Virus record (IMG/VR): IMGVR_UViG_3300025162_001855
From: a virus
Lineage: Duplodnaviria > Heunggongvirae > Uroviricota > Caudoviricetes
Direction: 5' to 3' (one strand)
Length of the DNA stretch: 64,000 nt
Shown: piece by piece, positions 1 to 64,000 of the stretch
Position numbering within the stretch: the stretch's first letter is position 1
How the letters are laid out: the number at the start of each line of letters is the position of its first letter
Program-made: the position numbers and the translations under genes
Notes under the pieces: model-generated
What the model was told of the DNA's origin: nothing
Database searches by the model: none
Seen by the model: only the letters and a program-made list of their open reading frames with translations

Positions 1-363
1 ATGTTCTACAAGGTTTCCTACACAAATTGGATTGTTCCGAACGGATACAACGGCATCACTTTGGGCTGCTTTATTTTCCTTCGTCCGGAAACAAAAATGG
101 ACCCAGCTATTCTTCCACATGAATGTACCCACGTGGCACAATTTTGGAATAACCCATTCATGCCAATTTGGTATCTATTGAACAGTAAGTACAGATTGAA
201 ATGTGAAGCAGAAGCATATAAGGTTGGTTTTTCTCACAGCAACAATCCCAACAATTTGCGTATCTTCTCTGGATATTTGGCACACGACTACAATGTCAAC
301 ATTACCGAGGAAGCCGCAAAGCAAATGATTCTAAACGCTAAACCGCCGACGTTTACAATGTAA
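1..363 (+). CDS. HExxH-motif metallopeptidase-like protein, 5' truncated at the window edge
   Basis: ORF track; motif HECTH (HExxH) in the translation; one of the few plus-strand genes. Confidence 0.35.
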   Translation: MFYKVSYTNWIVPNGYNGITLGCFIFLRPETKMDPAILPHECTHVAQFWNNPFMPIWYLLNSKYRLKCEAEAYKVGFSHSNNPNNLRIFSGYLAHDYNVNITEEAAKQMILNAKPPTFTM

Positions 364-900
364 TAAACAGGAACGAAACGTTTATGCCGGCTGTTCTACC
401 ACTGAACTATGAGCCGATAACGGTCCAACGGGAATTGAACCCGTGCTTGCTGGTCGAGTATGTTGTATGCTGTACTCGTTCCTAAATCAATATATCAAGT
501 CCATAGCCGAGATTCTGTTCTATGCAACCATTTGTCTATGCACCAACCCGTCCGTTACGTTGAGACTTCACTGGGACTGTTTGGCTTGCTGACCCCTTTC
601 CGTATTCAGTAGTAAAACGATAACATAGCCACCAGATTATGGGGTTAGTATTTGAGTAGCCATTCCTTGCTACACTAGGTTATCTCCTACCAGTCTCGGG
701 TCAGTCTCGAACTTCCTCCATTATACTAAGTTATTACTGAACCCAGTATAACAGCGATTGCTTGACTTGATATAAAATTGGTGGGGCGTGAGAGAATTGA
801 ACTCTCGAGTGGCCGCGCGTGCCAGGACCATCCCAGACCCATAGTTGGTGGATCTGTTGGGATTCGAACCCAATAACTCCCATTTACGCCCCGATAAATT

Positions 901-977
901 TGGTGCCCACGGGCGGAGTCGAACCGCCAACAACGAGCTTCTGAGACTCGCTCCTCTGCCAATTGGGATACGGGGGC
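901..977 (-). tRNA. tRNA with anticodon CAG (a Leu anticodon) in a class-I short-variable-arm body
   Basis: Cloverleaf folded by hand: acceptor GCCCCCG/CGTGGGC, T-arm GGCGG-TTCGACT-CCGCC, anticodon arm CGAGT-CTCAGAA-GCTCG, 5-nt variable loop, A73 and encoded CCA. Confidence 0.5.
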
Positions 978-1257
978 TAAACTATTATGACCAAGGATGG
1001 CCGGCTGTTGGACTTGCTGTACCCGATTCTGTTGTAATTGTACCATCAACATATGCCGAATGCGTTCCAACAATGGTATGTAATGTGCGATATCCCGGGG
1101 TACCAACGGCTGCGCGTTCAGTAGTGGCCAATGCGAGCTTGTCGGTTCTACGCTTTAATCTAGTAGCAATCGGATCCACGTTTGGTCCCGACATTACTAC
1201 TTCTGTTGAAATACCATTTGCTGCCATGTTACTGTCCTCTAATGGTATTTAGCAATT

Positions 1258-1347
1258 TGGCGGAAGGTGTAGGATTTGAACCTACGTGGCTGTTACACCC
1301 ATCTCGTTTCGAGCGAGCGCCGATAGACCGGACTCTGGCAACCTTCC
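1258..1347 (-). tRNA. tRNA-Ser(CGA), class II
   Basis: Acceptor GGAAGGT/ACCTTCC, long variable arm, anticodon loop CTCGAAA, T-loop TTCAAAT, encoded CCA. Confidence 0.55.
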
Positions 1348-1355
1348 ATAAACTG

Positions 1356-1440
1356 TGGCGGAAGACATCGGAATCGAACCGACACCCCTAAGAGTGGACC
1401 ACCTTTCCAAGATGGTTTGTACCCAGTACACTATCTTCCT
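1356..1440 (-). tRNA. tRNA-Ser(GGA), class II
   Basis: Acceptor GGAAGAT/GTCTTCC, anticodon arm CCATC-TTGGAAA-GGTGG, long variable arm, T-loop TTCGATT, encoded CCA. Confidence 0.6.
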
Positions 1441-1742
1441 CGTATAAATCAATAAAGTTTTTTCCGTAAACGTTTACGACACTTCTATTTATGTGAATCA
1501 AGGTGCGCCAATAGACCACTCTGGCAACTCTCCATAAAACTGTTTCTACTAGGATTCGAACCTAGACATTGCGCCGATCAATATAATCGGTGCTAAGTAT
1601 ACCAATTCCTCACGTTATGCAAACATAGAAACAAAAATAAGCCCGTGTTTCGCCGGCTGTCTACAGCCACCACTTGGGAGGATCACGGTATCCTATTCTT
1701 CAGATTGTCCTTTTACTTGCGGCTGTTGCCCCACAAGGGATT

Positions 1743-1830
1743 TGGCGGAAGGTGTAGGATTCGAACCCACGTGCCCCTAAGGACCATCTCGGTTCAAGCG
1801 AGCGCCATTTGACCTCTCTGGCAACCTTCC
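1743..1830 (-). tRNA. tRNA-Ser(TGA), class II
   Basis: Acceptor GGAAGGT/ACCTTCC, anticodon loop CTTGAAC, long variable arm, T-loop TTCGAAT, encoded CCA. Confidence 0.55.
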
Positions 1831-1834
1831 AAAA

Positions 1835-2302
1835 TCATAAATTTTCTCTCTTTAATTTATCAATATACCAACCCACTCTAGTTGAACGTAATGTAGTTGT
1901 GTCGTTATTGTAATTGTATCTCAAATCCGGTTGTAACTTCTGCAAATTAAGAAAGTACACACCATTTGGATCAAATTCGGGATCATTAAATGCAATGACC
2001 ACATGAGTATTATGCTTTGCAGCGATATTCATATAGCTCGTATAGAATTGAAGATCAAATCCAAACGATCGTTTCCCTTTATATTCATAAGCCTTTCGTA
2101 CCTTGGCATCCACAAAGAAAAAGGTTTTGGAACTTCGATTATATAGTTCGAAATCCGGATATTGATCCCCGTCTACGCGGCACTTGTCCGATGTGTCTTT
2201 AATAATCCATGCTTGGCCCAAAGTCATATCAAGCCATGTGTGTAGCTTCTTTTCAAATGCTTTACCAATGGCATTACTAGTATCGAAACTTTTATAGCTC
2301 AT
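1835..2302 (-). CDS. PD-(D/E)xK nuclease-like protein
   Basis: ORF track; D...VDAKVRK arrangement resembles a D-(D/E)xK catalytic core. Confidence 0.35.
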   Translation of the reverse strand: MSYKSFDTSNAIGKAFEKKLHTWLDMTLGQAWIIKDTSDKCRVDGDQYPDFELYNRSSKTFFFVDAKVRKAYEYKGKRSFGFDLQFYTSYMNIAAKHNTHVVIAFNDPEFDPNGVYFLNLQKLQPDLRYNYNNDTTTLRSTRVGWYIDKLKRENL

Positions 2303-2721
2303 AAAACATTCCGTGTCATCTCGGCTAACACCCTATAGTTATTCGGATGAATACCATCTTCGGTTAATATGGATTTTGGAATATCAATTACGTTGTCATC
2401 ATTCTTTTTAGCAATCGCAAGAACAATCTTTCTTTGCTGTGGACGCAATACCTTATTGGGCAATATCCAAATAACTGAATCGGCATCAATGCTATTGCGC
2501 AGTGCGGCAATTTCAAGTTCGGAATTTACGCCCGGATAATCATTTGTCCCAATCGAAATAATTACTCTATCGGCTTGACGGAGTCTAAATCCGAAATGTT
2601 GCATATATGTTTGGCTATTAATGCCGACTTCTGCTTCGACTGTGCATTCGGGCCTATATTGGCCAATACCAACAGCAATCGAATCACCGAGAATGTAACA
2701 AGCAATCATCTCCAATAACAT
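2299..2721 (-). CDS. SGNH/GDSL-family hydrolase
   Basis: N-terminal ILGDSIA (GDS block), GTND block and DGIHPN (DxxH) in the translation. Confidence 0.5.
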   Translation of the reverse strand: MLLEMIACYILGDSIAVGIGQYRPECTVEAEVGINSQTYMQHFGFRLRQADRVIISIGTNDYPGVNSELEIAALRNSIDADSVIWILPNKVLRPQQRKIVLAIAKKNDDNVIDIPKSILTEDGIHPNNYRVLAEMTRNVL

Positions 2722-2737
2722 ATATCACCTTTAAAGT

Positions 2738-2812
2738 TGGCTGGGTGGCTAGGAGTCGAACCTAGATTAACGGAGTCAGAGTCCGTTGTCCTACCAATTA
2801 GACGACCTCCCA
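2738..2812 (-). tRNA. tRNA-Gln(CTG)
   Basis: U1:A72 acceptor TGGGAGG/CCACCCA, anticodon arm ACGGA-CTCTGAC-TCCGT, T-loop TTCGACT, G73 and encoded CCA; E. coli tRNA-Gln-like. Confidence 0.6.
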
Positions 2813-3027
2813 ATAAATCAAAACAGGATTCGCTTTTTACTTACAATAGTATTTAATTGCTGCAAGAATCCTTAACCTTTATAGCCGGTGTAGTTACATT
2901 AAGGACATCACTCCTCTACCGCTACTCCGTTAAACCAATAATCGAGCCTACACACAAATTGATGTGATTTGTGTCTCGGCTCAATCCAGTTCCCGCTTCC
3001 TGCTACGGTCTGCTCCTACTATATTCT

Positions 3028-3501
3028 TTATTGAGCCTTGACGTACTTATTGTACGCAGCAACCCAATCTGTTGCAATCTCTTTTTGTGCCGTTGCCATA
3101 TCAATTTGGCCGGCGCAAATCATTTTGTGCAACTTGTTTTCCAATGCATCCTTTAAATGGGCATTGTATGGTGTCGTTGTGTACGACTGGGGCCATAAGT
3201 TCTTAATGTCATTCATGCCCCCAAGTTCAAGCGAGATTAAATGGTCAATCTCGAACTTATCGGCACTCGGATCAATGTTGTATTCTTTGAACGCAGCCTT
3301 CTTAAGTGAATCGGGCACGTTGCGTACCTTGTTACCCTGTGCATCCTTTCCGGCTGTGTAGTTTGGAACGCAAACTATTTCCTTTGTGGCCGCTGGGTTA
3401 ACCATCCCCGGTGTCAACGTTGGATCCGGCTTCTGTGGGAAGTCTACTGCCATCGCCGGCAAAGTTACGAATAATAATACTAAGGTGTATAAGTGTTTCA
3501 T
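3028..3501 (-). CDS. HNH-motif nuclease-like protein with an N-terminal signal peptide
   Basis: Signal peptide MKHLYTLVLLFVTLPAMA; HNH-like block EIDHLISLELGGMNDIKN. Confidence 0.4.
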   Translation of the reverse strand: MKHLYTLVLLFVTLPAMAVDFPQKPDPTLTPGMVNPAATKEIVCVPNYTAGKDAQGNKVRNVPDSLKKAAFKEYNIDPSADKFEIDHLISLELGGMNDIKNLWPQSYTTTPYNAHLKDALENKLHKMICAGQIDMATAQKEIATDWVAAYNKYVKAQ

Positions 3502-3505
3502 GCAC

Positions 3506-3781
3506 TTATTTACCCGATAAATGGAAAAAGCCCTGCATCGAACCTTGCGTATCGTTCATCAGCTCGGACATGTTCACATGACTCAATCCCCACAAGGCAA
3601 AGATTAATCCGAGTAGCCAAGGAACAAACTTGGATATGTCCTTGCCATATGTCTCGGATATCTTTCGAACCATAAGGGAAATGAGATACCCGGCGCAAAA
3701 CGAAACCAGCACAACATTCCATAAATGCTGCGCCGAGATCAAGTCAAATATCTTCTGGGTTGGGTCGATAGTATGTGCCAT
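3506..3781 (-). CDS. small membrane protein
   Basis: ORF track; two hydrophobic helices. Confidence 0.35.
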   Translation of the reverse strand: MAHTIDPTQKIFDLISAQHLWNVVLVSFCAGYLISLMVRKISETYGKDISKFVPWLLGLIFALWGLSHVNMSELMNDTQGSMQGFFHLSGK

Positions 3782-3819
3782 ATAATCCTTTATGTGGACT
3801 ATACTTATTTATCCAAATT

Positions 3820-3895
3820 TGGTGCCCATTGTCGGATTCGAACTGACGACCTTTGACTTACGAAGTCACTGCTCTACCAACTGAGCTAAACGGGC
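3820..3895 (-). tRNA. tRNA-Thr(CGT)
   Basis: Acceptor GCCCGTT/AATGGGC, D-arm GCTC-AGTTGGTA-GAGC, anticodon loop TTCGTAA, T-loop TTCGAAT, encoded CCA. Confidence 0.6.
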
Positions 3896-3996
3896 ATAAG
3901 GCACATTCCACTTCCTGTCCGCGAGATAAACTCCATCCTAGGGCGGAATACTTAGTGCGTTGCCCTAGGTCGATGTTACGGCAGGTCTCTACCAAC

Positions 3997-4302
3997 CTAT
4001 TTCTTAAACCAATCCTCTGGTTTGTCTTCTTTGAACCACGAGTCAATTTGGTCTTTTGTTGGAGTTGATATTTCAACATCCTCAAAAGCCGGCTTCTCTA
4101 ATATAATGGTATCGATATAGTCACCAACATCACGTGGATGAAAATCGACTATGTCGTGCTCCATTGGAGAGAACTCAGTTACTTTGTTTCCGTATCGCTT
4201 GTCATATGGATTAAAGCCACCCCAAGTTGACTTGTGCGGAAGTCTCTTGGGGAATGCTTTTGGTTTTTCGGGCTTGCTAAACAACCTATCGAATAGTCCC
4301 AT
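3997..4302 (-). CDS. hypothetical protein
   Basis: ORF track; start moved to the internal Met so the gene sits between tRNA-Thr and tRNA-Gly. Confidence 0.35.
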   Translation of the reverse strand: MGLFDRLFSKPEKPKAFPKRLPHKSTWGGFNPYDKRYGNKVTEFSPMEHDIVDFHPRDVGDYIDTIILEKPAFEDVEISTPTKDQIDSWFKEDKPEDWFKK

Positions 4303-4317
4303 ATGGCACCTATAAAT

Positions 4318-4392
4318 TGGAGCGGAAGACGAGATTCGAACTCGCGACATTCAGGTTGGCAACTTGACGCTCTACCACTGAGCTACATCCGC
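4318..4392 (-). tRNA. tRNA-Gly(GCC)
   Basis: Acceptor GCGGATG/CTTCCGC, anticodon loop TTGCCAA, T-loop TTCGAAT, encoded CCA. Confidence 0.6.
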
Positions 4393-4402
4393 ATTACTAC
4401 TA

Positions 4403-5515
4403 TTACTTATGACCTCTACCATGTCTAACTGGTGGATCTCGGAACATACGTGTCCATATCTTACAAGATTCATCGTTATACTCAATCAATCCATTTACTG
4501 CAATTTGGGCCTTACGCCAGAAACGATAGCCCCACATCACATCGCACATCTTATCACAAATCTCATCGGAATTTGTAACCTCGTCAACTGTAAAATGTTC
4601 GGGTAACCATTCTACTTCTTTTGAAGTAACCACCGGAACACCCTGTGAGACAAAATCGGCTGTTACAATGTTGAAACTTTCCGTAAAGCTACACTGTAAT
4701 CCAATATCCATTGAGTTGGCCAAATCTAAGAAATCATCGTGATTCAACCAACCATGTTCCACAAGTTCGTACTGTTTTGGATCTAAATTATCAAATACGC
4801 CGTGTATTGCCTTAAGGACATTGTTACCGGCATCTTCTAATCGGGCTACATTGATATGGAAGCGAAGTTTTTTCTTACGCTTATCGGCAAACTTAATTGC
4901 TGCAATGGCCTGCACAAGATGATTCTTAAGTGGGCGTATTGCCCCAAAGCACCCAACGTTTACAAAATCACCAACTAGTGTACGGGGAGAAATTTCTTTC
5001 TGTATCTTATAGAAGTTTGGTAAGAATATCACCTTCTCATTGGCCACTGCCTCACCATATGCCGCAGTTGCGATACTCAGTGTATCTGTGAATGTTTGAC
5101 GGCTGTTTGGAGCCAGGAACACATTTGGATATGTGAGATATTTCATGCTCCAATCCATTGCAATCCCCTCGTTGGCCAGGAATGGGAATTCACTGTGATT
5201 ACGAACAATCCATTTAACCCCGGGATGCAGTTTGTTAAGAATTGTGAACTTCTCGGGCACAACCCAAAATGCTTCGATGATAACGTGGGTTGGTTTGTAT
5301 GCTGTAACTTCTCTATCAATACAATTGTTATCGACTACTTCAACTAATTTGGCTTCTATGTCATTATCATTGAGCATGTCAACAACAAACATTGCCGAAT
5401 TGCGAAGCCCAGAGGACAAGCAATAGGTAAAATTTGGCTTGTACTCTTTATGAAGAGCACCATATTCGTCGGACGTCATCGAGCGACGCTTTAATATAAA
5501 GAGCATTCTTGTCAT
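4403..5515 (-). CDS. glycosyltransferase, GT-B fold (group-1-like)
   Basis: C-terminal GT-B-like region in a 370-aa ORF; start trimmed to Met-35 to clear the adjacent tRNA. Confidence 0.45.
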   Translation of the reverse strand: MTRMLFILKRRSMTSDEYGALHKEYKPNFTYCLSSGLRNSAMFVVDMLNDNDIEAKLVEVVDNNCIDREVTAYKPTHVIIEAFWVVPEKFTILNKLHPGVKWIVRNHSEFPFLANEGIAMDWSMKYLTYPNVFLAPNSRQTFTDTLSIATAAYGEAVANEKVIFLPNFYKIQKEISPRTLVGDFVNVGCFGAIRPLKNHLVQAIAAIKFADKRKKKLRFHINVARLEDAGNNVLKAIHGVFDNLDPKQYELVEHGWLNHDDFLDLANSMDIGLQCSFTESFNIVTADFVSQGVPVVTSKEVEWLPEHFTVDEVTNSDEICDKMCDVMWGYRFWRKAQIAVNGLIEYNDESCKIWTRMFRDPPVRHGRGHK

Positions 5516-5581
5516 TGGTGGATTCCTAGTTGGCTGTGTATTTATACACAACCTGCAATACCATACAAGAAACACAATAAT

Positions 5582-5660
5582 TGGCGCGCCAGAGAGGACT
5601 CGAACCTCCAACCTCACCGGTAGGAACGGTGAGCTCTATCCTATATTGAGCTACTGACGC
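5582..5660 (-). tRNA. tRNA-Arg(CCT)
   Basis: Acceptor GCGTCAG/CTGGCGC, anticodon arm CACCG-TTCCTAC-CGGTG, T-loop TTCGAGT, G73 and encoded CCA. Confidence 0.6.
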
Positions 5661-5678
5661 ATGGTGCGATTGGTGGGA

Positions 5679-5763
5679 TGGTGCGCTTGGCGAGACTCGA
5701 ACTCGCATGTCTTTCGACGATAGCACCTCAAGCTATTGGGTCTACCAACTCCCCCACAAGCGC
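5679..5763 (-). tRNA. tRNA-Leu(GAG), class II
   Basis: Acceptor GCGCTTG/CAAGCGC, anticodon arm ATAGC-TTGAGGT-GCTAT, 13-nt variable arm, T-loop TTCGAGT, A73 and encoded CCA. Confidence 0.6.
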
Positions 5764-6393
5764 GTTATCCCAAACCTTTATATCTTCTAATAGTTGTTCC
5801 AATGTTATTTCACACTTCTTAGTCTTTCTAGCGTTATCGCGGTGACTAATGAATCTACAATTTGCCGGGTGAGAAATGATCTTAGGGTCGATGTTGTTCT
5901 TATACCCATAGTCTATAGATATACGATGATCTCGTACTACTCCATCTAAGTTCTTTCCTCTCGAGTACATTCCAGACTGTTTCAATAAATCGAACCCGGG
6001 TATGCGTTCAATACAACCCGCTAGGTTGAACTCACATTGTTCTCGATATATGATCTTGTGTAGTCGCTCTTCATTTGTTGTACGCCGCCTACCAGTAACC
6101 GTGCTAGCCTGCTTTGCTATGCTCGGGTGTGTGCTTTTGGTGTGCCCCTTGGCCCACGCCATTTTGTCTTTGGTATCTTGCGACAGGCTCTTATATCTAT
6201 CGGAATAGTCTCTACCACAGGTTTTCAGTCCGTTACTGTTTTTTGCTCTTATTGCCGGGCAACTATTCGGAAATGGCTTACACAAAAACTTGCCAGATCG
6301 ATTTTGATATCTGGCAACAGTACCGCATCCGCACTCACATAGCGCGTCGGTTACTACTTCTTTTGCTGGTCTTGGTCCACTTTTGTTTGGCAT
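5728..6393 (-). CDS. HNH homing-type endonuclease
   Basis: HNH block DHRISIDYGYKNN...HPANCRFISHRDNARK plus Cys-rich N-terminus; the 3' end overlaps the 5' end of tRNA-Leu(GAG). Confidence 0.55.
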   Translation of the reverse strand: MPNKSGPRPAKEVVTDALCECGCGTVARYQNRSGKFLCKPFPNSCPAIRAKNSNGLKTCGRDYSDRYKSLSQDTKDKMAWAKGHTKSTHPSIAKQASTVTGRRRTTNEERLHKIIYREQCEFNLAGCIERIPGFDLLKQSGMYSRGKNLDGVVRDHRISIDYGYKNNIDPKIISHPANCRFISHRDNARKTKKCEITLEQLLEDIKVWDNALVGELVDPIA

Positions 6394-6595
6394 ACACGTA
6401 TTTATGCGCCATTACAAATTTCTACCAATTCCGCCACAATCGCAAAAACTATTGATTCAAGATGTATGGCACCAATTTGATCTTGGATATGATCCATATG
6501 CCAACTACTATCACCGCAACAAAACATGCTGTGGCTTTTAACATTACTTTTTCTTCTTCGTGCAACTTCATAATAACTCCAATGAACAGTATTTA

Positions 6596-6670
6596 TTGGT
6601 GCCCCCACCGAGAATCGAACTCAGATTTCTGACTTACCAAGTCAATGTACTAACCGTTGTACTATAGGGG
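6596..6670 (-). tRNA. tRNA-Thr(GGT)
   Basis: Acceptor GCCCCTA/TGGGGGC, anticodon arm TTGAC-TTGGTAA-GTCAG, T-loop TTCGATT, encoded CCA. Confidence 0.6.
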
Positions 6671-6673
6671 CAA

Positions 6674-6749
6674 ATGGTGCGCGATGAAGGGATCGAACCT
6701 TCGACATCTACAATGTCAATGTAGCGCTCATACCGCTGAGCTAATCGCG
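6674..6749 (-). tRNA. tRNA-Val(GAC)
   Basis: Acceptor GCGCGAT/ATCGCGC, anticodon arm CTACA-TTGACAT-TGTAG, T-loop TTCGATC, encoded CCA. Confidence 0.65.
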
Positions 6750-6899
6750 CAAATAAGGCGCGGGGGGTGGCTCATCACCACTCTTCATAAAAACAGTTGC
6801 AACTGTTTCAGATGGGCGGCTTTTTCAGGACCGTTGCATACCCCACCAGACTACTTACGCCCTTTGCAAATTACGGCGACTCCCCCGCATATAGAAACT

Positions 6900-6975
6900 T
6901 GGTCAAGGTAAGGAGACTCGAACTCCTAGCCTCGTCGCCCCGAACGACGCGCTCTACCAATTGAGCTATACCCTG
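6900..6975 (-). tRNA. tRNA-Pro(CGG)
   Basis: Acceptor CAGGGTA/TACCTTG, anticodon arm CGTCG-TTCGGGG-CGACG, T-loop TTCGAGT, encoded CCA. Confidence 0.6.
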
Positions 6976-7503
6976 TTAATAAAAAAATGTCGATACAATA
7001 TGTATCACTCCGGCCATAAGCAACATAGCCAAGAACGGCAAATGAAACATACGCCAATGTTCAAACCATTGATCAAATTTAGCAAGATGTTTTCTGTTGT
7101 ATAGGTATCGACCAATAAGGCCGCTAATAACAGTCACCCACATACTGCACATGGCTATTCTTGCATTGCCCGCCCCAAGATGAAATCCGGTGTGATACAG
7201 GATAGCAATGGGACCAAATATACCAAGTAATGGATGCCACCAAAACCAATTGTACTCCGATCGAGGAAAGGCACGGGGCCAACGCTTCTTGGCCGAATAA
7301 AGGAATAGCAAGGCTAGCATACTTGCCCCGGTAATCCCGAGCGCATATCCTAGTCCATTTTTTGGAGTAATGTATTGGTCCGGATGATAAGCATAGCCGG
7401 CAATAATCAATGCCGCCGCAATTATACCTACCGCTCTTGGTCCGGCTTTACCCAATTCATAACTCCTCTTTAAAGCTGGTGCTGGTGTTTGGAATCGAAC
7501 CAA
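6976..7503 (-). CDS. integral membrane protein (multi-pass)
   Basis: ORF track; about five hydrophobic helices. Confidence 0.4.
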   Translation of the reverse strand: MVRFQTPAPALKRSYELGKAGPRAVGIIAAALIIAGYAYHPDQYITPKNGLGYALGITGASMLALLFLYSAKKRWPRAFPRSEYNWFWWHPLLGIFGPIAILYHTGFHLGAGNARIAMCSMWVTVISGLIGRYLYNRKHLAKFDQWFEHWRMFHLPFLAMLLMAGVIHIVSTFFY

Positions 7504-7552
7504 ATATCACTCGCTTATCAGGCGAGGCCCGCAGCCGTCTGGACCCACCAGC
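7478..7552 (-). tRNA. tRNA-Ile(GAT)
   Basis: Acceptor GCTGGTG/CACCAGC, anticodon arm CTCGC-CTGATAA-GCGAG, T-loop TTCGATT, encoded CCA. Confidence 0.6.
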
Positions 7553-8163
7553 ACTTGTATAAACTCTTTAGTCAATTGTTGTTCTTCCAATACAACAACA
7601 CGAACATGATTTTGTTGGCTGACATGTTCTATCTTTTCTTTATCCAATCTTGCCTTATACGAATTCTTAGGATCTAAATAGATATTGTAATCCACCAAAA
7701 GAAAATCCGGAAAATATTTCTTACCATCATACTTTAGGTGGCCAGGGCGAATCCATCGTATCCCCAATTCGTTTAATATTTTAGAGCACCGCAACTCATA
7801 TGAGGATTGCAAACACACCTGGTTACCAAATGAATCGCATACATTAAATTTTTTGCTTCTTCCGGCACGTTCTCTATAACCACCAAACCCTTGTGACTTG
7901 GCCGCAGCCGATAGTTTCGCTCGTCGGGCAGTCTCCATTACCGGATCTGTACACCGACCCATTTGCTTAGTGGTGTGTCTAAGAGATTCGGCATTCTTAG
8001 CCACTCGTTCATCTGTTTTAGCCGACAGTCCTTTATTCCACGCTGGGTGACCTAACGTGTGAGACACATAAATGCGGTCAGTATTCTTTGGGCATAACCG
8101 TTCATGGTTCCTGGTTGAGTTTGGATTTTTACATTCCTTACCACAATGTTTGCAAGTATTCAT
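7507..8163 (-). CDS. C2HC zinc-finger homing-type endonuclease (paralog 1 of 3)
   Basis: N-terminal CKHCGKECKNPNSTRNHERLC (C-x2-C-x12-H-x3-C); C-terminal nuclease-like block YFPDFLLVDYNIYLDPK; 3' end overlaps tRNA-Ile. Confidence 0.5.
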   Translation of the reverse strand: MNTCKHCGKECKNPNSTRNHERLCPKNTDRIYVSHTLGHPAWNKGLSAKTDERVAKNAESLRHTTKQMGRCTDPVMETARRAKLSAAAKSQGFGGYRERAGRSKKFNVCDSFGNQVCLQSSYELRCSKILNELGIRWIRPGHLKYDGKKYFPDFLLVDYNIYLDPKNSYKARLDKEKIEHVSQQNHVRVVVLEEQQLTKEFIQVLVGPDGCGPRLISE

Positions 8164-8224
8164 ATGTATTATTTAGCCTGGACAGCTCAAAAGTGTGCTC
8201 TACCACTGAGCTATAGGCCAATAA

Positions 8225-8881
8225 TCAAAATATCTGTGTAAACTCTGTCGGGGTGATAAGTCCCAAGTTTGTCTTGCGATCCTTACGCATCTCTCCAAAC
8301 TCAAAGAATGGATTGGTATGCGGAATAGTCCCATCACTTGGCATTCCATATGCCAAGATACCCACGCCATGGTCGGTATCAACTGTGACAATCTTCTTGT
8401 TGAGCAATGTGCGGAGATAGTAAATTGCCTTCCAGCAACTACCGTTGAGCGCACCAATTGCCTCCTTACCACCCTCGTTATAGAACCAATCCATGTCGTC
8501 ATTGGCCATAATCCAATCGGGCGGATTACAATCATGGAACACAATAAATCCATTATCGGACAAATGTGCCATCGAGTTGGCTGCATCCTTAAGTGTTTGG
8601 CCGGCTGTATGTAGTCCATCAATGAACACAACATCCCATTTATGGTCCACGGGAAAGCGAGTTTGGCCTTGCTCAAGGATCTTAAAGAATTCATCGGATG
8701 TCAGTTGGAATTCAACTGGATTACTCGGATTCAACAATCCCGGATCGACACCAACCTTGTGTGCCGCTGCAATATTATCAAAGCATTCGCGGGGATCATC
8801 AACACCAATCTCCAGATACTTACAACCCTGTGGAAAGTATTTTGAAATTAGGTAATTGAGAATGTTAATCCGGTTCATCAT
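8225..8881 (-). CDS. class I SAM-dependent methyltransferase (TylF/MycF-like)
   Basis: YLEIGV motif I-like and VVFIDGLH block in the translation. Confidence 0.5.
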   Translation of the reverse strand: MMNRINILNYLISKYFPQGCKYLEIGVDDPRECFDNIAAAHKVGVDPGLLNPSNPVEFQLTSDEFFKILEQGQTRFPVDHKWDVVFIDGLHTAGQTLKDAANSMAHLSDNGFIVFHDCNPPDWIMANDDMDWFYNEGGKEAIGALNGSCWKAIYYLRTLLNKKIVTVDTDHGVGILAYGMPSDGTIPHTNPFFEFGEMRKDRKTNLGLITPTEFTQIF

Positions 8882-8920
8882 AACAGAGTATCCTTGTAGT
8901 TCAGTATTTACCGTAAAAAG

Positions 8921-8996
8921 TGGTACCCCGTGTCAGACTCGAACTGACATAATTCTGCGTGTAAAGCAGATGCTTGAACCTCTCAGCTACCGGGGC
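8921..8996 (-). tRNA. tRNA-Val(TAC)
   Basis: Anticodon arm TCTGC-TTTACAC-GCAGA, T-arm GTCAG-TTCGAGT-CTGAC, A73 and encoded CCA. Confidence 0.55.
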
Positions 8997-9001
8997 AAAT
9001 T

Positions 9002-9076
9002 TGGCAGACCCTACGGGTATCGATCCCGTTACTCTACCTTGAAAGGGTAGTGATATAGCCAGTTATCTAAGGGTCC
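9002..9076 (-). tRNA. tRNA-Glu(TTC)
   Basis: Acceptor GGACCCT/AGGGTCT, anticodon arm CTACC-CTTTCAA-GGTAG, atypical T-loop ATCGATA, G73 and encoded CCA. Confidence 0.55.
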
Positions 9077-9085
9077 AAAACCGTT

Positions 9086-9168
9086 TGGTGCTGGCAGTAA
9101 GACTCGAACTTACGTAGGTTTCCCGACGGCTTACAAAACCGTTGCAATTGCCACTATGCGATGCCAGC
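9086..9168 (-). tRNA. tRNA-Thr(TGT), 83 nt with an extended variable region
   Basis: Acceptor GCTGGCA/TGCCAGC, anticodon arm ACGGT-TTTGTAA-GCCGT, T-arm GTAAG-TTCGAGT-CTTAC, encoded CCA. Confidence 0.45.
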
Positions 9169-9280
9169 GTTGATCTATTTATACTGTATGGTGGTGACGG
9201 CTGGATTCGAACCAGCGGGTTGCAACCTTATGAGGGTTGTGTGATGGGCCTCTCTGCCAAGTGGGCATTGAAAAACTTAA

Positions 9281-9532
9281 TTATCTATTTGGATCGTATT
9301 CAATAGAATTTAGAACAGGACCAAATGTTATCTGTGCTGTTGTGGCTTTAGATTTTCCACTTTGCTTTAGTAGCATCAGCACTTCTTTAATACACCATAC
9401 TAGATCTTCATGTCTGCTTTTAAATACAAACACAATCGTGCCGCTCTTTGTTTCAACAATAGAACCGATAGTTTCGGCTGCGGAAGTATTTTGTGATTTG
9501 CTTGATCGTAAGCGTCGTAATAATTCAGACAT
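9281..9532 (-). CDS. small hypothetical protein
   Basis: ORF track; start moved to the internal Met because the annotated 5' end overlaps tRNA-Met. Confidence 0.3.
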   Translation of the reverse strand: MSELLRRLRSSKSQNTSAAETIGSIVETKSGTIVFVFKSRHEDLVWCIKEVLMLLKQSGKSKATTAQITFGPVLNSIEYDPNR

Positions 9533-9566
9533 TGTATAAATCCCTAATTGTCTACTATTTATACCT

Positions 9567-9644
9567 TGGTGGCTGAGGTGAGGATCGAACTCACGCCATT
9601 CTACTTTATGAAAGTAGCGCACATACCTTCTATGCTACTCAGCC
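9567..9644 (-). tRNA. tRNA-Met(CAT)
   Basis: Acceptor GGCTGAG/CTCAGCC, anticodon arm CTACT-TTCATAA-AGTAG, T-arm GTGAG-TTCGATC-CTCAC, A73 and encoded CCA. Confidence 0.6.
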
Positions 9645-9780
9645 GAAATGAATTTGAACAGGGTTGGAGTCGAACCAACATTAGTTAGCCGTACATCAAC
9701 ACGATGACACAGCGGTTTTGGATACAGTTGATGCTGCCCGTAACCCCCGGCTTTGCCATTTTGCCTACCTGAACAAAACT

Positions 9781-9855
9781 TGGTGGGTCCGGAGAATTTC
9801 GAAATCTCGACTTGCCGCTTAAGAGGCGGCTACTCTGCCTCTGAGTTACGAACCC
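9781..9855 (-). tRNA. tRNA-Lys(CTT)
   Basis: Acceptor GGGTTCG/CGGACCC, anticodon arm GCCGC-CTCTTAA-GCGGC, encoded CCA. Confidence 0.55.
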
Positions 9856-10486
9856 AATTAATCTTATCACTATTAAATTTGTCTTGAAGATTATATTTTT
9901 CAACCACAGCCTTCAATCGACTGTATCCAGCTCCCCGAGTCTGCAATTTCAATAACCGTAATGCTCCCGATATTGATGTTGCCTGAAGTAGTGCATCGTA
10001 GTATCGTTGTTCGGTAATTTCTTTTTGCTTTTGTCGTTTATCTCGTTTTGGACGGATTCTACGTGCGCATCTGCCCACTAGCCAACCTTGTGGTTGTTCT
10101 CCGCATTTAAACTTTCCTGCCTTACTAGACACCGGATCATAATACCATGGCTTGCCAAAACTTCCATTTTTGTCACCAACCCGCTGTTTGGCTACTAGTT
10201 GATGCTTCTTCCTGATCCAACCATATATTTTGTTGTTCGATCGCTGTCCATTGTGCAACCCGATCATCTGTATAGCAGCCCAAACTAATCCGTTATGTTT
10301 AGGATACATTTTCATCAATAGCTGATGAGCAACATAGTGCTCTTCGGCAGTTAAGTTTACTAAGTTTTCTGGCAAATCTGTCCCACCGAGGCAACGTGGA
10401 ACAATATGGTGCCGTTCGATATAACCAGTTATCTTTCTACCTTTAGCCCGAGCTATTAGTAGTTCATAGTGTTGTGTATAGTTCAT
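9830..10486 (-). CDS. HNH homing-type endonuclease
   Basis: HNH block HHIVPRCLGGTDLPENLVNLTAEEHYVAH; 3' end overlaps tRNA-Lys(CTT). Confidence 0.6.
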   Translation of the reverse strand: MNYTQHYELLIARAKGRKITGYIERHHIVPRCLGGTDLPENLVNLTAEEHYVAHQLLMKMYPKHNGLVWAAIQMIGLHNGQRSNNKIYGWIRKKHQLVAKQRVGDKNGSFGKPWYYDPVSSKAGKFKCGEQPQGWLVGRCARRIRPKRDKRQKQKEITEQRYYDALLQATSISGALRLLKLQTRGAGYSRLKAVVEKYNLQDKFNSDKINWVRNSEAE

Positions 10487-10529
10487 AACTATATTTATCC
10501 GCGAACACTATATTCTTAGATTAAGAAGT

Positions 10530-10603
10530 TGGCACCCCGGGAGAGATTCGAACTCCCATTAACGGTTTTGGAGACCGTAGTCCTGCCATTGAACGACCGG
10601 GGT
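10530..10603 (-). tRNA. tRNA-Trp(CCA)
   Basis: Acceptor ACCCCGG/CCGGGGT, anticodon arm ACGGT-CTCCAAA-ACCGT, T-loop TTCGAAT, G73 and encoded CCA. Confidence 0.65.
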
Positions 10604-10609
10604 ATAAAA

Positions 10610-11581
10610 CTATTTGGCTTTACGAGATGGGAACTGGTTGAACAGTTTGCCATACTTGGAACGATTAAGTATCATCTGTGAGTTCCAAACTTGCTGTTCA
10701 CCATCATTTGTGGTCACTGTAATAGTGGACTTGGCCCACGGGTCACCACTCATTGTTGCCTTAGTAACAGGCTTACCAATCTTCTCGACCATCTTGTGAA
10801 CCCAAGCCATATATGCATCATGTGAATCTTGCTTGGCGTTGTCAATGTACCGCTTACGGAGCTCTGGGCTTTCCTTGCGGTGTGCATCCTTGCCGTCGGC
10901 CGATACTGTAATGCTTTGAAAAAACGAACGCTTGTGTTCCTTTCTGCGATAATCTTCGGTGCGGTCCGTGCTCTTTGCTCTTGGGGCAATAACATCTAGA
11001 TCCCATCCAGCAGCAGACATCATACCCATCCAGGTCTTGAACTGGCTTTTTGACAATTCTTCGGCACGCGCAACATATTCGTCAATGTGCTTTGTGAGTA
11101 CGTTGACTAATGTTGATGCATCGGAAAACTTCTTGGCAGTTGCTGTTGCCGCAACGGCCTTGGCCTGGGCTCTCTTAACCGAAGTCTTAACAACCTTGTC
11201 CTTTAAGGATTCGGTAATGTCCAGGTACGGCTTGAGTTGCTGATATGCATCGATGAACGCCTTGATCACCGGACTGTCCTTGGCCGCAACCTTCTTGAGC
11301 TTATTCGGTAGGCTCTTAAATGCCTGCGTACCAAAACCCAGAGCCCATACAAAATCTTGTACGTCTTGTGGGAGGTCCTTGTACTTGCCGGCGTAAGTAT
11401 ATTCGGCAAGAATGCTCTCGCGTACTGCATCACATAAACGCGATACTAAACTCTTCCATTCTGCAAACTTTGGGAGAATAATCTCACCAGCTGCCTCGGC
11501 ATCCTTCATGTCATTATACATGGCTTGGGTACGCTCTAAATAGCGTTGGGCTTCGGGTTTAAGTAGATCTGTGATGTTCAT
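10610..11581 (-). CDS. hypothetical protein (324 aa after start correction)
   Basis: ORF track; the annotated N-terminus overlaps tRNA-Arg(TCG), so the start is moved to MNITDLL at 11581. Confidence 0.45.
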   Translation of the reverse strand: MNITDLLKPEAQRYLERTQAMYNDMKDAEAAGEIILPKFAEWKSLVSRLCDAVRESILAEYTYAGKYKDLPQDVQDFVWALGFGTQAFKSLPNKLKKVAAKDSPVIKAFIDAYQQLKPYLDITESLKDKVVKTSVKRAQAKAVAATATAKKFSDASTLVNVLTKHIDEYVARAEELSKSQFKTWMGMMSAAGWDLDVIAPRAKSTDRTEDYRRKEHKRSFFQSITVSADGKDAHRKESPELRKRYIDNAKQDSHDAYMAWVHKMVEKIGKPVTKATMSGDPWAKSTITVTTNDGEQQVWNSQMILNRSKYGKLFNQFPSRKAK

Positions 11582-11620
11582 AGTATAGTATTTATACGCC
11601 CTGCTATTACAGATGTCAAT

Positions 11621-11697
11621 TGGCGCCCTCGGAGAGACTCGAACTCCCGACTTCTTCGTTCGAAGCGAAGCACTCTGATCCACTGAGTTACGAGGGC
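11621..11697 (-). tRNA. tRNA-Arg(TCG)
   Basis: Acceptor GCCCTCG/CGAGGGC, anticodon arm CTTCG-CTTCGAA-CGAAG, T-loop TTCGAGT, G73 and encoded CCA. Confidence 0.65.
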
Positions 11698-11769
11698 AAA
11701 AACTCTCGGGGTGCTGTATTCACCCCTTCCCGCAATAGACAATGATACAGTATCTATTGCGGAGTACTC

Positions 11770-11846
11770 TGGCGCGCCCGGAGAGATTCGAACTCCCAAC
11801 CCCAAGCTTCGTAGGCTTGTGCTCTATCCAGTTGAGCTACGGGCGC
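11770..11846 (-). tRNA. tRNA-Arg(ACG)
   Basis: Acceptor GCGCCCG/CGGGCGC, anticodon arm CAAGC-CTACGAA-GCTTG, T-loop TTCGAAT, G73 and encoded CCA. Confidence 0.65.
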
Positions 11847-11858
11847 AAAACTAAAATC

Positions 11859-11933
11859 TGGTGGGCCCACTAGGATTTGAACCTAGACTCGACGGTTTAT
11901 GAAACCGCTGCTTTGACCCTTAAGCTATAGGCC
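11859..11933 (-). tRNA. tRNA-Met(CAT), second CAT isoacceptor
   Basis: Acceptor GGGCCTA/TGGGCCC, anticodon arm GCGGT-TTCATAA-ACCGT, T-loop TTCAAAT, A73 and encoded CCA. Confidence 0.6.
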
Positions 11934-12548
11934 CGAAAATGTTCCTTTGCGAATCGCGTAAATATCTTGTTCGCGTATTATACGAAGTTTTCCAGGAAAA
12001 TGCAACCACTTGGCGCGATCTCTGTCGGTTTCATATCCCTTCACTTCAACGTACAGGTCCATAGATTCAATATAAAAATCTGGAAAGTATGTTCTGGTAC
12101 CATTCCATTCATATTCGAATCCGGTAGTTGCCCGATGTGGTTGTAATCCAACATTCTGGGCCCATCTATAAAATTCTAATTCCCACTTGCCCTGAAACTT
12201 TATACCATCTTCGATGATTTGTTTCGTTCTACCTCTATTAGAAGAAGTATACGCATCTGGATTGTTAGCAACCGCCAACTTCATCGATTCTGATGTTTTC
12301 TTTCTACTCTCCGCAGAACGTGCAAGTGTACCATTTTTTATTTTGGTAGCTAGTATCTTCTGTGTTGTTTCTTTTGCAACGACAGGCTTTGTCAATCCAT
12401 CGCGTGCCGCTTTTGTAAACTGGTTTGCACCTTTCTTACCGAGCATACCGTTTCGGTAGACTCTATTCTGGTTTTTGGGACAGCATCGTTCATGATTCTT
12501 GAGAGAATTTACGTTCTTACATAACCGATCACAGTATACACATTCCAT
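11925..12548 (-). CDS. C2HC zinc-finger plus PD-(D/E)xK homing-type endonuclease (paralog 2 of 3)
   Basis: N-terminal CVYCDRLCKNVNSLKNHERCC; C-terminal FPDFYIESMDLYVEVKG (D...EVK); 3' end overlaps tRNA-Met. Confidence 0.55.
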   Translation of the reverse strand: MECVYCDRLCKNVNSLKNHERCCPKNQNRVYRNGMLGKKGANQFTKAARDGLTKPVVAKETTQKILATKIKNGTLARSAESRKKTSESMKLAVANNPDAYTSSNRGRTKQIIEDGIKFQGKWELEFYRWAQNVGLQPHRATTGFEYEWNGTRTYFPDFYIESMDLYVEVKGYETDRDRAKWLHFPGKLRIIREQDIYAIRKGTFSGL

Positions 12549-12586
12549 ACTGTATTTAGCACAGAGTTCCCTGCTCTACCATAATC

Positions 12587-13372
12587 TCATTTAGGCTCAA
12601 ACTTCTTGAAGCAATCCAAAAATTCTTGTGGTAGCAGTCCCGGCGGTGTATCGATAAAGGTCATATCGTCCCTACCATACAAATCCCCGCCCGATGCCAT
12701 TGTTGATTTGATGTGCTCAATGTTTGTGAACTCGGGCTTATTGAACTCCTGATCGGCAAAGTTAAAAATCTTGTTTTGAACTTGCTCGGGTGTCCCCCAA
12801 TAACTTAGATGCCACCCACCTTGGTGTATGCACATGAAATCGAATCGATTAATCCTAAACCAACTTGGACCCATCTCCTTGAATCGACCAACTGTGGTCA
12901 ATACCGGGCCATGCCAAATGGTTGTCATTGCTCTTTTGAGATTGAAGTAAAACAAAATCTGACCAAGCAGGATGTTCTTGTATCCAACAACTAGTTCTTT
13001 AGCGAACTGTTGATTGAATTTAGTCCTATCCGGAATCTCATCGACATCACTAATCATAATGTATGCGTCATCGGGTGCAACATGAAGCACTGTTGCAATT
13101 TGATCGCGTTGAGCATTGGCAAGGTCCGCTGGGAATGATGCCTTGGTAGCATCGAACTTTGATAGGTCAACCACATATGGAATATAGATAATCTTGTTTA
13201 GGTATTTGCCAAACCGATCCCAATGTTGAGGCAGGTTAAATGGTTTCTTCTTACCACTGTGCGTTGTATCAGCTTCGACAATAATGAAATAGTCAACATG
13301 CTCGGCCAAATATTCTAAACGCCCCTCCAATAGGTCATATTCATCAAAAAAGATAAAGCTATCAATAATCAC
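12587..13372 (-). CDS. GT17-like glycosyltransferase (paralog 1)
   Basis: N-terminal MIIDSFIFFDEYDLLEGRLEYL and a WHLSYWG block; paralogous to 13369-14172 and 57416-58213. Confidence 0.55.
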   Translation of the reverse strand: MIIDSFIFFDEYDLLEGRLEYLAEHVDYFIIVEADTTHSGKKKPFNLPQHWDRFGKYLNKIIYIPYVVDLSKFDATKASFPADLANAQRDQIATVLHVAPDDAYIMISDVDEIPDRTKFNQQFAKELVVGYKNILLGQILFYFNLKRAMTTIWHGPVLTTVGRFKEMGPSWFRINRFDFMCIHQGGWHLSYWGTPEQVQNKIFNFADQEFNKPEFTNIEHIKSTMASGGDLYGRDDMTFIDTPPGLLPQEFLDCFKKFEPK

Positions 13373-14172
13373 AGTGTCACCTCAAATTTACCAAAGCATT
13401 CTAAAAAATCTTTGGGTAGAGTAGTAGCATCCACGCGGACGAATTTCAAGTCTCGTCCATATAAATCTTTGCCTTCGGATACAACCTGTTTGATGTAATC
13501 GATATCGGTGTATCGGGCATTGTTATATTCTTGATGGGCCGAATTAATTATCTTGGCTTGGATGAATGCCGGATCCCCCCAATAGCTTAGGTGCCAACCC
13601 GAATCCAACACCCCGCGTAATTTAAACCTGTTATCACGAAACCATTGTGCGCCATTGGACTGTACATATTTGTTGAATGTTATTACAGTGCCGCGCCATT
13701 GATCAAGCTCCTTATGCTGGAGATTGAAATAGAACATGTCTTGAAAAGATACCACAGCCCCAACATCGGGCGTCAAGTGCTTCTTGGTAATGTCAATTAA
13801 ATTGCGAGATGGAATCTCGTCTAAGTCCGAGATAACAACTAGTGCATCATCGGGATAATCCTTTAGAGCTTCCGTGATTGCACCACGTTGGTCATTTTCA
13901 AAGCGCCAGTATCCACTACTGTAATCAAACTCTGTCAATTTCTTATCGAAGTCATACTTGGTTCGATCTGGAGTAAATTTAACGTATTGTATCTTATCAC
14001 TGTATGCAACAAGGCGTTCTTGATTTTCTAAATAGTTAAACGGTTTTGTCTTACCACTGAAGGTAAGGTTGGATTCGACAATGACAAACTTGTCAATCCT
14101 ATCATACAAATATTGCAATCTGCCTTCTAGGATATCTAGTTCATTGGCAAACATAAAGCAATCAATGATCAT
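13369..14172 (-). CDS. GT17-like glycosyltransferase (paralog 2, tandem)
   Basis: N-terminal MIIDCFMFANELDILEGRLQYL and a WHLSYWG block; overlaps its upstream paralog in an ATGA start/stop arrangement. Confidence 0.55.
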   Translation of the reverse strand: MIIDCFMFANELDILEGRLQYLYDRIDKFVIVESNLTFSGKTKPFNYLENQERLVAYSDKIQYVKFTPDRTKYDFDKKLTEFDYSSGYWRFENDQRGAITEALKDYPDDALVVISDLDEIPSRNLIDITKKHLTPDVGAVVSFQDMFYFNLQHKELDQWRGTVITFNKYVQSNGAQWFRDNRFKLRGVLDSGWHLSYWGDPAFIQAKIINSAHQEYNNARYTDIDYIKQVVSEGKDLYGRDLKFVRVDATTLPKDFLECFGKFEVTL

Positions 14173-14225
14173 GCGCAGTCCTTGTAAACTATTAGTTATC
14201 GTCGCTTTACAGCATTACCGATAAT

Positions 14226-14302
14226 TGGCGCCCCCGGAGAGACTCGAACTCCCGACCTGACGGGTAGAAACCGTATGCTCTAATCCACTGAGCTACGAGG
14301 GC
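14226..14302 (-). tRNA. tRNA-Arg(TCT)
   Basis: Acceptor GCCCTCG/CGGGGGC, anticodon arm TACGG-TTTCTAC-CCGTC, T-loop TTCGAGT, G73 and encoded CCA. Confidence 0.6.
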
Positions 14303-14307
14303 AAGAT

Positions 14308-14382
14308 TGGGGTGACTAGAGGGAATCGAACCCTCATTGAAGGAATCACAATCCTTGATCCTACCATTGAACGATAGCCACC
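14308..14382 (-). tRNA. tRNA-His(GTG) with an encoded G-1
   Basis: Extra 5' G pairing with C73, acceptor GTGGCTA/TAGTCAC, anticodon arm AAGGA-TTGTGAT-TCCTT, T-loop TTCGATT, encoded CCA. Confidence 0.6.
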
Positions 14383-14468
14383 ATCGAAATAAACAGGATC
14401 GTTTCCACTCCCGAAGAAGTGTCTTTGGGTTTGAACCAACATCTATTTATACAAAAATGATTCTAGAG

Positions 14469-14541
14469 CGCTCCTACGGGAACTCGAATCCCGATTCTCA
14501 CCTTGAGAGGGTGGTATCCTAACCTGTTAGATGATAGGAGC
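14469..14541 (-). tRNA. tRNA-Glu(CTC); CCA not encoded
   Basis: Acceptor GCTCCTA/TAGGAGC, T-arm CGGGA-TTCGAGT-TCCCG, anticodon loop CTCTCAA with one stem mismatch, 3' end G then CTC. Confidence 0.5.
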
Positions 14542-14551
14542 ATTTATAAAA

Positions 14552-14628
14552 TGGTGCTCGTGATAGGAGTCGAACCTACAACATCATGATCCTAAATCAT
14601 GCGCGTCTGCCAGTTGCGCCACACGAGC
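14552..14628 (-). tRNA. tRNA with anticodon TAG (a Leu anticodon) in a class-I body
   Basis: Acceptor GCTCGTG/CACGAGC, anticodon arm CATGA-TTTAGGA-TCATG, 6-nt variable loop, T-loop TTCGACT, A73 and encoded CCA. Confidence 0.45.
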
Positions 14629-14633
14629 AAAGT

Positions 14634-14707
14634 TGGAGCGGAATACGAGACTCGAACTCGTTTAGTCAGCTTGGAAGGCTGAAGCACAACCCATATGCCA
14701 ATTCCGC
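14634..14707 (-). tRNA. tRNA-Gly(TCC)
   Basis: Acceptor GCGGAAT/ATTCCGC, anticodon arm TCAGC-CTTCCAA-GCTGA, T-arm ACGAG-TTCGAGT-CTCGT, encoded CCA. Confidence 0.6.
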
Positions 14708-14778
14708 GTAATCTAAAAACAGGATGCCTTTTGTTTCATTTCGATTGAAATTTTTAATTTGCAGCACGCATCCTAAAC

Positions 14779-15237
14779 CTAATTCTTTTTCAGAGCTTCC
14801 GAAATTTTCCGTTTGTGTTCTTTGGATTTCGGTTTACCCTTGTTACCTGCTGCATTCGTGTTGCCCACCATCTTACGTGAATTCATACGACATGCTGCGT
14901 CATAACCATGTTTGGCTACCATATGGTACCATGCACCCTTATGGACCCCACTCTCTACTGCATCGATACCGATATTCTCTTTGTCGGTACCCCAATACAA
15001 GTGGCGTGGATTAGAACACTTTGCGTTATGACAGGCATGGCACAATATAATTCTACCGGATGGTATTGTTGTATTGAGATACTGAGCCAACACACCTTTA
15101 TGGTTTGTAGAGTTACCACCACGCTCACAACAGGTTTCATCTAATGCCAAATGACTACGTCGTTCTTCACGACTTCGTTTAATAAATTCAAGTATGTTTT
15201 CCATACTTCTATTTATACAAGTAAACACACTAGACAC
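14779..15237 (-). CDS. HNH endonuclease
   Basis: HNH-like block CHACHNAKCSNPRHLYWGTDKEN in the translation. Confidence 0.5.
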   Translation of the reverse strand: MSSVFTCINRSMENILEFIKRSREERRSHLALDETCCERGGNSTNHKGVLAQYLNTTIPSGRIILCHACHNAKCSNPRHLYWGTDKENIGIDAVESGVHKGAWYHMVAKHGYDAACRMNSRKMVGNTNAAGNKGKPKSKEHKRKISEALKKN

Positions 15238-15258
15238 AATTATCTAGTGTGTTTAAGT

Positions 15259-15336
15259 TGGTACGGAAGAAGGGATTCGAACCCATACTGTAGAGATTTT
15301 AAGTCTCTTGTCTCCTGCCAATTGGACTACTTCCGC
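15259..15336 (-). tRNA. tRNA with anticodon TAA (a Leu anticodon) in a class-I body
   Basis: Acceptor GCGGAAG/CTTCCGT, anticodon arm AGAGA-CTTAAAA-TCTCT (perfect stem), 5-nt variable loop ACAGT, T-loop TTCGAAT, A73 and encoded CCA. Confidence 0.5.
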
Positions 15337-15520
15337 GCAAATCAATTATAGCTTGGCCTTGGCCGAGTCAGTTTGCTTCTTGACCCAGTTAAACACGGCA
15401 GGTACTAGAACAGTAACTACTGCACCGGCTACAAATCCAAAGAAAAAATCGACTGTTAATCCGAACATAATAAACTCCTTGATAGGGATAAATTCCTATC
15501 ATATGTATTTATCACAAAAT

Positions 15521-15597
15521 TGGTCGGGATTGAAGGACTCAAACCTTCGACCTTCTGCGCCCAAGGCAGACGCTCTATCAAGCTGAGCTAAACCCCG
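15521..15597 (-). tRNA. tRNA-Pro(TGG)
   Basis: Acceptor CGGGGTT/AATCCCG, anticodon arm TCTGC-CTTGGGC-GCAGA, T-arm GAAGG-TTTGAGT-CCTTC, encoded CCA. Confidence 0.6.
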
Positions 15598-15668
15598 ATA
15601 TAAACCTTTTAAAAGATTCGGGGCGCATTGCACGCCCCAAACGTTTCTTCTTCTTTTTTACTTATGAC

Positions 15669-16229
15669 TTAGAAAGTGTACTTGTAAAATACACCTTCTC
15701 TATGGTTAGCAGCCGATGTGCCGCTGTATACATAGAACGCTGCACCAACTGCATGGTGCTTATTAACGTCTAATGTCAAACCGATCTTCTCACGGTTTTC
15801 GTGGGTATTTGCCCCATTGAACGCATGACGGAAGCGGTATTCTGCATCAACACTTAATGGGCCGTATACAGGCTTGTTAACCTTTACACCCGCACCATAC
15901 AAGCCTTGATCCTCTATGCCGGTCTTCAATACATCAACAACTTGGACAAATGGTGTTACACCATATCCTTGTACCTTGAACTTGTAACCAACTCCGGCAG
16001 CAAACAATTCAGACACTGGACCATCGCCCTTGGTCTGGGTTGTTTCAGCTTCACCAATGAGCTTGAAATTACCAATTGTATTGGTTGCTTCAACCTTGTA
16101 TTGATTGGTGTTATACTGGATGCTGTACGCCACTCGGCAGCAATATCACCTGCCATTGCACTTGCGCAAACTAAAGTTGCCGAAACAGCAATCAAACCTA
16201 GAATAACCTTCTTCATAATGTCTCCTTGA
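15669..16229 (-). pseudogene. Lom/Ail/OmpX-like outer-membrane beta-barrel gene with a frameshift
   Basis: Signal-peptide ORF (MKKVILGLIAVSATLVCASAMAG, about 16229-16140) and a beta-barrel ORF (15669-16133, ending ...GVFYKYTF) are in different frames overlapping near 16130, with a stop in the barrel frame just upstream. Confidence 0.4.
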
Positions 16230-16315
16230 TATAATAAACCACCCTGTTGGGGTGGCTCAGTATTTACCGGGAGACTACGTGGTATCCGTATTTTGCGGTG
16301 CAAATGCCCTAAATT

Positions 16316-16409
16316 TGGCGGAAAGGGTGGGATTCGAACCCACGGAGCCCGGTTTAAAGGCTCGCTCAGTTAGCAACCGAGTGCTTTAGGCCAGCTCAGC
16401 CACCTTTCC
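16316..16409 (-). tRNA. tRNA-Ser(GCT), class II
   Basis: Acceptor GGAAAGG/CCTTTCC, anticodon arm CTCGG-TTGCTAA-CTGAG, about 21-nt variable arm, T-arm GTGGG-TTCGAAT-CCCAC, encoded CCA. Confidence 0.6.
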
Positions 16410-16423
16410 ATATTCTACCGGTT

Positions 16424-16519
16424 CGATAAATTGGTCCTCGCCCACGGGAATGATCCGTGCCGTTGCAGCCAGTCCAGCCACTCTCGCAGGTTTATAAAAC
16501 CTACCCGCACACCAGTGCT
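16424..16519 (-). other. atypical tRNA-like element (about 96 nt)
   Basis: 7-bp terminal stem CCTCGTC/GGCGAGG followed by ACCA, T-arm-like CACGG-ATCATTC-CCGTG and hairpin TAGGT-TTTATAA-ACCTG, but a roughly 27-nt extra insert; not a canonical cloverleaf. Confidence 0.25.
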
Positions 16520-16527
16520 GACGAGGA

Positions 16528-16719
16528 TTAATCTTTCTTGTTGAGCAAGTCTGCTAGGTCCATCACCTTCTCTTTTTCAATAAGGTCAATGATGAAATTA
16601 GTCAGTTCGACTTCTTTTGAGATGAAGAATAATTTTATTCTCAGCTCTTCCAACTTCTTTTGGTAGAACTTTAGTTCTTTTTCTTTTTCTTCTCGGAGTT
16701 TGTAAACATCCGAAAGCAT
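16528..16719 (-). CDS. small coiled-coil protein
   Basis: ORF track; start at internal Met (MLSDVYKLREEKEKELKFYQKKLEEL...). Confidence 0.3.
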   Translation of the reverse strand: MLSDVYKLREEKEKELKFYQKKLEELRIKLFFISKEVELTNFIIDLIEKEKVMDLADLLNKKD

Positions 16720-16896
16720 GATTAGTTTGCCCACACAGTATTTAGCGAGCAAGCACCGGCCTTGAACCGGAAAGGGTACCACGCCCTCGAAGAAGCCAAA
16801 TCTTCTCGGTACTAGTTTTGAATACGCCTCCCAATGTGGTACGAGAATTGTAAACTACTCCGTTCCCTATCTTCTACCTGCAAGTTTGGTTGAGGG

Positions 16897-16972
16897 ACTA
16901 GGAATCGAACCTAGAGTCTTCCGATCCAAAGTCGGAGGTTTTGCCAATTAAACTATCCCTCAATAATAAGTG
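16897..16972 (-). tRNA. tRNA-Gln(TTG)
   Basis: U1:A72 acceptor TGAGGGA/TCCCTCA, anticodon arm TCCGA-CTTTGGA-TCGGA, T-arm CTAGG-TTCGATT-CCTAG, encoded CCA. Confidence 0.65.
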
Positions 16973-17167
16973 TTGATTAGTCGGCGGAAGTCTCTAATCT
17001 AGCCACATTGGGCATAACATATGACCTCAGTGCAACAATATGTCTGCTACCTTGCGGTCGACTAATCAACTGTACCGGAACCTTTGGTTATTCCTTCTCC
17101 GGGAAGGAACCAACTTGCGTTGGATGGTTGATAAGACTCTCGCCGGCTTTTGTCTTGTCTATTAGTT

Positions 17168-17242
17168 TGGTGGGACTGCAGGGATTCGAACCCTGGACCA
17201 ATCGGTTAAAAGCCGATTGCTCTACCGCTGAGCTACAATCCC
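17168..17242 (-). tRNA. tRNA-Lys(TTT)
   Basis: Acceptor GGGATTG/CAGTCCC, anticodon arm ATCGG-CTTTTAA-CCGAT, T-arm CAGGG-TTCGAAT-CCCTG, encoded CCA. Confidence 0.65.
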
Positions 17243-17733
17243 AAAATTGATCGACGGGCGCAGCACGCCCAAGGCACTTTCAACAGCAGCCTTTCCATCT
17301 GTGAGCTTACGCTCGATCACTGAGCCGAAATTTAAATGGTAGCGGGGGGACGATTTGCACATCCGAACCTTTTCAGGACTGGATTATGAGCCCAGTTTCG
17401 TTGACTACTTGAATACCCCGCAACAAACATTTCTATGTGGCCGGTGGGGTATCTTGGTACTCTGTACCATGCCCATCCTCCGTTTACTTTCCTTACCACA
17501 TAAAATCAAAACTAGACGACCTTTTGCCGCTGGGATAAAACCAGCACCACTTATCGGGAAGGCGGCCGAACCTTATTTGGTGGAGTATGTCGGCATCGAA
17601 CCGACCTGCATATTCTCGGTGCAAGCGAGACGTCCACTCCAAGCAGACCCATACCCCAAATTTAGTAGGATTCTCTCACCCTTGTCAAGTCTGATTCGCC
17701 CGACTTTCTCTAGCCATCTTTTCAATGGCAATT

Positions 17734-17809
17734 TGGTGGAGGTGACAAGGATCGAACTTGCGACATTTTGGTTGCAAACCAAACGCTCTACCAACTGAGC
17801 TACACCCCC
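17734..17809 (-). tRNA. tRNA-Ala(TGC)
   Basis: Acceptor GGGGGTG/CACCTCC with the G3:U70 pair, anticodon arm TTTGG-TTTGCAA-CCAAA, T-loop TTCGATC, encoded CCA. Confidence 0.65.
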
Positions 17810-17816
17810 AATAAAC

Positions 17817-18011
17817 TTACTTAGCTGCCTTGATCTGTTCGCCAAAAGTCTTTGTGACGTTGGCACCAAATGCAAGCAAGCTCTTTGTATACGCAGCCTG
17901 TGCTTCCGCGAGCTTTACTAGTTCACGACGTGTTTCAACGTGTGGAACATGATCCGCAAAACTCTTGAACGAAGCCAAACCATCATCTACCATTGTGTCG
18001 AAATTAAACAT
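17817..18011 (-). CDS. small hypothetical protein
   Basis: ORF track only. Confidence 0.3.
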   Translation of the reverse strand: MFNFDTMVDDGLASFKSFADHVPHVETRRELVKLAEAQAAYTKSLLAFGANVTKTFGEQIKAAK

Positions 18012-18065
18012 TGTAGTGTCTCCTGTACTGACATAGTATTTATGTCTGCTCGCTGCACTGCAACA

Positions 18066-18656
18066 TTATTCTCTGTTAGAGTAAAATCTCTCTACTATCG
18101 GATTTATTCTCTGTTTAATCTTTAGAGATGGTATGAGCAACTTATTCTCCGTGAACGTCGTGGTAGTTACTAATACTAAAGTGTCATCTTCATCAGAGTA
18201 ATAATTCTGATACGCATCTTTAGCATCACGCGATACGATCTCACCAGTTGATGTATCCATGACTGCCAAATTGAATGCTTTTGACAACGTAGACCATAGT
18301 TTCTTACCATCTAGTGTTTGTCTATGACCACTCATTAGATTTACATGTTCATTGTGTGAAATCGAATGATACATTCGAATCCCCAACTCTTGTCCTCGAT
18401 ACCTAGGTGCGACCTGAACACCATTAGTTTGAAAATACGTTGTACTATGTATTTTGGTTGGAGTGCATAATGTACCAGCTATAACCTTGTCGTTATCTAA
18501 TAGGTAGTAAACAAACGAGTTTACTCCAAATCTATTTTTCTTCATCGGGTAACCGTTGATTTCGTGATTAAACCCAAAATCAACTTCATCATCGCGAGGT
18601 ACCCTGGATAACTCCAGTCCGCCTTCGTGGGCGATTGTAATCTCTTTAATTTGCAT
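18066..18656 (-). CDS. hypothetical protein (196 aa)
   Basis: ORF track; no recognisable motif. Confidence 0.4.
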   Translation of the reverse strand: MQIKEITIAHEGGLELSRVPRDDEVDFGFNHEINGYPMKKNRFGVNSFVYYLLDNDKVIAGTLCTPTKIHSTTYFQTNGVQVAPRYRGQELGIRMYHSISHNEHVNLMSGHRQTLDGKKLWSTLSKAFNLAVMDTSTGEIVSRDAKDAYQNYYSDEDDTLVLVTTTTFTENKLLIPSLKIKQRINPIVERFYSNRE

Positions 18657-18688
18657 AACAGTATTTATTGTCCTACTTGTTACACGGT

Positions 18689-19000
18689 CTAATTATGCTT
18701 TATGTACTCTTTCTTCATGTACGAATCTAAAGCATCAACAATCTTCTTTACTCTATCGAGCTGGTTAGGACCAGTTCGATGCAATGTATTCTGGTGTAGA
18801 TTCTGCAACTCTAGTACGAGTTGATCCTCTGTGATATCTTGGTTTCTGATTTGCTCTAGCACAACCTTGTATTTGGTTGCGCACTCTGCAACACCAGCCG
18901 CATACGGAAAGCCGCTTGCGCAAGCACCTTTGTTCTCCAACGCTTCAATCAACATTTCGACATGTGGTTGAAGATCATCATACTTGAAAGCCATACACAC
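18689..19000 (-). CDS. hypothetical protein (103 aa)
   Basis: ORF track only. Confidence 0.35.
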   Translation of the reverse strand: MCMAFKYDDLQPHVEMLIEALENKGACASGFPYAAGVAECATKYKVVLEQIRNQDITEDQLVLELQNLHQNTLHRTGPNQLDRVKKIVDALDSYMKKEYIKHN

Positions 19001-19103
19001 CTCGTTACCATTACAAAGTCAGAATTGAAACCCCCCATCACGGCTACCACACCTTACGATGTCCTGTGACCGCACTACAGGTTACATGGCGTGCTTCAAA
19101 ATT

Positions 19104-19179
19104 TGGTGCCGCCCCCCGGGATCGAACCGGGCACACTACGCTCTTCAGGCGTATGCTCTACCAACTGAGCTAGAGCGGC
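19104..19179 (-). tRNA. tRNA-Phe(GAA)
   Basis: Acceptor GCCGCTC/GGGCGGC, D-arm GCTC-AGTTGGTA-GAGC, anticodon arm TACGC-CTGAAGA-GCGTA, T-loop TTCGATC, encoded CCA. Confidence 0.65.
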
Positions 19180-19377
19180 ATAATAAGATGCTGATGGTGT
19201 TTACCTACGTTTCAGTCCCCGAGTTAAACACAACCCTCGGACTTACTCTGCTAGGAAGTAGGGCGGGTCTTAACCGCACATCAGCATTGTTTGGCGACCG
19301 ACAGGGGTAACGATCCCCTCTGAATATCTTGCGTGACAGGCAAGCGACCACTCCATGCAGTCCCGTCGGCCATAAAT

Positions 19378-19466
19378 TGGCTGGTGGAGTTGGATTCGAA
19401 CCAACGATGAGGAATTAACCTGACAGATTAACAGTCTGTTCTCTGCTACCACTCGAGTACCCACCA
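19378..19466 (-). tRNA. tRNA with anticodon GTT (Asn) in a Tyr-like class-II body, 89 nt
   Basis: Acceptor TGGTGGG/TCCACCA, anticodon arm ACAGA-CTGTTAA-TCTGT, 17-nt variable arm with AGG/CCT hairpin, T-loop TTCGAAT, G73 and encoded CCA; body resembles E. coli tRNA-Tyr except GTA changed to GTT. Confidence 0.5.
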
Positions 19467-19470
19467 AAAA

Positions 19471-20100
19471 CTACTCGTGAATGAATTGTTTCGCTATACC
19501 AATATAAGTCTTGGTATCTTTAAACATTTTCTTCCACTCTATTCTTAACACTTTCCAACCGGCTTCGGCTAGAACTTGGTCTTTTCTTTTATCGCGCGCC
19601 TTAACTTCGTCAAAGCGTTGATGCTGCTCGCCATCAATCTCTATGGCCAATTTTTTATCAGGCCACGCAAAGTCAATTGCATAAATGCCAACAGGATATT
19701 CCCTGCTGTAATTCTTATCTTCAAATTCGTTTTCGATAACTTGTATGAAGAATTTTTCTGGCCAGGATGGCTCGTTATTCCAACGACTTTTTCCTATGTT
19801 CCACGCAGTACCGTTATCGTGCCGGGCTTTCATCTTAGCAGCAAGTTTTGCTTTTGTTTCGAGAGTATGCCGTCGCTTAGATGATCTAGCTGATAACTTT
19901 TGTCGTGTCTCCTTCGATATTACCGGAGGAGGTAAACCCAACTTTTTCGCCTTTATGAATTGATTTGAATTTGATACTTTGTCTCGGTTGTTTTTCATCC
20001 ATGTAACTTGTTTATTGGGGTTGTTATTGCACAACCGCTCATGATTTAACAAGCTATTTTGGCTCTTACACATTCGATCACAAAACTTACAATTGGACAT
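19471..20100 (-). CDS. C2HC zinc-finger plus Vsr/DUF559-like homing-type endonuclease (paralog 3 of 3)
   Basis: N-terminal CKFCDRMCKSQNSLLNHERLC; C-terminal IDFAWPDKKLAIEIDGEQH...RDKRKDQVLAEAGWKVLRI. Confidence 0.6.
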   Translation of the reverse strand: MSNCKFCDRMCKSQNSLLNHERLCNNNPNKQVTWMKNNRDKVSNSNQFIKAKKLGLPPPVISKETRQKLSARSSKRRHTLETKAKLAAKMKARHDNGTAWNIGKSRWNNEPSWPEKFFIQVIENEFEDKNYSREYPVGIYAIDFAWPDKKLAIEIDGEQHQRFDEVKARDKRKDQVLAEAGWKVLRIEWKKMFKDTKTYIGIAKQFIHE

Positions 20101-21236
20101 TTGGTAGTGCTCCTGTCTATGTATTTAGCTGCTCTACCGCTGAGCTACTTACCAATAAACTCTAATAACGGTGCCACCCAGTCCGCCGTTTGCAGACCAT
20201 ATTCCGTTATTCTGACTGTGCCCTTTCTTTCGTCTACAGAGTTTTGTTAATGCACAGTCCCCAAACTCAATCTACCAAATGGATTATCGCCCTCTTCTGA
20301 CGGCCCGAGTTTACGGACTGGACGCAAGGCTTCAAAAGCCCCGACTTACACCACAAGAAAAAGTGACTGCGTCCCCACCTTATATATTTACGCAATCTAG
20401 TTGCACGCCGATAGAAAGTGTAGACGGTATGTTCAATGTCTGTGCAACCGCCACCGTAGTACACTAGGGATATATCGGAGCCCCCTCTCGGCGTATTTTC
20501 AACGCTGGTCCACGGCGCCGTTGATCAGGCGACGACGGTTAGCTATTTTTATGTGATAGTTTACCGACCAAATTCAAAATATAATACAAGGCCACCATCC
20601 TGTATTGTGATCGTACTCCTTAATATTGGTTGCTGCAACTCACCTCAGTACGATCACCAGTTGCCACGCCAGGGGTCTGGCTTGACTGAGCCCCCTCTCG
20701 GTAGAGACGCTATCCTCTCTACTAGACTTCCAAAAGTATTAGTGGGCCGACCATCCACCAATTGATGTTGTGTCCTATCGTTTGTACCAGGGCCTTGCTT
20801 ATAGATATGTGGTGTAATGCCACATGACTCACAACCTCCCGCCCACGCATACAGAGCATGTATCGTATAGCCCAACTACGGTTGACGATCATCAACAAGG
20901 ACTTAGTTTAACACCAAGCAACACCTTGCGGTATTCTTCACGCCTTTATAGTGGGCCTCTTGTCCCCACGCACATCGCCGATTCTCACGGCCGGCTCCTT
21001 TGTTCCATCTCAGGGCATACAAGTATGCGGGATGGAGGTTTGCTTCACTGAATTTGACGAACAAGGACTCGAACCTTGTATTAACCCCTTTGGAATCGAA
21101 CCGTTCGGTGCCGCCGCGCCGCCTCACCAGAGGAATCGTCAAAATTTGAATGTCCCAACGGTTTTGAACCGTCTACCGGGCCACAAGGACCCTGCTGTGA
21201 CCAACACCGAGCGTGGCCTACGCCCCGGGACAAAAT

Positions 21237-21314
21237 TGGAGCACCGAGTCAGATTTGAACTGACGATGGTTTCGTTTTGCAGACGAATGCGTTGGACCAC
21301 TCCGCCACCGGTGC
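21237..21314 (-). tRNA. tRNA-Cys(GCA)
   Basis: Acceptor GCACCGG/TCGGTGC, anticodon arm TTCGT-CTGCAAA-ACGAA, T-arm GTCAG-TTCAAAT-CTGAC, U73 and encoded CCA. Confidence 0.6.
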
Positions 21315-21450
21315 ATTATATAGTTGGGGCAATGACGGACCGGTGATTAGCCGGAATCCTTAGCTTATCAGGCTTAGTCATTGCCCTCATGTAGTGCGGC
21401 GGGTTTGGGTTTACCGCCAACCCCAAGTCATTTGTATGGACTTGGACATT

Positions 21451-21535
21451 TGGTGGGCCAGGTAGGGTTCGAACCTACACCCCGATGGGGACTTCCGCTT
21501 TACAGGCGGATGCACTTCCACTTATGCGTCTGACC
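21451..21535 (-). tRNA. tRNA-Tyr(GTA), class II
   Basis: Acceptor GGGTCAG/CTGGCCC, anticodon arm TCCGC-CTGTAAA-GCGGA, long variable arm, T-arm GTAGG-TTCGAAC-CCTAC, A73 and encoded CCA. Confidence 0.6.
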
Positions 21536-21984
21536 CAAATAAAACGTGCGTTTGAAAGGAACACTGACCTTTCTCGACGCACAGCGGCATAAAATAGGGG
21601 CGGAATATCGGATCCGCCAAACGATGAGAGTTGCACTCACAGGTAGGTTGATAGGAACTAGTATACCTCGTACCTTCTGCTTGAATTCACGCACCTTTTT
21701 TCGTGATACGTCTGGACAGCTTGCCAGCTTTGACCGCCACTTGCTCTCGCCCCCTGTTACCCGTTGCAACGGTTGGCAGCAGGTCCGAGTAGATCGGTAC
21801 GGGCTCGTTGTGACTCGCGATTGCTCAGCGTAGTCGAATGGGAAGGGATGACACGGGTTTTCACCGCAAACGGACAAGTCACTCCGTATTTTATTTCGCA
21901 TCCAGCAGAACTCGGGAACTACCCCTTTACCACCAGTGCGTATTTGTCGGACTCGATCACCGACCCATCATCCCATTGAAACAG

Positions 21985-22069
21985 TGGTGCCCGAAGAGGG
22001 ACTCGAACCCCCACACCTTTCGGCGCCTGATTTTGAGTCAGGTGTGACTACCAATTCCACCATTCGGGC
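21985..22069 (-). tRNA. tRNA-Leu(CAA), class II
   Basis: Acceptor GCCCGAA/TTCGGGC, anticodon arm CCTGA-CTCAAAA-TCAGG, 13-nt variable arm, T-arm GGGGG-TTCGAGT-CCCTC, A73 and encoded CCA. Confidence 0.6.
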
Positions 22070-22639
22070 AAAAATAAGATCCGCTTTTCGTTGCAGAGTT
22101 GCAACTTGGCCACTTTATGCGTGGCTACCTCATTGAGGCGGTGCGGATTAACCCAAGAATATTAGCGACGGGGCGCAGCCATTTGAAATTTGCTTTCTGT
22201 CGTTTAAGACTTGGAGCAGGCATGATGATGCCCGCAAGTCCCCCGTGCTCATCAAAATTGAATTTCACATTTGCAGCAATCGAAAGTTACTGCGAACCAC
22301 CGTCGTATATTTGGGTGGGGGCTGTGAAAGTGCCCAGTTGCCGTGCATTTTACTCCCCGCGTTTCCACCACGGGTTTCATCCGACGTCCGCCCATATGAG
22401 CTTTGTTTAGTGTGGCGCTCGCAGTCACGTTCCGCGTTACCACATAATGAAAAACCCTGGGATCTTTCGATGCCAGGGTCTAGTTTAACAGATTTGTACT
22501 GTTGGGACTAGACCCCTAGCTTATCTCCCATATTCACTGTTCTAGGTAGAATGGTAAACTGGGAGAACCCGAGTTGCGACCAATAGGTTGCCAAGGCACC
22601 TTTGGCTGCTAATTTACTCTTTTCTATATGCATTCTTCC

Positions 22640-22880
22640 TTTTTCCATTACGTTACTTACATTATATATAGTCTGCTTCGCGTTGTCAACCACTATTTTT
22701 TCGTTAGCAATCAACAACCTATCTACGGACTATTATACACACTTTTCATAGTGCTGTCAACAGATATTTATACTCACTCTGTCAACTACACTATTTATGA
22801 TCGAATTATAGCACCTTTTTGGATACTGTCAAGTTTATTTAGCCTGACAAAAAGTATAAATATCAATAACGTACCAGTGG
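22640..22880. repeat. AT-rich control region with four or five direct repeats of CTGTCAAC / TGTCAA-N-ATTT
   Basis: cgcgTTGTCAACcactattt, tgcTGTCAACagatattt, ctcTGTCAACtacactattt, actGTCAAGtttattt and CTGACAAaaagtataaat, immediately upstream of the plus-strand gene at 22891 and at the strand-switch point. Confidence 0.4.
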
Positions 22881-22890
22881 ACCCAAAATA

Positions 22891-24099
22891 ATGTTGTTGA
22901 ATGACCTATTTGAAGCAGCACCCAAAAAAGCAGAGTTGAGATCCGGCGAGCGGAGGGACCTTGCTATAAAGTTGAAATACACCACCGAACTAATACGTCG
23001 GTTGGAAAGATTGCGCAGCACATTGAGCAGTTTGAATATGACCCGGGATACTGGTGTTATTAAATTGGATCGACAGATTGAGGCCTTACGTGCAAGAATT
23101 GGTACCGAACAGAAGAAGTTGGCCCAGACAATCGACAAACATCGCTCTATTGTTCCAGCAAAGGTTCAACAGTTATTCGCCAAGATGAAAGTGGAGTGCA
23201 GTGACTTTATAAAGACATTACACCTCACTGGACCAAGTTACTATTTGTATCGAGGCATCAAGGGTTTTGATAAGCCGGCATTTGTTGCCCAGAGTCGAAG
23301 CGATCGAAAAGCTAAGGATAGCAGCCCGGCAGTGGCCAAAATGTTCGATAAGATGTTAAGCGAGCTTGGTTACAAGGCATTGCGTAGCAACAGTATCTTT
23401 GTTACTTCCAGCGACAGCTCGGCAGGTTCGTACGGTACGGTATACATGATCTTTCCGCGAAATGGATTCAACTATACCTACACCAAGCATCGCGATTTGA
23501 TCCTTGACAACAATTCGATGAGTGATGTTGTTGATAAAGACGAGATGCAGAAATTCCTTAAGGAGTTCCAAGACTGGGTTGCAACACCAGTTGGTCAGGA
23601 ACAATTAACATTGGCCAAGGCATATGAAGGATTTGGTACACACAGCAGTGATCCAAATTCAGGATCCCTTCTCCTTCTATACAACATTATGATGGCCGCT
23701 GCCACAGACAATGCCACCAAACTAATCTATAAATTGAACGACGCTGCATCTTATACCAGCCCTAGCATACTCAACTATGTCTTTAAAGGTATGCCGGACA
23801 AATTTAGAAAAGTGGATATGAGTAGTCTTATATCACAAAAGAGCTTCCAGCAATACTTTGACCCACATTCAACGGATCTAGCTCAGGCAATTATGGATCG
23901 TGTGGAGATTTATATTTCGGGTACATATTATGCTTTACGATCAGATGTGTTCTCCGATTGGGTCTACGATGGCTTGCTAGCCGATTCCGATCCACACAAG
24001 CCTTGGGGTCCAACATACGCAAAAGAAAATCCTCCGGATTGGGAACCGGAGGATAATAAGTTTAGCTCGTATGATCCCGATAAGGATGATCCGTTTTAA
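22891..24099 (+). CDS. large member (402 aa) of a five-copy paralogous family of unknown function
   Basis: Shares YRG...RSNSIFVTSSDS...GTVYMIFPRNGFNYTYT core with the four tandem ORFs at 60047-63320; about 200-aa coiled-coil-rich N-terminal extension; only long plus-strand gene in the region. Confidence 0.6.
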   Translation: MLLNDLFEAAPKKAELRSGERRDLAIKLKYTTELIRRLERLRSTLSSLNMTRDTGVIKLDRQIEALRARIGTEQKKLAQTIDKHRSIVPAKVQQLFAKMKVECSDFIKTLHLTGPSYYLYRGIKGFDKPAFVAQSRSDRKAKDSSPAVAKMFDKMLSELGYKALRSNSIFVTSSDSSAGSYGTVYMIFPRNGFNYTYTKHRDLILDNNSMSDVVDKDEMQKFLKEFQDWVATPVGQEQLTLAKAYEGFGTHSSDPNSGSLLLLYNIMMAAATDNATKLIYKLNDAASYTSPSILNYVFKGMPDKFRKVDMSSLISQKSFQQYFDPHSTDLAQAIMDRVEIYISGTYYALRSDVFSDWVYDGLLADSDPHKPWGPTYAKENPPDWEPEDNKFSSYDPDKDDPF

Positions 24100-25148
24100 T
24101 CCTTCTCTGCTAGAAGGTATTGGTTCGAGATCACCTTAAACGAGAAGTTTGGATCTTCAATGCATCGCCAAACTACACCCTCTCGTACTTGGGCGTGAAG
24201 GGATGGACCATCGGCTGCTATCAACATCTTGGGCAATGAATCCAACGGCCGGAATGTTCCAAGTGATGGCACAAGTCGGCATAGCGTTGTATCAAGTCCT
24301 TCATACCGCAACTTCTCATAGAACAACTCTACAGCTCGAGTAGTATAGAAACTTTGACTATCGATGTCGTAAATGTCAAAGATGAACAAGGTGTGACAAC
24401 CAAGCCCTTCTCGGTTACCTTGCACGCCGGGACCCATTAGCTCGCCTTGGATAGCAATGTTCAACCCAAACTTGGCCAGGCAAATAGCCAACTTTGATTC
24501 GGTGGCAGTCTTGATAAACGAGTTATCCTTGTTCTCTTCGGAGATAATCAATTCTAGATTGCGACTGCAAACACCAACATCGCCATCCTTGTAATACACA
24601 GTGCAGGAACTTCCATCGAGCTTAATCGATACCTTAAAGTCCTTGCGTGAAAACTTCTCCATGACCTTGTCGTAGATGTTTTGAATACGCTCCTGGTCGG
24701 TCTTTGGAATGAAGGATGGGAAGTTACCCTTCATCTTGCCGGCAAGTTGAGCCGGGATTGGTGCCTCCCACTTTTGAATACCCAAATGGTAAGCAAGATC
24801 CACACCCTCGGCAAACTTGAGCCACGGAGAACCAGTTACAGTCTCAACAATGTCTGTTGGCAATAGCAAACCCTGGCTCACTTGTCCGCGTAGCTTAATT
24901 GTACGGAGCCGGTTACCTTCGACATTGTTGTACACCTTTGGTGCCAAACCCTTTGAAAGGAACGGAGCCATTGTGTGCGGGACCCAAGAGTCAACCTCCA
25001 AATAGAGTACCATGTCGCCAACATTGTAACGACCAACTTGATCCACAACCCACCAACCATCTACGCGATATGCGCAAATCTTGTCGGCGTTTGGGATTGC
25101 AGCGACTTCGGCAATTTGCCGGATCGTTGCTAACTTACGCTCACTCAC
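24096..25148 (-). CDS. ATP-dependent polynucleotide (RNA/DNA) ligase, nucleotidyltransferase superfamily
   Basis: KLDGSS motif I (KxDG) in a 350-aa ORF with an N-terminal extension. Confidence 0.55.
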   Translation of the reverse strand: MSERKLATIRQIAEVAAIPNADKICAYRVDGWWVVDQVGRYNVGDMVLYLEVDSWVPHTMAPFLSKGLAPKVYNNVEGNRLRTIKLRGQVSQGLLLPTDIVETVTGSPWLKFAEGVDLAYHLGIQKWEAPIPAQLAGKMKGNFPSFIPKTDQERIQNIYDKVMEKFSRKDFKVSIKLDGSSCTVYYKDGDVGVCSRNLELIISEENKDNSFIKTATESKLAICLAKFGLNIAIQGELMGPGVQGNREGLGCHTLFIFDIYDIDSQSFYTTRAVELFYEKLRYEGLDTTLCRLVPSLGTFRPLDSLPKMLIAADGPSLHAQVREGVVWRCIEDPNFSFKVISNQYLLAEKD

Positions 25149-25506
25149 TGTCTCGCTCCTCTATATCAATGTCAATTGCTCTTAGAACATAATCGGGAAA
25201 GTTATACCCAATCGCTCTAAGAGTCAATAGCATGTCTTTAAACTGTTCCAACGTCCTAAGGTAAAACGATTCACCGGCGTGCGGGAGTGTGATGTCCTCC
25301 CGTACGGCAACTTCCATTGCTGCTTCCCATGCTGATCGCTGTTTACAAAACTCATCCCAGTTTGTATCCGCGAGCTTCCAATCGGTCTCAAACGGCATCT
25401 CGCTAACAATCCTGTTACCGGCAACGTGGATAACATAGCTAGTATCGCTTTCGTAGCAATACAAATCACACCTGAAATTGTCTGTGGACCAGCGACAGTA
25501 TGCCAT
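25141..25506 (-). CDS. hypothetical protein (121 aa)
   Basis: ORF track only. Confidence 0.35.
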   Translation of the reverse strand: MAYCRWSTDNFRCDLYCYESDTSYVIHVAGNRIVSEMPFETDWKLADTNWDEFCKQRSAWEAAMEVAVREDITLPHAGESFYLRTLEQFKDMLLTLRAIGYNFPDYVLRAIDIDIEERDSE

Positions 25507-25511
25507 GTGAG

Positions 25512-26318
25512 TTACTTCGCAGGAACCGAAATAATACCCTTGAAGTCATAAGGAACAACAATTGATGTTACCTTACCGGTCTTCACACCCTCGGCAATAT
25601 CCTGCAATGCCTTGGCATGCATATACTCAATCGACTGTGGGTTACCCGCCAGTTCCTTGAGTCGCTGTGCTTCGGCAACCGCAGTCTGCACTTCAACCTG
25701 CTTGGCACGCAATGCGTTCTGCTGAGTAATCACAGCATTGGCACTTTCGATGATGCTTGCAGCCGGCTGAATGTTACGCACCTGAACCTGACTCACAATG
25801 ATATCGGTATCGAGCTTCTCATTATGTAGAGCCTCGACCATAAAGTTCTTGATGTCCGATTCAATCTCACTGCGATGGTTTGTGGTCTGTAGTGCTTCAT
25901 ACTTGGCAATTGACTTGTATGCCGCGCTATTCGCTACCGTGCTCAGGTAATTGTACATCAGATATGTATTACCGGTTTTCTCGTCGGTGCCATGCAGACC
26001 GTGACTCTTTGTGGTATACAGGTCATACGCGGCACTTGGGTTTACCGAGTAGATTACTGTGATATCGAGGTCGGCCAGCGTACTCTTGTCCAACGTCTGG
26101 GGCATGAGATGATCCAGATGCAGGGCAATCTCCTTCACAGGGAAGAGCAGCACTTCACCAACCATAGTCTGGTTAAACGAACCCGGCTGGAGTTCGGTCT
26201 TCTGGACCTGCTTGTCAAAGCCAACACGCAGACCAATCTCACCGGTCTCCACTCGAGCACAACCCACTGCGAAACTCGCAAGGGCAATAACAATACCAAT
26301 CTTCATAAACTTACTCAT
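25512..26318 (-). CDS. SPFH/band-7 (prohibitin-like) membrane protein
   Basis: N-terminal signal-anchor, central SPFH-like region and coiled-coil tail (QQNALRAKQVEVQTAVAEAQRLKE). Confidence 0.55.
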   Translation of the reverse strand: MSKFMKIGIVIALASFAVGCARVETGEIGLRVGFDKQVQKTELQPGSFNQTMVGEVLLFPVKEIALHLDHLMPQTLDKSTLADLDITVIYSVNPSAAYDLYTTKSHGLHGTDEKTGNTYLMYNYLSTVANSAAYKSIAKYEALQTTNHRSEIESDIKNFMVEALHNEKLDTDIIVSQVQVRNIQPAASIIESANAVITQQNALRAKQVEVQTAVAEAQRLKELAGNPQSIEYMHAKALQDIAEGVKTGKVTSIVVPYDFKGIISVPAK

Positions 26319-26501
26319 AGATACCTCTTACTTTAGAACAACCAAATAATAAAACCAAGCGCGCCGATTGCCATGCCCGCACACATTACAGAGTACGCAA
26401 CAGTAATAGCAACGTCGAACTTCTCTCTTCCGGTCAAATGCCGGACTGCACGAATACCCACGTAAAAGAACGCAGTAATCGCAAGAAACAATAATACAGT
26501 C

Positions 26502-26927
26502 TTAAACATTCTTCTTCCCCTTCTTAGTCGATGACTTCTTCTTGGGCGGGCCTTTGATAACTACCACCGGTTCTGTGGACTTGGTCTTAACCTGCGGCGT
26601 CCTCCCGGAAAGGATTGCTGCTACCCGAGCATCTTCCTTAGCATCCCGCCGCGCTTCCATTGCATCCATAGCAGCAAAGAGCTTTTCATTCTGGTGCGCT
26701 TGAATAAGCTCAACCTGTTCTCGGTTTACTGCAATGAGCTTTTCAAACTGTCGAAACAGTTTGTCAAACTTGAGCTGATACAGCTCATGCAGCCCGAGCA
26801 CAAGGTTGGCCATTCGATCCTTGGTCATGTCCTCGCCCTCACAGCAGGCTTCGAACACAATGTCAAGATCGTCGACCACATGCCAGCAGTCCAGAATACT
26901 CTGTTCAACGTTATTAAGGTGTTCCAT
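26502..26927 (-). CDS. hypothetical protein with a basic C-terminus
   Basis: ORF track; Lys-rich tail KKKSSTKKGKKNV. Confidence 0.35.
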   Translation of the reverse strand: MEHLNNVEQSILDCWHVVDDLDIVFEACCEGEDMTKDRMANLVLGLHELYQLKFDKLFRQFEKLIAVNREQVELIQAHQNEKLFAAMDAMEARRDAKEDARVAAILSGRTPQVKTKSTEPVVVIKGPPKKKSSTKKGKKNV

Positions 26928-27017
26928 GTTACTTACCTACCCCTAGTGCAATAGTCACTAGAATCATTGCCACTAGAATGCCGGCACCAATAACCTTATC
27001 AATCCAATCTGATTCTA

Positions 27018-27260
27018 TCATCTTACTTCTCCACACTTGACGCCGTGACCAAACTCGTCCATAACCTGATTGGCGTTACCTCGGTTACCGACTACAAACT
27101 TGTACCCACCAACGCAACGTGTCTCCACGTAGCCGTTGATACCGAATGATGTATCGCTGCCCTTGTTAGATCCAACAGCACCAATTACAATGGATGCCAG
27201 GATGCCAACAATAGCGATAACAATCAACAGTTCAATCAATGTAAATCCTCGAGTCTTCAT
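27018..27260 (-). CDS. type IV pilin/pseudopilin-like protein
   Basis: Start corrected to MKTRG|FTLIELLIVIAIVGILASIV, a class III signal peptide with Gly-1, Phe+1 and Glu+5; GGAG ribosome-binding site 6 nt upstream. Confidence 0.5.
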   Translation of the reverse strand: MKTRGFTLIELLIVIAIVGILASIVIGAVGSNKGSDTSFGINGYVETRCVGGYKFVVGNRGNANQVMDEFGHGVKCGEVR

Positions 27261-27360
27261 ATCTATCTCCGTTCGTCTAAGTATAAGCCCAATAGAATTA
27301 ATCCAATTATCCAATGTCCCGTGATAAAGCAGACAACTACTATGGCAAGAATAAGAAACA

Positions 27361-27957
27361 TTACTCGTCATCCTTGTTGTCATGATGCGTCCGAATTGGG
27401 CGCTTGGACATGATACGATTAATCTGTGCAAACTCCCACAGGCTCATCGGACCGTATGCTTGCACCTCACCATCTGGGCGACCATCGATGCCGGCATCCA
27501 TCATGCGGCCCCTGGTAACCAGTGGGCTGGCGCAATGGTCACCGTGTACGTGCCCGTACAGATGGAACGCACCATGATGCATATGATTCCACTCCAGCAT
27601 TGGGAAGTGGAACATGATGATCTTCTGCCCACCAACCCGAATCTCCTTGTAGTCCTGTACGCTGACAAACATGTCGCGCAGGTCCTTATTGGAATGGATA
27701 ACTTTATCATGGTTGCCAAAGATCAGATGCTTCTGTCCAGGCAGGCGGTTCATAATGCTACGGGCACGCACTGCATCACAGAAGAACACATCGCCCAGCA
27801 GGTAGACATGATCGTTCTGACCAACCTGACGCTGCCAGTTGGCAATCTGAATCTCGTCGTGCTCGGCAGCATCCTTGCCCATGCGGGTTTCTGGGCAGAA
27901 CTTCAGAATGTTCTTGTGCCCAAAATGATTATCACTCGTAAACCAAACCTTTTCCAT
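27361..27957 (-). CDS. Ser/Thr protein phosphatase-family metallophosphoesterase
   Basis: DNHFGH, GDxx and GNHD-like blocks (FGNHDKVIH) in the translation. Confidence 0.6.
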   Translation of the reverse strand: MEKVWFTSDNHFGHKNILKFCPETRMGKDAAEHDEIQIANWQRQVGQNDHVYLLGDVFFCDAVRARSIMNRLPGQKHLIFGNHDKVIHSNKDLRDMFVSVQDYKEIRVGGQKIIMFHFPMLEWNHMHHGAFHLYGHVHGDHCASPLVTRGRMMDAGIDGRPDGEVQAYGPMSLWEFAQINRIMSKRPIRTHHDNKDDE

Positions 27958-27971
27958 TTTCTTCCTATCCC

Positions 27972-28166
27972 TTATTCTTCATTGGACCACGGTCCATCCC
28001 AACAAAGCGTGTCGCATTGTGCTTGCTCCATTGCCTTGTACAGCGGTGCGTTGGTCTCGTACATCATCTTTACGTTATCGCAACAGACGCCAGAGAACCA
28101 CGGTTCTTTGCCGTAGAGGGCAACTACGCTCTCAACTACAGCAGCTCTATATTCGGCGAATGTCAT
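27972..28166 (-). CDS. small hypothetical protein
   Basis: ORF track only. Confidence 0.3.
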   Translation of the reverse strand: MTFAEYRAAVVESVVALYGKEPWFSGVCCDNVKMMYETNAPLYKAMEQAQCDTLCWDGPWSNEE

Positions 28167-28177
28167 ACTTATCTTCC

Positions 28178-28432
28178 TTACTCGCGCCCGCCGGACTTAA
28201 TTGCCAGCAGCGCAACCCTAACAACTTCGACAAGTTCCCGAGATTCATTTAGTACAGTGAGGAGTGCATCTGTTACTGCAACAACAATCCCACGACCAAA
28301 TTCGAGCAATCCATCACACACGATACCAAGTACCGCTAGCGGGACAGATATCAGCAGCCCCAACGAAACCACCGTGCGGAACCGCCACTTACTCTTCCCT
28401 GACCAAACACCAATATCTGACCATCTGCTCAT
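28178..28432 (-). CDS. small membrane protein
   Basis: ORF track; hydrophobic helices. Confidence 0.3.
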   Translation of the reverse strand: MSRWSDIGVWSGKSKWRFRTVVSLGLLISVPLAVLGIVCDGLLEFGRGIVVAVTDALLTVLNESRELVEVVRVALLAIKSGGRE

Positions 28433-28444
28433 TGCACTGTTTCC

Positions 28445-28714
28445 TTAAAACGGAATCTCATCAAAATCGGGTTCGGGGTCGTACACCTGCTGCCATTCAG
28501 GCTTGTCGGCCTCGGGAGCCAGATCGTACTCGTCTTCAATTCCGTCACCGGGATACGGCTGGGGCGGGCCCTTGTAATGCGGGTTCTGCTCGCAGGTATC
28601 GTAATCCGACCAAAGCCACTGTCGATCGGGATAATCCTGTCCCACGTTCCAAACCCATTCGCGGACTGCTTCTGCAACAGTGGCCACGCGATCCTCTTCG
28701 TGCCAACCGTACAT
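28445..28714 (-). CDS. small acidic protein
   Basis: ORF track; Asp/Glu-rich. Confidence 0.35.
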   Translation of the reverse strand: MYGWHEEDRVATVAEAVREWVWNVGQDYPDRQWLWSDYDTCEQNPHYKGPPQPYPGDGIEDEYDLAPEADKPEWQQVYDPEPDFDEIPF

Positions 28715-29046
28715 TACAGCACCTCCTCAAAGCCACAACCCGCGACGCGGAACGTGCGACCATCAACTTCCATCAGGTCACCCACCATCGACGAGCGCAG
28801 TCCGTAAACCACACCACGATGCACGGGTAGTTCCGCAACCACTTCAAGAAAGTCCCGGTCGTCGGGGTTGCCATCCTTGCGTGACCACGAACCCATAATG
28901 TTCTGGGTTGCAACCCACGCAATCTCAAGCATCGGGTCGACCATGTTGGGCAGCGTCTTGACCGTAACGTTGGCCACATGGGTCTTTTCCATGCCCGAAC
29001 CATCTTCGAGCGGATCCATGTGGAAAACCTTAATAACAGTGTTCAT
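28714..29046 (-). CDS. hypothetical protein; first gene downstream of the conserved promoter cassette (copy 1)
   Basis: ORF track; sigma70-like promoter about 32 nt upstream of the ATG. Confidence 0.4.
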   Translation of the reverse strand: MNTVIKVFHMDPLEDGSGMEKTHVANVTVKTLPNMVDPMLEIAWVATQNIMGSWSRKDGNPDDRDFLEVVAELPVHRGVVYGLRSSMVGDLMEVDGRTFRVAGCGFEEVL

Positions 29047-29077
29047 CGTTGCGTCCTTTTCCTTACCCTATGTTCGT

Positions 29078-29152
29078 ATGATACGGGATTTGGATCCAAT
29101 TTGCAACATCTAAATTCCCAATGATTTCAACAACTTATAAGTCATTGATTTT
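29078..29152 (-). promoter_or_regulatory. conserved promoter cassette, copy 1
   Basis: TTGCAA, 17-nt spacer, TATCAT, preceded by the conserved upstream element AATCAATGACTTATAAGTTGTTGAAATCATTG. Confidence 0.5.
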
Positions 29153-30029
29153 CAAGGAAACTTCGTATCACTGTAATTCGTCCCTGTTCGGACAACTTTG
29201 CAAACTCGCCCTTCCAGGGTTCAATCCAATCTAACAGCGGGTAATATTCCTCGTCAATCGTCTTGCGAAAATCCGGAGTCTGTATACGTTCGAGGAACTT
29301 CTCTTCCTTCATGCGCCCCAGGAACTTGGTCACCAAATAATATGGCGACTTGATCTTGAGTGCAATGTCCTTGCCGTATGCAACAAACCCTTCGTGCTTG
29401 CAAGTCTTGGCCTCCTGCACTACATCGGAGAAGCGACATACCTTCCACTCGGGGCGCAGGTATCCTTGCGCCTTGGCCACAGCGTCTAGAATTTCTTCAC
29501 TGAGCATCTTGCCAGTAGAAATTACTCGGGCTCCGATCAAATACGCTCCTAAGTTTTCCTTGATGATGTGTGGATCCGATTCGTCGCAGATCTCAAACAA
29601 CCAAGTCGTCGGAAATCCAAAGTGATGGGCTGGTACGAAACACTTGAGGTGCTTCTCAACCATTACAGCAAAATCCGAATCCAATGAACCAGTTGTCGAA
29701 TAAATGATATCATCTCGGGTACGGTCCCAAGTAATGGCACCCATGAACCCATTTACCTTCCGTACAGCAATAACCATTTCGTCACGCGGGATATCAACAC
29801 CGCGCTCAAAGCGATTGTATATCTTCTGGAATGGACGCACTACTACGTTCCAATCCGCGTCCACAACCAATCCACGACATTCTTCAAGAAGGTCGTTCCA
29901 CAGTGCATCGTAGAATACCTTGCGGGTATACTTGATGACATACAATCCCGGATACTTTGTTGACTCGCGACGAGTTATCAACTTTGGGTTGGCATCAATA
30001 AATTCGCGTAACTGTGCGATGTCAATCAT
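29142..30029 (-). CDS. T4 RnlA-like RNA ligase 1
   Basis: N-terminal similarity to the recalled T4 Rnl1 sequence (LEECRGLVVD...RPFQKIYN versus ALECRGIMFE...RPMEKFFN); candidate nucleotidylation lysine in RKVNGF; directly upstream of and overlapping the kinase gene. Confidence 0.5.
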   Translation of the reverse strand: MIDIAQLREFIDANPKLITRRESTKYPGLYVIKYTRKVFYDALWNDLLEECRGLVVDADWNVVVRPFQKIYNRFERGVDIPRDEMVIAVRKVNGFMGAITWDRTRDDIIYSTTGSLDSDFAVMVEKHLKCFVPAHHFGFPTTWLFEICDESDPHIIKENLGAYLIGARVISTGKMLSEEILDAVAKAQGYLRPEWKVCRFSDVVQEAKTCKHEGFVAYGKDIALKIKSPYYLVTKFLGRMKEEKFLERIQTPDFRKTIDEEYYPLLDWIEPWKGEFAKLSEQGRITVIRSFLENQ

Positions 30030-30466
30030 GGATGATACTCGAAGTGAATGTTTTCATCTGGTGTGTACTTTGTTGCGATGGTCGAGTTATCCTCGAACCG
30101 ATCCCTCATCTGATCCAGCTTATCCTGTGGCACGTTGTGAACGTTGTCCCACTTGCCGTTGCACTGTATCACTCGAATATTATAGTCGTTACAGAAGGCC
30201 TTGAGAATGTAATTCTGCATCTCCCAGAGCTTAGTGAAGGTGTTGGAGACAACTACATCTTCTCCACGGTTAATGCATTGTGCCACGGTCTCAAAGCACC
30301 ACCGGTGCGCTGCGCCGAGCTGCTTCGGATCAAAGTGGTATTCGTTGCTCTTCATAAAATACATATCGGCTTCGACATGCTCTATTCCGGCAACATGTGC
30401 AATCTTGCGAGCAACCGTGCTCTTGCCCGAGCCCGGCAGTCCACGAATGATAAAAAGTGTCGGCAT
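30026..30466 (-). CDS. P-loop polynucleotide 5'-kinase-like protein (kinase domain only)
   Basis: Walker A GLPGSGKST in a 146-aa ORF adjacent to the RnlA-like gene; no HAD phosphatase domain. Confidence 0.5.
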   Translation of the reverse strand: MPTLFIIRGLPGSGKSTVARKIAHVAGIEHVEADMYFMKSNEYHFDPKQLGAAHRWCFETVAQCINRGEDVVVSNTFTKLWEMQNYILKAFCNDYNIRVIQCNGKWDNVHNVPQDKLDQMRDRFEDNSTIATKYTPDENIHFEYHP

Positions 30467-30468
30467 AA

Positions 30469-30780
30469 TTATTTCCAGTAGAGTGAATATTTTGTTGCTA
30501 GTGCCGGTGTCGACTGATATGAGCCAACCGGACGGGGTCCTAAATAGATCACCTTGATGCCGAAGGGCCGCACAGCCTTTCGCACGCGATCAACTGTATC
30601 CATTGGGAGCCACTTGGCAATCGAGTTCTCATTGTCCGGAGACTTGTGCTTCAATAGAAGATCATAAATCTCGGGATCCGAAACCCAAATGGACCACAGC
30701 TCGCCCATGCGCTGATCAATTGTTTTGTCTTTCCAACCCATATCAATAGTATAGCAAATCACAGAGCAAAAAGCAAGCAC
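30469..30780 (-). CDS. hypothetical protein
   Basis: ORF track only. Confidence 0.35.
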   Translation of the reverse strand: MLAFCSVICYTIDMGWKDKTIDQRMGELWSIWVSDPEIYDLLLKHKSPDNENSIAKWLPMDTVDRVRKAVRPFGIKVIYLGPRPVGSYQSTPALATKYSLYWK

Positions 30781-30804
30781 AATTTACCCAATCAAATCAA
30801 TGGG

Positions 30805-30996
30805 CTACAAACGAATTACATCCTCTTTATTGGCGTAAAAATTTGTATTTTGGAAGCGGAAATGTAGTTGATCTCCCTCGTATCCAACCAGTTGAGCTTT
30901 GTCGAAGCTCAGGTAATCCGGAACGGTAACAGTTGAGTACCGGTTGGCATTTTGGATTGTGATCCTTGTGCCAGGCTGAATGGAATACAATGTCAT
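30805..30996 (-). CDS. small hypothetical protein
   Basis: ORF track only. Confidence 0.3.
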   Translation of the reverse strand: MTLYSIQPGTRITIQNANRYSTVTVPDYLSFDKAQLVGYEGDQLHFRFQNTNFYANKEDVIRL

Positions 30997-31004
30997 ACAG
31001 TCTC

Positions 31005-32015
31005 CTATTCTTCGAGGTATTGAATAAACTCCTTGGCGGCATTCTGCCAGGTGATATCCTTCACTGTACTATATACCTTCTCCCGCGATAAAGACATACA
31101 ATTTATGACAGAAGACAGTAGATTCGAGCCCGTGTACCCATTTACCCCGTTTTTGATTTGATCTATGGGTCCAGTTACGGGATATGCTGCAACTGGGGTT
31201 CCACAAGCCATAGCTTCCAAAATAACAATCCCATATGTATCTGTGCGGCTCGGGAATACAAAGACATCGGCTTGTCTATATTGTTCCGCTAGTAATTCTC
31301 CAAATTTGTAACCCACAAAATGCACGTCGGGATATTTCTTCTTTAGACGCTTTCTATCAGGCCCGTCACCAACCACCACCTTATTAATGTTGGGTAAGTA
31401 TATGCGGCAGAAGTCCTCAATGTTCTTCTCTTTACTCACTCGCCCGACATACAGCAACGTTTTGACTTTATTCTTTTGGTGTGGCTTTAATGGATCCGGC
31501 CGGAAGTGATCATCGTAGCCCTTACCCATAACTCTAGTGTTCCAATTCGGGTGTTCTCGAGCAGTGGAGTTTGACGAAACAATAACTGTTTTGGCACTAC
31601 GATGAAACCAATCAAAATACCAACTGGTATACTTTACTGGGATCTTAGTAATGTGTTCGATAAATTCCGGAAACTTGGTATGATACGCAGTGGTATACTT
31701 GATGTGCATTGCATCTAGCACTCGCTTGGCTTTATAACCAATTGGTCCTTCTGTAGCAATATGGAAGCGGCAAACAGGAGCCTCATCTAAATTGCGTTTG
31801 ATGATTTCCTTGATACGGTTGCGAGTAACAATCGACAGCCCAATTTCTTTATAGAATGGAAGTTTGATGGTCGTAAACATACTTGGTTCAATAATCTCGA
31901 CCTCGTGCCTCTCATGGTCGATATGTTGAATGGTGTTGATGTATGTTGTGACTACACCGTTTACTTGTGGATACCAAGCATCGGTGAATATTACGATTCG
32001 CTTTTTGTTAACCAA
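31005..32015 (-). CDS. GT4-family (group 1) glycosyltransferase
   Basis: GT-B C-terminal block VFVFPSRTDTYGIVILEAMACGTPV (E-x7-E-like) in a 336-aa ORF. Confidence 0.6.
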   Translation of the reverse strand: MVNKKRIVIFTDAWYPQVNGVVTTYINTIQHIDHERHEVEIIEPSMFTTIKLPFYKEIGLSIVTRNRIKEIIKRNLDEAPVCRFHIATEGPIGYKAKRVLDAMHIKYTTAYHTKFPEFIEHITKIPVKYTSWYFDWFHRSAKTVIVSSNSTAREHPNWNTRVMGKGYDDHFRPDPLKPHQKNKVKTLLYVGRVSKEKNIEDFCRIYLPNINKVVVGDGPDRKRLKKKYPDVHFVGYKFGELLAEQYRQADVFVFPSRTDTYGIVILEAMACGTPVAAYPVTGPIDQIKNGVNGYTGSNLLSSVINCMSLSREKVYSTVKDITWQNAAKEFIQYLEE

Positions 32016-32749
32016 TGTACAATCTCCCAGGTTCCATCATGATTCTCAACGAGTGCTGTGCAACTTTCTACCCAGTCACCGTCATTCATATATTCAACAC
32101 TACCAATAGTCTTGATCGTTGCGTGGTGGACATGTCCACAAATGATCCCATCTGCCTTTTTATTCTCGCAATATTCTACGATTAGCTCTTCGAAATCCGA
32201 TAGATAAGCGAGCGCCTCTTTGGTCTTATTTTTGAGATAGGCACTCAAGCTCCAGTGCTTCATTCCAAACCGTTGACGAATCTTGGCCAGGATCGAATTC
32301 AATCGCAATAATAGATCGTAGAAGAAATCGCCCACGCCATACAACCATTTGAGTTTGTTTTTCAGCACAGTGTCAAACAAGTCACCGTGAATTATAAGAT
32401 AGGTTTTTCCGTTTACTCCGCGGTAACGACAATAATCAACCATCTCAATGTTTCCAAAATGGATATCAAATGGGATCAATGTACGAAACAGGTCGTCATG
32501 ATTGCCCGGGAGGTAAACAACTTTGGTATTGCGTTTGGCCGCTGTTAATATTCTTCGCACCACGTTAGTGTGCGATTGTGGCCAATAGAAGCGGCGTTTG
32601 AGGCGCCATCCATCTACTATGTCACCGACCAAAAATAGATTTTCGGCTGTGTTATGTTTGAGGAAATCGCAAAGCTCATCGGCTTTACAGCCGCGTGAAC
32701 CTAAGTGTATGTCCGAAATAAATATTGCACGGTATTTCTTTTGGTCCAC
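31991..32749 (-). CDS. LpxH-like calcineurin-family metallophosphoesterase
   Basis: ISDIHLG, GDIVDGW, GNHDD and HGDLFD blocks matching the LpxH metallophosphoesterase pattern. Confidence 0.55.
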   Translation of the reverse strand: MDQKKYRAIFISDIHLGSRGCKADELCDFLKHNTAENLFLVGDIVDGWRLKRRFYWPQSHTNVVRRILTAAKRNTKVVYLPGNHDDLFRTLIPFDIHFGNIEMVDYCRYRGVNGKTYLIIHGDLFDTVLKNKLKWLYGVGDFFYDLLLRLNSILAKIRQRFGMKHWSLSAYLKNKTKEALAYLSDFEELIVEYCENKKADGIICGHVHHATIKTIGSVEYMNDGDWVESCTALVENHDGTWEIVHWLTKSES

Positions 32750-32774
32750 AGTATATCCTTATTGCGGCAGTTAT

Positions 32775-33008
32775 TTAGTCGGTCCGTGTTTCCGGATCAA
32801 AACTAAGTTCCATTACTCGAACTTTAACACCATGCGGCCATTCGCCATGATGCATTCTGTATTGCAAGGCGCAGCGAACGCATCTCGGGGTTCCATATTC
32901 ATTGAAATATTCATTGCCAACCAACTGCCCTTCAATGCAGGAAGTTCTTGTATGTTGGGGGGCGAGCTCGTCCACCAGTCCCCCGGTGAATAGTTTTTCA
33001 AAAATCAT
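32775..33008 (-). CDS. small hypothetical protein
   Basis: ORF track only. Confidence 0.3.
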   Translation of the reverse strand: MIFEKLFTGGLVDELAPQHTRTSCIEGQLVGNEYFNEYGTPRCVRCALQYRMHHGEWPHGVKVRVMELSFDPETRTD

Positions 33009-33017
33009 GTTTGCTCC

Positions 33018-33230
33018 TTATCGGTTTCGACGGGCCTTGCTTAATGCAGCCTTATAGCGCAATGCCAAAGCCACTAATTCAAGATAATCGTCGGCGTGGA
33101 CAACATTAATGAGCTGTCCGGATACTGTATCGATAGCCATGAATGGTTGGGCCACCTGATACTTTTGCGCACCTGTTTCGGTTCGGAATGCTTGAATTCC
33201 TTTGAGAGTTGGTAATTCATCTGTAGTCAT
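33018..33230 (-). CDS. small hypothetical protein
   Basis: ORF track only. Confidence 0.3.
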   Translation of the reverse strand: MTTDELPTLKGIQAFRTETGAQKYQVAQPFMAIDTVSGQLINVVHADDYLELVALALRYKAALSKARRNR

Positions 33231-33255
33231 ACTCTCATATTTAGCGTATTTTTAC

Positions 33256-33729
33256 TCAGAACCAATCCGGCACGGGCGCGTTCCGCCACCGTGCAATAGA
33301 CGCCTTGTGTACGCGATAATAGTTACGATATGCCTCAACGGTGTCGCCGGGAACCTTGCAATCATCGGGCATACATTGTGGTGGATCTGTCCATTCGGTG
33401 AGTGGTATATTATTCGGTACCTGAATTAATACATCCCACAAACGCTCCGATGCATGAAATTTGCCATACCGTGCAGTGTATTCCTTTAGAAGATACGCAT
33501 AATGGGCATATGCCCACCTATATGCATAAGGTGACGAACGCACCCAAACAGCACAAGGATGATTCTTATGGGTTTCTTTATAAATGCCCAGTGGCGCATT
33601 GGGTCCATCGAGTACATGATGCGCCGTTGAAAGTAACTGTGCAGTTTCAACAATCATCTTGACGACATGCTTATCACACATCATCCTAGCAGCTTGCTCG
33701 GCATCACCACTGAGGTAAAAGATGTTCAC
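33256..33729 (-). CDS. hypothetical protein (157 aa)
   Basis: ORF track; conserved-looking MMCDKHVVKMIVETAQLLSTAHH block, family not recognised. Confidence 0.4.
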   Translation of the reverse strand: MNIFYLSGDAEQAARMMCDKHVVKMIVETAQLLSTAHHVLDGPNAPLGIYKETHKNHPCAVWVRSSPYAYRWAYAHYAYLLKEYTARYGKFHASERLWDVLIQVPNNIPLTEWTDPPQCMPDDCKVPGDTVEAYRNYYRVHKASIARWRNAPVPDWF

Positions 33730-34001
33730 GCCTTGTAAACGTCCCCGTTCTCCTTGGCCTTAATGTCCTCGTATGGAGCAGCAACTCGACGGTAGTATTC
33801 CTGCTTCACGCATTCAAGAACACCCATTGCCTCATTCATTTGTGTATAGCGGCGACCATACAATTGGTCAATCAATCGTGTGATTGCATAATTGAGGTTA
33901 CCGTCTTTCTCTTCGTCGAGTGACACAAAGTCAATTGTTCGTGCGAGGGCATCAATATCGGCATCGAGTTGCTCGCGCTTGTATGGCTTGATGTATGGCA
34001 T
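33726..34001 (-). CDS. hypothetical protein
   Basis: ORF track only. Confidence 0.35.
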   Translation of the reverse strand: MPYIKPYKREQLDADIDALARTIDFVSLDEEKDGNLNYAITRLIDQLYGRRYTQMNEAMGVLECVKQEYYRRVAAPYEDIKAKENGDVYKA

Positions 34002-34217
34002 TTAAATATACTCCACGTTAAATTTAAGTTCATCGGCAATCTCCGAAAGAACTGTTGGTGCCTCGATTAATGGACCATCACATTGCATAATAGTCTCACC
34101 ATCGAACGCTTCGTGTTCTAGAAAGAACTCCATAACCTTTGCAACAATCATTTTTTTGGCAGCGGCATCTAGGTTGACACTCACCTTCGAGCCATTTTTC
34201 AAGGTGTATTCATTCAT
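34002..34217 (-). CDS. small hypothetical protein
   Basis: ORF track only. Confidence 0.3.
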   Translation of the reverse strand: MNEYTLKNGSKVSVNLDAAAKKMIVAKVMEFFLEHEAFDGETIMQCDGPLIEAPTVLSEIADELKFNVEYI

Positions 34218-34218
34218 T

Positions 34219-34914
34219 TTATTCTCCTAATACCTTTGAAATAAAATCATATCGATCGGCGTGCTTTTCGCGTGTTGTGGCAACAACATCGACACATGGC
34301 AAGCAATATGGCCGTGACACCTTTGATACGTAATGGTGCTTCGACTTTAAAAAGACATCACCACACAACGAGCACAAATAATAATTGCCCGAGCTGTGGT
34401 TACCATATCGGTCATCCTTTAGAATACCATGTGGCAATTCCTTAAGGTATGCATACAGTTCCTGAAATCCAGCATCGGTACCATTCTGATAAAAGATGCG
34501 AGTCGATAATGCCTTGAGCCAGGATGGAACATGCTGGAACTCGGACACAATAAACAACGGCTTCTCGTTGTCGTAGGTACACTGGCATTCGGCAAACGAG
34601 CCAGCACCATCCTTAAAGGATTGGTCGTAATATGCAATCACTGCATCGGCATCGTCGATGATAAGTCGCATGTCGGTATAGATGAACTGGTGCCTAATAT
34701 TGGATTTGTTCTGAAGTGGGTTGGCTGTTGGGTCAGTTGTCATTACCGGACCATGCACCTCGGTGTACAGCACATCGAGCGCCGTAATGTCAATGGGCCT
34801 GTAATCCATATCTAAAAGGCGATTGGAACAAACTGTGCGCCATGCAGCGCCCAGGTTCACAGCCTTCTCCATTCCACCACTCAGGTATATCTTTCCTCGA
34901 TGTTCTCTTGTCAT
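34219..34914 (-). CDS. hypothetical protein with a C-terminal Cys-rich zinc-ribbon
   Basis: ORF track; CSLCGD...CLPC cysteine cluster at the C-terminus. Confidence 0.4.
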   Translation of the reverse strand: MTREHRGKIYLSGGMEKAVNLGAAWRTVCSNRLLDMDYRPIDITALDVLYTEVHGPVMTTDPTANPLQNKSNIRHQFIYTDMRLIIDDADAVIAYYDQSFKDGAGSFAECQCTYDNEKPLFIVSEFQHVPSWLKALSTRIFYQNGTDAGFQELYAYLKELPHGILKDDRYGNHSSGNYYLCSLCGDVFLKSKHHYVSKVSRPYCLPCVDVVATTREKHADRYDFISKVLGE

Positions 34915-35354
34915 TTCAACCTCGCCTTGATCTCAGTATAGAACTGATGATATTTCGCCATACGGGTAATGTCCTTTTCGGAAATTCCCTTTAACCGTCG
35001 GATGTCGGTATTGTGTCTTAGATCTGAAAGTTTAACGCGCATGGCATCTTCATTGGCAAAAATGCGCTCTTTGTACTCGTCAAGTGTTTCGCCGGGCACT
35101 TTGGTAAGCGCCCTAATGCCGTTGATGACTCGTTCGGTTGCACCAATTACCCGAAGGTCGGCATATGTGGTTTTGGTATCTTCAATCACGTCGTGTCCGA
35201 GTGCAATAGCTTGCAGCTCTTCATCGTCGGATTTGAGATAGTGCATTACCTTGAGGGGATGCAAAATGTATGGGGCACCACCGCGATCAAATTGACCACT
35301 GTGTGCGTTGGTCACAAGTACCAACATCTTCCCAAGCAACTCACCGCGTTTCAC
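34911..35354 (-). CDS. small alarmone hydrolase; HD domain of the RelA/SpoT (p)ppGpp-hydrolase type
   Basis: AHSGQFDRGGAPYILHP and HDVIEDT blocks match the SpoT/Mesh1 hydrolase signature in a 147-aa standalone protein. Confidence 0.55.
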   Translation of the reverse strand: MKRGELLGKMLVLVTNAHSGQFDRGGAPYILHPLKVMHYLKSDDEELQAIALGHDVIEDTKTTYADLRVIGATERVINGIRALTKVPGETLDEYKERIFANEDAMRVKLSDLRHNTDIRRLKGISEKDITRMAKYHQFYTEIKARLK

Positions 35355-35563
35355 TCATCGTCTCCACGAAAGAGATCATTCTTATTGAACTTCTTTCGAT
35401 TGTACGAACGATCCGATTCCACCAAACGTGGACGGAATTCTGGATCCTGCCGTAGTCGCTTCGCAACCGGGTTGCGACCAACTGAACGCATAAGCCAATT
35501 CGGATTGTCCACTCGCTTCGTCATCATCTTACTCTCCAATTTCCTGAAAGGGTTTCTTACCAT
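35351..35563 (-). CDS. small hypothetical protein
   Basis: ORF track only. Confidence 0.3.
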   Translation of the reverse strand: MVRNPFRKLESKMMTKRVDNPNWLMRSVGRNPVAKRLRQDPEFRPRLVESDRSYNRKKFNKNDLFRGDDE

Positions 35564-35762
35564 CTAACATGCCCAATTGGGCCAACCAATAAATCTTCTC
35601 GGCCTTTTCCTTTACATCAAAAAGAGATTGGCCCATGTCCTCGATTCGCCATGCGCCCCGGCTCGTCTTGTACTCTAGCAACCACCTGGTGGAAGCATAC
35701 AGTGACGGCATCGGTCGAATACGGAGACGATCTCCAACTCGTGTAATCTTCGGCTCGGGCAT
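35529..35762 (-). CDS. small hypothetical protein
   Basis: ORF track only. Confidence 0.3.
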   Translation of the reverse strand: MPEPKITRVGDRLRIRPMPSLYASTRWLLEYKTSRGAWRIEDMGQSLFDVKEKAEKIYWLAQLGMLDGKKPFQEIGE

Positions 35763-35993
35763 TTACTCGTCCACTCCAGCAGCATATTCATACTGCGCCC
35801 TGTACACCTTGTTGTCAAAGTCTTCGGCGTGCGTCCGCCCAAACGTTTGGTGAACTACACCATCTTCGTCAACAAGCATATCAAGGTACCCATGCCGTTC
35901 CCAATGGCAATTACCCGTAAATGGATACTGCCCGTTAATTCGTTGCTTCAATCTGTCCATATCGTACCTCCTATATACATAGTGTAGCATCAA
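35763..35993 (-). CDS. small hypothetical protein
   Basis: ORF track only. Confidence 0.3.
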   Translation of the reverse strand: MMLHYVYRRYDMDRLKQRINGQYPFTGNCHWERHGYLDMLVDEDGVVHQTFGRTHAEDFDNKVYRAQYEYAAGVDE

Positions 35994-36125
35994 AACAGAA
36001 AAAATGCAACTGCTAAGTCCGTTTATGAATCAACATGTTGCGTACTTTTATCCTCTAGTCAATTATATAGCAGTTGACCCCGTATCACAACCGTTTTTCA
36101 TAAATAATTGGACAGGAGATCCCAC

Positions 36126-36476
36126 ATGAGCCTTTTATCTATTCTTAACTATTTTTGGATTGGGGTGGGTATCTTTACACTGCTATCAATTATTGCCGGG
36201 GTGTTCTCCAGTGACCGCACCTGGATGAAATTGTTTGCAGTTGGTTTCGATGTGTTCATCAACATCATTACCGGTGGCACCTTTGATATTACCATTTCGG
36301 CTCGTGCTGGTATGGCAGAGATTGATGGTAAGAAGTGGGGCAAATACATGTCGTACTGGTTGGGCAAATGCGAAAAGAATCATTGCCAACTTGCCATACA
36401 GGCCGACATAGACAGGGCTAAGTTGGTTATTGCCCAACTTAGCCCATACGATGCTAGAAACAAACCTGTTGCTTAA
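36126..36476 (+). CDS. small membrane protein, plus strand
   Basis: AGGAG 7 nt before the ATG at 36126; two transmembrane helices; convergent with the NAMPT gene. Confidence 0.35.
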   Translation: MSLLSILNYFWIGVGIFTLLSIIAGVFSSDRTWMKLFAVGFDVFINIITGGTFDITISARAGMAEIDGKKWGKYMSYWLGKCEKNHCQLAIQADIDRAKLVIAQLSPYDARNKPVA

Positions 36477-37853
36477 TTACTGAGCCTTAACGCGCTCTCG
36501 AATCAAGCTCAGGCTTTCCTCGCGTACCAGCTTACCATCTTCGTACACTACTTCAAGCACTGGATTGTGGACATGGTCACTACCTTCAATATCGGTGTGG
36601 TATGTATTGTTGATGTGATTGTAGTAGAGTTCCAAGCGACCCTTCTTTGACTTCTTGCCAAAATCCGTAACGGGATCCTTAAACACATCGCGCCATACGC
36701 CGTTCACCTTGACTGCGCTTGCCTTCATTGCAAACTTTTGCGTGTCCCGGTTCATGTGCTGGAGCAACGCACCACCCATACCAAACGCCACGTTATCCGC
36801 ACTGTAGCCCATCATCCAAAGCCTTGCGAGAATGTCCTTAATGCTCTGCTCGTTGATGCCGTCACCTTGGATGACACGAACATTGTTGAGTAGCTTGTAC
36901 CCATCTTTGGTTAGTGTGTGACCAAACTTCTTGTCCAGCAGTACCACCGAATGTGCAACAATGTCTGTTGGGTTACCCGAGTCCGGACGAACGACAAGCG
37001 TAGCACCACTGTCGATCACTTGCTGGCGTAGTGTACCACCCCAGATGTTCTCAATGGCGTTGAACAGATCGTAGCTGTCGGAAACTACTGCAACTAGCGC
37101 ACCGGGCTTGGCGAACTGCTTCAGCATATTTGCGTAAGCATCTTCCTCATGCTCCTTGCCCCAGCTGGTAATAGTGCTGTGTTCCGCTGCCGGAATACTA
37201 AAGCCCGCCATGTGCTCGTTGTAATACTTGCGGGCGAACATTAGCGCCGGAACGTTGTCGGTACCCTTGAAGTTTACAAGATGTGCAGCACCACCAATAG
37301 CCGCACTCTCCAGCGAACTTACGCCACGCGCACCAAAGTCGTGCAGCTTGAAGTCAAGACCATCGAGGTTGTTGGCACTGGTATCCAGTCGCTCCTTGAT
37401 GATCTGGCGAATGCTATGACTGATCGTTGCCACTGTGGTGGGATACCATACCGCACGAAGCAGGGCAGTCTCAACGTAGCTCGTCAACCAGGGCACTTCT
37501 GGGTCTGTGTTCTCCACCGTGACCAAAACGTTATGCGTTGGGACAATCGTTCCTTCGCGCACTGCCTTGATCTTGATTGGCAGAAAGCCATTATGCTGGA
37601 GAAGAATGTGCTTCCACCCTGCCTCATTGAAGGGCACACCGTGTAGCGCATACACTTCCTTCGCCTCCGCGATATCCTCGTATGTGATCGGCTTCAGCAG
37701 GTATTCCTTGATAAATGCCTGCAGGCCGAAAAATAGCGTGTGATCATATTCGCCCCCGCGTGACTCGATGTAACTGAATACATTGGTTGTACCTTCTGGG
37801 TACTGCGCGAAATGCGAAACCTTGTACGAATCGGTATTTAGAATCATGTTCAT
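36477..37853 (-). CDS. nadV: nicotinamide phosphoribosyltransferase (NAMPT, NadV-like)
   Basis: 458-aa ORF with conserved NAMPT blocks (DSYD, DGLDFKLHDFGARG, RPDSGNP). Confidence 0.8.
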   Translation of the reverse strand: MNMILNTDSYKVSHFAQYPEGTTNVFSYIESRGGEYDHTLFFGLQAFIKEYLLKPITYEDIAEAKEVYALHGVPFNEAGWKHILLQHNGFLPIKIKAVREGTIVPTHNVLVTVENTDPEVPWLTSYVETALLRAVWYPTTVATISHSIRQIIKERLDTSANNLDGLDFKLHDFGARGVSSLESAAIGGAAHLVNFKGTDNVPALMFARKYYNEHMAGFSIPAAEHSTITSWGKEHEEDAYANMLKQFAKPGALVAVVSDSYDLFNAIENIWGGTLRQQVIDSGATLVVRPDSGNPTDIVAHSVVLLDKKFGHTLTKDGYKLLNNVRVIQGDGINEQSIKDILARLWMMGYSADNVAFGMGGALLQHMNRDTQKFAMKASAVKVNGVWRDVFKDPVTDFGKKSKKGRLELYYNHINNTYHTDIEGSDHVHNPVLEVVYEDGKLVREESLSLIRERVKAQ

Positions 37854-37899
37854 TTGGATCTACTCCTTAGTTAAAAAACGTGCCGGTCTACCCTGCACT

Positions 37900-38163
37900 T
37901 TACCATTCAACAATCGTATACATATCGACAAACTGCCTTTCTTCGTAATAAAACGAAACCTTGAATCCGAGCTTTTCAAGTTTGGCCACTCCTTGTTTCC
38001 AATCATCCGATTTACTATATCCACCATTAACCCAAAACGGATCATGCAATGCCACCTTACGCTTCTTGGCCTTGGCGGCTTCTTCAATCACCTTACCAGC
38101 ATCTTCAACTCTCTCATCAATTGTGGGACCTGCAAGGTTGCGTGCTTCATTTGCTGTAATCAT
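37900..38163 (-). CDS. small hypothetical protein inserted between nadV and natV
   Basis: ORF track; 87 aa. Confidence 0.35.
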   Translation of the reverse strand: MITANEARNLAGPTIDERVEDAGKVIEEAAKAKKRKVALHDPFWVNGGYSKSDDWKQGVAKLEKLGFKVSFYYEERQFVDMYTIVEW

Positions 38164-38173
38164 GTTGCTCTCC

Positions 38174-39253
38174 TTACGCCCTGTTAATCATCTTAGATGC
38201 AATCGAGTAGTGGTCCTCGTACATCTCTGCGGTCATTGTGTAAAACTTAGAAAGTGGAACCCACTTGGCGCGTTCAGCATCATCACTTCCGCGTACCTTT
38301 GGTAGGTTGCGCTCGTGTAGCACAATCAGATATGCGTGTGTAATCGTGCGTCCGCGTTCACTGCGGTTGGGATGATCAAATACTTGTGAACCTTTGATGC
38401 TGGCACGCAGCACATCTCCATGTATCCGAATGCGAGTCTCTTCTTCGAGTTCACGAAGCATAGAATCTTCAATCCTCTCATTTGGACCGAGGAAGCCACC
38501 GGGCAATGCCCACAACCCCTTACCCGGCGCCATACGACGCTTGATGAGTAGAATGTGCCCATTGCAAATGACCACAGCGTCCGTTGTCACAAACACTGGT
38601 TGGAATGGTGCATTGGACCACATCTGCTTATAGTCCTTAAGGAACTTGTGTTCTTCACAGAGTGCGTTATTAAGGGCGGGGTTATTCTGGCGCCACGTAT
38701 CGATGAAATTCTTTACGCGCTCGGGCATAACATCTGCCGGTACCATCTTGTTACCAAACAGAATGTCACGGATGGTAGTCGAGTCCAGTGTATCGAAGTT
38801 TGGAACCTCAACAACTTCGTAATTTGGAAACATATCGAGATAGTAAGACGAATCGTCTTTGTGGTGGCCAATGATACAAACAGACTTGCCAACTGCCGTA
38901 TCATAAATGTTATCTAATTCGTTTTCGATTTCTTGCTGCACCATAGCAACCCACTGTTGGTCATTGTAGAGATCGTCTACAAGTGGTGCCGATATTGTGC
39001 CCGGGGGTAACATTGCAGCCCGTTCGTCATAAGTGAACGGGTTCTTAATGTTGCGTGCAATAAAGGAACTGCCGATGAGCACCAGGACGTTGTCCGAATG
39101 CTTTTTGGCTTCCTCAATCAACTTTTCGTGGGCATTATGGAATGGCTGAAAGCGCCCGATGATCACTGCTAGATCATAGCGCCTGGGTGTGATGGCCTTA
39201 TCGGACCATCCCATTGGGGACTTGTGTATATGAGCTGTTGTATTCATTACCAT
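38174..39253 (-). CDS. natV: bifunctional NMN adenylyltransferase / Nudix hydrolase (NatV-like)
   Basis: N-terminal nucleotidyltransferase motif GRFQPFHNAH and C-terminal Nudix box GGFLGPNERIEDSMLRELEEETRI. Confidence 0.75.
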   Translation of the reverse strand: MVMNTTAHIHKSPMGWSDKAITPRRYDLAVIIGRFQPFHNAHEKLIEEAKKHSDNVLVLIGSSFIARNIKNPFTYDERAAMLPPGTISAPLVDDLYNDQQWVAMVQQEIENELDNIYDTAVGKSVCIIGHHKDDSSYYLDMFPNYEVVEVPNFDTLDSTTIRDILFGNKMVPADVMPERVKNFIDTWRQNNPALNNALCEEHKFLKDYKQMWSNAPFQPVFVTTDAVVICNGHILLIKRRMAPGKGLWALPGGFLGPNERIEDSMLRELEEETRIRIHGDVLRASIKGSQVFDHPNRSERGRTITHAYLIVLHERNLPKVRGSDDAERAKWVPLSKFYTMTAEMYEDHYSIASKMINRA

Positions 39254-39312
39254 GTGGATCTACTCCTTGTTAAAAATGCAACTGGTCTACCCTGTTGCAA
39301 AAGTATTTAGCC

Positions 39313-39531
39313 TTAACCGTCTAAAAGTCCAAAATCTACAATCCATCTCATCCTATCGGCATATGCGTGCGCTTCGTCTCGTGTCCTAAAGCGTTCAAGT
39401 GGTTGCCATCTAAAGAACCAAACATTTGGGTTGTATATCTCAACCTGCCACCGAACCATTTCGGGACCAAATTTAACTCCGGTTTTAATTACCCGAATTT
39501 GACTTATTGGCTTTCGCAGTTTCGATAACAC
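39313..39531 (-). CDS. small hypothetical protein
   Basis: ORF track only. Confidence 0.3.
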   Translation of the reverse strand: MLSKLRKPISQIRVIKTGVKFGPEMVRWQVEIYNPNVWFFRWQPLERFRTRDEAHAYADRMRWIVDFGLLDG

Positions 39532-39826
39532 TTACTAACCCCGCAACACGAGAAAGCAACTCGGAATTCAATGCGACCATGTTGTTCAGCAATTCCGTCG
39601 ATGCTCGCCTAAACATATTATAAAAGATTCCATTTACAAAATCAAGCCCGCACCACATAACCACACCCAGTGCCCAAAATGCAGCAACATCATTATTGGC
39701 ATTGTGCAGTTTGATTGCCGATGCTGCGGCAAAAACCATTACCACAACATGAATACCAACCTGAATGAAATCCCTTATCTTTTCATCTCTAGTCGATACT
39801 ACTTCTTTTGGAGTTGCTTCAGCCAT
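39485..39826 (-). CDS. small membrane protein
   Basis: ORF track; hydrophobic helices. Confidence 0.3.
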   Translation of the reverse strand: MAEATPKEVVSTRDEKIRDFIQVGIHVVVMVFAAASAIKLHNANNDVAAFWALGVVMWCGLDFVNGIFYNMFRRASTELLNNMVALNSELLSRVAGLVSVIETAKANKSNSGN

Positions 39827-40756
39827 TCTCTTTCATCCTCTGTGTCGGTGATTCGATATTCCGTAACTTCAATGCCATCTAGACTATATGGAATATGTGG
39901 ATACTGTACCGGTTCGGGTATTTTTACCGATTTCGGCACTTCCTTCTTTTTAGTCCGTTCAACGTTATAGTCAAAATAATTCATTAACGCCTTATAGATT
40001 AGCAATATCACCAATCTTGTAATAAAACATTGTGAGTCCGCGCTGGCGAGCAATGTATTCGGCTACTGCCGAGGTTGCCGAAAGTCGACCCTTATCAAAG
40101 GTTGGATAACTCAAAACAAATGCCTTGGCTTGTTTATGAATCTCTGTGGCCTGTTCGGCTGTTGCTGCAATCAATGTACTCATCGTTCGGTATCCTCGTT
40201 GTCTTCCTGGAGAGATCTAATAAACCTATTAGCGTGGGCAAGTTCCTGTTCAAGATACTTTGCCCGCTCGGTCAATCGTTTGATTGTACCTTTGTTTGAT
40301 TCAAGATGGAATTCTAATTCTGCAATCCGATCATCAATCTGCTTTTTCGACATTCTCATTTTGGTTCCAATCCTGCAATACGGGATTCTAAATTGTTAAT
40401 TCGGTGTAGCAGCAAGGCAATCATAATGTATGGCCCCATCGTTTCACCGTACCTGTTCAATTCTCCAGCATTCCAATCGTTCATAAGTTTTAGAATCTCT
40501 GGATGACTGGCGCATACTTTTAGCTCGCCGGCTGGAGTAATCTCCAACATCTTTGTCGGGGCACTCTGCGAAATTGTAAGTTCCATTAATTCACCAATGA
40601 GTAGATTGTTGAAGTCGATGTACACATTATACAGATAAAAACGGATAATGTAAGCCCAACAGGGCAAACACCACACTTAAAAACAACTTTTCATTTGGTG
40701 ACTTCAGTGCGCCAAAAACACCAGCAGCAATAGTTGCCACTACAATTACCGCAACA

Positions 40757-41092
40757 TCAACGACCTCGGGTCGAATCATTATTCTTCTCCAAAGCAACCA
40801 TGCCCATATTACTGATACCAAGATACTGTTTGCCGGTAACAATATCGGTAATAAGATACACACCGCGGTATCCAGTTGTGGACATATTATCCTTCAGTAC
40901 ATCAATCCTTTCAACCTTAAACCTTAATACATCAATTGATGGAATTATGGTTGGGTGCTGTGTTTGCTCGACCTGTCCTTGCAATCCTTTAAGGTGTTGG
41001 ATTGAGAGTTGGCGATCATCAGCATCGGGTTCTTCATGCGGAGATGAACAGCCAGATAGTAACAGTGCAGTGAGCAGAATGGATTTGTACAT
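40757..41092 (-). CDS. lipoprotein
   Basis: Signal peptide with lipobox LLSGC in MYKSILLTALLLSGCSS. Confidence 0.45.
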   Translation of the reverse strand: MYKSILLTALLLSGCSSPHEEPDADDRQLSIQHLKGLQGQVEQTQHPTIIPSIDVLRFKVERIDVLKDNMSTTGYRGVYLITDIVTGKQYLGISNMGMVALEKNNDSTRGR

Positions 41093-41890
41093 ATCCTGTA
41101 TTTAGTATCTCACGCGCACCGAAGCTGACGTTCTACGGATGCAATATCGCAATGCTCAAGTGGAATGACCACATTGACTCCGTTGATTGCCTTGATGACA
41201 ATGTATTCGGTAAGGCTCCGACCAAGGAGGAAGGATACCACCTGAGATGGTGTGGAAAGGGTACGTGATCGTGTGGGCCATTTCTTGTCAAAGACGTGAT
41301 ACATCATTAGCTCCATGGGCTCAAAAATTGAAGGTGGGCAGCGTCGTAAACAAGAGCGCCGCGTGCAAACCCAACGCGCCATCGTCGCGGGCTAATCTGT
41401 CGAATGACACCCGACCCCCATTCGGGCCACCAACGGTCGTAAACTAGAGTTCCCGACTTTATCTTATTCATGCTACTCATCCTTTGGTAGTTCCGGCAAC
41501 GGCATCCAGTGTGTAATCATATTATGCAACGGATTACTCCGTGATAGCAAGGACCATTGCGGACCATCATCTAGAACCCAGTACCATTGGACATTCATTG
41601 TGCAAGGTGGGGTAAACGTTAGCACCAGTGAATCGTGTTCCGGTTGATAATCTTTCATGCTGACCCACTTGCTCATAGTTTCTTTCCTTCACGGAGTACG
41701 GCGTAAACCAACTCCTGTACATCACTCGGACCTTCTTCACCGTAATACAGCCAACCATCGTCGGCTATTGCTTGCAGTGCCGTTGTCAGCCTTGCAACCT
41801 TTGCGTCATAATCGCAGGCAAGGACATATTCGCCGCGTTCGGCCTCTTCCATACCACCCGTAGTACAATTATATCGCTTCGTATCCATCA

Positions 41891-42091
41891 TTATCTCCCA
41901 CTAGATCCTGGAGTAGTGAACCAACCCCGAATTTCTTTATTACAGCATTGACAGCGCATCTTTTGATCGGTGTACCCACCATCTCCAAATCCCATGAATT
42001 CCCAACGGTGAATCCCTATCCTGCAACGTAGTCTCATAGCCTTCATTTCCCGTACTCCTGTCCGGCAAGGGTGGTGCGCTTCAAATTCCAT
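41891..42091 (-). CDS. small zinc-ribbon protein
   Basis: CRTG...CRIG...CQCC cysteine pairs. Confidence 0.3.
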   Translation of the reverse strand: MEFEAHHPCRTGVREMKAMRLRCRIGIHRWEFMGFGDGGYTDQKMRCQCCNKEIRGWFTTPGSSGR

Positions 42092-42445
42092 TCGTCCACA
42101 CCAATGTAGATGCGTCCCGGCAGCGGCTCACGAAAGCACCACGGGTCGTAGCAGGAACATGCAACCGGCTCCAGATCAGAAGCCCGTACCGGGAACACCA
42201 TGCGATCCTCACAGCGGACGAGAATATTTGCGGGATTCTGAAATGCGTTCATTTTCCTCCCTCCATCTGCACCGTGCAGCGTGGGCATTCTAAAACCATT
42301 GTGGTGTTCAATTGAAGCCCGTAACGCTCCGGCACGGCGTGTAGCTTAGTTCCGCAACTGTTGCAATGCGTTGGCGTCGGTGGCGCTGTTGCGACCAGCC
42401 ACGAGACACCTCCTAGAAGCGCCACAATCAGGCAAAGTAATGCGA

Positions 42446-42820
42446 TCATGATTTCGGCCCCGCCTCGGGCGCTTCGTCACAGCCGCACGGCCCTACTGGC
42501 AGCGCCGGGGCGTTATGCGTCGCGCAGTCGGATGCGTGACCATCACCGAGCGCAGCGGCGGCGGGCGGCAGGGGGATCAGGAAGTCCGAAAGCTGTTCGT
42601 TGGCGTCCCTATTGTGTAGGCATACGTACTCCACGAAATCGTTATGCGCCTCTATCGCGGCGCGGAGGGCGTCGCGGTCGGCAACGGCCCGCATAGCCTC
42701 AAGGATCTGGCGGTCGCACTGGCGCGTGATTACCTCCAACTCCGCCCGCGCTTCGTCGAGTTGGGAGCGGAGAAGATTCACCTCTCGTACGAGAGCCTCT
42801 ACGAATTGGTCACTCATTAT
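42446..42820 (-). CDS. coiled-coil protein inside the GC-rich island
   Basis: Start at MSDQFVEALVREVNLLRSQLDEARAELEV; the gene is GC-rich. Confidence 0.35.
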   Translation of the reverse strand: MMSDQFVEALVREVNLLRSQLDEARAELEVITRQCDRQILEAMRAVADRDALRAAIEAHNDFVEYVCLHNRDANEQLSDFLIPLPPAAAALGDGHASDCATHNAPALPVGPCGCDEAPEAGPKS

Positions 42821-43230
42821 GCGGCCTCCATTACCTTCTTCGGCACAAAAACGTACAGTCCACCAAAGCAAGTCAAGTCACCAACGTAGGTATCGAGCTC
42901 TTCGGTGAACTGGGACTGGGCCGTAGTGATGCGGTACACTGGTGTCCGACCAGTCTGACGCAGTGCATCCTTAAAGGAGTCGCCAACAATGATGTACTCG
43001 ACATCCGGGAGCGCCTCACGGGCCAGAAAGGACTGCGCGTTGAAACGGCACACGGTCCGATTCTTCTTGTACCGACCAGCAGTGCCGGTCAACTTTGCCG
43101 GAATCCAAACGTCGGTATCGCCATCGGGCATCCAATTGTTTCCGAGCTTGTACGCAAAAGCAAATCGACCGATCTGCTTCCCATCCACGTGAATCGAATC
43201 CTTGCGCATGGTGTACTGGTAAATGCCCAT
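42817..43230 (-). CDS. hypothetical protein (138 aa after start correction)
   Basis: Start at MGIYQY with a GGAG ribosome-binding site; the upstream 50 codons of the ORF look non-coding. Confidence 0.4.
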   Translation of the reverse strand: MGIYQYTMRKDSIHVDGKQIGRFAFAYKLGNNWMPDGDTDVWIPAKLTGTAGRYKKNRTVCRFNAQSFLAREALPDVEYIIVGDSFKDALRQTGRTPVYRITTAQSQFTEELDTYVGDLTCFGGLYVFVPKKVMEAA

Positions 43231-43231
43231 C

Positions 43232-43585
43232 TTACTTCTCCGAGAGATACTTAACAATGAACTTGGCTGCACCAAGGTAGTCGTTGTACTTGAAGAGGTT
43301 CCGATCCTGCCAAGCCCGCTCATTCGGCACGTTGGTGTTGAATTCGAACTCGCCCTTGTCGCCAGTGTACACAACGATGTCATCGCTGTTCCGGTTCTCG
43401 GAGAACGCTACCTTCTTGCCCTTCAGGCCATCAAACGACTTCTGGAGCGAAAAGCCCTGCTCACGGCAGTTAACGTACACGCGAAGATCGAGATCTTCGT
43501 CGTTCTTGGAACGCTTGGCCACCTTGCGGATCTCGGCGAGAACCTTCTTGGCCTTGGTGTTGTTGATGCAGTTGTAAACGCGCAT
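43232..43585 (-). CDS. hypothetical protein (117 aa)
   Basis: ORF track only. Confidence 0.4.
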   Translation of the reverse strand: MRVYNCINNTKAKKVLAEIRKVAKRSKNDEDLDLRVYVNCREQGFSLQKSFDGLKGKKVAFSENRNSDDIVVYTGDKGEFEFNTNVPNERAWQDRNLFKYNDYLGAAKFIVKYLSEK

Positions 43586-43595
43586 GGTGTTCTCC

Positions 43596-43847
43596 TTAGA
43601 CCACAGTCAGCTGGATTTGGAACGCGCCGTACGTGCGTCCGGTGCCGACAGTTTCGGCAATGTCCTTCGCGAGACGGGACAGTGTCCGGTCATCGTCGAG
43701 GCTTTCAATTGCGCTGCGCAGCGAAAGGTTCAGGGGCGCAAAGTCGCCAGCATTGCCGTCGCGTAGTGCCTTGGCAGTCGTGTAAAACGACACCGTGCCA
43801 TTAACGCGGACCAGCATCTTCTGGGACCCTTTGAGCTTTCTGTTCAT
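43596..43847 (-). CDS. hypothetical protein; first gene downstream of the promoter cassette (copy 2)
   Basis: ORF track; promoter and GGAG ribosome-binding site upstream. Confidence 0.4.
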   Translation of the reverse strand: MNRKLKGSQKMLVRVNGTVSFYTTAKALRDGNAGDFAPLNLSLRSAIESLDDDRTLSRLAKDIAETVGTGRTYGAFQIQLTVV

Positions 43848-43876
43848 TTGACCAATCTCCAGTTACCTTATGCTCG

Positions 43877-43955
43877 TATAATACGAGAATTTGGATCCAG
43901 TTGCAACAACTAAATCGTCAATGTTTTCAATGACTTGTAAGTCTTTGATTTGTAT
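43877..43955 (-). promoter_or_regulatory. conserved promoter cassette, copy 2
   Basis: TTGCAA, 17-nt spacer, TATTAT, preceded by AATCAAAGACTTACAAGTCATTGAAAACATTGACGATTTAGTTG. Confidence 0.5.
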
Positions 43956-43962
43956 AGAGATT

Positions 43963-44223
43963 CTACCAAACGCACTGCACTAGATCTTCTAGAATCTTTC
44001 GAAGCTCTTCGAGGTTCGATTCCAAAAAACGAATCGTTATAGAGAAGTGAACATCGGGTGCTCGACCTCCCCACCTTGCTGATTCATCTTCGGCGTCGCG
44101 ATTCTTCTTGAGATCCGCCAATAGCATTTCCTTGCCGGCAATGGTATTCCGGAGATTGGCAATTACTGTTTGGACATCCATCAGAAGTTTTCCAGTGCAA
44201 TGAACTTCTTGGGCATGTTCCAT
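43963..44223 (-). CDS. hypothetical protein
   Basis: ORF track only. Confidence 0.35.
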   Translation of the reverse strand: MEHAQEVHCTGKLLMDVQTVIANLRNTIAGKEMLLADLKKNRDAEDESARWGGRAPDVHFSITIRFLESNLEELRKILEDLVQCVW

Positions 44224-44411
44224 TCCTTCGGATAGTCGCCACGCTTTACCTTTTCGAGTCCAGCAGACGAGATAGCATACACCGAATGATCGTTTGGTTC
44301 GATCATTAGCACATCGAGATCACCATGTTCAGCGAGCTGTTCGGTAAGGGCCTTGATAAGTTCGGACGTTTTCATTTCAGGTACTCCAATATGCTTCGCG
44401 GCTTTGATCAC
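44181..44411 (-). CDS. hypothetical protein
   Basis: ORF track only. Confidence 0.35.
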   Translation of the reverse strand: MIKAAKHIGVPEMKTSELIKALTEQLAEHGDLDVLMIEPNDHSVYAISSAGLEKVKRGDYPKEWNMPKKFIALENF

Positions 44412-44604
44412 AGCAACCCGGTGCGGGTTGCTTTGGCAGGTCTACAAGGGCAACCGCAGCCCATGTATTGACCCCACGATAATTGCGCTTGTTTAGCGCA
44501 ACTGCACCACGTCGGGCGCCAACTAGCGTCTCGTAACGCTTGGCACCGAGGCTGTTGCCCTTGTAAGCAAAACCTGTGAGCGGATTGTAAACGGCGTACA
44601 TCAT
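44377..44604 (-). CDS. small hypothetical protein
   Basis: Start at internal Met (MMYAVYNPLTGF...); the upstream part of the ORF is a GC-rich alternative-frame artefact. Confidence 0.3.
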   Translation of the reverse strand: MMYAVYNPLTGFAYKGNSLGAKRYETLVGARRGAVALNKRNYRGVNTWAAVALVDLPKQPAPGCCDQSREAYWST

Positions 44605-45068
44605 GCTACCTCGTACTTGTCGTATAAGAACGACTCGTAATCGTCCTTGGCCTTGTCGGCCTTCTGCTCCTCGGTCAGCACCTGCTGCTCGAGGTAGTAT
44701 TCGTACGAGCACTCGTATTCTTCGCGAGCACGACGCGCATCGCGATCGACCTTGGAAGCCGCTGCCGCAGCAATGTACGCGGGGTCGGTCTCTTCGACAA
44801 CCCAACCTTCTTCGCGCATCTCTTCGCGGCCTTCGAACGTGCTCTTGCGCTGCTCGATGTCGGCGTGCAACTGCTCAACCGCAGCACGAAGCTGGGCCAG
44901 CGCCGCACGGAGGTCGGACACGCAGGTGAAGCCATCGGCGCAACCAACAATCCAACGCGGGCGGAAGCCATTCACATCCTTGTGGAAGTCGCTGTAGTAG
45001 CTGGCCACCGAGTTGTACTCGGCCGACAATTCCGGCTCCCCGGGAAAATTAAATTCGGTGTCGAACAT
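44601..45068 (-). CDS. acidic hypothetical protein (155 aa); downstream of promoter cassette copy 3
   Basis: Start corrected to Met-19 (MFDTEFNF) because the annotated start at 45122 lies inside the -35/-10 of the conserved promoter. Confidence 0.4.
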   Translation of the reverse strand: MFDTEFNFPGEPELSAEYNSVASYYSDFHKDVNGFRPRWIVGCADGFTCVSDLRAALAQLRAAVEQLHADIEQRKSTFEGREEMREEGWVVEETDPAYIAAAAASKVDRDARRAREEYECSYEYYLEQQVLTEEQKADKAKDDYESFLYDKYEVA

Positions 45069-45100
45069 TTGTTTGTCCTGCTTCCTTATCCTGTAAACGT

Positions 45101-45175
45101 ATATTACCTGATTTGGATCCAAATTGCAACAACTAAATCTTCAATGTTTTCAATGACTTGTAGGTCGTTGATTTA
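45101..45175 (-). promoter_or_regulatory. conserved promoter cassette, copy 3
   Basis: TTGCAA, 17-nt spacer, TAATAT, preceded by AATCAACGACCTACAAGTCATTGAAAACATTGAAGATTTAGTTG. Confidence 0.5.
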
Positions 45176-45466
45176 CTTGGAGTTTTTAAGTATATACATT
45201 AAAATGTCCGGAGAGTCAACCACAATCACATCCTCCGGAACACGAAGCGTCTCCCGCCAAAATCCGTCTGTTACCCATTTACGGGTGTTAGTATCCCATC
45301 CGTGGCCTTGGTTGTGGATTCGAAGGCGGACATATTTTGGTGTGCTGTTTACTACCACGCCAACACGGAGAGCATTTCGGTAATGTGTCACCACCGATGC
45401 TTGCATTGCAATAGGATTACCCATCAAGTCTAAATGTACTGGAGGAGGGGCTTTTACCTTGGCCAT
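45173..45466 (-). CDS. hypothetical protein; paralog of 52971-53318
   Basis: Shared blocks VVTHYRNALRVG and SPDILMYILKNS with the ORF at 52971. Confidence 0.4.
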   Translation of the reverse strand: MAKVKAPPPVHLDLMGNPIAMQASVVTHYRNALRVGVVVNSTPKYVRLRIHNQGHGWDTNTRKWVTDGFWRETLRVPEDVIVVDSPDILMYILKNSK

Positions 45467-45469
45467 AAA

Positions 45470-45670
45470 TTATCGATTATTTTTCTCGGCTTCGTACCTT
45501 GCTTTGAGATCCTGTTCAAGTTCGTAAAACAATTCCCCGAGCGTTTGCAATCCCGGAATTGGTGTGGGCTCGATTGTTTGATTGGGATAAGTGATGCTGA
45601 CCACCTTGGCCTTCTTCTTGGTTGCTAGTTTCTTCTTGCGGTGTTCGTCAAAGTTAACTACGTTACTCAT
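45470..45670 (-). CDS. small hypothetical protein
   Basis: ORF track only. Confidence 0.3.
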   Translation of the reverse strand: MSNVVNFDEHRKKKLATKKKAKVVSITYPNQTIEPTPIPGLQTLGELFYELEQDLKARYEAEKNNR

Positions 45671-45987
45671 AGACTCGATCCTACTGCTGATTCGGCCTTG
45701 GATTTAATGAGAATGCGGGCCGACTTGTATTGCTCATAAAGATCCTTGAGCATTGGATGAGTTTCTGCTTCTTCCTCTTCTTTCATCTTACGCTGGATCC
45801 AGGCGAAAATCTTGGGGTCCATTGTTACTGTAAGCAACCCTGGAGTGATTGGCGTAACCTCGGCATTGAAGCCCATGACTTCAAATCGTTGAGCCGAGCT
45901 GTTCCACTTTACTATTCCGGACTGATAACAACTACCAGTGGAAATTGTTGCTTGAATACCGTTTTGGCCGAATCCCGATCCAATCAT
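45667..45987 (-). CDS. hypothetical protein
   Basis: ORF track only. Confidence 0.35.
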   Translation of the reverse strand: MIGSGFGQNGIQATISTGSCYQSGIVKWNSSAQRFEVMGFNAEVTPITPGLLTVTMDPKIFAWIQRKMKEEEEAETHPMLKDLYEQYKSARILIKSKAESAVGSSL

Positions 45988-46319
45988 TTGGCTTCCCCTT
46001 CCTTCTTAATTTCTTCAAGTTCTTGTGCAGTGTAAATCGAATTGTGAATTTCTAAATAGCCGGCCATTTGTGCTGCGGTATATGCTTCCATCCCAAACCC
46101 AAATACATCATAGAGCACATAGCGGTATGAGCCACGGAGTTCAATATCACCCTTGTGAATACGGCGAACTACTGCACAAAATGCTTGGAGTTGCTGTTCC
46201 TTGGTCAAAGAGTTCCAATATTCTTCGCTGAGATCTTCTTCTTGGGCCATGACAGAATTAAACACTTCGCTAAAGTCCTGGAGTGCATCCACAAGCGATT
46301 TCTTTTTATCTTCTTCCAT
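45984..46319 (-). CDS. hypothetical protein
   Basis: ORF track only. Confidence 0.35.
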   Translation of the reverse strand: MEEDKKKSLVDALQDFSEVFNSVMAQEEDLSEEYWNSLTKEQQLQAFCAVVRRIHKGDIELRGSYRYVLYDVFGFGMEAYTAAQMAGYLEIHNSIYTAQELEEIKKEGEAK

Positions 46320-46322
46320 ATG

Positions 46323-46574
46323 TCACCACTTCTTGTTGTTCATGTAATGTTCGAGTTTCTTAATTCTTCGATCACCGGCAAGCATCAGCTCTTCACCATC
46401 AACATAACCTTCTTCGGTGAGTAGCTTTACCAGTGCCAACAATCCGCCAAACTCATCTGTGAGCTTATCCATGGTTTCTTGGGATTTTCCAAAGCGGTGA
46501 ATCTTGGCAACTTCTTGCACAATATCCCCGCATGTTCCCTGCAATAGCACCATCAATTCTTGTTCTCTGTTCAT
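46323..46574 (-). CDS. small hypothetical protein
   Basis: ORF track only. Confidence 0.3.
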   Translation of the reverse strand: MNREQELMVLLQGTCGDIVQEVAKIHRFGKSQETMDKLTDEFGGLLALVKLLTEEGYVDGEELMLAGDRRIKKLEHYMNNKKW

Positions 46575-46575
46575 T

Positions 46576-56232: not shown

Positions 56233-56652
56233 TTACGCCACCACCTCGTACGGCTTGTCCCACTTGCCCACGTGGAGGTCAACGTACCAGCCCACATCAA
56301 AGTAATCGATCTCCGACCGACTGTTGTCGTGGTTGCCGTCGTTCAGCGCAGCAAACGCCTCGCGCAAGAACTCCTTGGCCTTGCCATTGAAGTGGTCCTG
56401 GTACCAATACTTGTTGACGTCCAAGTACCGAAGTCCGGCCATATCCTTCATTGTCTGCGACTCACCAACCGTATTGCGGTAGTTGCCGATAAAGTCGATT
56501 GGGCCCGACTTGAGTGTCAAGCAAAGCGTCATGCGGTTGCGCACTGCAATAGTGCCCTTCACGCCGTACTTCTTGAGCACCGCCTTAATCTGGGGTGCGA
56601 GGCGTGCCTTGAGATCCTGACTAACGTATGCCATCTTCATGCCCTCCGGCAA
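56233..56652 (-). CDS. hypothetical protein
   Basis: ORF track only. Confidence 0.4.
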   Translation of the reverse strand: MPEGMKMAYVSQDLKARLAPQIKAVLKKYGVKGTIAVRNRMTLCLTLKSGPIDFIGNYRNTVGESQTMKDMAGLRYLDVNKYWYQDHFNGKAKEFLREAFAALNDGNHDNSRSEIDYFDVGWYVDLHVGKWDKPYEVVA

Positions 56653-56831
56653 TCATCATAACCAGCAACGCGAACCACATACGACTTCTGCTCCGTCTTA
56701 CAAAACGGGCAGTCGAAAGTCACATGGTCCGCACCATTCATCGCTTCTTCAACATTCTTGATCTTGAAGTCCGCAGTATGCACGGGCTCGCTGCAAGTCT
56801 CGCACCAAGCCTCATAGTGTCCAGTACCCAT
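56637..56831 (-). CDS. small zinc-ribbon protein
   Basis: Start at MGTGHYEAWCETC; CxxC...CPFC pairs. Confidence 0.3.
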   Translation of the reverse strand: MGTGHYEAWCETCSEPVHTADFKIKNVEEAMNGADHVTFDCPFCKTEQKSYVVRVAGYDDCRRA

Positions 56832-57415
56832 CTTACTTCGCCTCCAGCGCGTCGTTGGCAATATTGTAAATGTCCGCATACGTGTCCGTGTCCGAACCAC
56901 AGAGCTCGTATGGCATATCCTTGATCTTCTGGAGTGCAGCGCGAAGCCGGGCAATTTCTTCCTTCTGCGTTTGGATCGTGTCCATCGTCTTTTCCTTACT
57001 GTCCATGCTCGTAGTATACCCGATTTGGACAAAGAAATCAACTACTAAATGTTCAAAAGAATCAACGACTTATTTGGATTCTACGGTTGTTTTGGCAGCG
57101 TTTCTACGCAATTCTTCAATTGCAGCATGGAATTTGGCCAGGGTATCTTCCCCAACTTGTACACCGGCTCGCGGATCGGTCGAATCAATTGTCAAAGTGG
57201 GCTCTTTACTAGATCCCGTCTTTGGCTTGGCGTGATAGTCATAATATGTGCTCATGCAAAATCTCTCAAAATAAACAGGATGGCTGAGTTTTACTGACTC
57301 AGCAACAGATTCGGTTACTGCCGACCAGTGTTGACGATATAGCCTGTCTCGCGACAGTCGTCACATCAACGCGTCAGTATTTGGTTTGCTGAACTCATCC
57401 TTAGTTTTTTACTTA

Positions 57416-58213
57416 TCAACTATTCATCCACAATCCAAATATTGACCAGAAATCTTTTGGATAGCTTCTGAAACTAACATTGTCGACATCCAATAATGCA
57501 CCCGAGTATAAATCAATCTTGTTCGCTCTGCGGAAATCAATTGTAGTCGGATTTTTGTTTTCCGGCACATTCAATTCCTGGTGGGCAAAACTTTCAATTT
57601 TACTAATCGTATCCCCGGCAATACCAAAGTTCGAAAGGTGCCACCCACTGTTTAGTAACTGTTCTCTAGAATCCCATGTATGACGCAAATTGGTCAACGT
57701 CATGTACCTTAGATCCTGCACCCTTGCTGCAAATGGTCCGTTCCAAGCATTCTTGCCGGCCCATAGAAGATTGTAGTGCAGCAATACCATCGACAAGGAA
57801 ATAGGGATTCCCATAGTCTTGAGTTTGGAGATTATATCCCTGTTTGGAATTTCATCGAGATCCGAACATATCACAATATCGCTATCTTCGAAGAACTTGA
57901 GTGTCTCCATGGCAAAGTTGCGCTGGTCGTATTCCAACTGCCAATATGGCGACTGTGGATCGTACCCCGAACAAACATATCCATCGAACTGATATTGGTG
58001 CTGCTGAACAATGTATGGCGTATAGATAATCTTGTCTCTATACGGTTCAAACATCTTGTAGTTTGCCAGATAGTTCAATTGCTTTACTTTACCCGAAAAG
58101 GTATAGTTACTCTCTACGATTACGAATTTGTCAACGTAATCGTAGAGGTATTTGAGCCGCTTTTCTAAAAGAACTAACTCGTTATTGAGTAGTGTGCAAT
58201 CAATAACACTCAT
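57416..58213 (-). CDS. GT17-like glycosyltransferase (paralog 3)
   Basis: Start at MSVIDCTLLNNELVLLEKRLKYLYD, homologous to the N-termini of 12587 and 13369; WHLSNFG block. Confidence 0.5.
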   Translation of the reverse strand: MSVIDCTLLNNELVLLEKRLKYLYDYVDKFVIVESNYTFSGKVKQLNYLANYKMFEPYRDKIIYTPYIVQQHQYQFDGYVCSGYDPQSPYWQLEYDQRNFAMETLKFFEDSDIVICSDLDEIPNRDIISKLKTMGIPISLSMVLLHYNLLWAGKNAWNGPFAARVQDLRYMTLTNLRHTWDSREQLLNSGWHLSNFGIAGDTISKIESFAHQELNVPENKNPTTIDFRRANKIDLYSGALLDVDNVSFRSYPKDFWSIFGLWMNS

Positions 58214-58512
58214 TCTTCCACCGGAACGTACACTTCGCGGCATTCGCGACGAACGTGTTCGTAGCCATTGTAGTCATAAAACACTACATCGCGGCATTCC
58301 ATTACACGACGCATCGGTGGCTGATATTCCCGACTGCGCTCGGATTCGTGTACAATGATGCCACCAAGGATAGCACCACCAATTAGCCAGCCGAGATCGT
58401 GTCCATGACGTTCACCATGAAACTCCCTGTGCTCGCCACGATGTTCGTCGGCTTTCACCACACCCGAAAATGTGAATGCTGCCAACATAACCGCAAGTAA
58501 AATTTTCTTCAT
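58210..58512 (-). CDS. secreted His/Glu-rich small protein
   Basis: Signal peptide MKKILLAVMLAAFTFSGVVKA followed by DEHRGEHREFHGERHGHD. Confidence 0.4.
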   Translation of the reverse strand: MKKILLAVMLAAFTFSGVVKADEHRGEHREFHGERHGHDLGWLIGGAILGGIIVHESERSREYQPPMRRVMECRDVVFYDYNGYEHVRRECREVYVPVEE

Positions 58513-58520
58513 AAAAACTC

Positions 58521-59354
58521 CTATACTGTAAATGTAAACGCCGGCTCAAACGTCTCGTTGACTTGATATCCAGCGTATCCGCGTGGATTGCACATCACCC
58601 TGCAATCTCCAATCGGGTAGTCCATACTGTCATGAACATGCCCATGCACCCAATGCGTAATCTGCTTGTGGTTTAGAATAAATTCCGACAACTCGGTGAT
58701 GTACGCATAGTTGGTCAAATTTTCACCCTTACCCCAAACTGGATGACTTGATTCCATTGATGGCGCGTGGTGCGACATCACAATGAATTGATCGTCGGCG
58801 TGTTGATGCAACGCATCCGTTAGCCGCGCCATAGCAGCACGATGGAACCCAACCGTATCCAATGGTGTCATTCGACGCTTGCGTGACCCATATGGTCCGT
58901 TTAGCGCCGCAAGATCCGGATACCGTTCGATAACGTGAAAATCACTCATGTAGTTGTCCACGGCCTTTTTAACGAACCAATCATCGTTTCGGAGATCGGT
59001 CCACATTGTGGCACCAAACACACGAAGCCCGGGACGCAATACAGCATCCTGACTTTGCAGCAAGGTGACATTTGTACCTTTGAGGAAGTCCCTAAGAATT
59101 GTCTCACAATCCTCATAGTACCCGTGATAGTATTCGTGGTTGCCGGGCGTGTAGAAAACGCGCTCATACTTGTCGCATTCCTCAAAGAAGAATTGCTTGC
59201 ATACTCGCTGGTGGTTACGCGCTTCTGCATCGGTGCGAAGTGGTCGTAGAAAGTCTGCAACGCAAATGTCACCTGCGAGCAGTAAAGTTTCACCACCCGG
59301 AAGTTCAATTGGTTCGAACTCAAGATGGAGATCATCCAAAAGCGAAATGTTCAT
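58521..59354 (-). CDS. calcineurin-like metallophosphoesterase
   Basis: LLLAGDI, GNHEYY and HHAP...HGHVHD blocks in the translation. Confidence 0.55.
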   Translation of the reverse strand: MNISLLDDLHLEFEPIELPGGETLLLAGDICVADFLRPLRTDAEARNHQRVCKQFFFEECDKYERVFYTPGNHEYYHGYYEDCETILRDFLKGTNVTLLQSQDAVLRPGLRVFGATMWTDLRNDDWFVKKAVDNYMSDFHVIERYPDLAALNGPYGSRKRRMTPLDTVGFHRAAMARLTDALHQHADDQFIVMSHHAPSMESSHPVWGKGENLTNYAYITELSEFILNHKQITHWVHGHVHDSMDYPIGDCRVMCNPRGYAGYQVNETFEPAFTFTV

Positions 59355-59415
59355 GCGATTCCCAAAGTATTATCAACAGCACATTATATAACACTTTGAC
59401 ACAGGGTGTCAAGTA

Positions 59416-60069
59416 TTACTTGCTGATGTTGCGCCTTGCCTTTTGGTCGGCTATCCATTTTGTAGCAGCCGGACGATTTGGGGGCGTGCGGACAAACTTG
59501 TCCAATTCTTTTCCGTAATAAGACAGATCTGGATACTCCTCACCGCTGTTGTCCACGATGAGTAGCTTGTTGCCAAATATGCGCTGAAGATCGCCCAAGT
59601 TGTCATTGACCTCTTGGTGCATCTGTTTCACCAAACTCGGATCAACTCTTCTGGTGCGGAGCTCGTTGCGGGTGATTGCGGTCTTGAGGTCGGTGTTAAC
59701 GAAAATGGCCATTGTCTCATAACCCAAATCTTCGAGTAATTTTTTGGTTTGCTTCAAACGATCGATCTTGCGACCGGTACCATCGATAATCATACCCAAT
59801 CGATGTTGTAAAAAGAGTTCAAATCTCTTGTCGGTTTTGTTACCGGCGTGCCAATATAGTTCCTTGGCGTAGTTACCGGTGATACCGGCTTTGGACATGA
59901 GTAGGGTATAGAAACGATCAATATCAACTGTACGCAACCCGGTGCCACCAAGTAGCTTATTGGCTATGGTTGTCTTACCCGATCCCGGACCACCAAGAGT
60001 AAACACGGCCTTGAATATGCCCGGATCATTTATACCTTCGATTAAGTTAGCCCCAGTCATCATAGTCAT
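59416..60069 (-). CDS. P-loop kinase (zeta-toxin/Pnk-like NTPase fold)
   Basis: Walker A GGPGSGKTT and IIDGTG block; start chosen at an internal Met to limit overlap with the upstream gene. Confidence 0.45.
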   Translation of the reverse strand: MTMMTGANLIEGINDPGIFKAVFTLGGPGSGKTTIANKLLGGTGLRTVDIDRFYTLLMSKAGITGNYAKELYWHAGNKTDKRFELFLQHRLGMIIDGTGRKIDRLKQTKKLLEDLGYETMAIFVNTDLKTAITRNELRTRRVDPSLVKQMHQEVNDNLGDLQRIFGNKLLIVDNSGEEYPDLSYYGKELDKFVRTPPNRPAATKWIADQKARRNISK

Positions 60070-60967
60070 CCATCCAGTCAATAAAATTTGCGTCCGGTTT
60101 CCCACCATTAAGCATTGGAATAATCATATCGTCGTACATAGAATCGTCAATGTATATAGCCGAATTGCACTGAATCATAATTTCGTGCCCGGATTTAATT
60201 GCCTTAGGCAAACCCATATCAACCAAGATGTACTTCTTAACTGCTGGCACACTAAAGAATTCTTCGCCGGGCAACTTGCGCATCTTGGCGGCTTCTCTTC
60301 TATAATATAGTTGTCGGGTATCTAACCATCTTCTCTTATTGGCTTGTTTGGAAAAATTCTTGAGTTCCTGGAAATATTTTTTGGCATTGGGATCTTTTTC
60401 CCGTCGGGCTTTTGTGGCCTTGTCGTCGAGCTTGTCAATTAACGCCATATACTCGTCGCGTGCCGCGCGGAAATCATCGTCGGCCTTTAGATACACTTTG
60501 GCAATTTTTGAATTTAAGAAATAGTTCCAGGCACCCATCTCGGTTGAATCATTGGTCCAATCGCGCCACCGTGTGTTCCATGTGTAATGGAACTTACCCT
60601 GTGGGATTACTACCCATGTTTTCCCAAATGTTTCTGCTAGAGATTCGTCGCCGGTAACAAACATTGAATTGTTTCTATTGGCAATACCCCCAGCAACTGC
60701 AATCAGTTTATTGAACATTTCGTGCTGTGAGGCATCGGAATCTTTTGGCCTACGATTGTCACGAACTGCACGAATATATGCATAGTTATTATCACCAGCA
60801 TCCGAACCGCGATACACTCCTATCTTTCCATTATCTGTTTGATTCAACCATGGACGGGCAGTTTTTTTGATCAACGCAACAAGTTTGGATGCGGCTTCGT
60901 GAGCTTTCTTTTTTGTAAGGCCACCAATAACCTTCTGCGGAGCGTAGCTGATTTCGTTGAGCTTCAT
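60047..60967 (-). CDS. member A of the tandem paralogous family (306 aa)
   Basis: VYRGSDAGD...RNNSMFVTGDESLAETFGKTWVVIPQGKFHYTWNT core shared with 60972, 61694, 62439 and 22891. Confidence 0.5.
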   Translation of the reverse strand: MKLNEISYAPQKVIGGLTKKKAHEAASKLVALIKKTARPWLNQTDNGKIGVYRGSDAGDNNYAYIRAVRDNRRPKDSDASQHEMFNKLIAVAGGIANRNNSMFVTGDESLAETFGKTWVVIPQGKFHYTWNTRWRDWTNDSTEMGAWNYFLNSKIAKVYLKADDDFRAARDEYMALIDKLDDKATKARREKDPNAKKYFQELKNFSKQANKRRWLDTRQLYYRREAAKMRKLPGEEFFSVPAVKKYILVDMGLPKAIKSGHEIMIQCNSAIYIDDSMYDDMIIPMLNGGKPDANFIDWMDDYDDWG

Positions 60968-60971
60968 GTTA

Positions 60972-61697
60972 TTATTTAGCTTTACCCGTCAACAACGGTT
61001 GCACATAGTCTTTGTAAAAATATGCATTGATGAACAGCGTTTTTTCACACTTCACCATAATTTCGGTGCCCTTCTTAAGAGCAACAGATAGTCCAGTGTC
61101 GGCCTGTATTACCTTGGGGACTTTCTTTGGATCATAATTCTTGGCCTGTAATGTTAGTTTCTCTAACATTGCCGATAATTCGAACGGACCCAATGGTTTT
61201 TTATAAATTGTCTTTACAATTGCCGGGTTCAAAAAACTAATCAACTTATCGTACTTCAGTTTGTTCGTCCAATCCTTTGCTACTGGGGACCAAGTATAAT
61301 TGTATGCACCCAAAGGAATTACCACAAATATATTTCCGTAGAATCCAGCCATTGTGTGATCCGAGGTAAGAAATATACTGTTTGATCTATTGGCTATACC
61401 ACCACCGGCGGCAATCAAAGCATTAAATGCCTTATGTCTAAATGATCCAGTATCCCGGGGTTTACGGTCGAGTCGTGTTTTTCGAACAAATGCCACCGGG
61501 ACCTCGTCATTAAAGTGTACGCCACGGTACACGCGCACCCCCTTAGTAGCCTCGAACCAAATGCTACCTTGCTTTAAAATTTGGGCTGCAATGAGTTCGG
61601 CCTTGCGTTCTATATCTTCGTGTTTAAGGGGGTTTGTTACTTGTTTTAGGCCATATGGACCCTTGGCAGTTGTTGGTGATATTTCATTAATTTTCAT
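60972..61697 (-). CDS. member B of the tandem paralogous family (241 aa)
   Basis: VYRGVHFND...RSNSIFLTSDHTMAGFYGNIFVVIPLGAYNYTWSP core. Confidence 0.5.
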   Translation of the reverse strand: MKINEISPTTAKGPYGLKQVTNPLKHEDIERKAELIAAQILKQGSIWFEATKGVRVYRGVHFNDEVPVAFVRKTRLDRKPRDTGSFRHKAFNALIAAGGGIANRSNSIFLTSDHTMAGFYGNIFVVIPLGAYNYTWSPVAKDWTNKLKYDKLISFLNPAIVKTIYKKPLGPFELSAMLEKLTLQAKNYDPKKVPKVIQADTGLSVALKKGTEIMVKCEKTLFINAYFYKDYVQPLLTGKAK

Positions 61698-62442
61698 ACT
61701 GCGGACCTTCGTAATTCGGCTTGCACCCCGGCGGTTTTATACATTTCTTCGGAGACATACACCGCAGCATCACACTTGATCATTACTTCGTGATTGGTGT
61801 GTAAAGCATTTTGCAGGCCGGTGTTAATATCAAAAAGGTTTTTAACTTTAGCCAGGTCATATGTCTTTGGATCGTCAAGTGGGGCCAAATATATGTAGCC
61901 ACCATGACTGTGCTTCTCGACAAAACGCTTCTTTGTATACCTTGCAAGCTCGTCGGCTTTCAACATGAGAAGATCTTCATATGGTGGGCTCCACGCATAT
62001 TCAAAATTACCAATTGGGAAGATGGCATACCTATCACCGTAATAACCAGCGGAGCCATAGTCACCAACAAATATGCTATTCGACCGAGTAACTGGCGATT
62101 TGATTAACGATAGCATTGCATTAAAGGCATTGTGCATTTCCATCGATGATCCAAGTGGCAGTCTATCCGGTCTAGTCTTTCTGACAAAGACATGACCAGT
62201 TGGCCTTGTGTATTAATACCACGCCATGCAGTAACACCGCCGCTGCCGCCGTTACCGGTTAATTTGATCCAACGTGCGCAATGTGTTCGCAAATAATGTA
62301 CCACCAAACCAGCATAGTGACTCAATGGCAGTGAGGGATCAAAATCTATTTCTGGAACGGACTGTGGCTTATATGGTGTGGAGTCTGTGGCCTTCTTGGC
62401 TCTCTCGATTGGGCCGTCTTCAAATAGTTCCATTATCTTCAC
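61694..62442 (-). pseudogene. member C of the paralogous family, frameshifted
   Basis: ORF 62104-62442 carries the N-terminal AWRG...ERLDRID region and ORF 61694-62143 carries the HNAFNAML...RSNSIFVGDYGS...FPIGNFEYAWSP core in another frame; together they span the length of member B. Confidence 0.45.
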
Positions 62443-63320
62443 AGTATCAAATCTCTTACATATTGACCATAAAAGGTTTTGTTGATGTACAAAATATCCG
62501 ATCCGGAAATCATAACCTCGTGCCTACTCTGAATAGCATCGGCAAGGTAACGGTCGACAATAATGGATTGCTTGAGTTTATCCAAGTCATATACTTCGGG
62601 CTTTAAAATGTTCGGCGAATCATAATTCAAACTTGCCATTGCCCTAGCAATTTCGACACCCCTTGGTCCTTTAAGGTTCTCGATATCTTTCTTAAGATTG
62701 TTAATGCGGTTTATCGACGGGCCGCCGGCGTACTGTATGCGCTCTAATTCCCTAGAATATTTTGCAATCTCGATTTCAATCCATTCTTGCACCTCTTCAT
62801 CGCTCATCTCTTTATATTCTGGTTTCATCAGATGTCGCATCTGAGTATTCTTGAAGTTAATGGTCCAGTCATCAAAATATGGACTCCATGTATAATGGAA
62901 ATTGCCAATTGGGAATACTGTGAACGTATCACCATATTCGGTTGTTGATACTGTGCTGCTGGTGCAAAATGCCGCGTTGGATCTGTTGGCTGTACCACCG
63001 GCTAGCTTGATGAGCATGTTGAATGCATTGTGTCTGAATTTTTCAGTATCGCGGGGTTCACGATCTGTTCTAACATCCCGAATGAACGCAACTGCACCAC
63101 CAGTGTGTCGCACACCACGATATAGTGTTTGATCATGCGGATTGACATCGGCGAGATATGGTTTGCAATTTTTGTTAATGAATGCTGCAAGGCCCGCTGC
63201 TACCTTCTGGGCATCTTCGAAGTGCATAAGGCGGTTAATGCCGACAAGCAAGTCGTCGGCAAACGGGACTCCGGGTACAGCCTTGTTTTCGGCTTCTATT
63301 AAGAATTCCGAGGCTCTCAT
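62439..63320 (-). CDS. member D of the tandem paralogous family (293 aa)
   Basis: LYRGVRHTG...RSNAAFCTSSTVSTTEYGDTFTVFPIGNFHYTWSP core. Confidence 0.5.
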   Translation of the reverse strand: MRASEFLIEAENKAVPGVPFADDLLVGINRLMHFEDAQKVAAGLAAFINKNCKPYLADVNPHDQTLYRGVRHTGGAVAFIRDVRTDREPRDTEKFRHNAFNMLIKLAGGTANRSNAAFCTSSTVSTTEYGDTFTVFPIGNFHYTWSPYFDDWTINFKNTQMRHLMKPEYKEMSDEEVQEWIEIEIAKYSRELERIQYAGGPSINRINNLKKDIENLKGPRGVEIARAMASLNYDSPNILKPEVYDLDKLKQSIIVDRYLADAIQSRHEVMISGSDILYINKTFYGQYVRDLIL

Positions 63321-63335
63321 TCAAGAACCCCAAAA

Positions 63336-63659
63336 TTAGCGGCGGCGCTTCCTTGTGGGTCCAACTGCCCAAAATTGGCGGGATCCTGCACTGCGCGACA
63401 TTGGATCTCTTGTGAGTTTGATACCTGCATCATTCTTTATCTCAGTTCTTTTATTTACCACTTTCTTCTTCTTGAACTGTGCTAAAGACTTTGCTTCCGC
63501 GAGCGTTTTGATCGGGTGATTGTTGAGGTAAACTTCCCCAAGCACCATGCCCCATTGTCCGTGCAATGTTTCAACACTCCAGCCAGTGAAATTGAATACC
63601 TCAATTTTGGCTGCTTCGAGCATTGCCCGCAAATCAACGAGACAGTTGATTCCCTTCAT
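63336..63659 (-). CDS. hypothetical protein
   Basis: ORF track only. Confidence 0.35.
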   Translation of the reverse strand: MKGINCLVDLRAMLEAAKIEVFNFTGWSVETLHGQWGMVLGEVYLNNHPIKTLAEAKSLAQFKKKKVVNKRTEIKNDAGIKLTRDPMSRSAGSRQFWAVGPTRKRRR

Positions 63660-63661
63660 AG

Positions 63662-63883
63662 CTAGATATTTCTATCCTTGTTGAGATAGTAGTTGAGCAG
63701 CATATCACGGCACATTGTTGCTGCCGAAGCATATGGCTGCATCACAATAAATGGGCACGGTTCGCCCCATCCACCGGAAGTAAGAAAGAACTTGACCTTC
63801 CTTCGATGTTCCTTGTTGTTCGGGTCAAACATAACCGTGTTCGTGGCTCTATACATATGAAATGGTTTCAACACTGCGTTCAT
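63662..63883 (-). CDS. small hypothetical protein
   Basis: ORF track only. Confidence 0.3.
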   Translation of the reverse strand: MNAVLKPFHMYRATNTVMFDPNNKEHRRKVKFFLTSGGWGEPCPFIVMQPYASAATMCRDMLLNYYLNKDRNI

Positions 63884-64000
63884 TGGACATTGTATCCGTA
63901 TTGCTTAACACTTTCGTACTATAGCAGGAAAATTGGATACTGTCAATGAATTCGGTTCATCAACCGGGCAAGCGCCAATTCTCCCTGAATTTCGTTGTCC

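Follow-up and report, generated by a model that had tools for sequence, protein, structure and literature searches.

What does a jumbo phage keep in a stretch of about 2.8 kb that lies among tRNA genes and holds no credible open reading frame (ORF)? In the window (the whole stretch of DNA analysed, 64,000 nt), ARAGORN and Rfam identify 42 tRNAs on the minus strand, and the gene-free stretch is flanked by a homing-endonuclease gene (19471–20100) and a plus-strand gene at 22891. The initial annotation distinguished three ORF-free blocks, numbered here 1 to 3 in ascending coordinates, and proposed large structured RNAs, introns, or decayed tRNA arrays. Our analysis indicated that the stretch is the promoter-proximal, non-coding head of the minus-strand 42-tRNA operon of an uncultured jumbo phage, and that it consists of several distinct objects, not one. 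We consider it reasonably probable that these objects are an attenuator at the head, a trans-acting RNA of about 380 nt, a folded start of block 2, and a mostly decaying block 1. The features are listed from the highest coordinates downward.

22805–22832, 22732–22760, and 22661–22689, minus strand: three predicted tandem consensus sigma-70 promoters, facing into the region
22508–22648, minus strand: small leader ORF of 46 codons (MEKGRMHIEKSKLAAKGALATYWSQLGFSQFTILPRTVNMGDKLGV, then a stop), in a frame open in relatives
22472–22520, minus strand: predicted antiterminator hairpin GCUAGGGGUCUAGU...ACUAGACCCUGGC, with the leader stop UAG (22508–22510) in its 5' arm
22450–22478, minus strand: predicted intrinsic terminator CCCUGGCAUC-GAAA-GAUCCCAGGG followed by U5, having CCCUGGC in common with the antiterminator
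22070–22449, minus strand: conserved structured RNA of about 380 nt (block 3), ending 1 nt before tRNA-Leu(CAA)
22168–22246, minus strand: module M of this RNA, with an outer helix GGGG/CCCC, a variable hairpin, and the invariant AGUCUUAAACGACAGA (22196–22211)
22080–22147, minus strand: predicted 3' four-way-junction, cloverleaf-shaped domain of this RNA, with compensatory changes in helices 16–19
21985–22069, minus strand: tRNA-Leu(CAA), the first tRNA of the operon
21853–21984, minus strand: conserved 5' domain of block 2, aligning to positions 1–137 of L026
21537–21852, minus strand: rest of block 2, without excess folding energy (whole-block z = −0.2) and absent from L025
21451–21536, minus strand: tRNA-Tyr
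21315–21450: 136-nt spacer between tRNA-Tyr and tRNA-Cys, with a local z of −2.3 on the minus strand and −4.1 on the plus strand
21237–21314, minus strand: tRNA-Cys
21148–21233 and 21053–21142, minus strand: two degenerate tRNA-like genes ("Thr-GGU" and "Arg-CCG," respectively; relaxed ARAGORN)
20166–21052, minus strand: block 1 spacer with two copies of GAGCCCCCTCTCGG and a fast-evolving 3' part (whole-block z = −1.0)
20102–20153, minus strand: tRNA remnant with an internal deletion, in which ACCA and the usual trailer are retained

The general description of the region given earlier held in part. The GC content of the blocks (0.49–0.51) exceeds that of the window (0.458 ± 0.043), but only modestly. 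The reported abundance of GC-rich helices applies to the body of block 3 (folding z = −2.4, the same on both strands) and to the leader hairpins (local z about −5), whereas blocks 1 and 2 fold ordinarily. A blastn search against 50,697 phage records returned tRNA-Leu as the sole match, and exact-pattern scans with segments of tRNA-Cys and tRNA-Tyr gave no match.

The RNA adjoining the first tRNA

A comparative alignment revealed that block 3 and the leader are conserved in two relatives, L026 and L025. The 380-nt RNA is 78% identical to its counterpart in L026 and 70% identical to that in L025, and the genes that neighbour it are saturated at silent sites between the lineages (33–42% identity): the adjacent RNA ligase shows 62% protein identity with 42% at third codon positions, and the adjacent gene of 402 aa shows 39.5% and 33%, respectively. 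RNAalifold predicted 105 pairs on alignment A2, 20 of them with compensatory double changes, the consensus structure being derived from the same three lineages in which the changes were counted. Shuffling gave 7.8 ± 2.1 such pairs (0 of 500 shuffles reached 20), and sliding the partners gave 0–3. In the count that gave these figures, 95.8% of the alignment cells were paired; a comparison of the strands gave 96.2% on the minus strand versus 87.4% on the plus strand, with 23 G·U cells. The predicted fold of the RNA comprises a long-range helix, the AGUCUUAAACGACAGA module, and the 3' four-way junction.

The full RNA is present in three lineages only, namely the window, L026, and L025, and it adjoins the first tRNA of the array in each of them; this tRNA is Leu-CAA in the window and L026 and Trp in L025. 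Four IMG/VR scans with different invariant parts yielded no further full-length members, and no homologous RNA was found beside relatives of the RNA ligase in IMG/VR or in long metagenome contigs. Homologues of the 402-aa neighbour were all distant (at most 47% identity, in partial alignments), and the two that were looked up, P0006 and P0003, showed no synteny. Four other candidate relatives (L027, L028, L061, and L062) were rejected as chance matches. Parts of the RNA are distributed differently: module M also occurs alone in the IMG/VR phages L037 and L045, after tRNA-Leu-UAA, and in L038, after a structural gene. With model R1, the 3' domain was found in the same three lineages only, and a search of 0.64 Mb of related loci gave no additional copy.

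No Rfam family matched the 380-nt RNA, either in the window or in the relatives, and because of this the RNA appears to represent a new, apparently undescribed family of structured RNAs, as judged from the alignment and the predicted fold. Thus, the suggestion of a large structured RNA is borne out for block 3, which is conserved, covarying, and without an Rfam match; it probably also holds for the first 130 nt or so of block 2.

Promoters, leader ORF, and predicted attenuator

All three predicted promoters score 12/12 (TTGACA-16/17-TATAAT), and promoter-like sites were found at the same position in L022 and, by eye, in L025. Transcripts from the third promoter are predicted to begin about 6 nt before the leader ORF. 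The frame of this ORF is open in the same start and stop context in L022 and L026, which belong to one lineage (46 codons), and in L025 (44 codons), and L037 and L051 carry analogous short ORFs that end at the same hairpin. The leader peptides share only the motif YWSQ(L/P)G and are encoded without a run of regulatory codons; a clear Shine-Dalgarno sequence is lacking upstream of the ORF. Since the third-position identity between the window and L026 (0.62) is not below that of positions 1 and 2, constraint at the RNA level could explain part of the conservation of the leader ORF.

The arms of the predicted antiterminator are invariant in three lineages; its inner stem shows one compensatory change in a helix that is otherwise poorly kept. 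Constrained folding indicated that the terminator (−17.2 kcal/mol) forms only when the 5' arm of the antiterminator is blocked, and the same switch was predicted thermodynamically in five lineages (the window, L026, L025, L037, and L051). The hairpins noticed at about 22454 and 22480 in the initial annotation are indeed present and kept in relatives, and they are accounted for by features that this annotation did not mention, namely the promoters, the leader ORF, and the alternation of antiterminator and terminator. In L051, the terminator and the tRNAs are separated by a promoter-like site, and the leader may therefore be a separate small unit there.

In the trp attenuator, a ribosome at the stop codon masks an arm of the antiterminator and favours termination. 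In its predicted form, the phage leader resembles the trp, his, and pheL type, which would be its closest analogue, in that antiterminator and terminator hairpins that exclude each other lie downstream of a short, putatively translated ORF. It differs in having no run of regulatory codons, and no upstream "1:2" pause hairpin was identified. An additional difference is that attenuators of this type control biosynthetic enzymes, whereas the would-be targets of the phage leader are a non-coding RNA and tRNAs. A literature search found no description of such an attenuator ahead of a phage tRNA operon.

We propose the following course of events. Transcription would probably start at the three tandem promoters, and the first 200 nt or so of the transcript would act as a ribosome-sensing attenuator, in which the antiterminator hairpin sequesters half of the intrinsic terminator. 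A ribosome at the leader stop would cover the 5' arm of the antiterminator, so that the terminator forms and transcription stops; with ribosomes lagging or absent, the antiterminator would form and RNA polymerase would read through. We infer this ribosome-dependent switching step from structures conserved in five phage lineages. The leader ORF together with the switch provides a directly testable model of how a phage might tune its tRNA output to the translational state of the host.

Possible roles of the 380-nt RNA

Read-through would produce the 380-nt RNA with its conserved multi-domain fold, and because the RNA ends immediately before tRNA-Leu, cleavage by RNase P at the 5' end of this tRNA would free it as a discrete molecule. 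We take the product to be a stable, trans-acting RNA that, in the manner of GOLLD and ROOL, would be expressed together with the phage tRNAs. Binding of a component of the translation or tRNA machinery would be its most likely activity, and this is the weakest step of the proposal.

The T4 stable RNAs C and D (species 1 and 2; about 120–140 nt) are non-tRNA molecules of unknown function, co-transcribed and co-processed with phage tRNAs. The earlier suggestion of T4-type stable RNAs is apt with respect to context only. The T4 RNAs are smaller than the RNA described here. By context, GOLLD and ROOL would be its closest analogues; these are large multi-domain phage non-coding RNAs that are "often near tRNA islands," are sometimes covalently linked to tRNAs, and have no known function (bioRxiv 10.1101/2024.12.08.627333). 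The likeness lies in context alone: the 380-nt RNA is phage-encoded and stands beside tRNA islands in three lineages. It differs in being shorter (about 380 versus 580–800 nt) and in occupying the very start of the operon, where a predicted attenuator precedes it. The presence of GOLLD and ROOL beside tRNA islands is a long-standing puzzle and few such families are known; another family in this niche, related to neither of them, would lend weight to the view that the tRNA arrays of phages come with structured RNAs of their own. The present RNA is fused to the first tRNA of a complete set, and its size would suit structure probing and cryo-EM.

Alternatively, the 380-nt RNA could act purely in cis, as a leader of the tRNA precursor; it might serve as a processive-antitermination element or as a platform for folding, stability, or processing through which RNA polymerase and RNases could cope with a tRNA-rich transcript of 22 kb. 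In each of the three lineages, the RNA stands directly between the attenuator and the first tRNA, even though the identity of that tRNA differs; this is consistent with such a role, as is the finding of no promoter-like site between the terminator and the RNA. However, known antitermination RNAs are far smaller (the put RNA has about 70 nt), module M is not confined to operon heads, as it follows a tRNA in L037 and the structural gene in L038, and a multi-domain fold of 380 nt with invariant loops exceeds the needs of a processing platform. We consider a role restricted to cis unlikely.

With regard to the proposed trans-acting RNA, a further joint claim can be put forward tentatively, and we hold it to be doubtful as a whole. 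According to it, the 380-nt RNA and the portable module of about 80 nt (GGGGACU-hairpin-AGUCUUAAACGACAGA-CCCC) would constitute a new class of functional RNA, gated together with the complete tRNA set by a leader-peptide attenuator that reads the translation speed of the infected cell. The RNA could then form an RNA-only assembly like the homo-oligomeric nanocages of GOLLD and ROOL or act as a decoy for the tRNA and translation machinery, and module M could be a small aptamer or ribozyme. If true, this would amount to a feedback loop for viral tRNA supply, of which we found no description.

Blocks 1 and 2 and the remaining readings of the stretch

The 5' domain of block 2 aligned to L026 with about 72% identity (Smith-Waterman score 63 versus a null maximum of 24; nhmmer E = 1.7e-7). 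The substitutions fell mostly at predicted unpaired positions, and one compensatory pair was present. From this alignment and the predicted fold, the first 130 nt or so of the block probably form a second conserved folded domain, with conservation in one lineage.

Block 1 is of a different kind. Both tRNA-like pieces noted earlier exist, but ARAGORN calls them only at its relaxed thresholds of 90% and 80%. They have long variable arms and stem mismatches, and the Rfam tRNA model does not list them at E ≤ 10. CCA is encoded in 41 of the 42 genuine tRNAs; it is absent from the degenerate pair, which ends in ...ACA-UUCA and ...CAA-AUUC. Like the pseudo-tRNAs of tRNA arrays, these pieces (21053–21233) and the remnant at 20102–20153 retain features of the acceptor and T-arm or of the 5' half at an array-like spacing; the pair differs from genuine tRNAs in failing the tRNA model and in lacking an encoded CCA, and may conceivably have a non-canonical function. 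The remnant shares 19 identical nt with tRNA-Lys(UUU) and has a trailer identical to that of tRNA-Tyr; it adjoins the homing-endonuclease gene, and in L059 it has lost a further 14 nt.

The repeat GAGCCCCCTCTCGG occurs exactly twice in the 64 kb, at 20478–20491 and 20688–20701, as had been noted. No similarity was found around the copies (local alignment score 28, below the best of 200 shuffles, 32); with only two copies and dissimilar flanks, it was rejected as a family-wide motif. The segment 20161–20457 is about 81% identical to L059, with a 187-nt indel, and the third codon positions of the homing-endonuclease gene differ by 19.5% between the same two phages. Because the divergence equals the silent-site rate and large indels are present, the 3' part of block 1 can be regarded as neutrally evolving. 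The adjacent segment 20458–20608 is almost identical to L059, which could reflect constraint rather than recombination. As far as sequence comparison can tell, block 1 is mostly decaying, being composed of degenerate tRNAs, a truncated tRNA, and neutrally evolving spacer.

Such a composition raises the possibility that the whole 2.8 kb is non-functional, that is, decayed tRNA genes and mobile-element remnants that merely lack ORFs. Apart from the three tRNA remnants and the silent-site divergence of 20161–20457 with its 187-nt indel, this reading draws on the near-zero z-scores of blocks 1 and 2 and on a self-comparison of the window, which found no internal paralogues of the blocks. However, 22070–22660 (70–78%) and 21853–21984 (about 72%) align with silent-saturated lineages and show compensatory changes; conservation and compensation already refute the reading for block 3 and the leader, and for the stretch as a whole we regard it as improbable. 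The proposal of decayed tRNA arrays fits 21053–21233 and 20102–20153, but neither block 3 nor the start of block 2. The results also illustrate that strongly constrained RNA and tRNA remnants in neutral decay can lie side by side in one ORF-poor block, which is useful to bear in mind when annotating jumbo-phage genomes.

It is very improbable that the blocks are self-splicing introns or a known large RNA (group I/II, tmRNA, RNase P RNA, GOLLD, or ROOL). Searching Rfam with cmscan, both at the gathering threshold and at E ≤ 10 on sub-regions of 1–3 kb, recovered only tRNAs. The homing-endonuclease gene next door would suit an intron, as had been proposed; however, group I and II introns had no match at E ≤ 10, including Intron_gpI for the catalytic core (P3–P9), and for group II neither domain V nor an intron-encoded reverse transcriptase was detected (no Rfam match, and no ORF with a family match in the region). 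Since tRNA-Cys, tRNA-Tyr, and tRNA-Leu each cover the full tRNA model (positions 1–71) without interruption, there is no split host gene, and no split ORF was found. In favour of a tmRNA, ARAGORN at the 80% threshold proposes a "permuted tmRNA" across block 3, and AGUCUUAAACGAC presumably resembles the resume region of the E. coli tmRNA. However, ARAGORN, which looks for a tRNA-Ala-like domain with a CCA end, finds none at default settings, and the tag frame after AGUC-UUA-AAC-GAC is not conserved: in L025 it runs into a stop after 4 codons, and in L026 2-nt indels shift it. The tmRNA reading was rejected on frame conservation and on the lack of an Rfam match. RNase P RNA was likewise rejected: neither RNaseP_bact_a/b nor the archaeal model matched at E ≤ 10, and on visual inspection the bases that follow GAUGAAA could not pair with those that follow ACAGAA, whereas P4 is formed by conserved regions I and V. 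The GOLLD model, with its conserved 3' domain, and the model of the ROOL core matched at neither threshold, and none matched in the relatives.

Proteins missed as small genes or through an alternative genetic code are highly unlikely: ORFs of 63–133 aa do exist, short and overlapping on both strands, and one frame is open in the window and L025, but this frame, also the longest shared one, is interrupted by a TAG in L026, where the base change is compensatory, the lineages differ by 2-nt and 30-nt indels, substitutions compensate at the RNA level, and the 46-codon leader is the only conserved ORF. The absence of a credible ORF between 20100 and 22891 was thereby confirmed. None of the 10 ORFs of the stretch matched a PHROG; the three minus-strand frames had no tblastn match in any of the phage records, which rules out pseudogene remnants in these frames; and recoding any stop codon opened no long frame, which rules out an alternative code, with no suppressor tRNA among the ARAGORN calls. 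Public gene calls for the same phage also leave the stretch empty. Look-ups with variant proteins mostly returned identical DNA, and the DNA of L021, L063, and L064 is identical to the window, which indicates that the phage population is clonal across samples.

The stretch without ORFs at the head of the tRNA array

The source of the window is an uncultured jumbo phage; proteins identical to its own are encoded on 247–333-kb contigs from many metagenomes. Among its genes are those for NAMPT, an NMNAT/Nudix protein, a kinase, and two RNA ligases. ARAGORN predicted 42 tRNA genes in the window for 20 of 20 amino acids, exclusively on the minus strand (901–22069), and 35 of these were confirmed by Rfam. 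The ORF-less stretch forms the upstream end of this array, between two genes:

19471–20100, minus strand: DUF559 homing-endonuclease gene
from 22891, plus strand: divergent gene on the opposite flank

The stretch had been described in the initial annotation as ORF-poor, GC-enriched, and rich in helices and repeats. Only short ORFs, overlapping on both strands, were indeed present in 20101–22890, and no genes are called there in public copies of the phage. Ten of its ORFs had no PHROG match, the three minus-strand frames had no match in 50,697 phage records, and recoding of any single stop codon opened no long frame. The repeated 14-mer GAGCCCCCTCTCGG occurs in two exact copies (20478 and 20688), but the flanks are dissimilar, the alignment score of the surroundings being beaten by the best of 200 shuffles; further copies with ≤3 mismatches were not found elsewhere in the 64 kb. 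The GC enrichment is present but modest (0.49–0.51 in the blocks vs. 0.458 ± 0.043 in the window). The folding-energy z-score was −1.0 in block 1 (20250–21230) and −0.2 in block 2 (21540–21980), whereas it reached −2.4 in the body of block 3 (22080–22500) and about −5 in the leader hairpins. Thus, taken together, the ORF, repeat, GC, and folding results indicate that the observation was real, yet overstated as to GC and helix content for blocks 1 and 2.

Known RNA families did not account for the stretch. Rfam 15 was searched at the gathering thresholds and also at E ≤ 10 on pieces of 1–3 kb; even at E ≤ 10, three tRNAs were the sole matches, and none was obtained for group I or group II introns, tmRNA, RNase P, GOLLD, or ROOL. 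Since the three tRNAs match the model across positions 1–71, no tRNA is split by an intron. The suggestion of a large structured RNA or intron stands only in its first part, with a new conserved RNA in block 3, and the alternative of decayed tRNAs applies to block 1. The stretch is better described as a predicted attenuator, a new RNA, tRNAs, a partly conserved spacer, and decaying remnants.

A conserved structured RNA in block 3

The phage population is clonal, three loci (L021, L063, and L064) being 100% identical to the window, and the informative relatives belong to the L022/L026, L025, and L059/L060 lineages. L022, a 3-kb Logan contig with an RNA ligase 62% identical to that of the window, keeps the arrangement of the ligase and a convergent 40x-aa gene; its DNA runs on into the promoter region and the beginning of block 3 and is strikingly similar to the window there. 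With a 20-mer that is invariant in L022 and the window, two loci were retrieved from JGI metagenomes: L026, of the L022 lineage, and L025, which has 13 tRNAs and represents a third lineage. L059/L060 represent a lineage of ~90% identity covering window 20608–19073. The elements of block 3 are:

22070–22449, minus strand: block 3 RNA (~380 nt)
22168–22246, minus strand: module M, part of its fold
22080–22147, minus strand: 3′ four-way junction, part of its fold

Between the U-tract of the terminator and the first tRNA (22449–22070), identity among the three lineages was 70–78%. At codon positions 1/2/3, it was 69/75/42% for the RNA ligase and 51/59/33% for the 402-aa gene; hence, block 3 RNA is more conserved than any codon position of these neighbors. 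RNAalifold predicted 105 pairs, with 95.8% of cells paired, and 20 of the 105 had changed on both sides with pairing kept, compared with 7.8 ± 2.1 in column shuffles (0/500 reached this count); these counts come from n = 3 sequences, from which the structure was also derived. When partners were slid by 1–3 columns, double-change pairs fell to 0–3. The minus strand is identified as the RNA strand because of G·U pairs (96.2% of cells paired vs. 87.4% on the plus strand). A protein-coding reading is ruled out: only one frame is open in both the window and L025, and in L026 a compensatory change has introduced a TAG into it; the lineages also differ by indels of 2 and 30 nt. Block 3 is thus very probably a conserved structured RNA; that it works in trans is a tentative and somewhat doubtful proposal.

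The predicted fold comprises a 5′ hairpin and a long-range helix closing a multi-branch domain, with several invariant single-stranded runs, among them AUGGGCGGACGUCGGAUGAAA and GAGUAAAA...ACGGCAACU. The RNA stops 1 nt short of the first tRNA, which is tRNA-Leu(CAA) for the window and L026 and tRNA-Trp for L025. Searching 0.64 Mb of related loci with a 3′-domain model gave only the copies of the three lineages, and pattern scans of IMG/VR yielded no full-length member; within what could be searched, the family is rare. GOLLD and ROOL are large structured phage and prophage RNAs, “often near tRNA islands,” of unknown function and in some cases with tRNAs in the linker (bioRxiv 10.1101/2024.12.08.627333). 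Block 3 RNA occupies the same genomic niche but fails both covariance models; it is therefore analogous to these families without belonging to either. By analogy, its genomic context may also resemble that of the T4 stable RNAs.

Module M consists of a GGGG/CCCC outer helix, which covaries, GACU, a variable hairpin, and the invariant 16-mer AGUCUUAAACGACAGA; no Rfam family matches it. The 16-mer recovered three IMG/VR loci of unrelated phages in which the module stands alone, behind tRNA-Leu(UAA) in two of them (L037 and L045) and behind a structural gene that has no tRNA nearby in the other (L038). Two of these copies are:

L038 8530–8610, minus strand: GGGGACU-hairpin-AGUCUUAAACGACAGA-CCCC
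L037 3670–3800, minus strand: GGGGACU-hairpin-AGUCUUAAACGACAGA-CCCC

Module M looks like a small portable motif.

Predicted promoters and leader

Three tandem sites matching the sigma-70 consensus at 12/12 positions precede block 3 RNA, and scanning down to 19000 revealed no further promoter-like site on the minus strand:

22805–22832, minus strand: predicted promoter 1
22732–22760, minus strand: predicted promoter 2
22661–22689, minus strand: predicted promoter 3

From the sequence, we infer that transcription of the tRNA operon would begin with this stretch. A 46-codon leader ORF (22648–22508, minus strand) begins ~6 nt past the predicted start site of promoter 3. It is open in L022/L026 (46 codons) and L025 (44 codons), with the start UAAUGG and the stop context CUAGGGUCUAG unchanged, and YWSQ(L/P)G is common to all these peptides and that of the window. 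The hairpin GCUAGGGGUCUAGU...ACUAGACCCUGGC carries the stop codon of this ORF in its 5′ arm, and its 3′ arm shares nucleotides with the 5′ arm of the terminator CCCUGGCAUC-GAAA-GAUCCCAGGG-U5. The hairpins noted initially at ~22454 and ~22480 correspond to these predicted attenuator hairpins.

In constrained folding, a free leader or a ribosome held ≥25 nt upstream allows the first hairpin but not the terminator to form; masking through 14 nt past the stop codon gives a clean terminator (−17.2 kcal/mol). The switch was also predicted in L026 and L025, as well as ahead of the tRNA arrays of L037 and L051, where the sequences differ and the short ORFs are unrelated. Finished translation of the leader ORF would lead to termination, and lagging ribosomes would allow read-through into the structured RNA and tRNAs. 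The predicted logic of leader ORF, antiterminator, and terminator resembles a trp-type attenuator, but the peptide has no run of regulatory codons. Several points count against an attenuator: the leader ORF has no clear Shine-Dalgarno sequence, its codon-position conservation was ambiguous in one comparison, and the terminator of L051 is followed by a promoter-like site. On balance, we see an even chance that the leader is a translation-sensing attenuator. No report of a comparable element upstream of phage tRNA operons turned up in a literature search.

Spacers, tRNA remnants, and neighboring genes

The first ~132 nt of block 2 (21984–21853, where the L026 contig stops) showed ~72% identity to L026, past a 49-nt insertion (Smith-Waterman score 63 vs. 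null maximum 24; nhmmer E = 1.7e-7). This alignment, with substitutions mostly outside predicted helices and one compensatory pair, indicates that the part is under constraint. Nothing similar was found in L025, and block 2 overall has no surplus folding energy. The 136-nt spacer between tRNA-Tyr and tRNA-Cys (21315–21450) contains a long-range stem GGGCAAUGAC...GUCAUUGCCC, with local folding z-scores of −2.3 (minus strand) and −4.1 (plus strand).

The tRNA-like pieces reported in block 1 correspond to two tRNA-shaped elements directly after tRNA-Cys, with array-like spacing. ARAGORN accepted them only at the 90% and 80% thresholds, and Rfam gave no match at E ≤ 10. Their variable arms are long, stems mismatched, and position 37 is a pyrimidine; both lack CCA, which is encoded in 41 of the 42 tRNAs, usually with AAUUU next, and one ends in UCA-AAUUU. 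We read them as degenerate tRNA genes. At 20153–20102, a tRNA 5′ half (19 nt identical to tRNA-Lys) is fused to a terminal ACCA, which is followed by the same trailer as in tRNA-Tyr; a further 14 nt of this remnant are missing in L059. The 13 nt past the tRNA-Tyr CCA (AAUGUCCAA...) equal the junction of this truncated tRNA and the DUF559 endonuclease start codon (identical segments at 20093–20105 and 21442–21454); the tRNA-Tyr trailer resembles an empty copy of the endonuclease insertion site.

In the comparison with L059, 20161–20457 showed ~81% identity and was interrupted by one indel of 187 nt along with several small indels; the endonuclease gene differed by 19.5% at codon position 3 and 2.9% at positions 1 and 2, and the tRNAs were 97% identical. 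This segment evolves at about the neutral rate. Beyond a sharp boundary, 20458–20608 is nearly identical in L059, reflecting either a recombination tract or strong constraint. The 187-nt indel (L059 244–435, between window 20363 and 20360) is an L059 gain or a window loss. L059 also has a clearly different tRNA-Phe (82% identity) and lacks the ~100-nt spacer at 19180–19290.

Seven ARAGORN tRNAs score below the Rfam gathering threshold: Ser-CGA, Ser-GGA, Ile-GAU, Ile-UAU (95 nt), Met (86 nt), Ala (80 nt), and Asp (80 nt), located at:

1258–1439, 7477–7548, 16432–16526, 17337–17422, 17578–17657, 19292–19371, minus strand: sub-threshold tRNAs

Several class-I tRNAs are of uncommon length (Asn, 89 nt); such sub-threshold or over-long tRNAs may be non-canonical or contain insertions. 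A tmRNA lies inside the tRNA array of L016 (3685–4125, ARAGORN default), an IMG/VR phage related via the RNA ligase. The array adjoins a set of tRNA/RNA-repair genes, namely an RNA ligase (PF09414), a T4 Rnl1-type ligase, an AAA_33 kinase, and a metallophosphatase:

24096–25148, 29142–30029, 30026–30466, 31991–32749: tRNA/RNA-repair gene set

The pairing of the PF09414 ligase with tRNA arrays was seen again in several IMG/VR relatives (L007, L015–L018). Several ORFs of ~207–218 aa lie between tRNAs (7507–8163, 8225–8881, 9830–10486, and 11925–12548); of these, one weakly matches HNH, another has a methyltransferase domain, and another a C2H2 “jaz” zinc finger shared with the DUF559 endonuclease. 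Mobile endonuclease-type genes appear to have colonized the array. Further ORF-poor stretches of 540 and 660 nt (35568–36107 and 41383–42042) and a GC-rich zone (42001–45000; 0.52–0.58 vs. 0.458) might hold more non-coding elements.

Follow-up and report, generated by a model that had tools for sequence, protein, structure and literature searches.

The most GC-rich stretch of the phage DNA analysed here (the window, 64,000 nt in full) is best read as two adjacent accessory-gene modules, each led by a cassette that resembles the promoter-early stem-loop (PeSL) elements of T4-type phages, with the genes behind the cassettes imported from GC-richer phages; we give this reading a probability of roughly two in three. 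Genes g1-g2 would have been brought in behind cassette copy 3 and g5-g10 behind copy 2, from donors of approximately 57-64% GC, and the composition of the imported genes would not yet have drifted to the resident level. Each module would be transcribed leftward from its own cassette copy.

The window belongs to an uncultured jumbo phage of ~330 kb (contigs up to 333 kb) and ~46% GC, which carries at least 42 tRNA genes. Its closest cultured matches are Rak2-like jumbo phages, distant at 36-38% on the amino acid level, and its best matches are phages of GC-rich hosts. Among the genes in the window are RNA ligases and genes with an endonuclease V-like Pyr_excise domain or a PNK3P-family phosphatase domain, all accessory genes of a T4-like kind; core genes for structure or replication were not seen in its 64 kb. 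The region is plastic and ORFan-rich, most genes near the cassettes having no family match.

Positions 42250-45060, singled out in the first-pass annotation as a GC-rich island, contain 54.6% GC as compared with 45.4% (sd 1.9%) in non-overlapping windows of the same size, and the segment, indeed richer than its flanks, ranked first of 1224 windows by GC. Change-point analysis placed the island at 42049-45044, indicating that the right edge had been accurately drawn and that the left edge should be moved outward by ~200 nt, to the stop codon of g10. Although the high GC was confirmed, the island is not uniform, being composed of two GC-rich blocks, A (42049-43829, 57.0% GC) and B (44393-45044, 59.2% GC), around a trough of 43.5% GC (43830-44392) occupied by cassette copy 2 together with two genes of ordinary composition. 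The edges of both blocks coincide with gene boundaries within ~20 nt, and the steps from g2 to g3 and from g10 to g11 are sharp and gene-wise, without a gradient. All three codon positions are raised in GC, the third most of all: GC3 is 0.63-0.77 in g1, g5-g8 and g10 against 0.47±0.06 in long genes elsewhere, and GC1 and GC2 are up by ~0.08 each in most island genes. The sliding-window and codon-usage analysis which had been proposed as a check thus revealed a non-uniform profile and a shifted GC3, and in its differing composition and codon usage and its sharp boundaries the region has the hallmarks of a genomic island.

The real genes here are 12 tightly packed ORFs, g1-g12, all on the minus strand. 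Two overlapping frames, 44603-44929 (plus strand) and 44675-44971 (minus strand), had been suspected of being high-GC artefacts, and rightly so, as both have GC2 of 0.70-0.74, negative codon log-odds and an out-of-frame position. Gene g1, which they overlap, displays GC3>GC1>GC2 and a positive codon score, and an independent gene caller, applied to a publicly available contig of this phage, reported minus-strand genes only. For annotation, the lesson is that ORF calling by length fails in GC-rich inserts, where spurious antisense ORFs outrank the true genes.

First behind copy 3 is g1 (44601-45068; 155 aa, pI 4.4, 58.8% GC, GC3 0.74), predicted to be all-helical, with the conserved core YYSDFHKD..G.RPR ... 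KSTFEGRE..R..GW..EETDP. Its stop overlaps the start (ATGATG) of the basic g2 (44377-44604; 75 aa, or 74 aa according to the independent caller; 54.8% GC), which forms the left end of block B. The trough genes g3 (44181-44375; 64 aa), whose N-terminus matches phrog_10692, and g4 (43963-44181; 72 aa) have an ordinary GC of 47%. Behind copy 2 the first gene is g5 (43596-43847; 83 aa, basic, GC3 0.70), followed by g6 (43232-43585; 117 aa, GC3 0.77), a member of the phrog_6319 family of hypothetical proteins, which is widespread in large myoviruses and often adjoins NMN adenylyltransferase; g6 has many Lys and Asn residues, with AT-rich codons, despite its high GC3. For g7 (42817-43230; 137 aa, GC3 0.65), a predicted alpha/beta ORFan, only four diverged homologs were found in a search of 5.8 billion proteins. 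The acidic g8 (42446-42817; 123 aa, pI 4.5, 64% GC) is a mosaic of an Ala/Arg/Glu-rich helical N-terminal part, probably coiled-coil, and an invariant C-terminal motif, GDGHASDCxxHNAPALPVGPCxC. The left end of block A is formed by g9 (42249-42449; 66 aa), which has a hydrophobic N-terminal segment and CxxC...CxxC and was skipped by the independent caller, together with g10 (42043-42252; 69 aa). ATGA overlaps join g8/g9, g9/g10 and g10/g11, and g11 and g12 (41673-42046), of ordinary GC, continue the same operon and mark the left boundary of the island. The description of the encoded proteins as coiled-coil and acidic is thus partly borne out: g1 and g8 are acidic, with g1 predicted to be helical throughout and g8 probably coiled-coil at its N-terminus, whereas several of the others are basic. 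The island proteins would probably act in host take-over or counter-defence.

The cassette is ~100 nt long and consists of an AT-rich palindrome, a sigma-70-type promoter (TTGCAA-N17-TAtnAT) and an RBS. Copy 3 (45082-45181, minus strand; assigned to the repeat family by alignment and nhmmer, E=6e-26) heads g1-g4 and has the palindrome AATCAACGACCTACAAGTCATTGA, a ATTTAGTTGTTGC box with the -35 element TTGCAA, a 17-nt spacer containing TTGGATCCAA, the -10 element TAATAT and then the RBS AAGGAA. Copy 2 (43859-43958, minus strand) heads g5-g10 and the genes beyond them, with the palindrome AATCAAAGACTTACAAGTCATTGA, an RBS and the promoter TTGCAA-N17-TATTAT, also recovered by an unbiased independent scan. 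The two are 78% identical and constitute a direct repeat, 1223 bp apart, flanking g1-g4. Their presence had been correctly noted, but they do not bracket the island as had been thought, since each stands at the 5' end of one block; likewise, both had been placed at the right side of the island, which is true of copy 3, just past the right edge, but not of copy 2, which lies inside.

The remaining copies are also on the minus strand. Copy 1 (29059-29158) heads the ORFs 28714-29046 and 28445-28714 (GC3 0.65 and 0.61), and the GC-rich segment 27435-29013 stops 46 nt from it. Copy 4 (53999-54098) shares the palindrome and the ATTTAG box of the other copies but differs in its promoter core, TTGACA-N17-TAATAT. 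A degraded cassette (56989-57093), in which the right half of the palindrome, ATTTAGTAGTTGATT, N17 and TATACT can be recognised, heads the GC-rich segment 56134-56952, including a phrog_10415 gene (56233-56640, GC3 0.77). Four full copies and one degraded copy are thus present within 28 kb of ORFan-rich DNA, the window covering 64 kb of the ~333-kb genome. A second palindrome, that in the spacer of copy 3, occurs in the promoter spacer of copies 1 and 2 as well. The predicted window promoters match the consensus at 9-10 of 12 positions. The palindromes would form weak hairpins of about -6 to -10 kcal/mol (-5.8 to -9.6) with no U-tract on the coding strand, making terminator activity doubtful in the window copies. 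Most likely the cassette has two jobs: it would confer ready-made, host-RNA-polymerase-dependent and probably early expression, and its dispersed direct repeats would offer homology for inserting, swapping and excising modules, as has been proposed for the PeSLs of T4-type phages.

GC-rich DNA is found on one side of these cassettes. Four GC-rich blocks (A, B and those behind copy 1 and the degraded copy) begin 30-46 nt downstream of a cassette, and for four of the five cassettes the downstream DNA ranks within the highest 2-6% by GC, their upstream sides being ordinary (permutation p ~0.001). At 12 same-strand sites resembling strong generic sigma-70 promoters, no such GC-rich downstream DNA was seen. 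Copy 4 is the exception to the pattern, as the genes behind it are of ordinary GC. The left edges of the GC-rich blocks bear no cassette remnant and consist of seamless ATGA-type gene overlaps; nor was a terminator or intergenic gap found at the downstream edges, where g2/g3 and g10/g11 are contiguous or overlapping.

The most direct evidence for a foreign origin comes from g8. Its 3' part is about 91-93% identical at the nucleotide level to a phage contig of 63.6% GC, L003, which encodes a phage DNA polymerase fragment. Between the two, 35 of 39 four-fold sites (90%) are identical, compared with 39% expected at saturation, pointing to recent kinship. Over the stretch encoding the motif, g8 agrees with L003 at 21 of 24 synonymous sites but with L004, a third carrier, at only 9 of 21, indicating that the likeness of g8 to L003 is not due to constraint at the nucleotide level. 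A further 19 loci with the g8 motif have a median GC of 58.8% and are mostly GC-rich phages and prophages, including loci in Delftia, Beijerinckiaceae, Sphingomonadales and Rhodobacteraceae genomes. The evidence is indirect in the case of g6 and the phrog_10415 gene. When GC3 was regressed on flanking GC within each family (slope 2.0 for the g6 family and 1.67 for the phrog_10415 family), the window copies were outliers (g6, z=5.4; phrog_10415 gene, z=3.3), none of 80 relatives was as extreme, and the regressions implied a source GC of ~57-59%. Thus g8 has its nearest kin in another lineage of matching composition, and g6 and the phrog_10415 gene suggest as much indirectly. Together with the GC3 shift and the gene-wise edges, these results support the proposal that the region was horizontally acquired, although as at least two modules of mixed origin and not as a single one.

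The behaviour of g1 is less simply accounted for. Two homologs, P0007 (78%) and P0008 (48%), are each also preceded by a cassette, and cassette-like sequence lies directly upstream of g1 homologs in contigs L001 and L002, the other genes of which have no counterpart in the window. A unit of cassette and g1 therefore recurs in unrelated genomic contexts, which fits a putative exchange of modules at cassettes. Synonymous sites between g1 and the 78% and 48% homologs are near saturation, yet GC3 is still 0.67-0.78 in lower-GC neighbourhoods, although over such divergence the GC3 of a simple recent import ought to have decayed; such an import is thus not the whole explanation for g1. For its high GC3 to have lasted, the gene must either have been transferred from a GC-rich pool more than once or be subject to selection or biased conversion that keeps GC3 up.

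A first alternative is that the genes are native and have adapted their codons in place. Genes behind early promoters would have been selected for G/C-ending codons, either through being translated first, with the tRNAs of a GC-rich host, before the phage tRNAs accumulate, or simply through very high expression. The high GC3 of g1 in three lineages would be expected from this, as would the near restriction of the rise in g6 and the phrog_10415 gene to GC3, their amino acid content being of AT type. The effect is also strongest in the first genes behind cassettes, a milder excess of downstream over upstream GC is general across 27 metagenomic loci described below, and the large tRNA bank and the best matches to phages of GC-rich hosts fit a mismatch in codon usage between phage and host. 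However, we consider adaptation in place unlikely, as the 12 other strong same-strand promoters have no GC-rich DNA behind them, cassette 4 shows no effect, GC1 and GC2 are raised as well in most island genes, and the edges are sharp instead of graded. In addition, it does not account for g8 being so directly related, at the nucleotide level, to the contig of a GC-rich phage, and homologs of g6 and the phrog_10415 gene in other phages have no elevated GC3.

Very improbable, in our estimation, is an enrichment in GC driven by recombination, with cassettes acting as hot spots at which GC-biased repair or gene conversion raises the GC of adjacent DNA, without any foreign origin. GC-rich DNA abuts one cassette side in four of five cases, recombination at elements of PeSL type is documented for T4-type phages, and a continuing local process would fit the lasting high GC3 of g1 homologs beside cassettes. 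In contrast, the effect is confined to the downstream side and gives out at gene boundaries as much as 1.8 kb from the cassette, and neither the synonymous-site identity of g8 with L003 nor the ORFan status of most island genes is explained. To our knowledge, GC-biased conversion has no demonstration in phages.

Contigs in 48-53 blocks of independent assemblies (ENA, JGI and Logan) carry the exact island proteins together with the flanking protein, and the neighbourhood is identical in 24 of the 24 longest public contigs of the same near-clonal phage, all of which keep the island, indicating that it is not an assembly artefact. A chimeric assembly, by which GC-rich fragments of another organism were joined into the phage contig, is suggested by the uncultured material and the sharp compositional jumps but hardly credible, being effectively refuted by this agreement and by a series of genes that continues unbroken over the boundaries, with stop codons overlapping start codons. 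No variant lacking the island was found among the 24 contigs, and the island genes are absent from all recovered ~50%-identity relatives, which are fragments whose overall gene order differs. Synteny among relatives, the counter-test proposed in the first-pass annotation, could be judged from these contigs and fragments to a limited degree. With neither a close relative nor an island-less variant found, no empty site or recombination junction was seen.

Beyond this phage, the palindrome recurs in 53 metagenomic contigs, and the conserved form AATCAAnGACTTATAAGTyrTTGA is common to contigs of 30-57% GC. A near-consensus promoter, TTGAC[AT]-N16/17-TATAAT (11-12 of 12 consensus positions), stands beside it in 36 of 42 distinct loci, and GC is higher downstream than upstream in 21 of 27 palindrome loci (p=0.0004). 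The hairpins of these metagenomic relatives have -8 to -12 kcal/mol and are usually followed by TTTT or TTAT; no covariation was observed at their single variable stem position. Tentatively, palindrome and promoter may represent a dedicated protein-recognised element and not a generic terminator, common to a broad uncultured clade of large environmental phages (apparently largely freshwater, 30-57% GC) and serving as a 'docking site' for the exchange of ready-to-express gene modules, a possibility with which the piling up of foreign GC-rich genes exactly downstream of the palindrome would agree. The palindrome could be recognised by a phage recombinase or regulator, or by host IHF, the latter being a candidate because both palindrome strands fit WATCAANNNNTTR.

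PeSLs are regulatory cassettes of T4-type phages (PMC2839356, Arbiol et al. 2010; PMC4122927, Comeau et al. 2014), made up, as defined in PMC4122927, of an AT-rich region followed by a stem-loop, a sigma-70-like -35/N17/-10, a Shine-Dalgarno sequence and ATG. In the portions of the two texts searched there is no mention of an association with GC-rich cargo. The four aligned window copies have the same order of parts and, like PeSLs, several occur per genome among small ORFans. Small modules flanked by direct repeats are likewise a feature of both, the distance of 1223 bp between copies 3 and 2 being within the 400-1400 bp reported for PeSL mini-circles, and degraded 'half' copies are represented here by the fifth cassette. 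In both systems one cassette precedes unrelated genes, and one gene with its cassette is found in varied contexts. The window phage, however, is not among the recognised T4-type phages; the cultured phages closest to it are Rak2-like. PeSL stems are lineage-specific, with G/C runs in RB49/phi1, whereas the window palindrome is AT-rich and conserved in sequence. The PeSL stem-loop is an effective terminator, a role that is doubtful for the weak hairpin here, and the second palindrome in the spacer is a feature of window copies 1-3. PeSLs are further marked by strong early promoter activity with the host sigma-70 RNA polymerase, by indels and gene replacements that fall at their positions when related genomes are compared, and by mini-circles arising through recombination between copies; for the window cassettes such activities are putative.

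The 'morons' which Hendrix and colleagues reportedly described in lambdoid phages are extra genes with their own promoter and terminator and an atypical base composition. In its classical form a moron is one gene of a temperate phage, is expressed from the prophage and has a promoter and a terminator at its ends. The window modules are similar in having their own promoter, a position between resident genes and a differing composition, and may share the patchy distribution of morons, but they are multi-gene units in a presumably lytic jumbo phage and are headed throughout by one repeated cassette. They have only the upstream promoter cassette and run on into the resident operon, without a terminator downstream. 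A further parallel is offered by the hyperplastic regions or 'ORFanages' of large myoviruses such as T4-like cyanophages, in which gain and loss are regionally concentrated (PMC4503421); the window likewise has clustered small, fast-evolving genes of unknown function, but its island is fixed in all sampled contigs of the phage, among which no gain or loss was seen. Overall, the locus looks like phage mosaicism of a familiar kind, in which the cassette is unusually well conserved.

The genes of jumbo phages are mostly small ORFans, the arrival and expression of which are poorly understood, and the locus gives a concrete picture of both. If the cassette is indeed a shared adaptor for recombination and expression, the 'modular shuffling' model of PeSLs would reach beyond T4-type phages, and the cassette would become a sequence tag with which to find, in metagenomic phage genomes, genes that were imported recently and probably serve in host interaction.

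Base composition across the window confirmed the GC-rich segment marked in the first-pass annotation, with 54.6% GC at 42250-45060 against 45.4±1.9% in windows of the same size elsewhere (rank 1 of 1224). Maximal-segment analysis gave island limits of 42049-45044, within which a block A of 57.0% GC (42049-43829) and a block B of 59.2% GC (44393-45044) are separated by a trough of 43.5% GC (43830-44392). Twelve minus-strand genes, from g1 (44601-45068) leftwards to g12 (near 41673), were curated from the sequence; they are tightly packed, with overlaps of the ATGA/TAATG type and plausible ribosome-binding sites, and an independent gene caller applied to a public contig of the same phage returned the same genes with the exception of g9. 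Block A corresponds to g10 to g5 and block B to g2 to g1, each within about 20 nt. The overlapping ORFs previously regarded as high-GC artefacts (44603-44929 and 44675-44971) exist but are spurious, displaying an out-of-frame signature (GC2 0.70-0.74) and negative codon log-odds, unlike g1, which they overlap and which shows GC3>GC1>GC2 and a positive score. Naive gene calling by longest ORF was dropped, as it chose spurious plus-strand ORFs precisely in the island. The description of the products as acidic and coiled-coil-like held for g1 (pI 4.4, predicted to be all-helical) and for g8 (pI 4.5), but several other island proteins are basic. An assembly chimera was ruled out by the presence of the island in all 24 contigs read and in contigs from independent assemblies.

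The genes of the window lie almost throughout on the minus strand. They include 42 tRNA genes (900-22070, minus strand) covering nearly all amino acids, among them three tRNA-Met(CAT), Ile(TAT) and Ile(GAT); this bank is large even by jumbo-phage measure, and ORFs of about 218 aa are scattered within it (7507-8163, 8225-8881 and 9830-10486). Also encoded are a nicotinamide phosphoribosyltransferase (NAMPT, 36477-37853), an NMN adenylyltransferase/Nudix protein (NMNAT, 38174-39253), two RNA ligases and a Ro/TROVE-like DUF2828 protein. The uncharacterised family phrog_11975 has three paralogs (22891-24099, plus strand; 60047-60967 and 62439-63320, minus strand; E=1e-29 to 1e-41), the first of which is among the few plus-strand genes. 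Public metagenomic contigs of up to 332,959 bp carry exact island proteins, in 48-53 blocks of independent assemblies. The NAMPT shares 60% identity with the enzyme of Ralstonia phage RsoM2USA, and for other accessory genes identity to Rak2-like jumbo myoviruses (GAP32, CBB, Munch) is 36-38%; on these protein identities the nearest cultured phages are only distant relatives. Searched as nucleotides, 41000-46500 matched none of 50,697 phage records. This recurrence on public contigs, together with the distance from cultured phages and the lack of a nucleotide match, indicated that the window is part of an uncultured, recurrent jumbo phage.

Four copies of a putative promoter cassette of about 100 nt (repeat family D3), 69-78% identical in pairwise comparison, start at 29059 (c1), 43859 (c2), 45082 (c3) and 53999 (c4), and a degraded fifth copy (c5w, 56989-57093) was found with an HMM of the four. 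Read on the coding strand, every copy contains an AT-rich palindrome, AATCAAnGACyTAyAAGTyrTTGA, followed by a conserved ATTTAGnnGTTGC box whose TTGC begins the -35 element TTGCAA, then a 17-nt spacer, a -10 element TAtnAT, a ribosome-binding site and a start codon. The c2 promoter was also picked up by an unbiased scan, while c4 retains the upstream half and has TTGACA-N17-TAATAT as its promoter core instead. A second, 10-bp palindrome, TTGGATCCAA, lies in the -35/-10 spacer, perfect in c1 (29090-29099) and c3 (45113-45122) and with one mismatch in c2 (43891-43900), and also occurs at 53093-53102 within the coding region of 52971-53318; it may be a repressor operator that overlaps the promoter. 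Contrary to the first proposal, the cassettes do not bracket the island; rather, c3 heads g1-g4 and c2 heads g5 onward. Two small paralogous minus-strand proteins (31% identity, E=2e-14) are encoded directly upstream of c3 (45173-45466) and two genes downstream of c4 (52971-53318), suggesting that genes next to cassettes have been duplicated or exchanged within the genome.

The 700 nt downstream of c1, c2, c3 and c5w have 53-57% GC, placing them in the top 2-6% of windows (permutation p about 0.001), while their upstream sides are of ordinary GC; c4 is the exception, with no GC-rich DNA downstream. In these four cases a gap of 30-46 nt separates the cassette from the end of the GC-rich block (29013, 43829, 45044 and 56952). 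GC3 of the first gene was 0.65 for c1, 0.74 for c3, 0.70 for c2, 0.49 for c4 and 0.69 for c5w against a background of 0.47, and nine genes just upstream of c3, which have no cassette, gave 0.39-0.56. A general association of GC-rich DNA with strong promoters was ruled out by 12 other strong sigma-70-like sites on the same strand, where downstream GC was ordinary (0.42-0.50), and the effect is thus tied to the cassette and not to promoters generally. Three further GC-rich segments (52.6-53.2%) adjoin no cassette: 20953-22436 overlaps tRNA genes, 36689-37671 lies within the NAMPT gene (GC3 0.60) and 50632-51446 within the DUF2828 gene. They may stem from separate acquisitions at an earlier time or reflect strong conservation of the genes.

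Three lines of sequence comparison point to import of the cargo genes from higher-GC phages. Against the 50,697 phage records relatives were found for g6 only, most island proteins being ORFans, and among 5.8 billion proteins g7, g1 and g8 each had 4-6 homologs, all metagenomic. The first line is the closest g8 homolog, on a contig (L003) of 63.6% GC in which every gene has a GC3 of 0.75-0.88 and a fragment of a phage DNA polymerase comes first. Although the two proteins have just 64% identity, g8 and its homolog agree at 35 of the 39 four-fold sites they share, with 39% agreement expected at saturation; the alignment is mosaic, its 3' part (encoding GDGHASDCxxHNAPALPVGPCxC) being nearly identical. 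In this motif segment L003 matches g8 at 21 of 24 synonymous sites and a third carrier, L004, at only 9 of 21, which rules out nucleotide-level constraint and shows that the identity between g8 and L003 reflects recent common ancestry. Secondly, the motif was found elsewhere at seven bacterial-genome loci (Delftia, Beijerinckiaceae, Sinisalibacter, Sphingomicrobium, Blastomonas and two MAGs) and on 12 IMG/VR contigs, and these 19 loci have a median GC of 58.8%, with at least 55% in 15. Thirdly, GC3 tracks the resident genome both in the g6 family (slope 2.0, residual sd 0.048) and in the phrog_10415 family (n=80, slope 1.67, r=0.75), so that GC-rich codon bias as a property of the gene families was ruled out. 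The copies in the window, both with GC3 0.77, deviate at z=5.4 and z=3.3 respectively (0 of 80 relatives as deviant), and 0.77 is the value expected in a genome of 57-59% GC. On average GC1 and GC2 rise by about 0.08 each in the island genes and GC3 by about 0.20, proportions in keeping with residence in a genome whose GC is some 10 points higher.

The motif HASDCxxHNAPALPVGPCxC itself (g8 C-terminus, 42446-42547; L003, L004, L068-L086) is an invariant His/Cys motif of about 20 residues covered by no Pfam or PHROG family. Phage and prophage proteins carrying it, mostly of GC-rich Proteobacteria, are otherwise unrelated in their N-terminal regions; the motif may be a small metal-binding module shuffled between proteins.

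Homologs of g1 on two metagenomic contigs, L001 (78% identity) and L002 (48%), are each preceded by a cassette-like sequence, that of L002 with the palindrome almost intact, and have GC3 of 0.78 and 0.67 among lower-GC neighbours. None of these neighbours has a counterpart in the window, and thus the unit of cassette and g1 travels, or persists, independently of its surroundings. Four-fold identity to g1 is 45% for L001 (31% expected) and 31% for L002 (29% expected), i.e. near synonymous saturation. That such diverged homologs are all high in GC3 implies either repeated import of related GC-rich versions or maintenance of GC3 behind the cassette, and for this reason two alternatives were retained: selection on the codons of early genes to suit a GC-rich host, and biased repair. 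In their simple form both alternatives are weakened by the ordinary GC behind the 12 control promoters, by the agreement of block edges with gene edges and by the tracking of genome GC among g6 and phrog_10415 relatives. More distant homologs of g1 and g7, found on low-GC contigs, show a low GC3 that is native there (0.33 and 0.46). Horizontal acquisition, as first proposed, is supported, refined to two or more cassette-headed modules of mixed origin. Copies c3 and c2 form direct repeats 1223 bp apart flanking g1-g4. With the island fixed in every one of the 24 contigs read, neither a variant lacking it nor a close relative turned up, and recombination at the cassettes is accordingly inferred rather than observed.

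Searches of the island against Pfam, NCBIfam, PHROGs, PDB sequences and Rfam matched g6 alone (43232-43585; phrog_6319, hypothetical), all others being weak or partial, and AlphaFold models of g1 (pLDDT 77) and g7 (pLDDT 69) with fold searches gave no functional lead. Homologs of g6 are often neighbours of NMN adenylyltransferase genes. In Klebsiella phage VLCpiM5a the phrog_6319 gene (L060, 3977-4318) directly follows an NMN adenylyltransferase gene, and features under the match suggest the same adjacency in several PVP-SE1-like phages. In the window NMNAT and NAMPT lie about 4-6 kb downstream of g6, and g6 may have a functional link to the NAD metabolism of the phage.

Scanning JGI metagenomes for exact matches to the cassette palindrome, a pattern of about 42 bits for which fewer than one chance match was estimated, gave 53 loci, the contigs ranging from 30 to 57% GC. 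Several have DUF2828, NAMPT and other genes in common with the window at about 50% identity, indicating a broad clade of related large phages. At 36 of 42 distinct loci the palindrome is flanked on one side, at a distance of 20-80 nt, by a near-perfect TTGAC[AT]-N16/17-TATAAT promoter, which was used to orient the loci, orientation by the cassette HMM being rejected because the motif is symmetric. GC was higher downstream than upstream at 21 of the 27 loci so oriented (0.451 vs 0.417; p=0.0004). The metagenomic palindromes form hairpins of 10-13 bp (-8 to -12 kcal/mol), usually followed by T-runs, and thus look terminator-like; the hairpin in the window is weaker and lacks a U-tract. No covariation was seen at the single variable stem position, and Rfam gave no family match in the region. 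Six loci (L036, L038, L042, L047, L049 and L052) have a second, partial copy (TTGTAAGTCATTGAT) 25-40 nt past the full palindrome and just before the -35, resembling the AAGTCATTGAAAwCATTG half-site repeat of the window; these copies suggest a multi-site protein-binding array. The IHF consensus, WATCAANNNNTTR, fits both palindrome strands, but is a lead only because the fit is partly built into the search pattern. Isolated phages yielded no palindrome carrier, only partial, non-significant matches, and neither g1, the NMNAT gene nor a long cassette pattern found a match in scans of IMG/VR.

In layout, copy number, genomic setting and apparent role the cassettes match the promoter-early stem-loop (PeSL) cassettes of T4-type phages, where pairs of direct repeats flanking genes give rise to mini-circles of 400-1400 bp (PMC2839356, PMC4122927); the c3/c2 repeats around g1-g4 have the same configuration. 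They differ from PeSLs in host lineage, in an AT-rich palindrome conserved in sequence across very different genomes, in the spacer palindrome, in a doubtful terminator in the window copies and in their link to GC-rich cargo, and a literature search found no description of PeSLs for jumbo phages outside the T4 group. The cargo is also like classical morons, except that it is multi-gene and lacks a downstream terminator. The locus is a case of a known kind of phage mosaicism, here in a new lineage and with an unusually conserved cassette.
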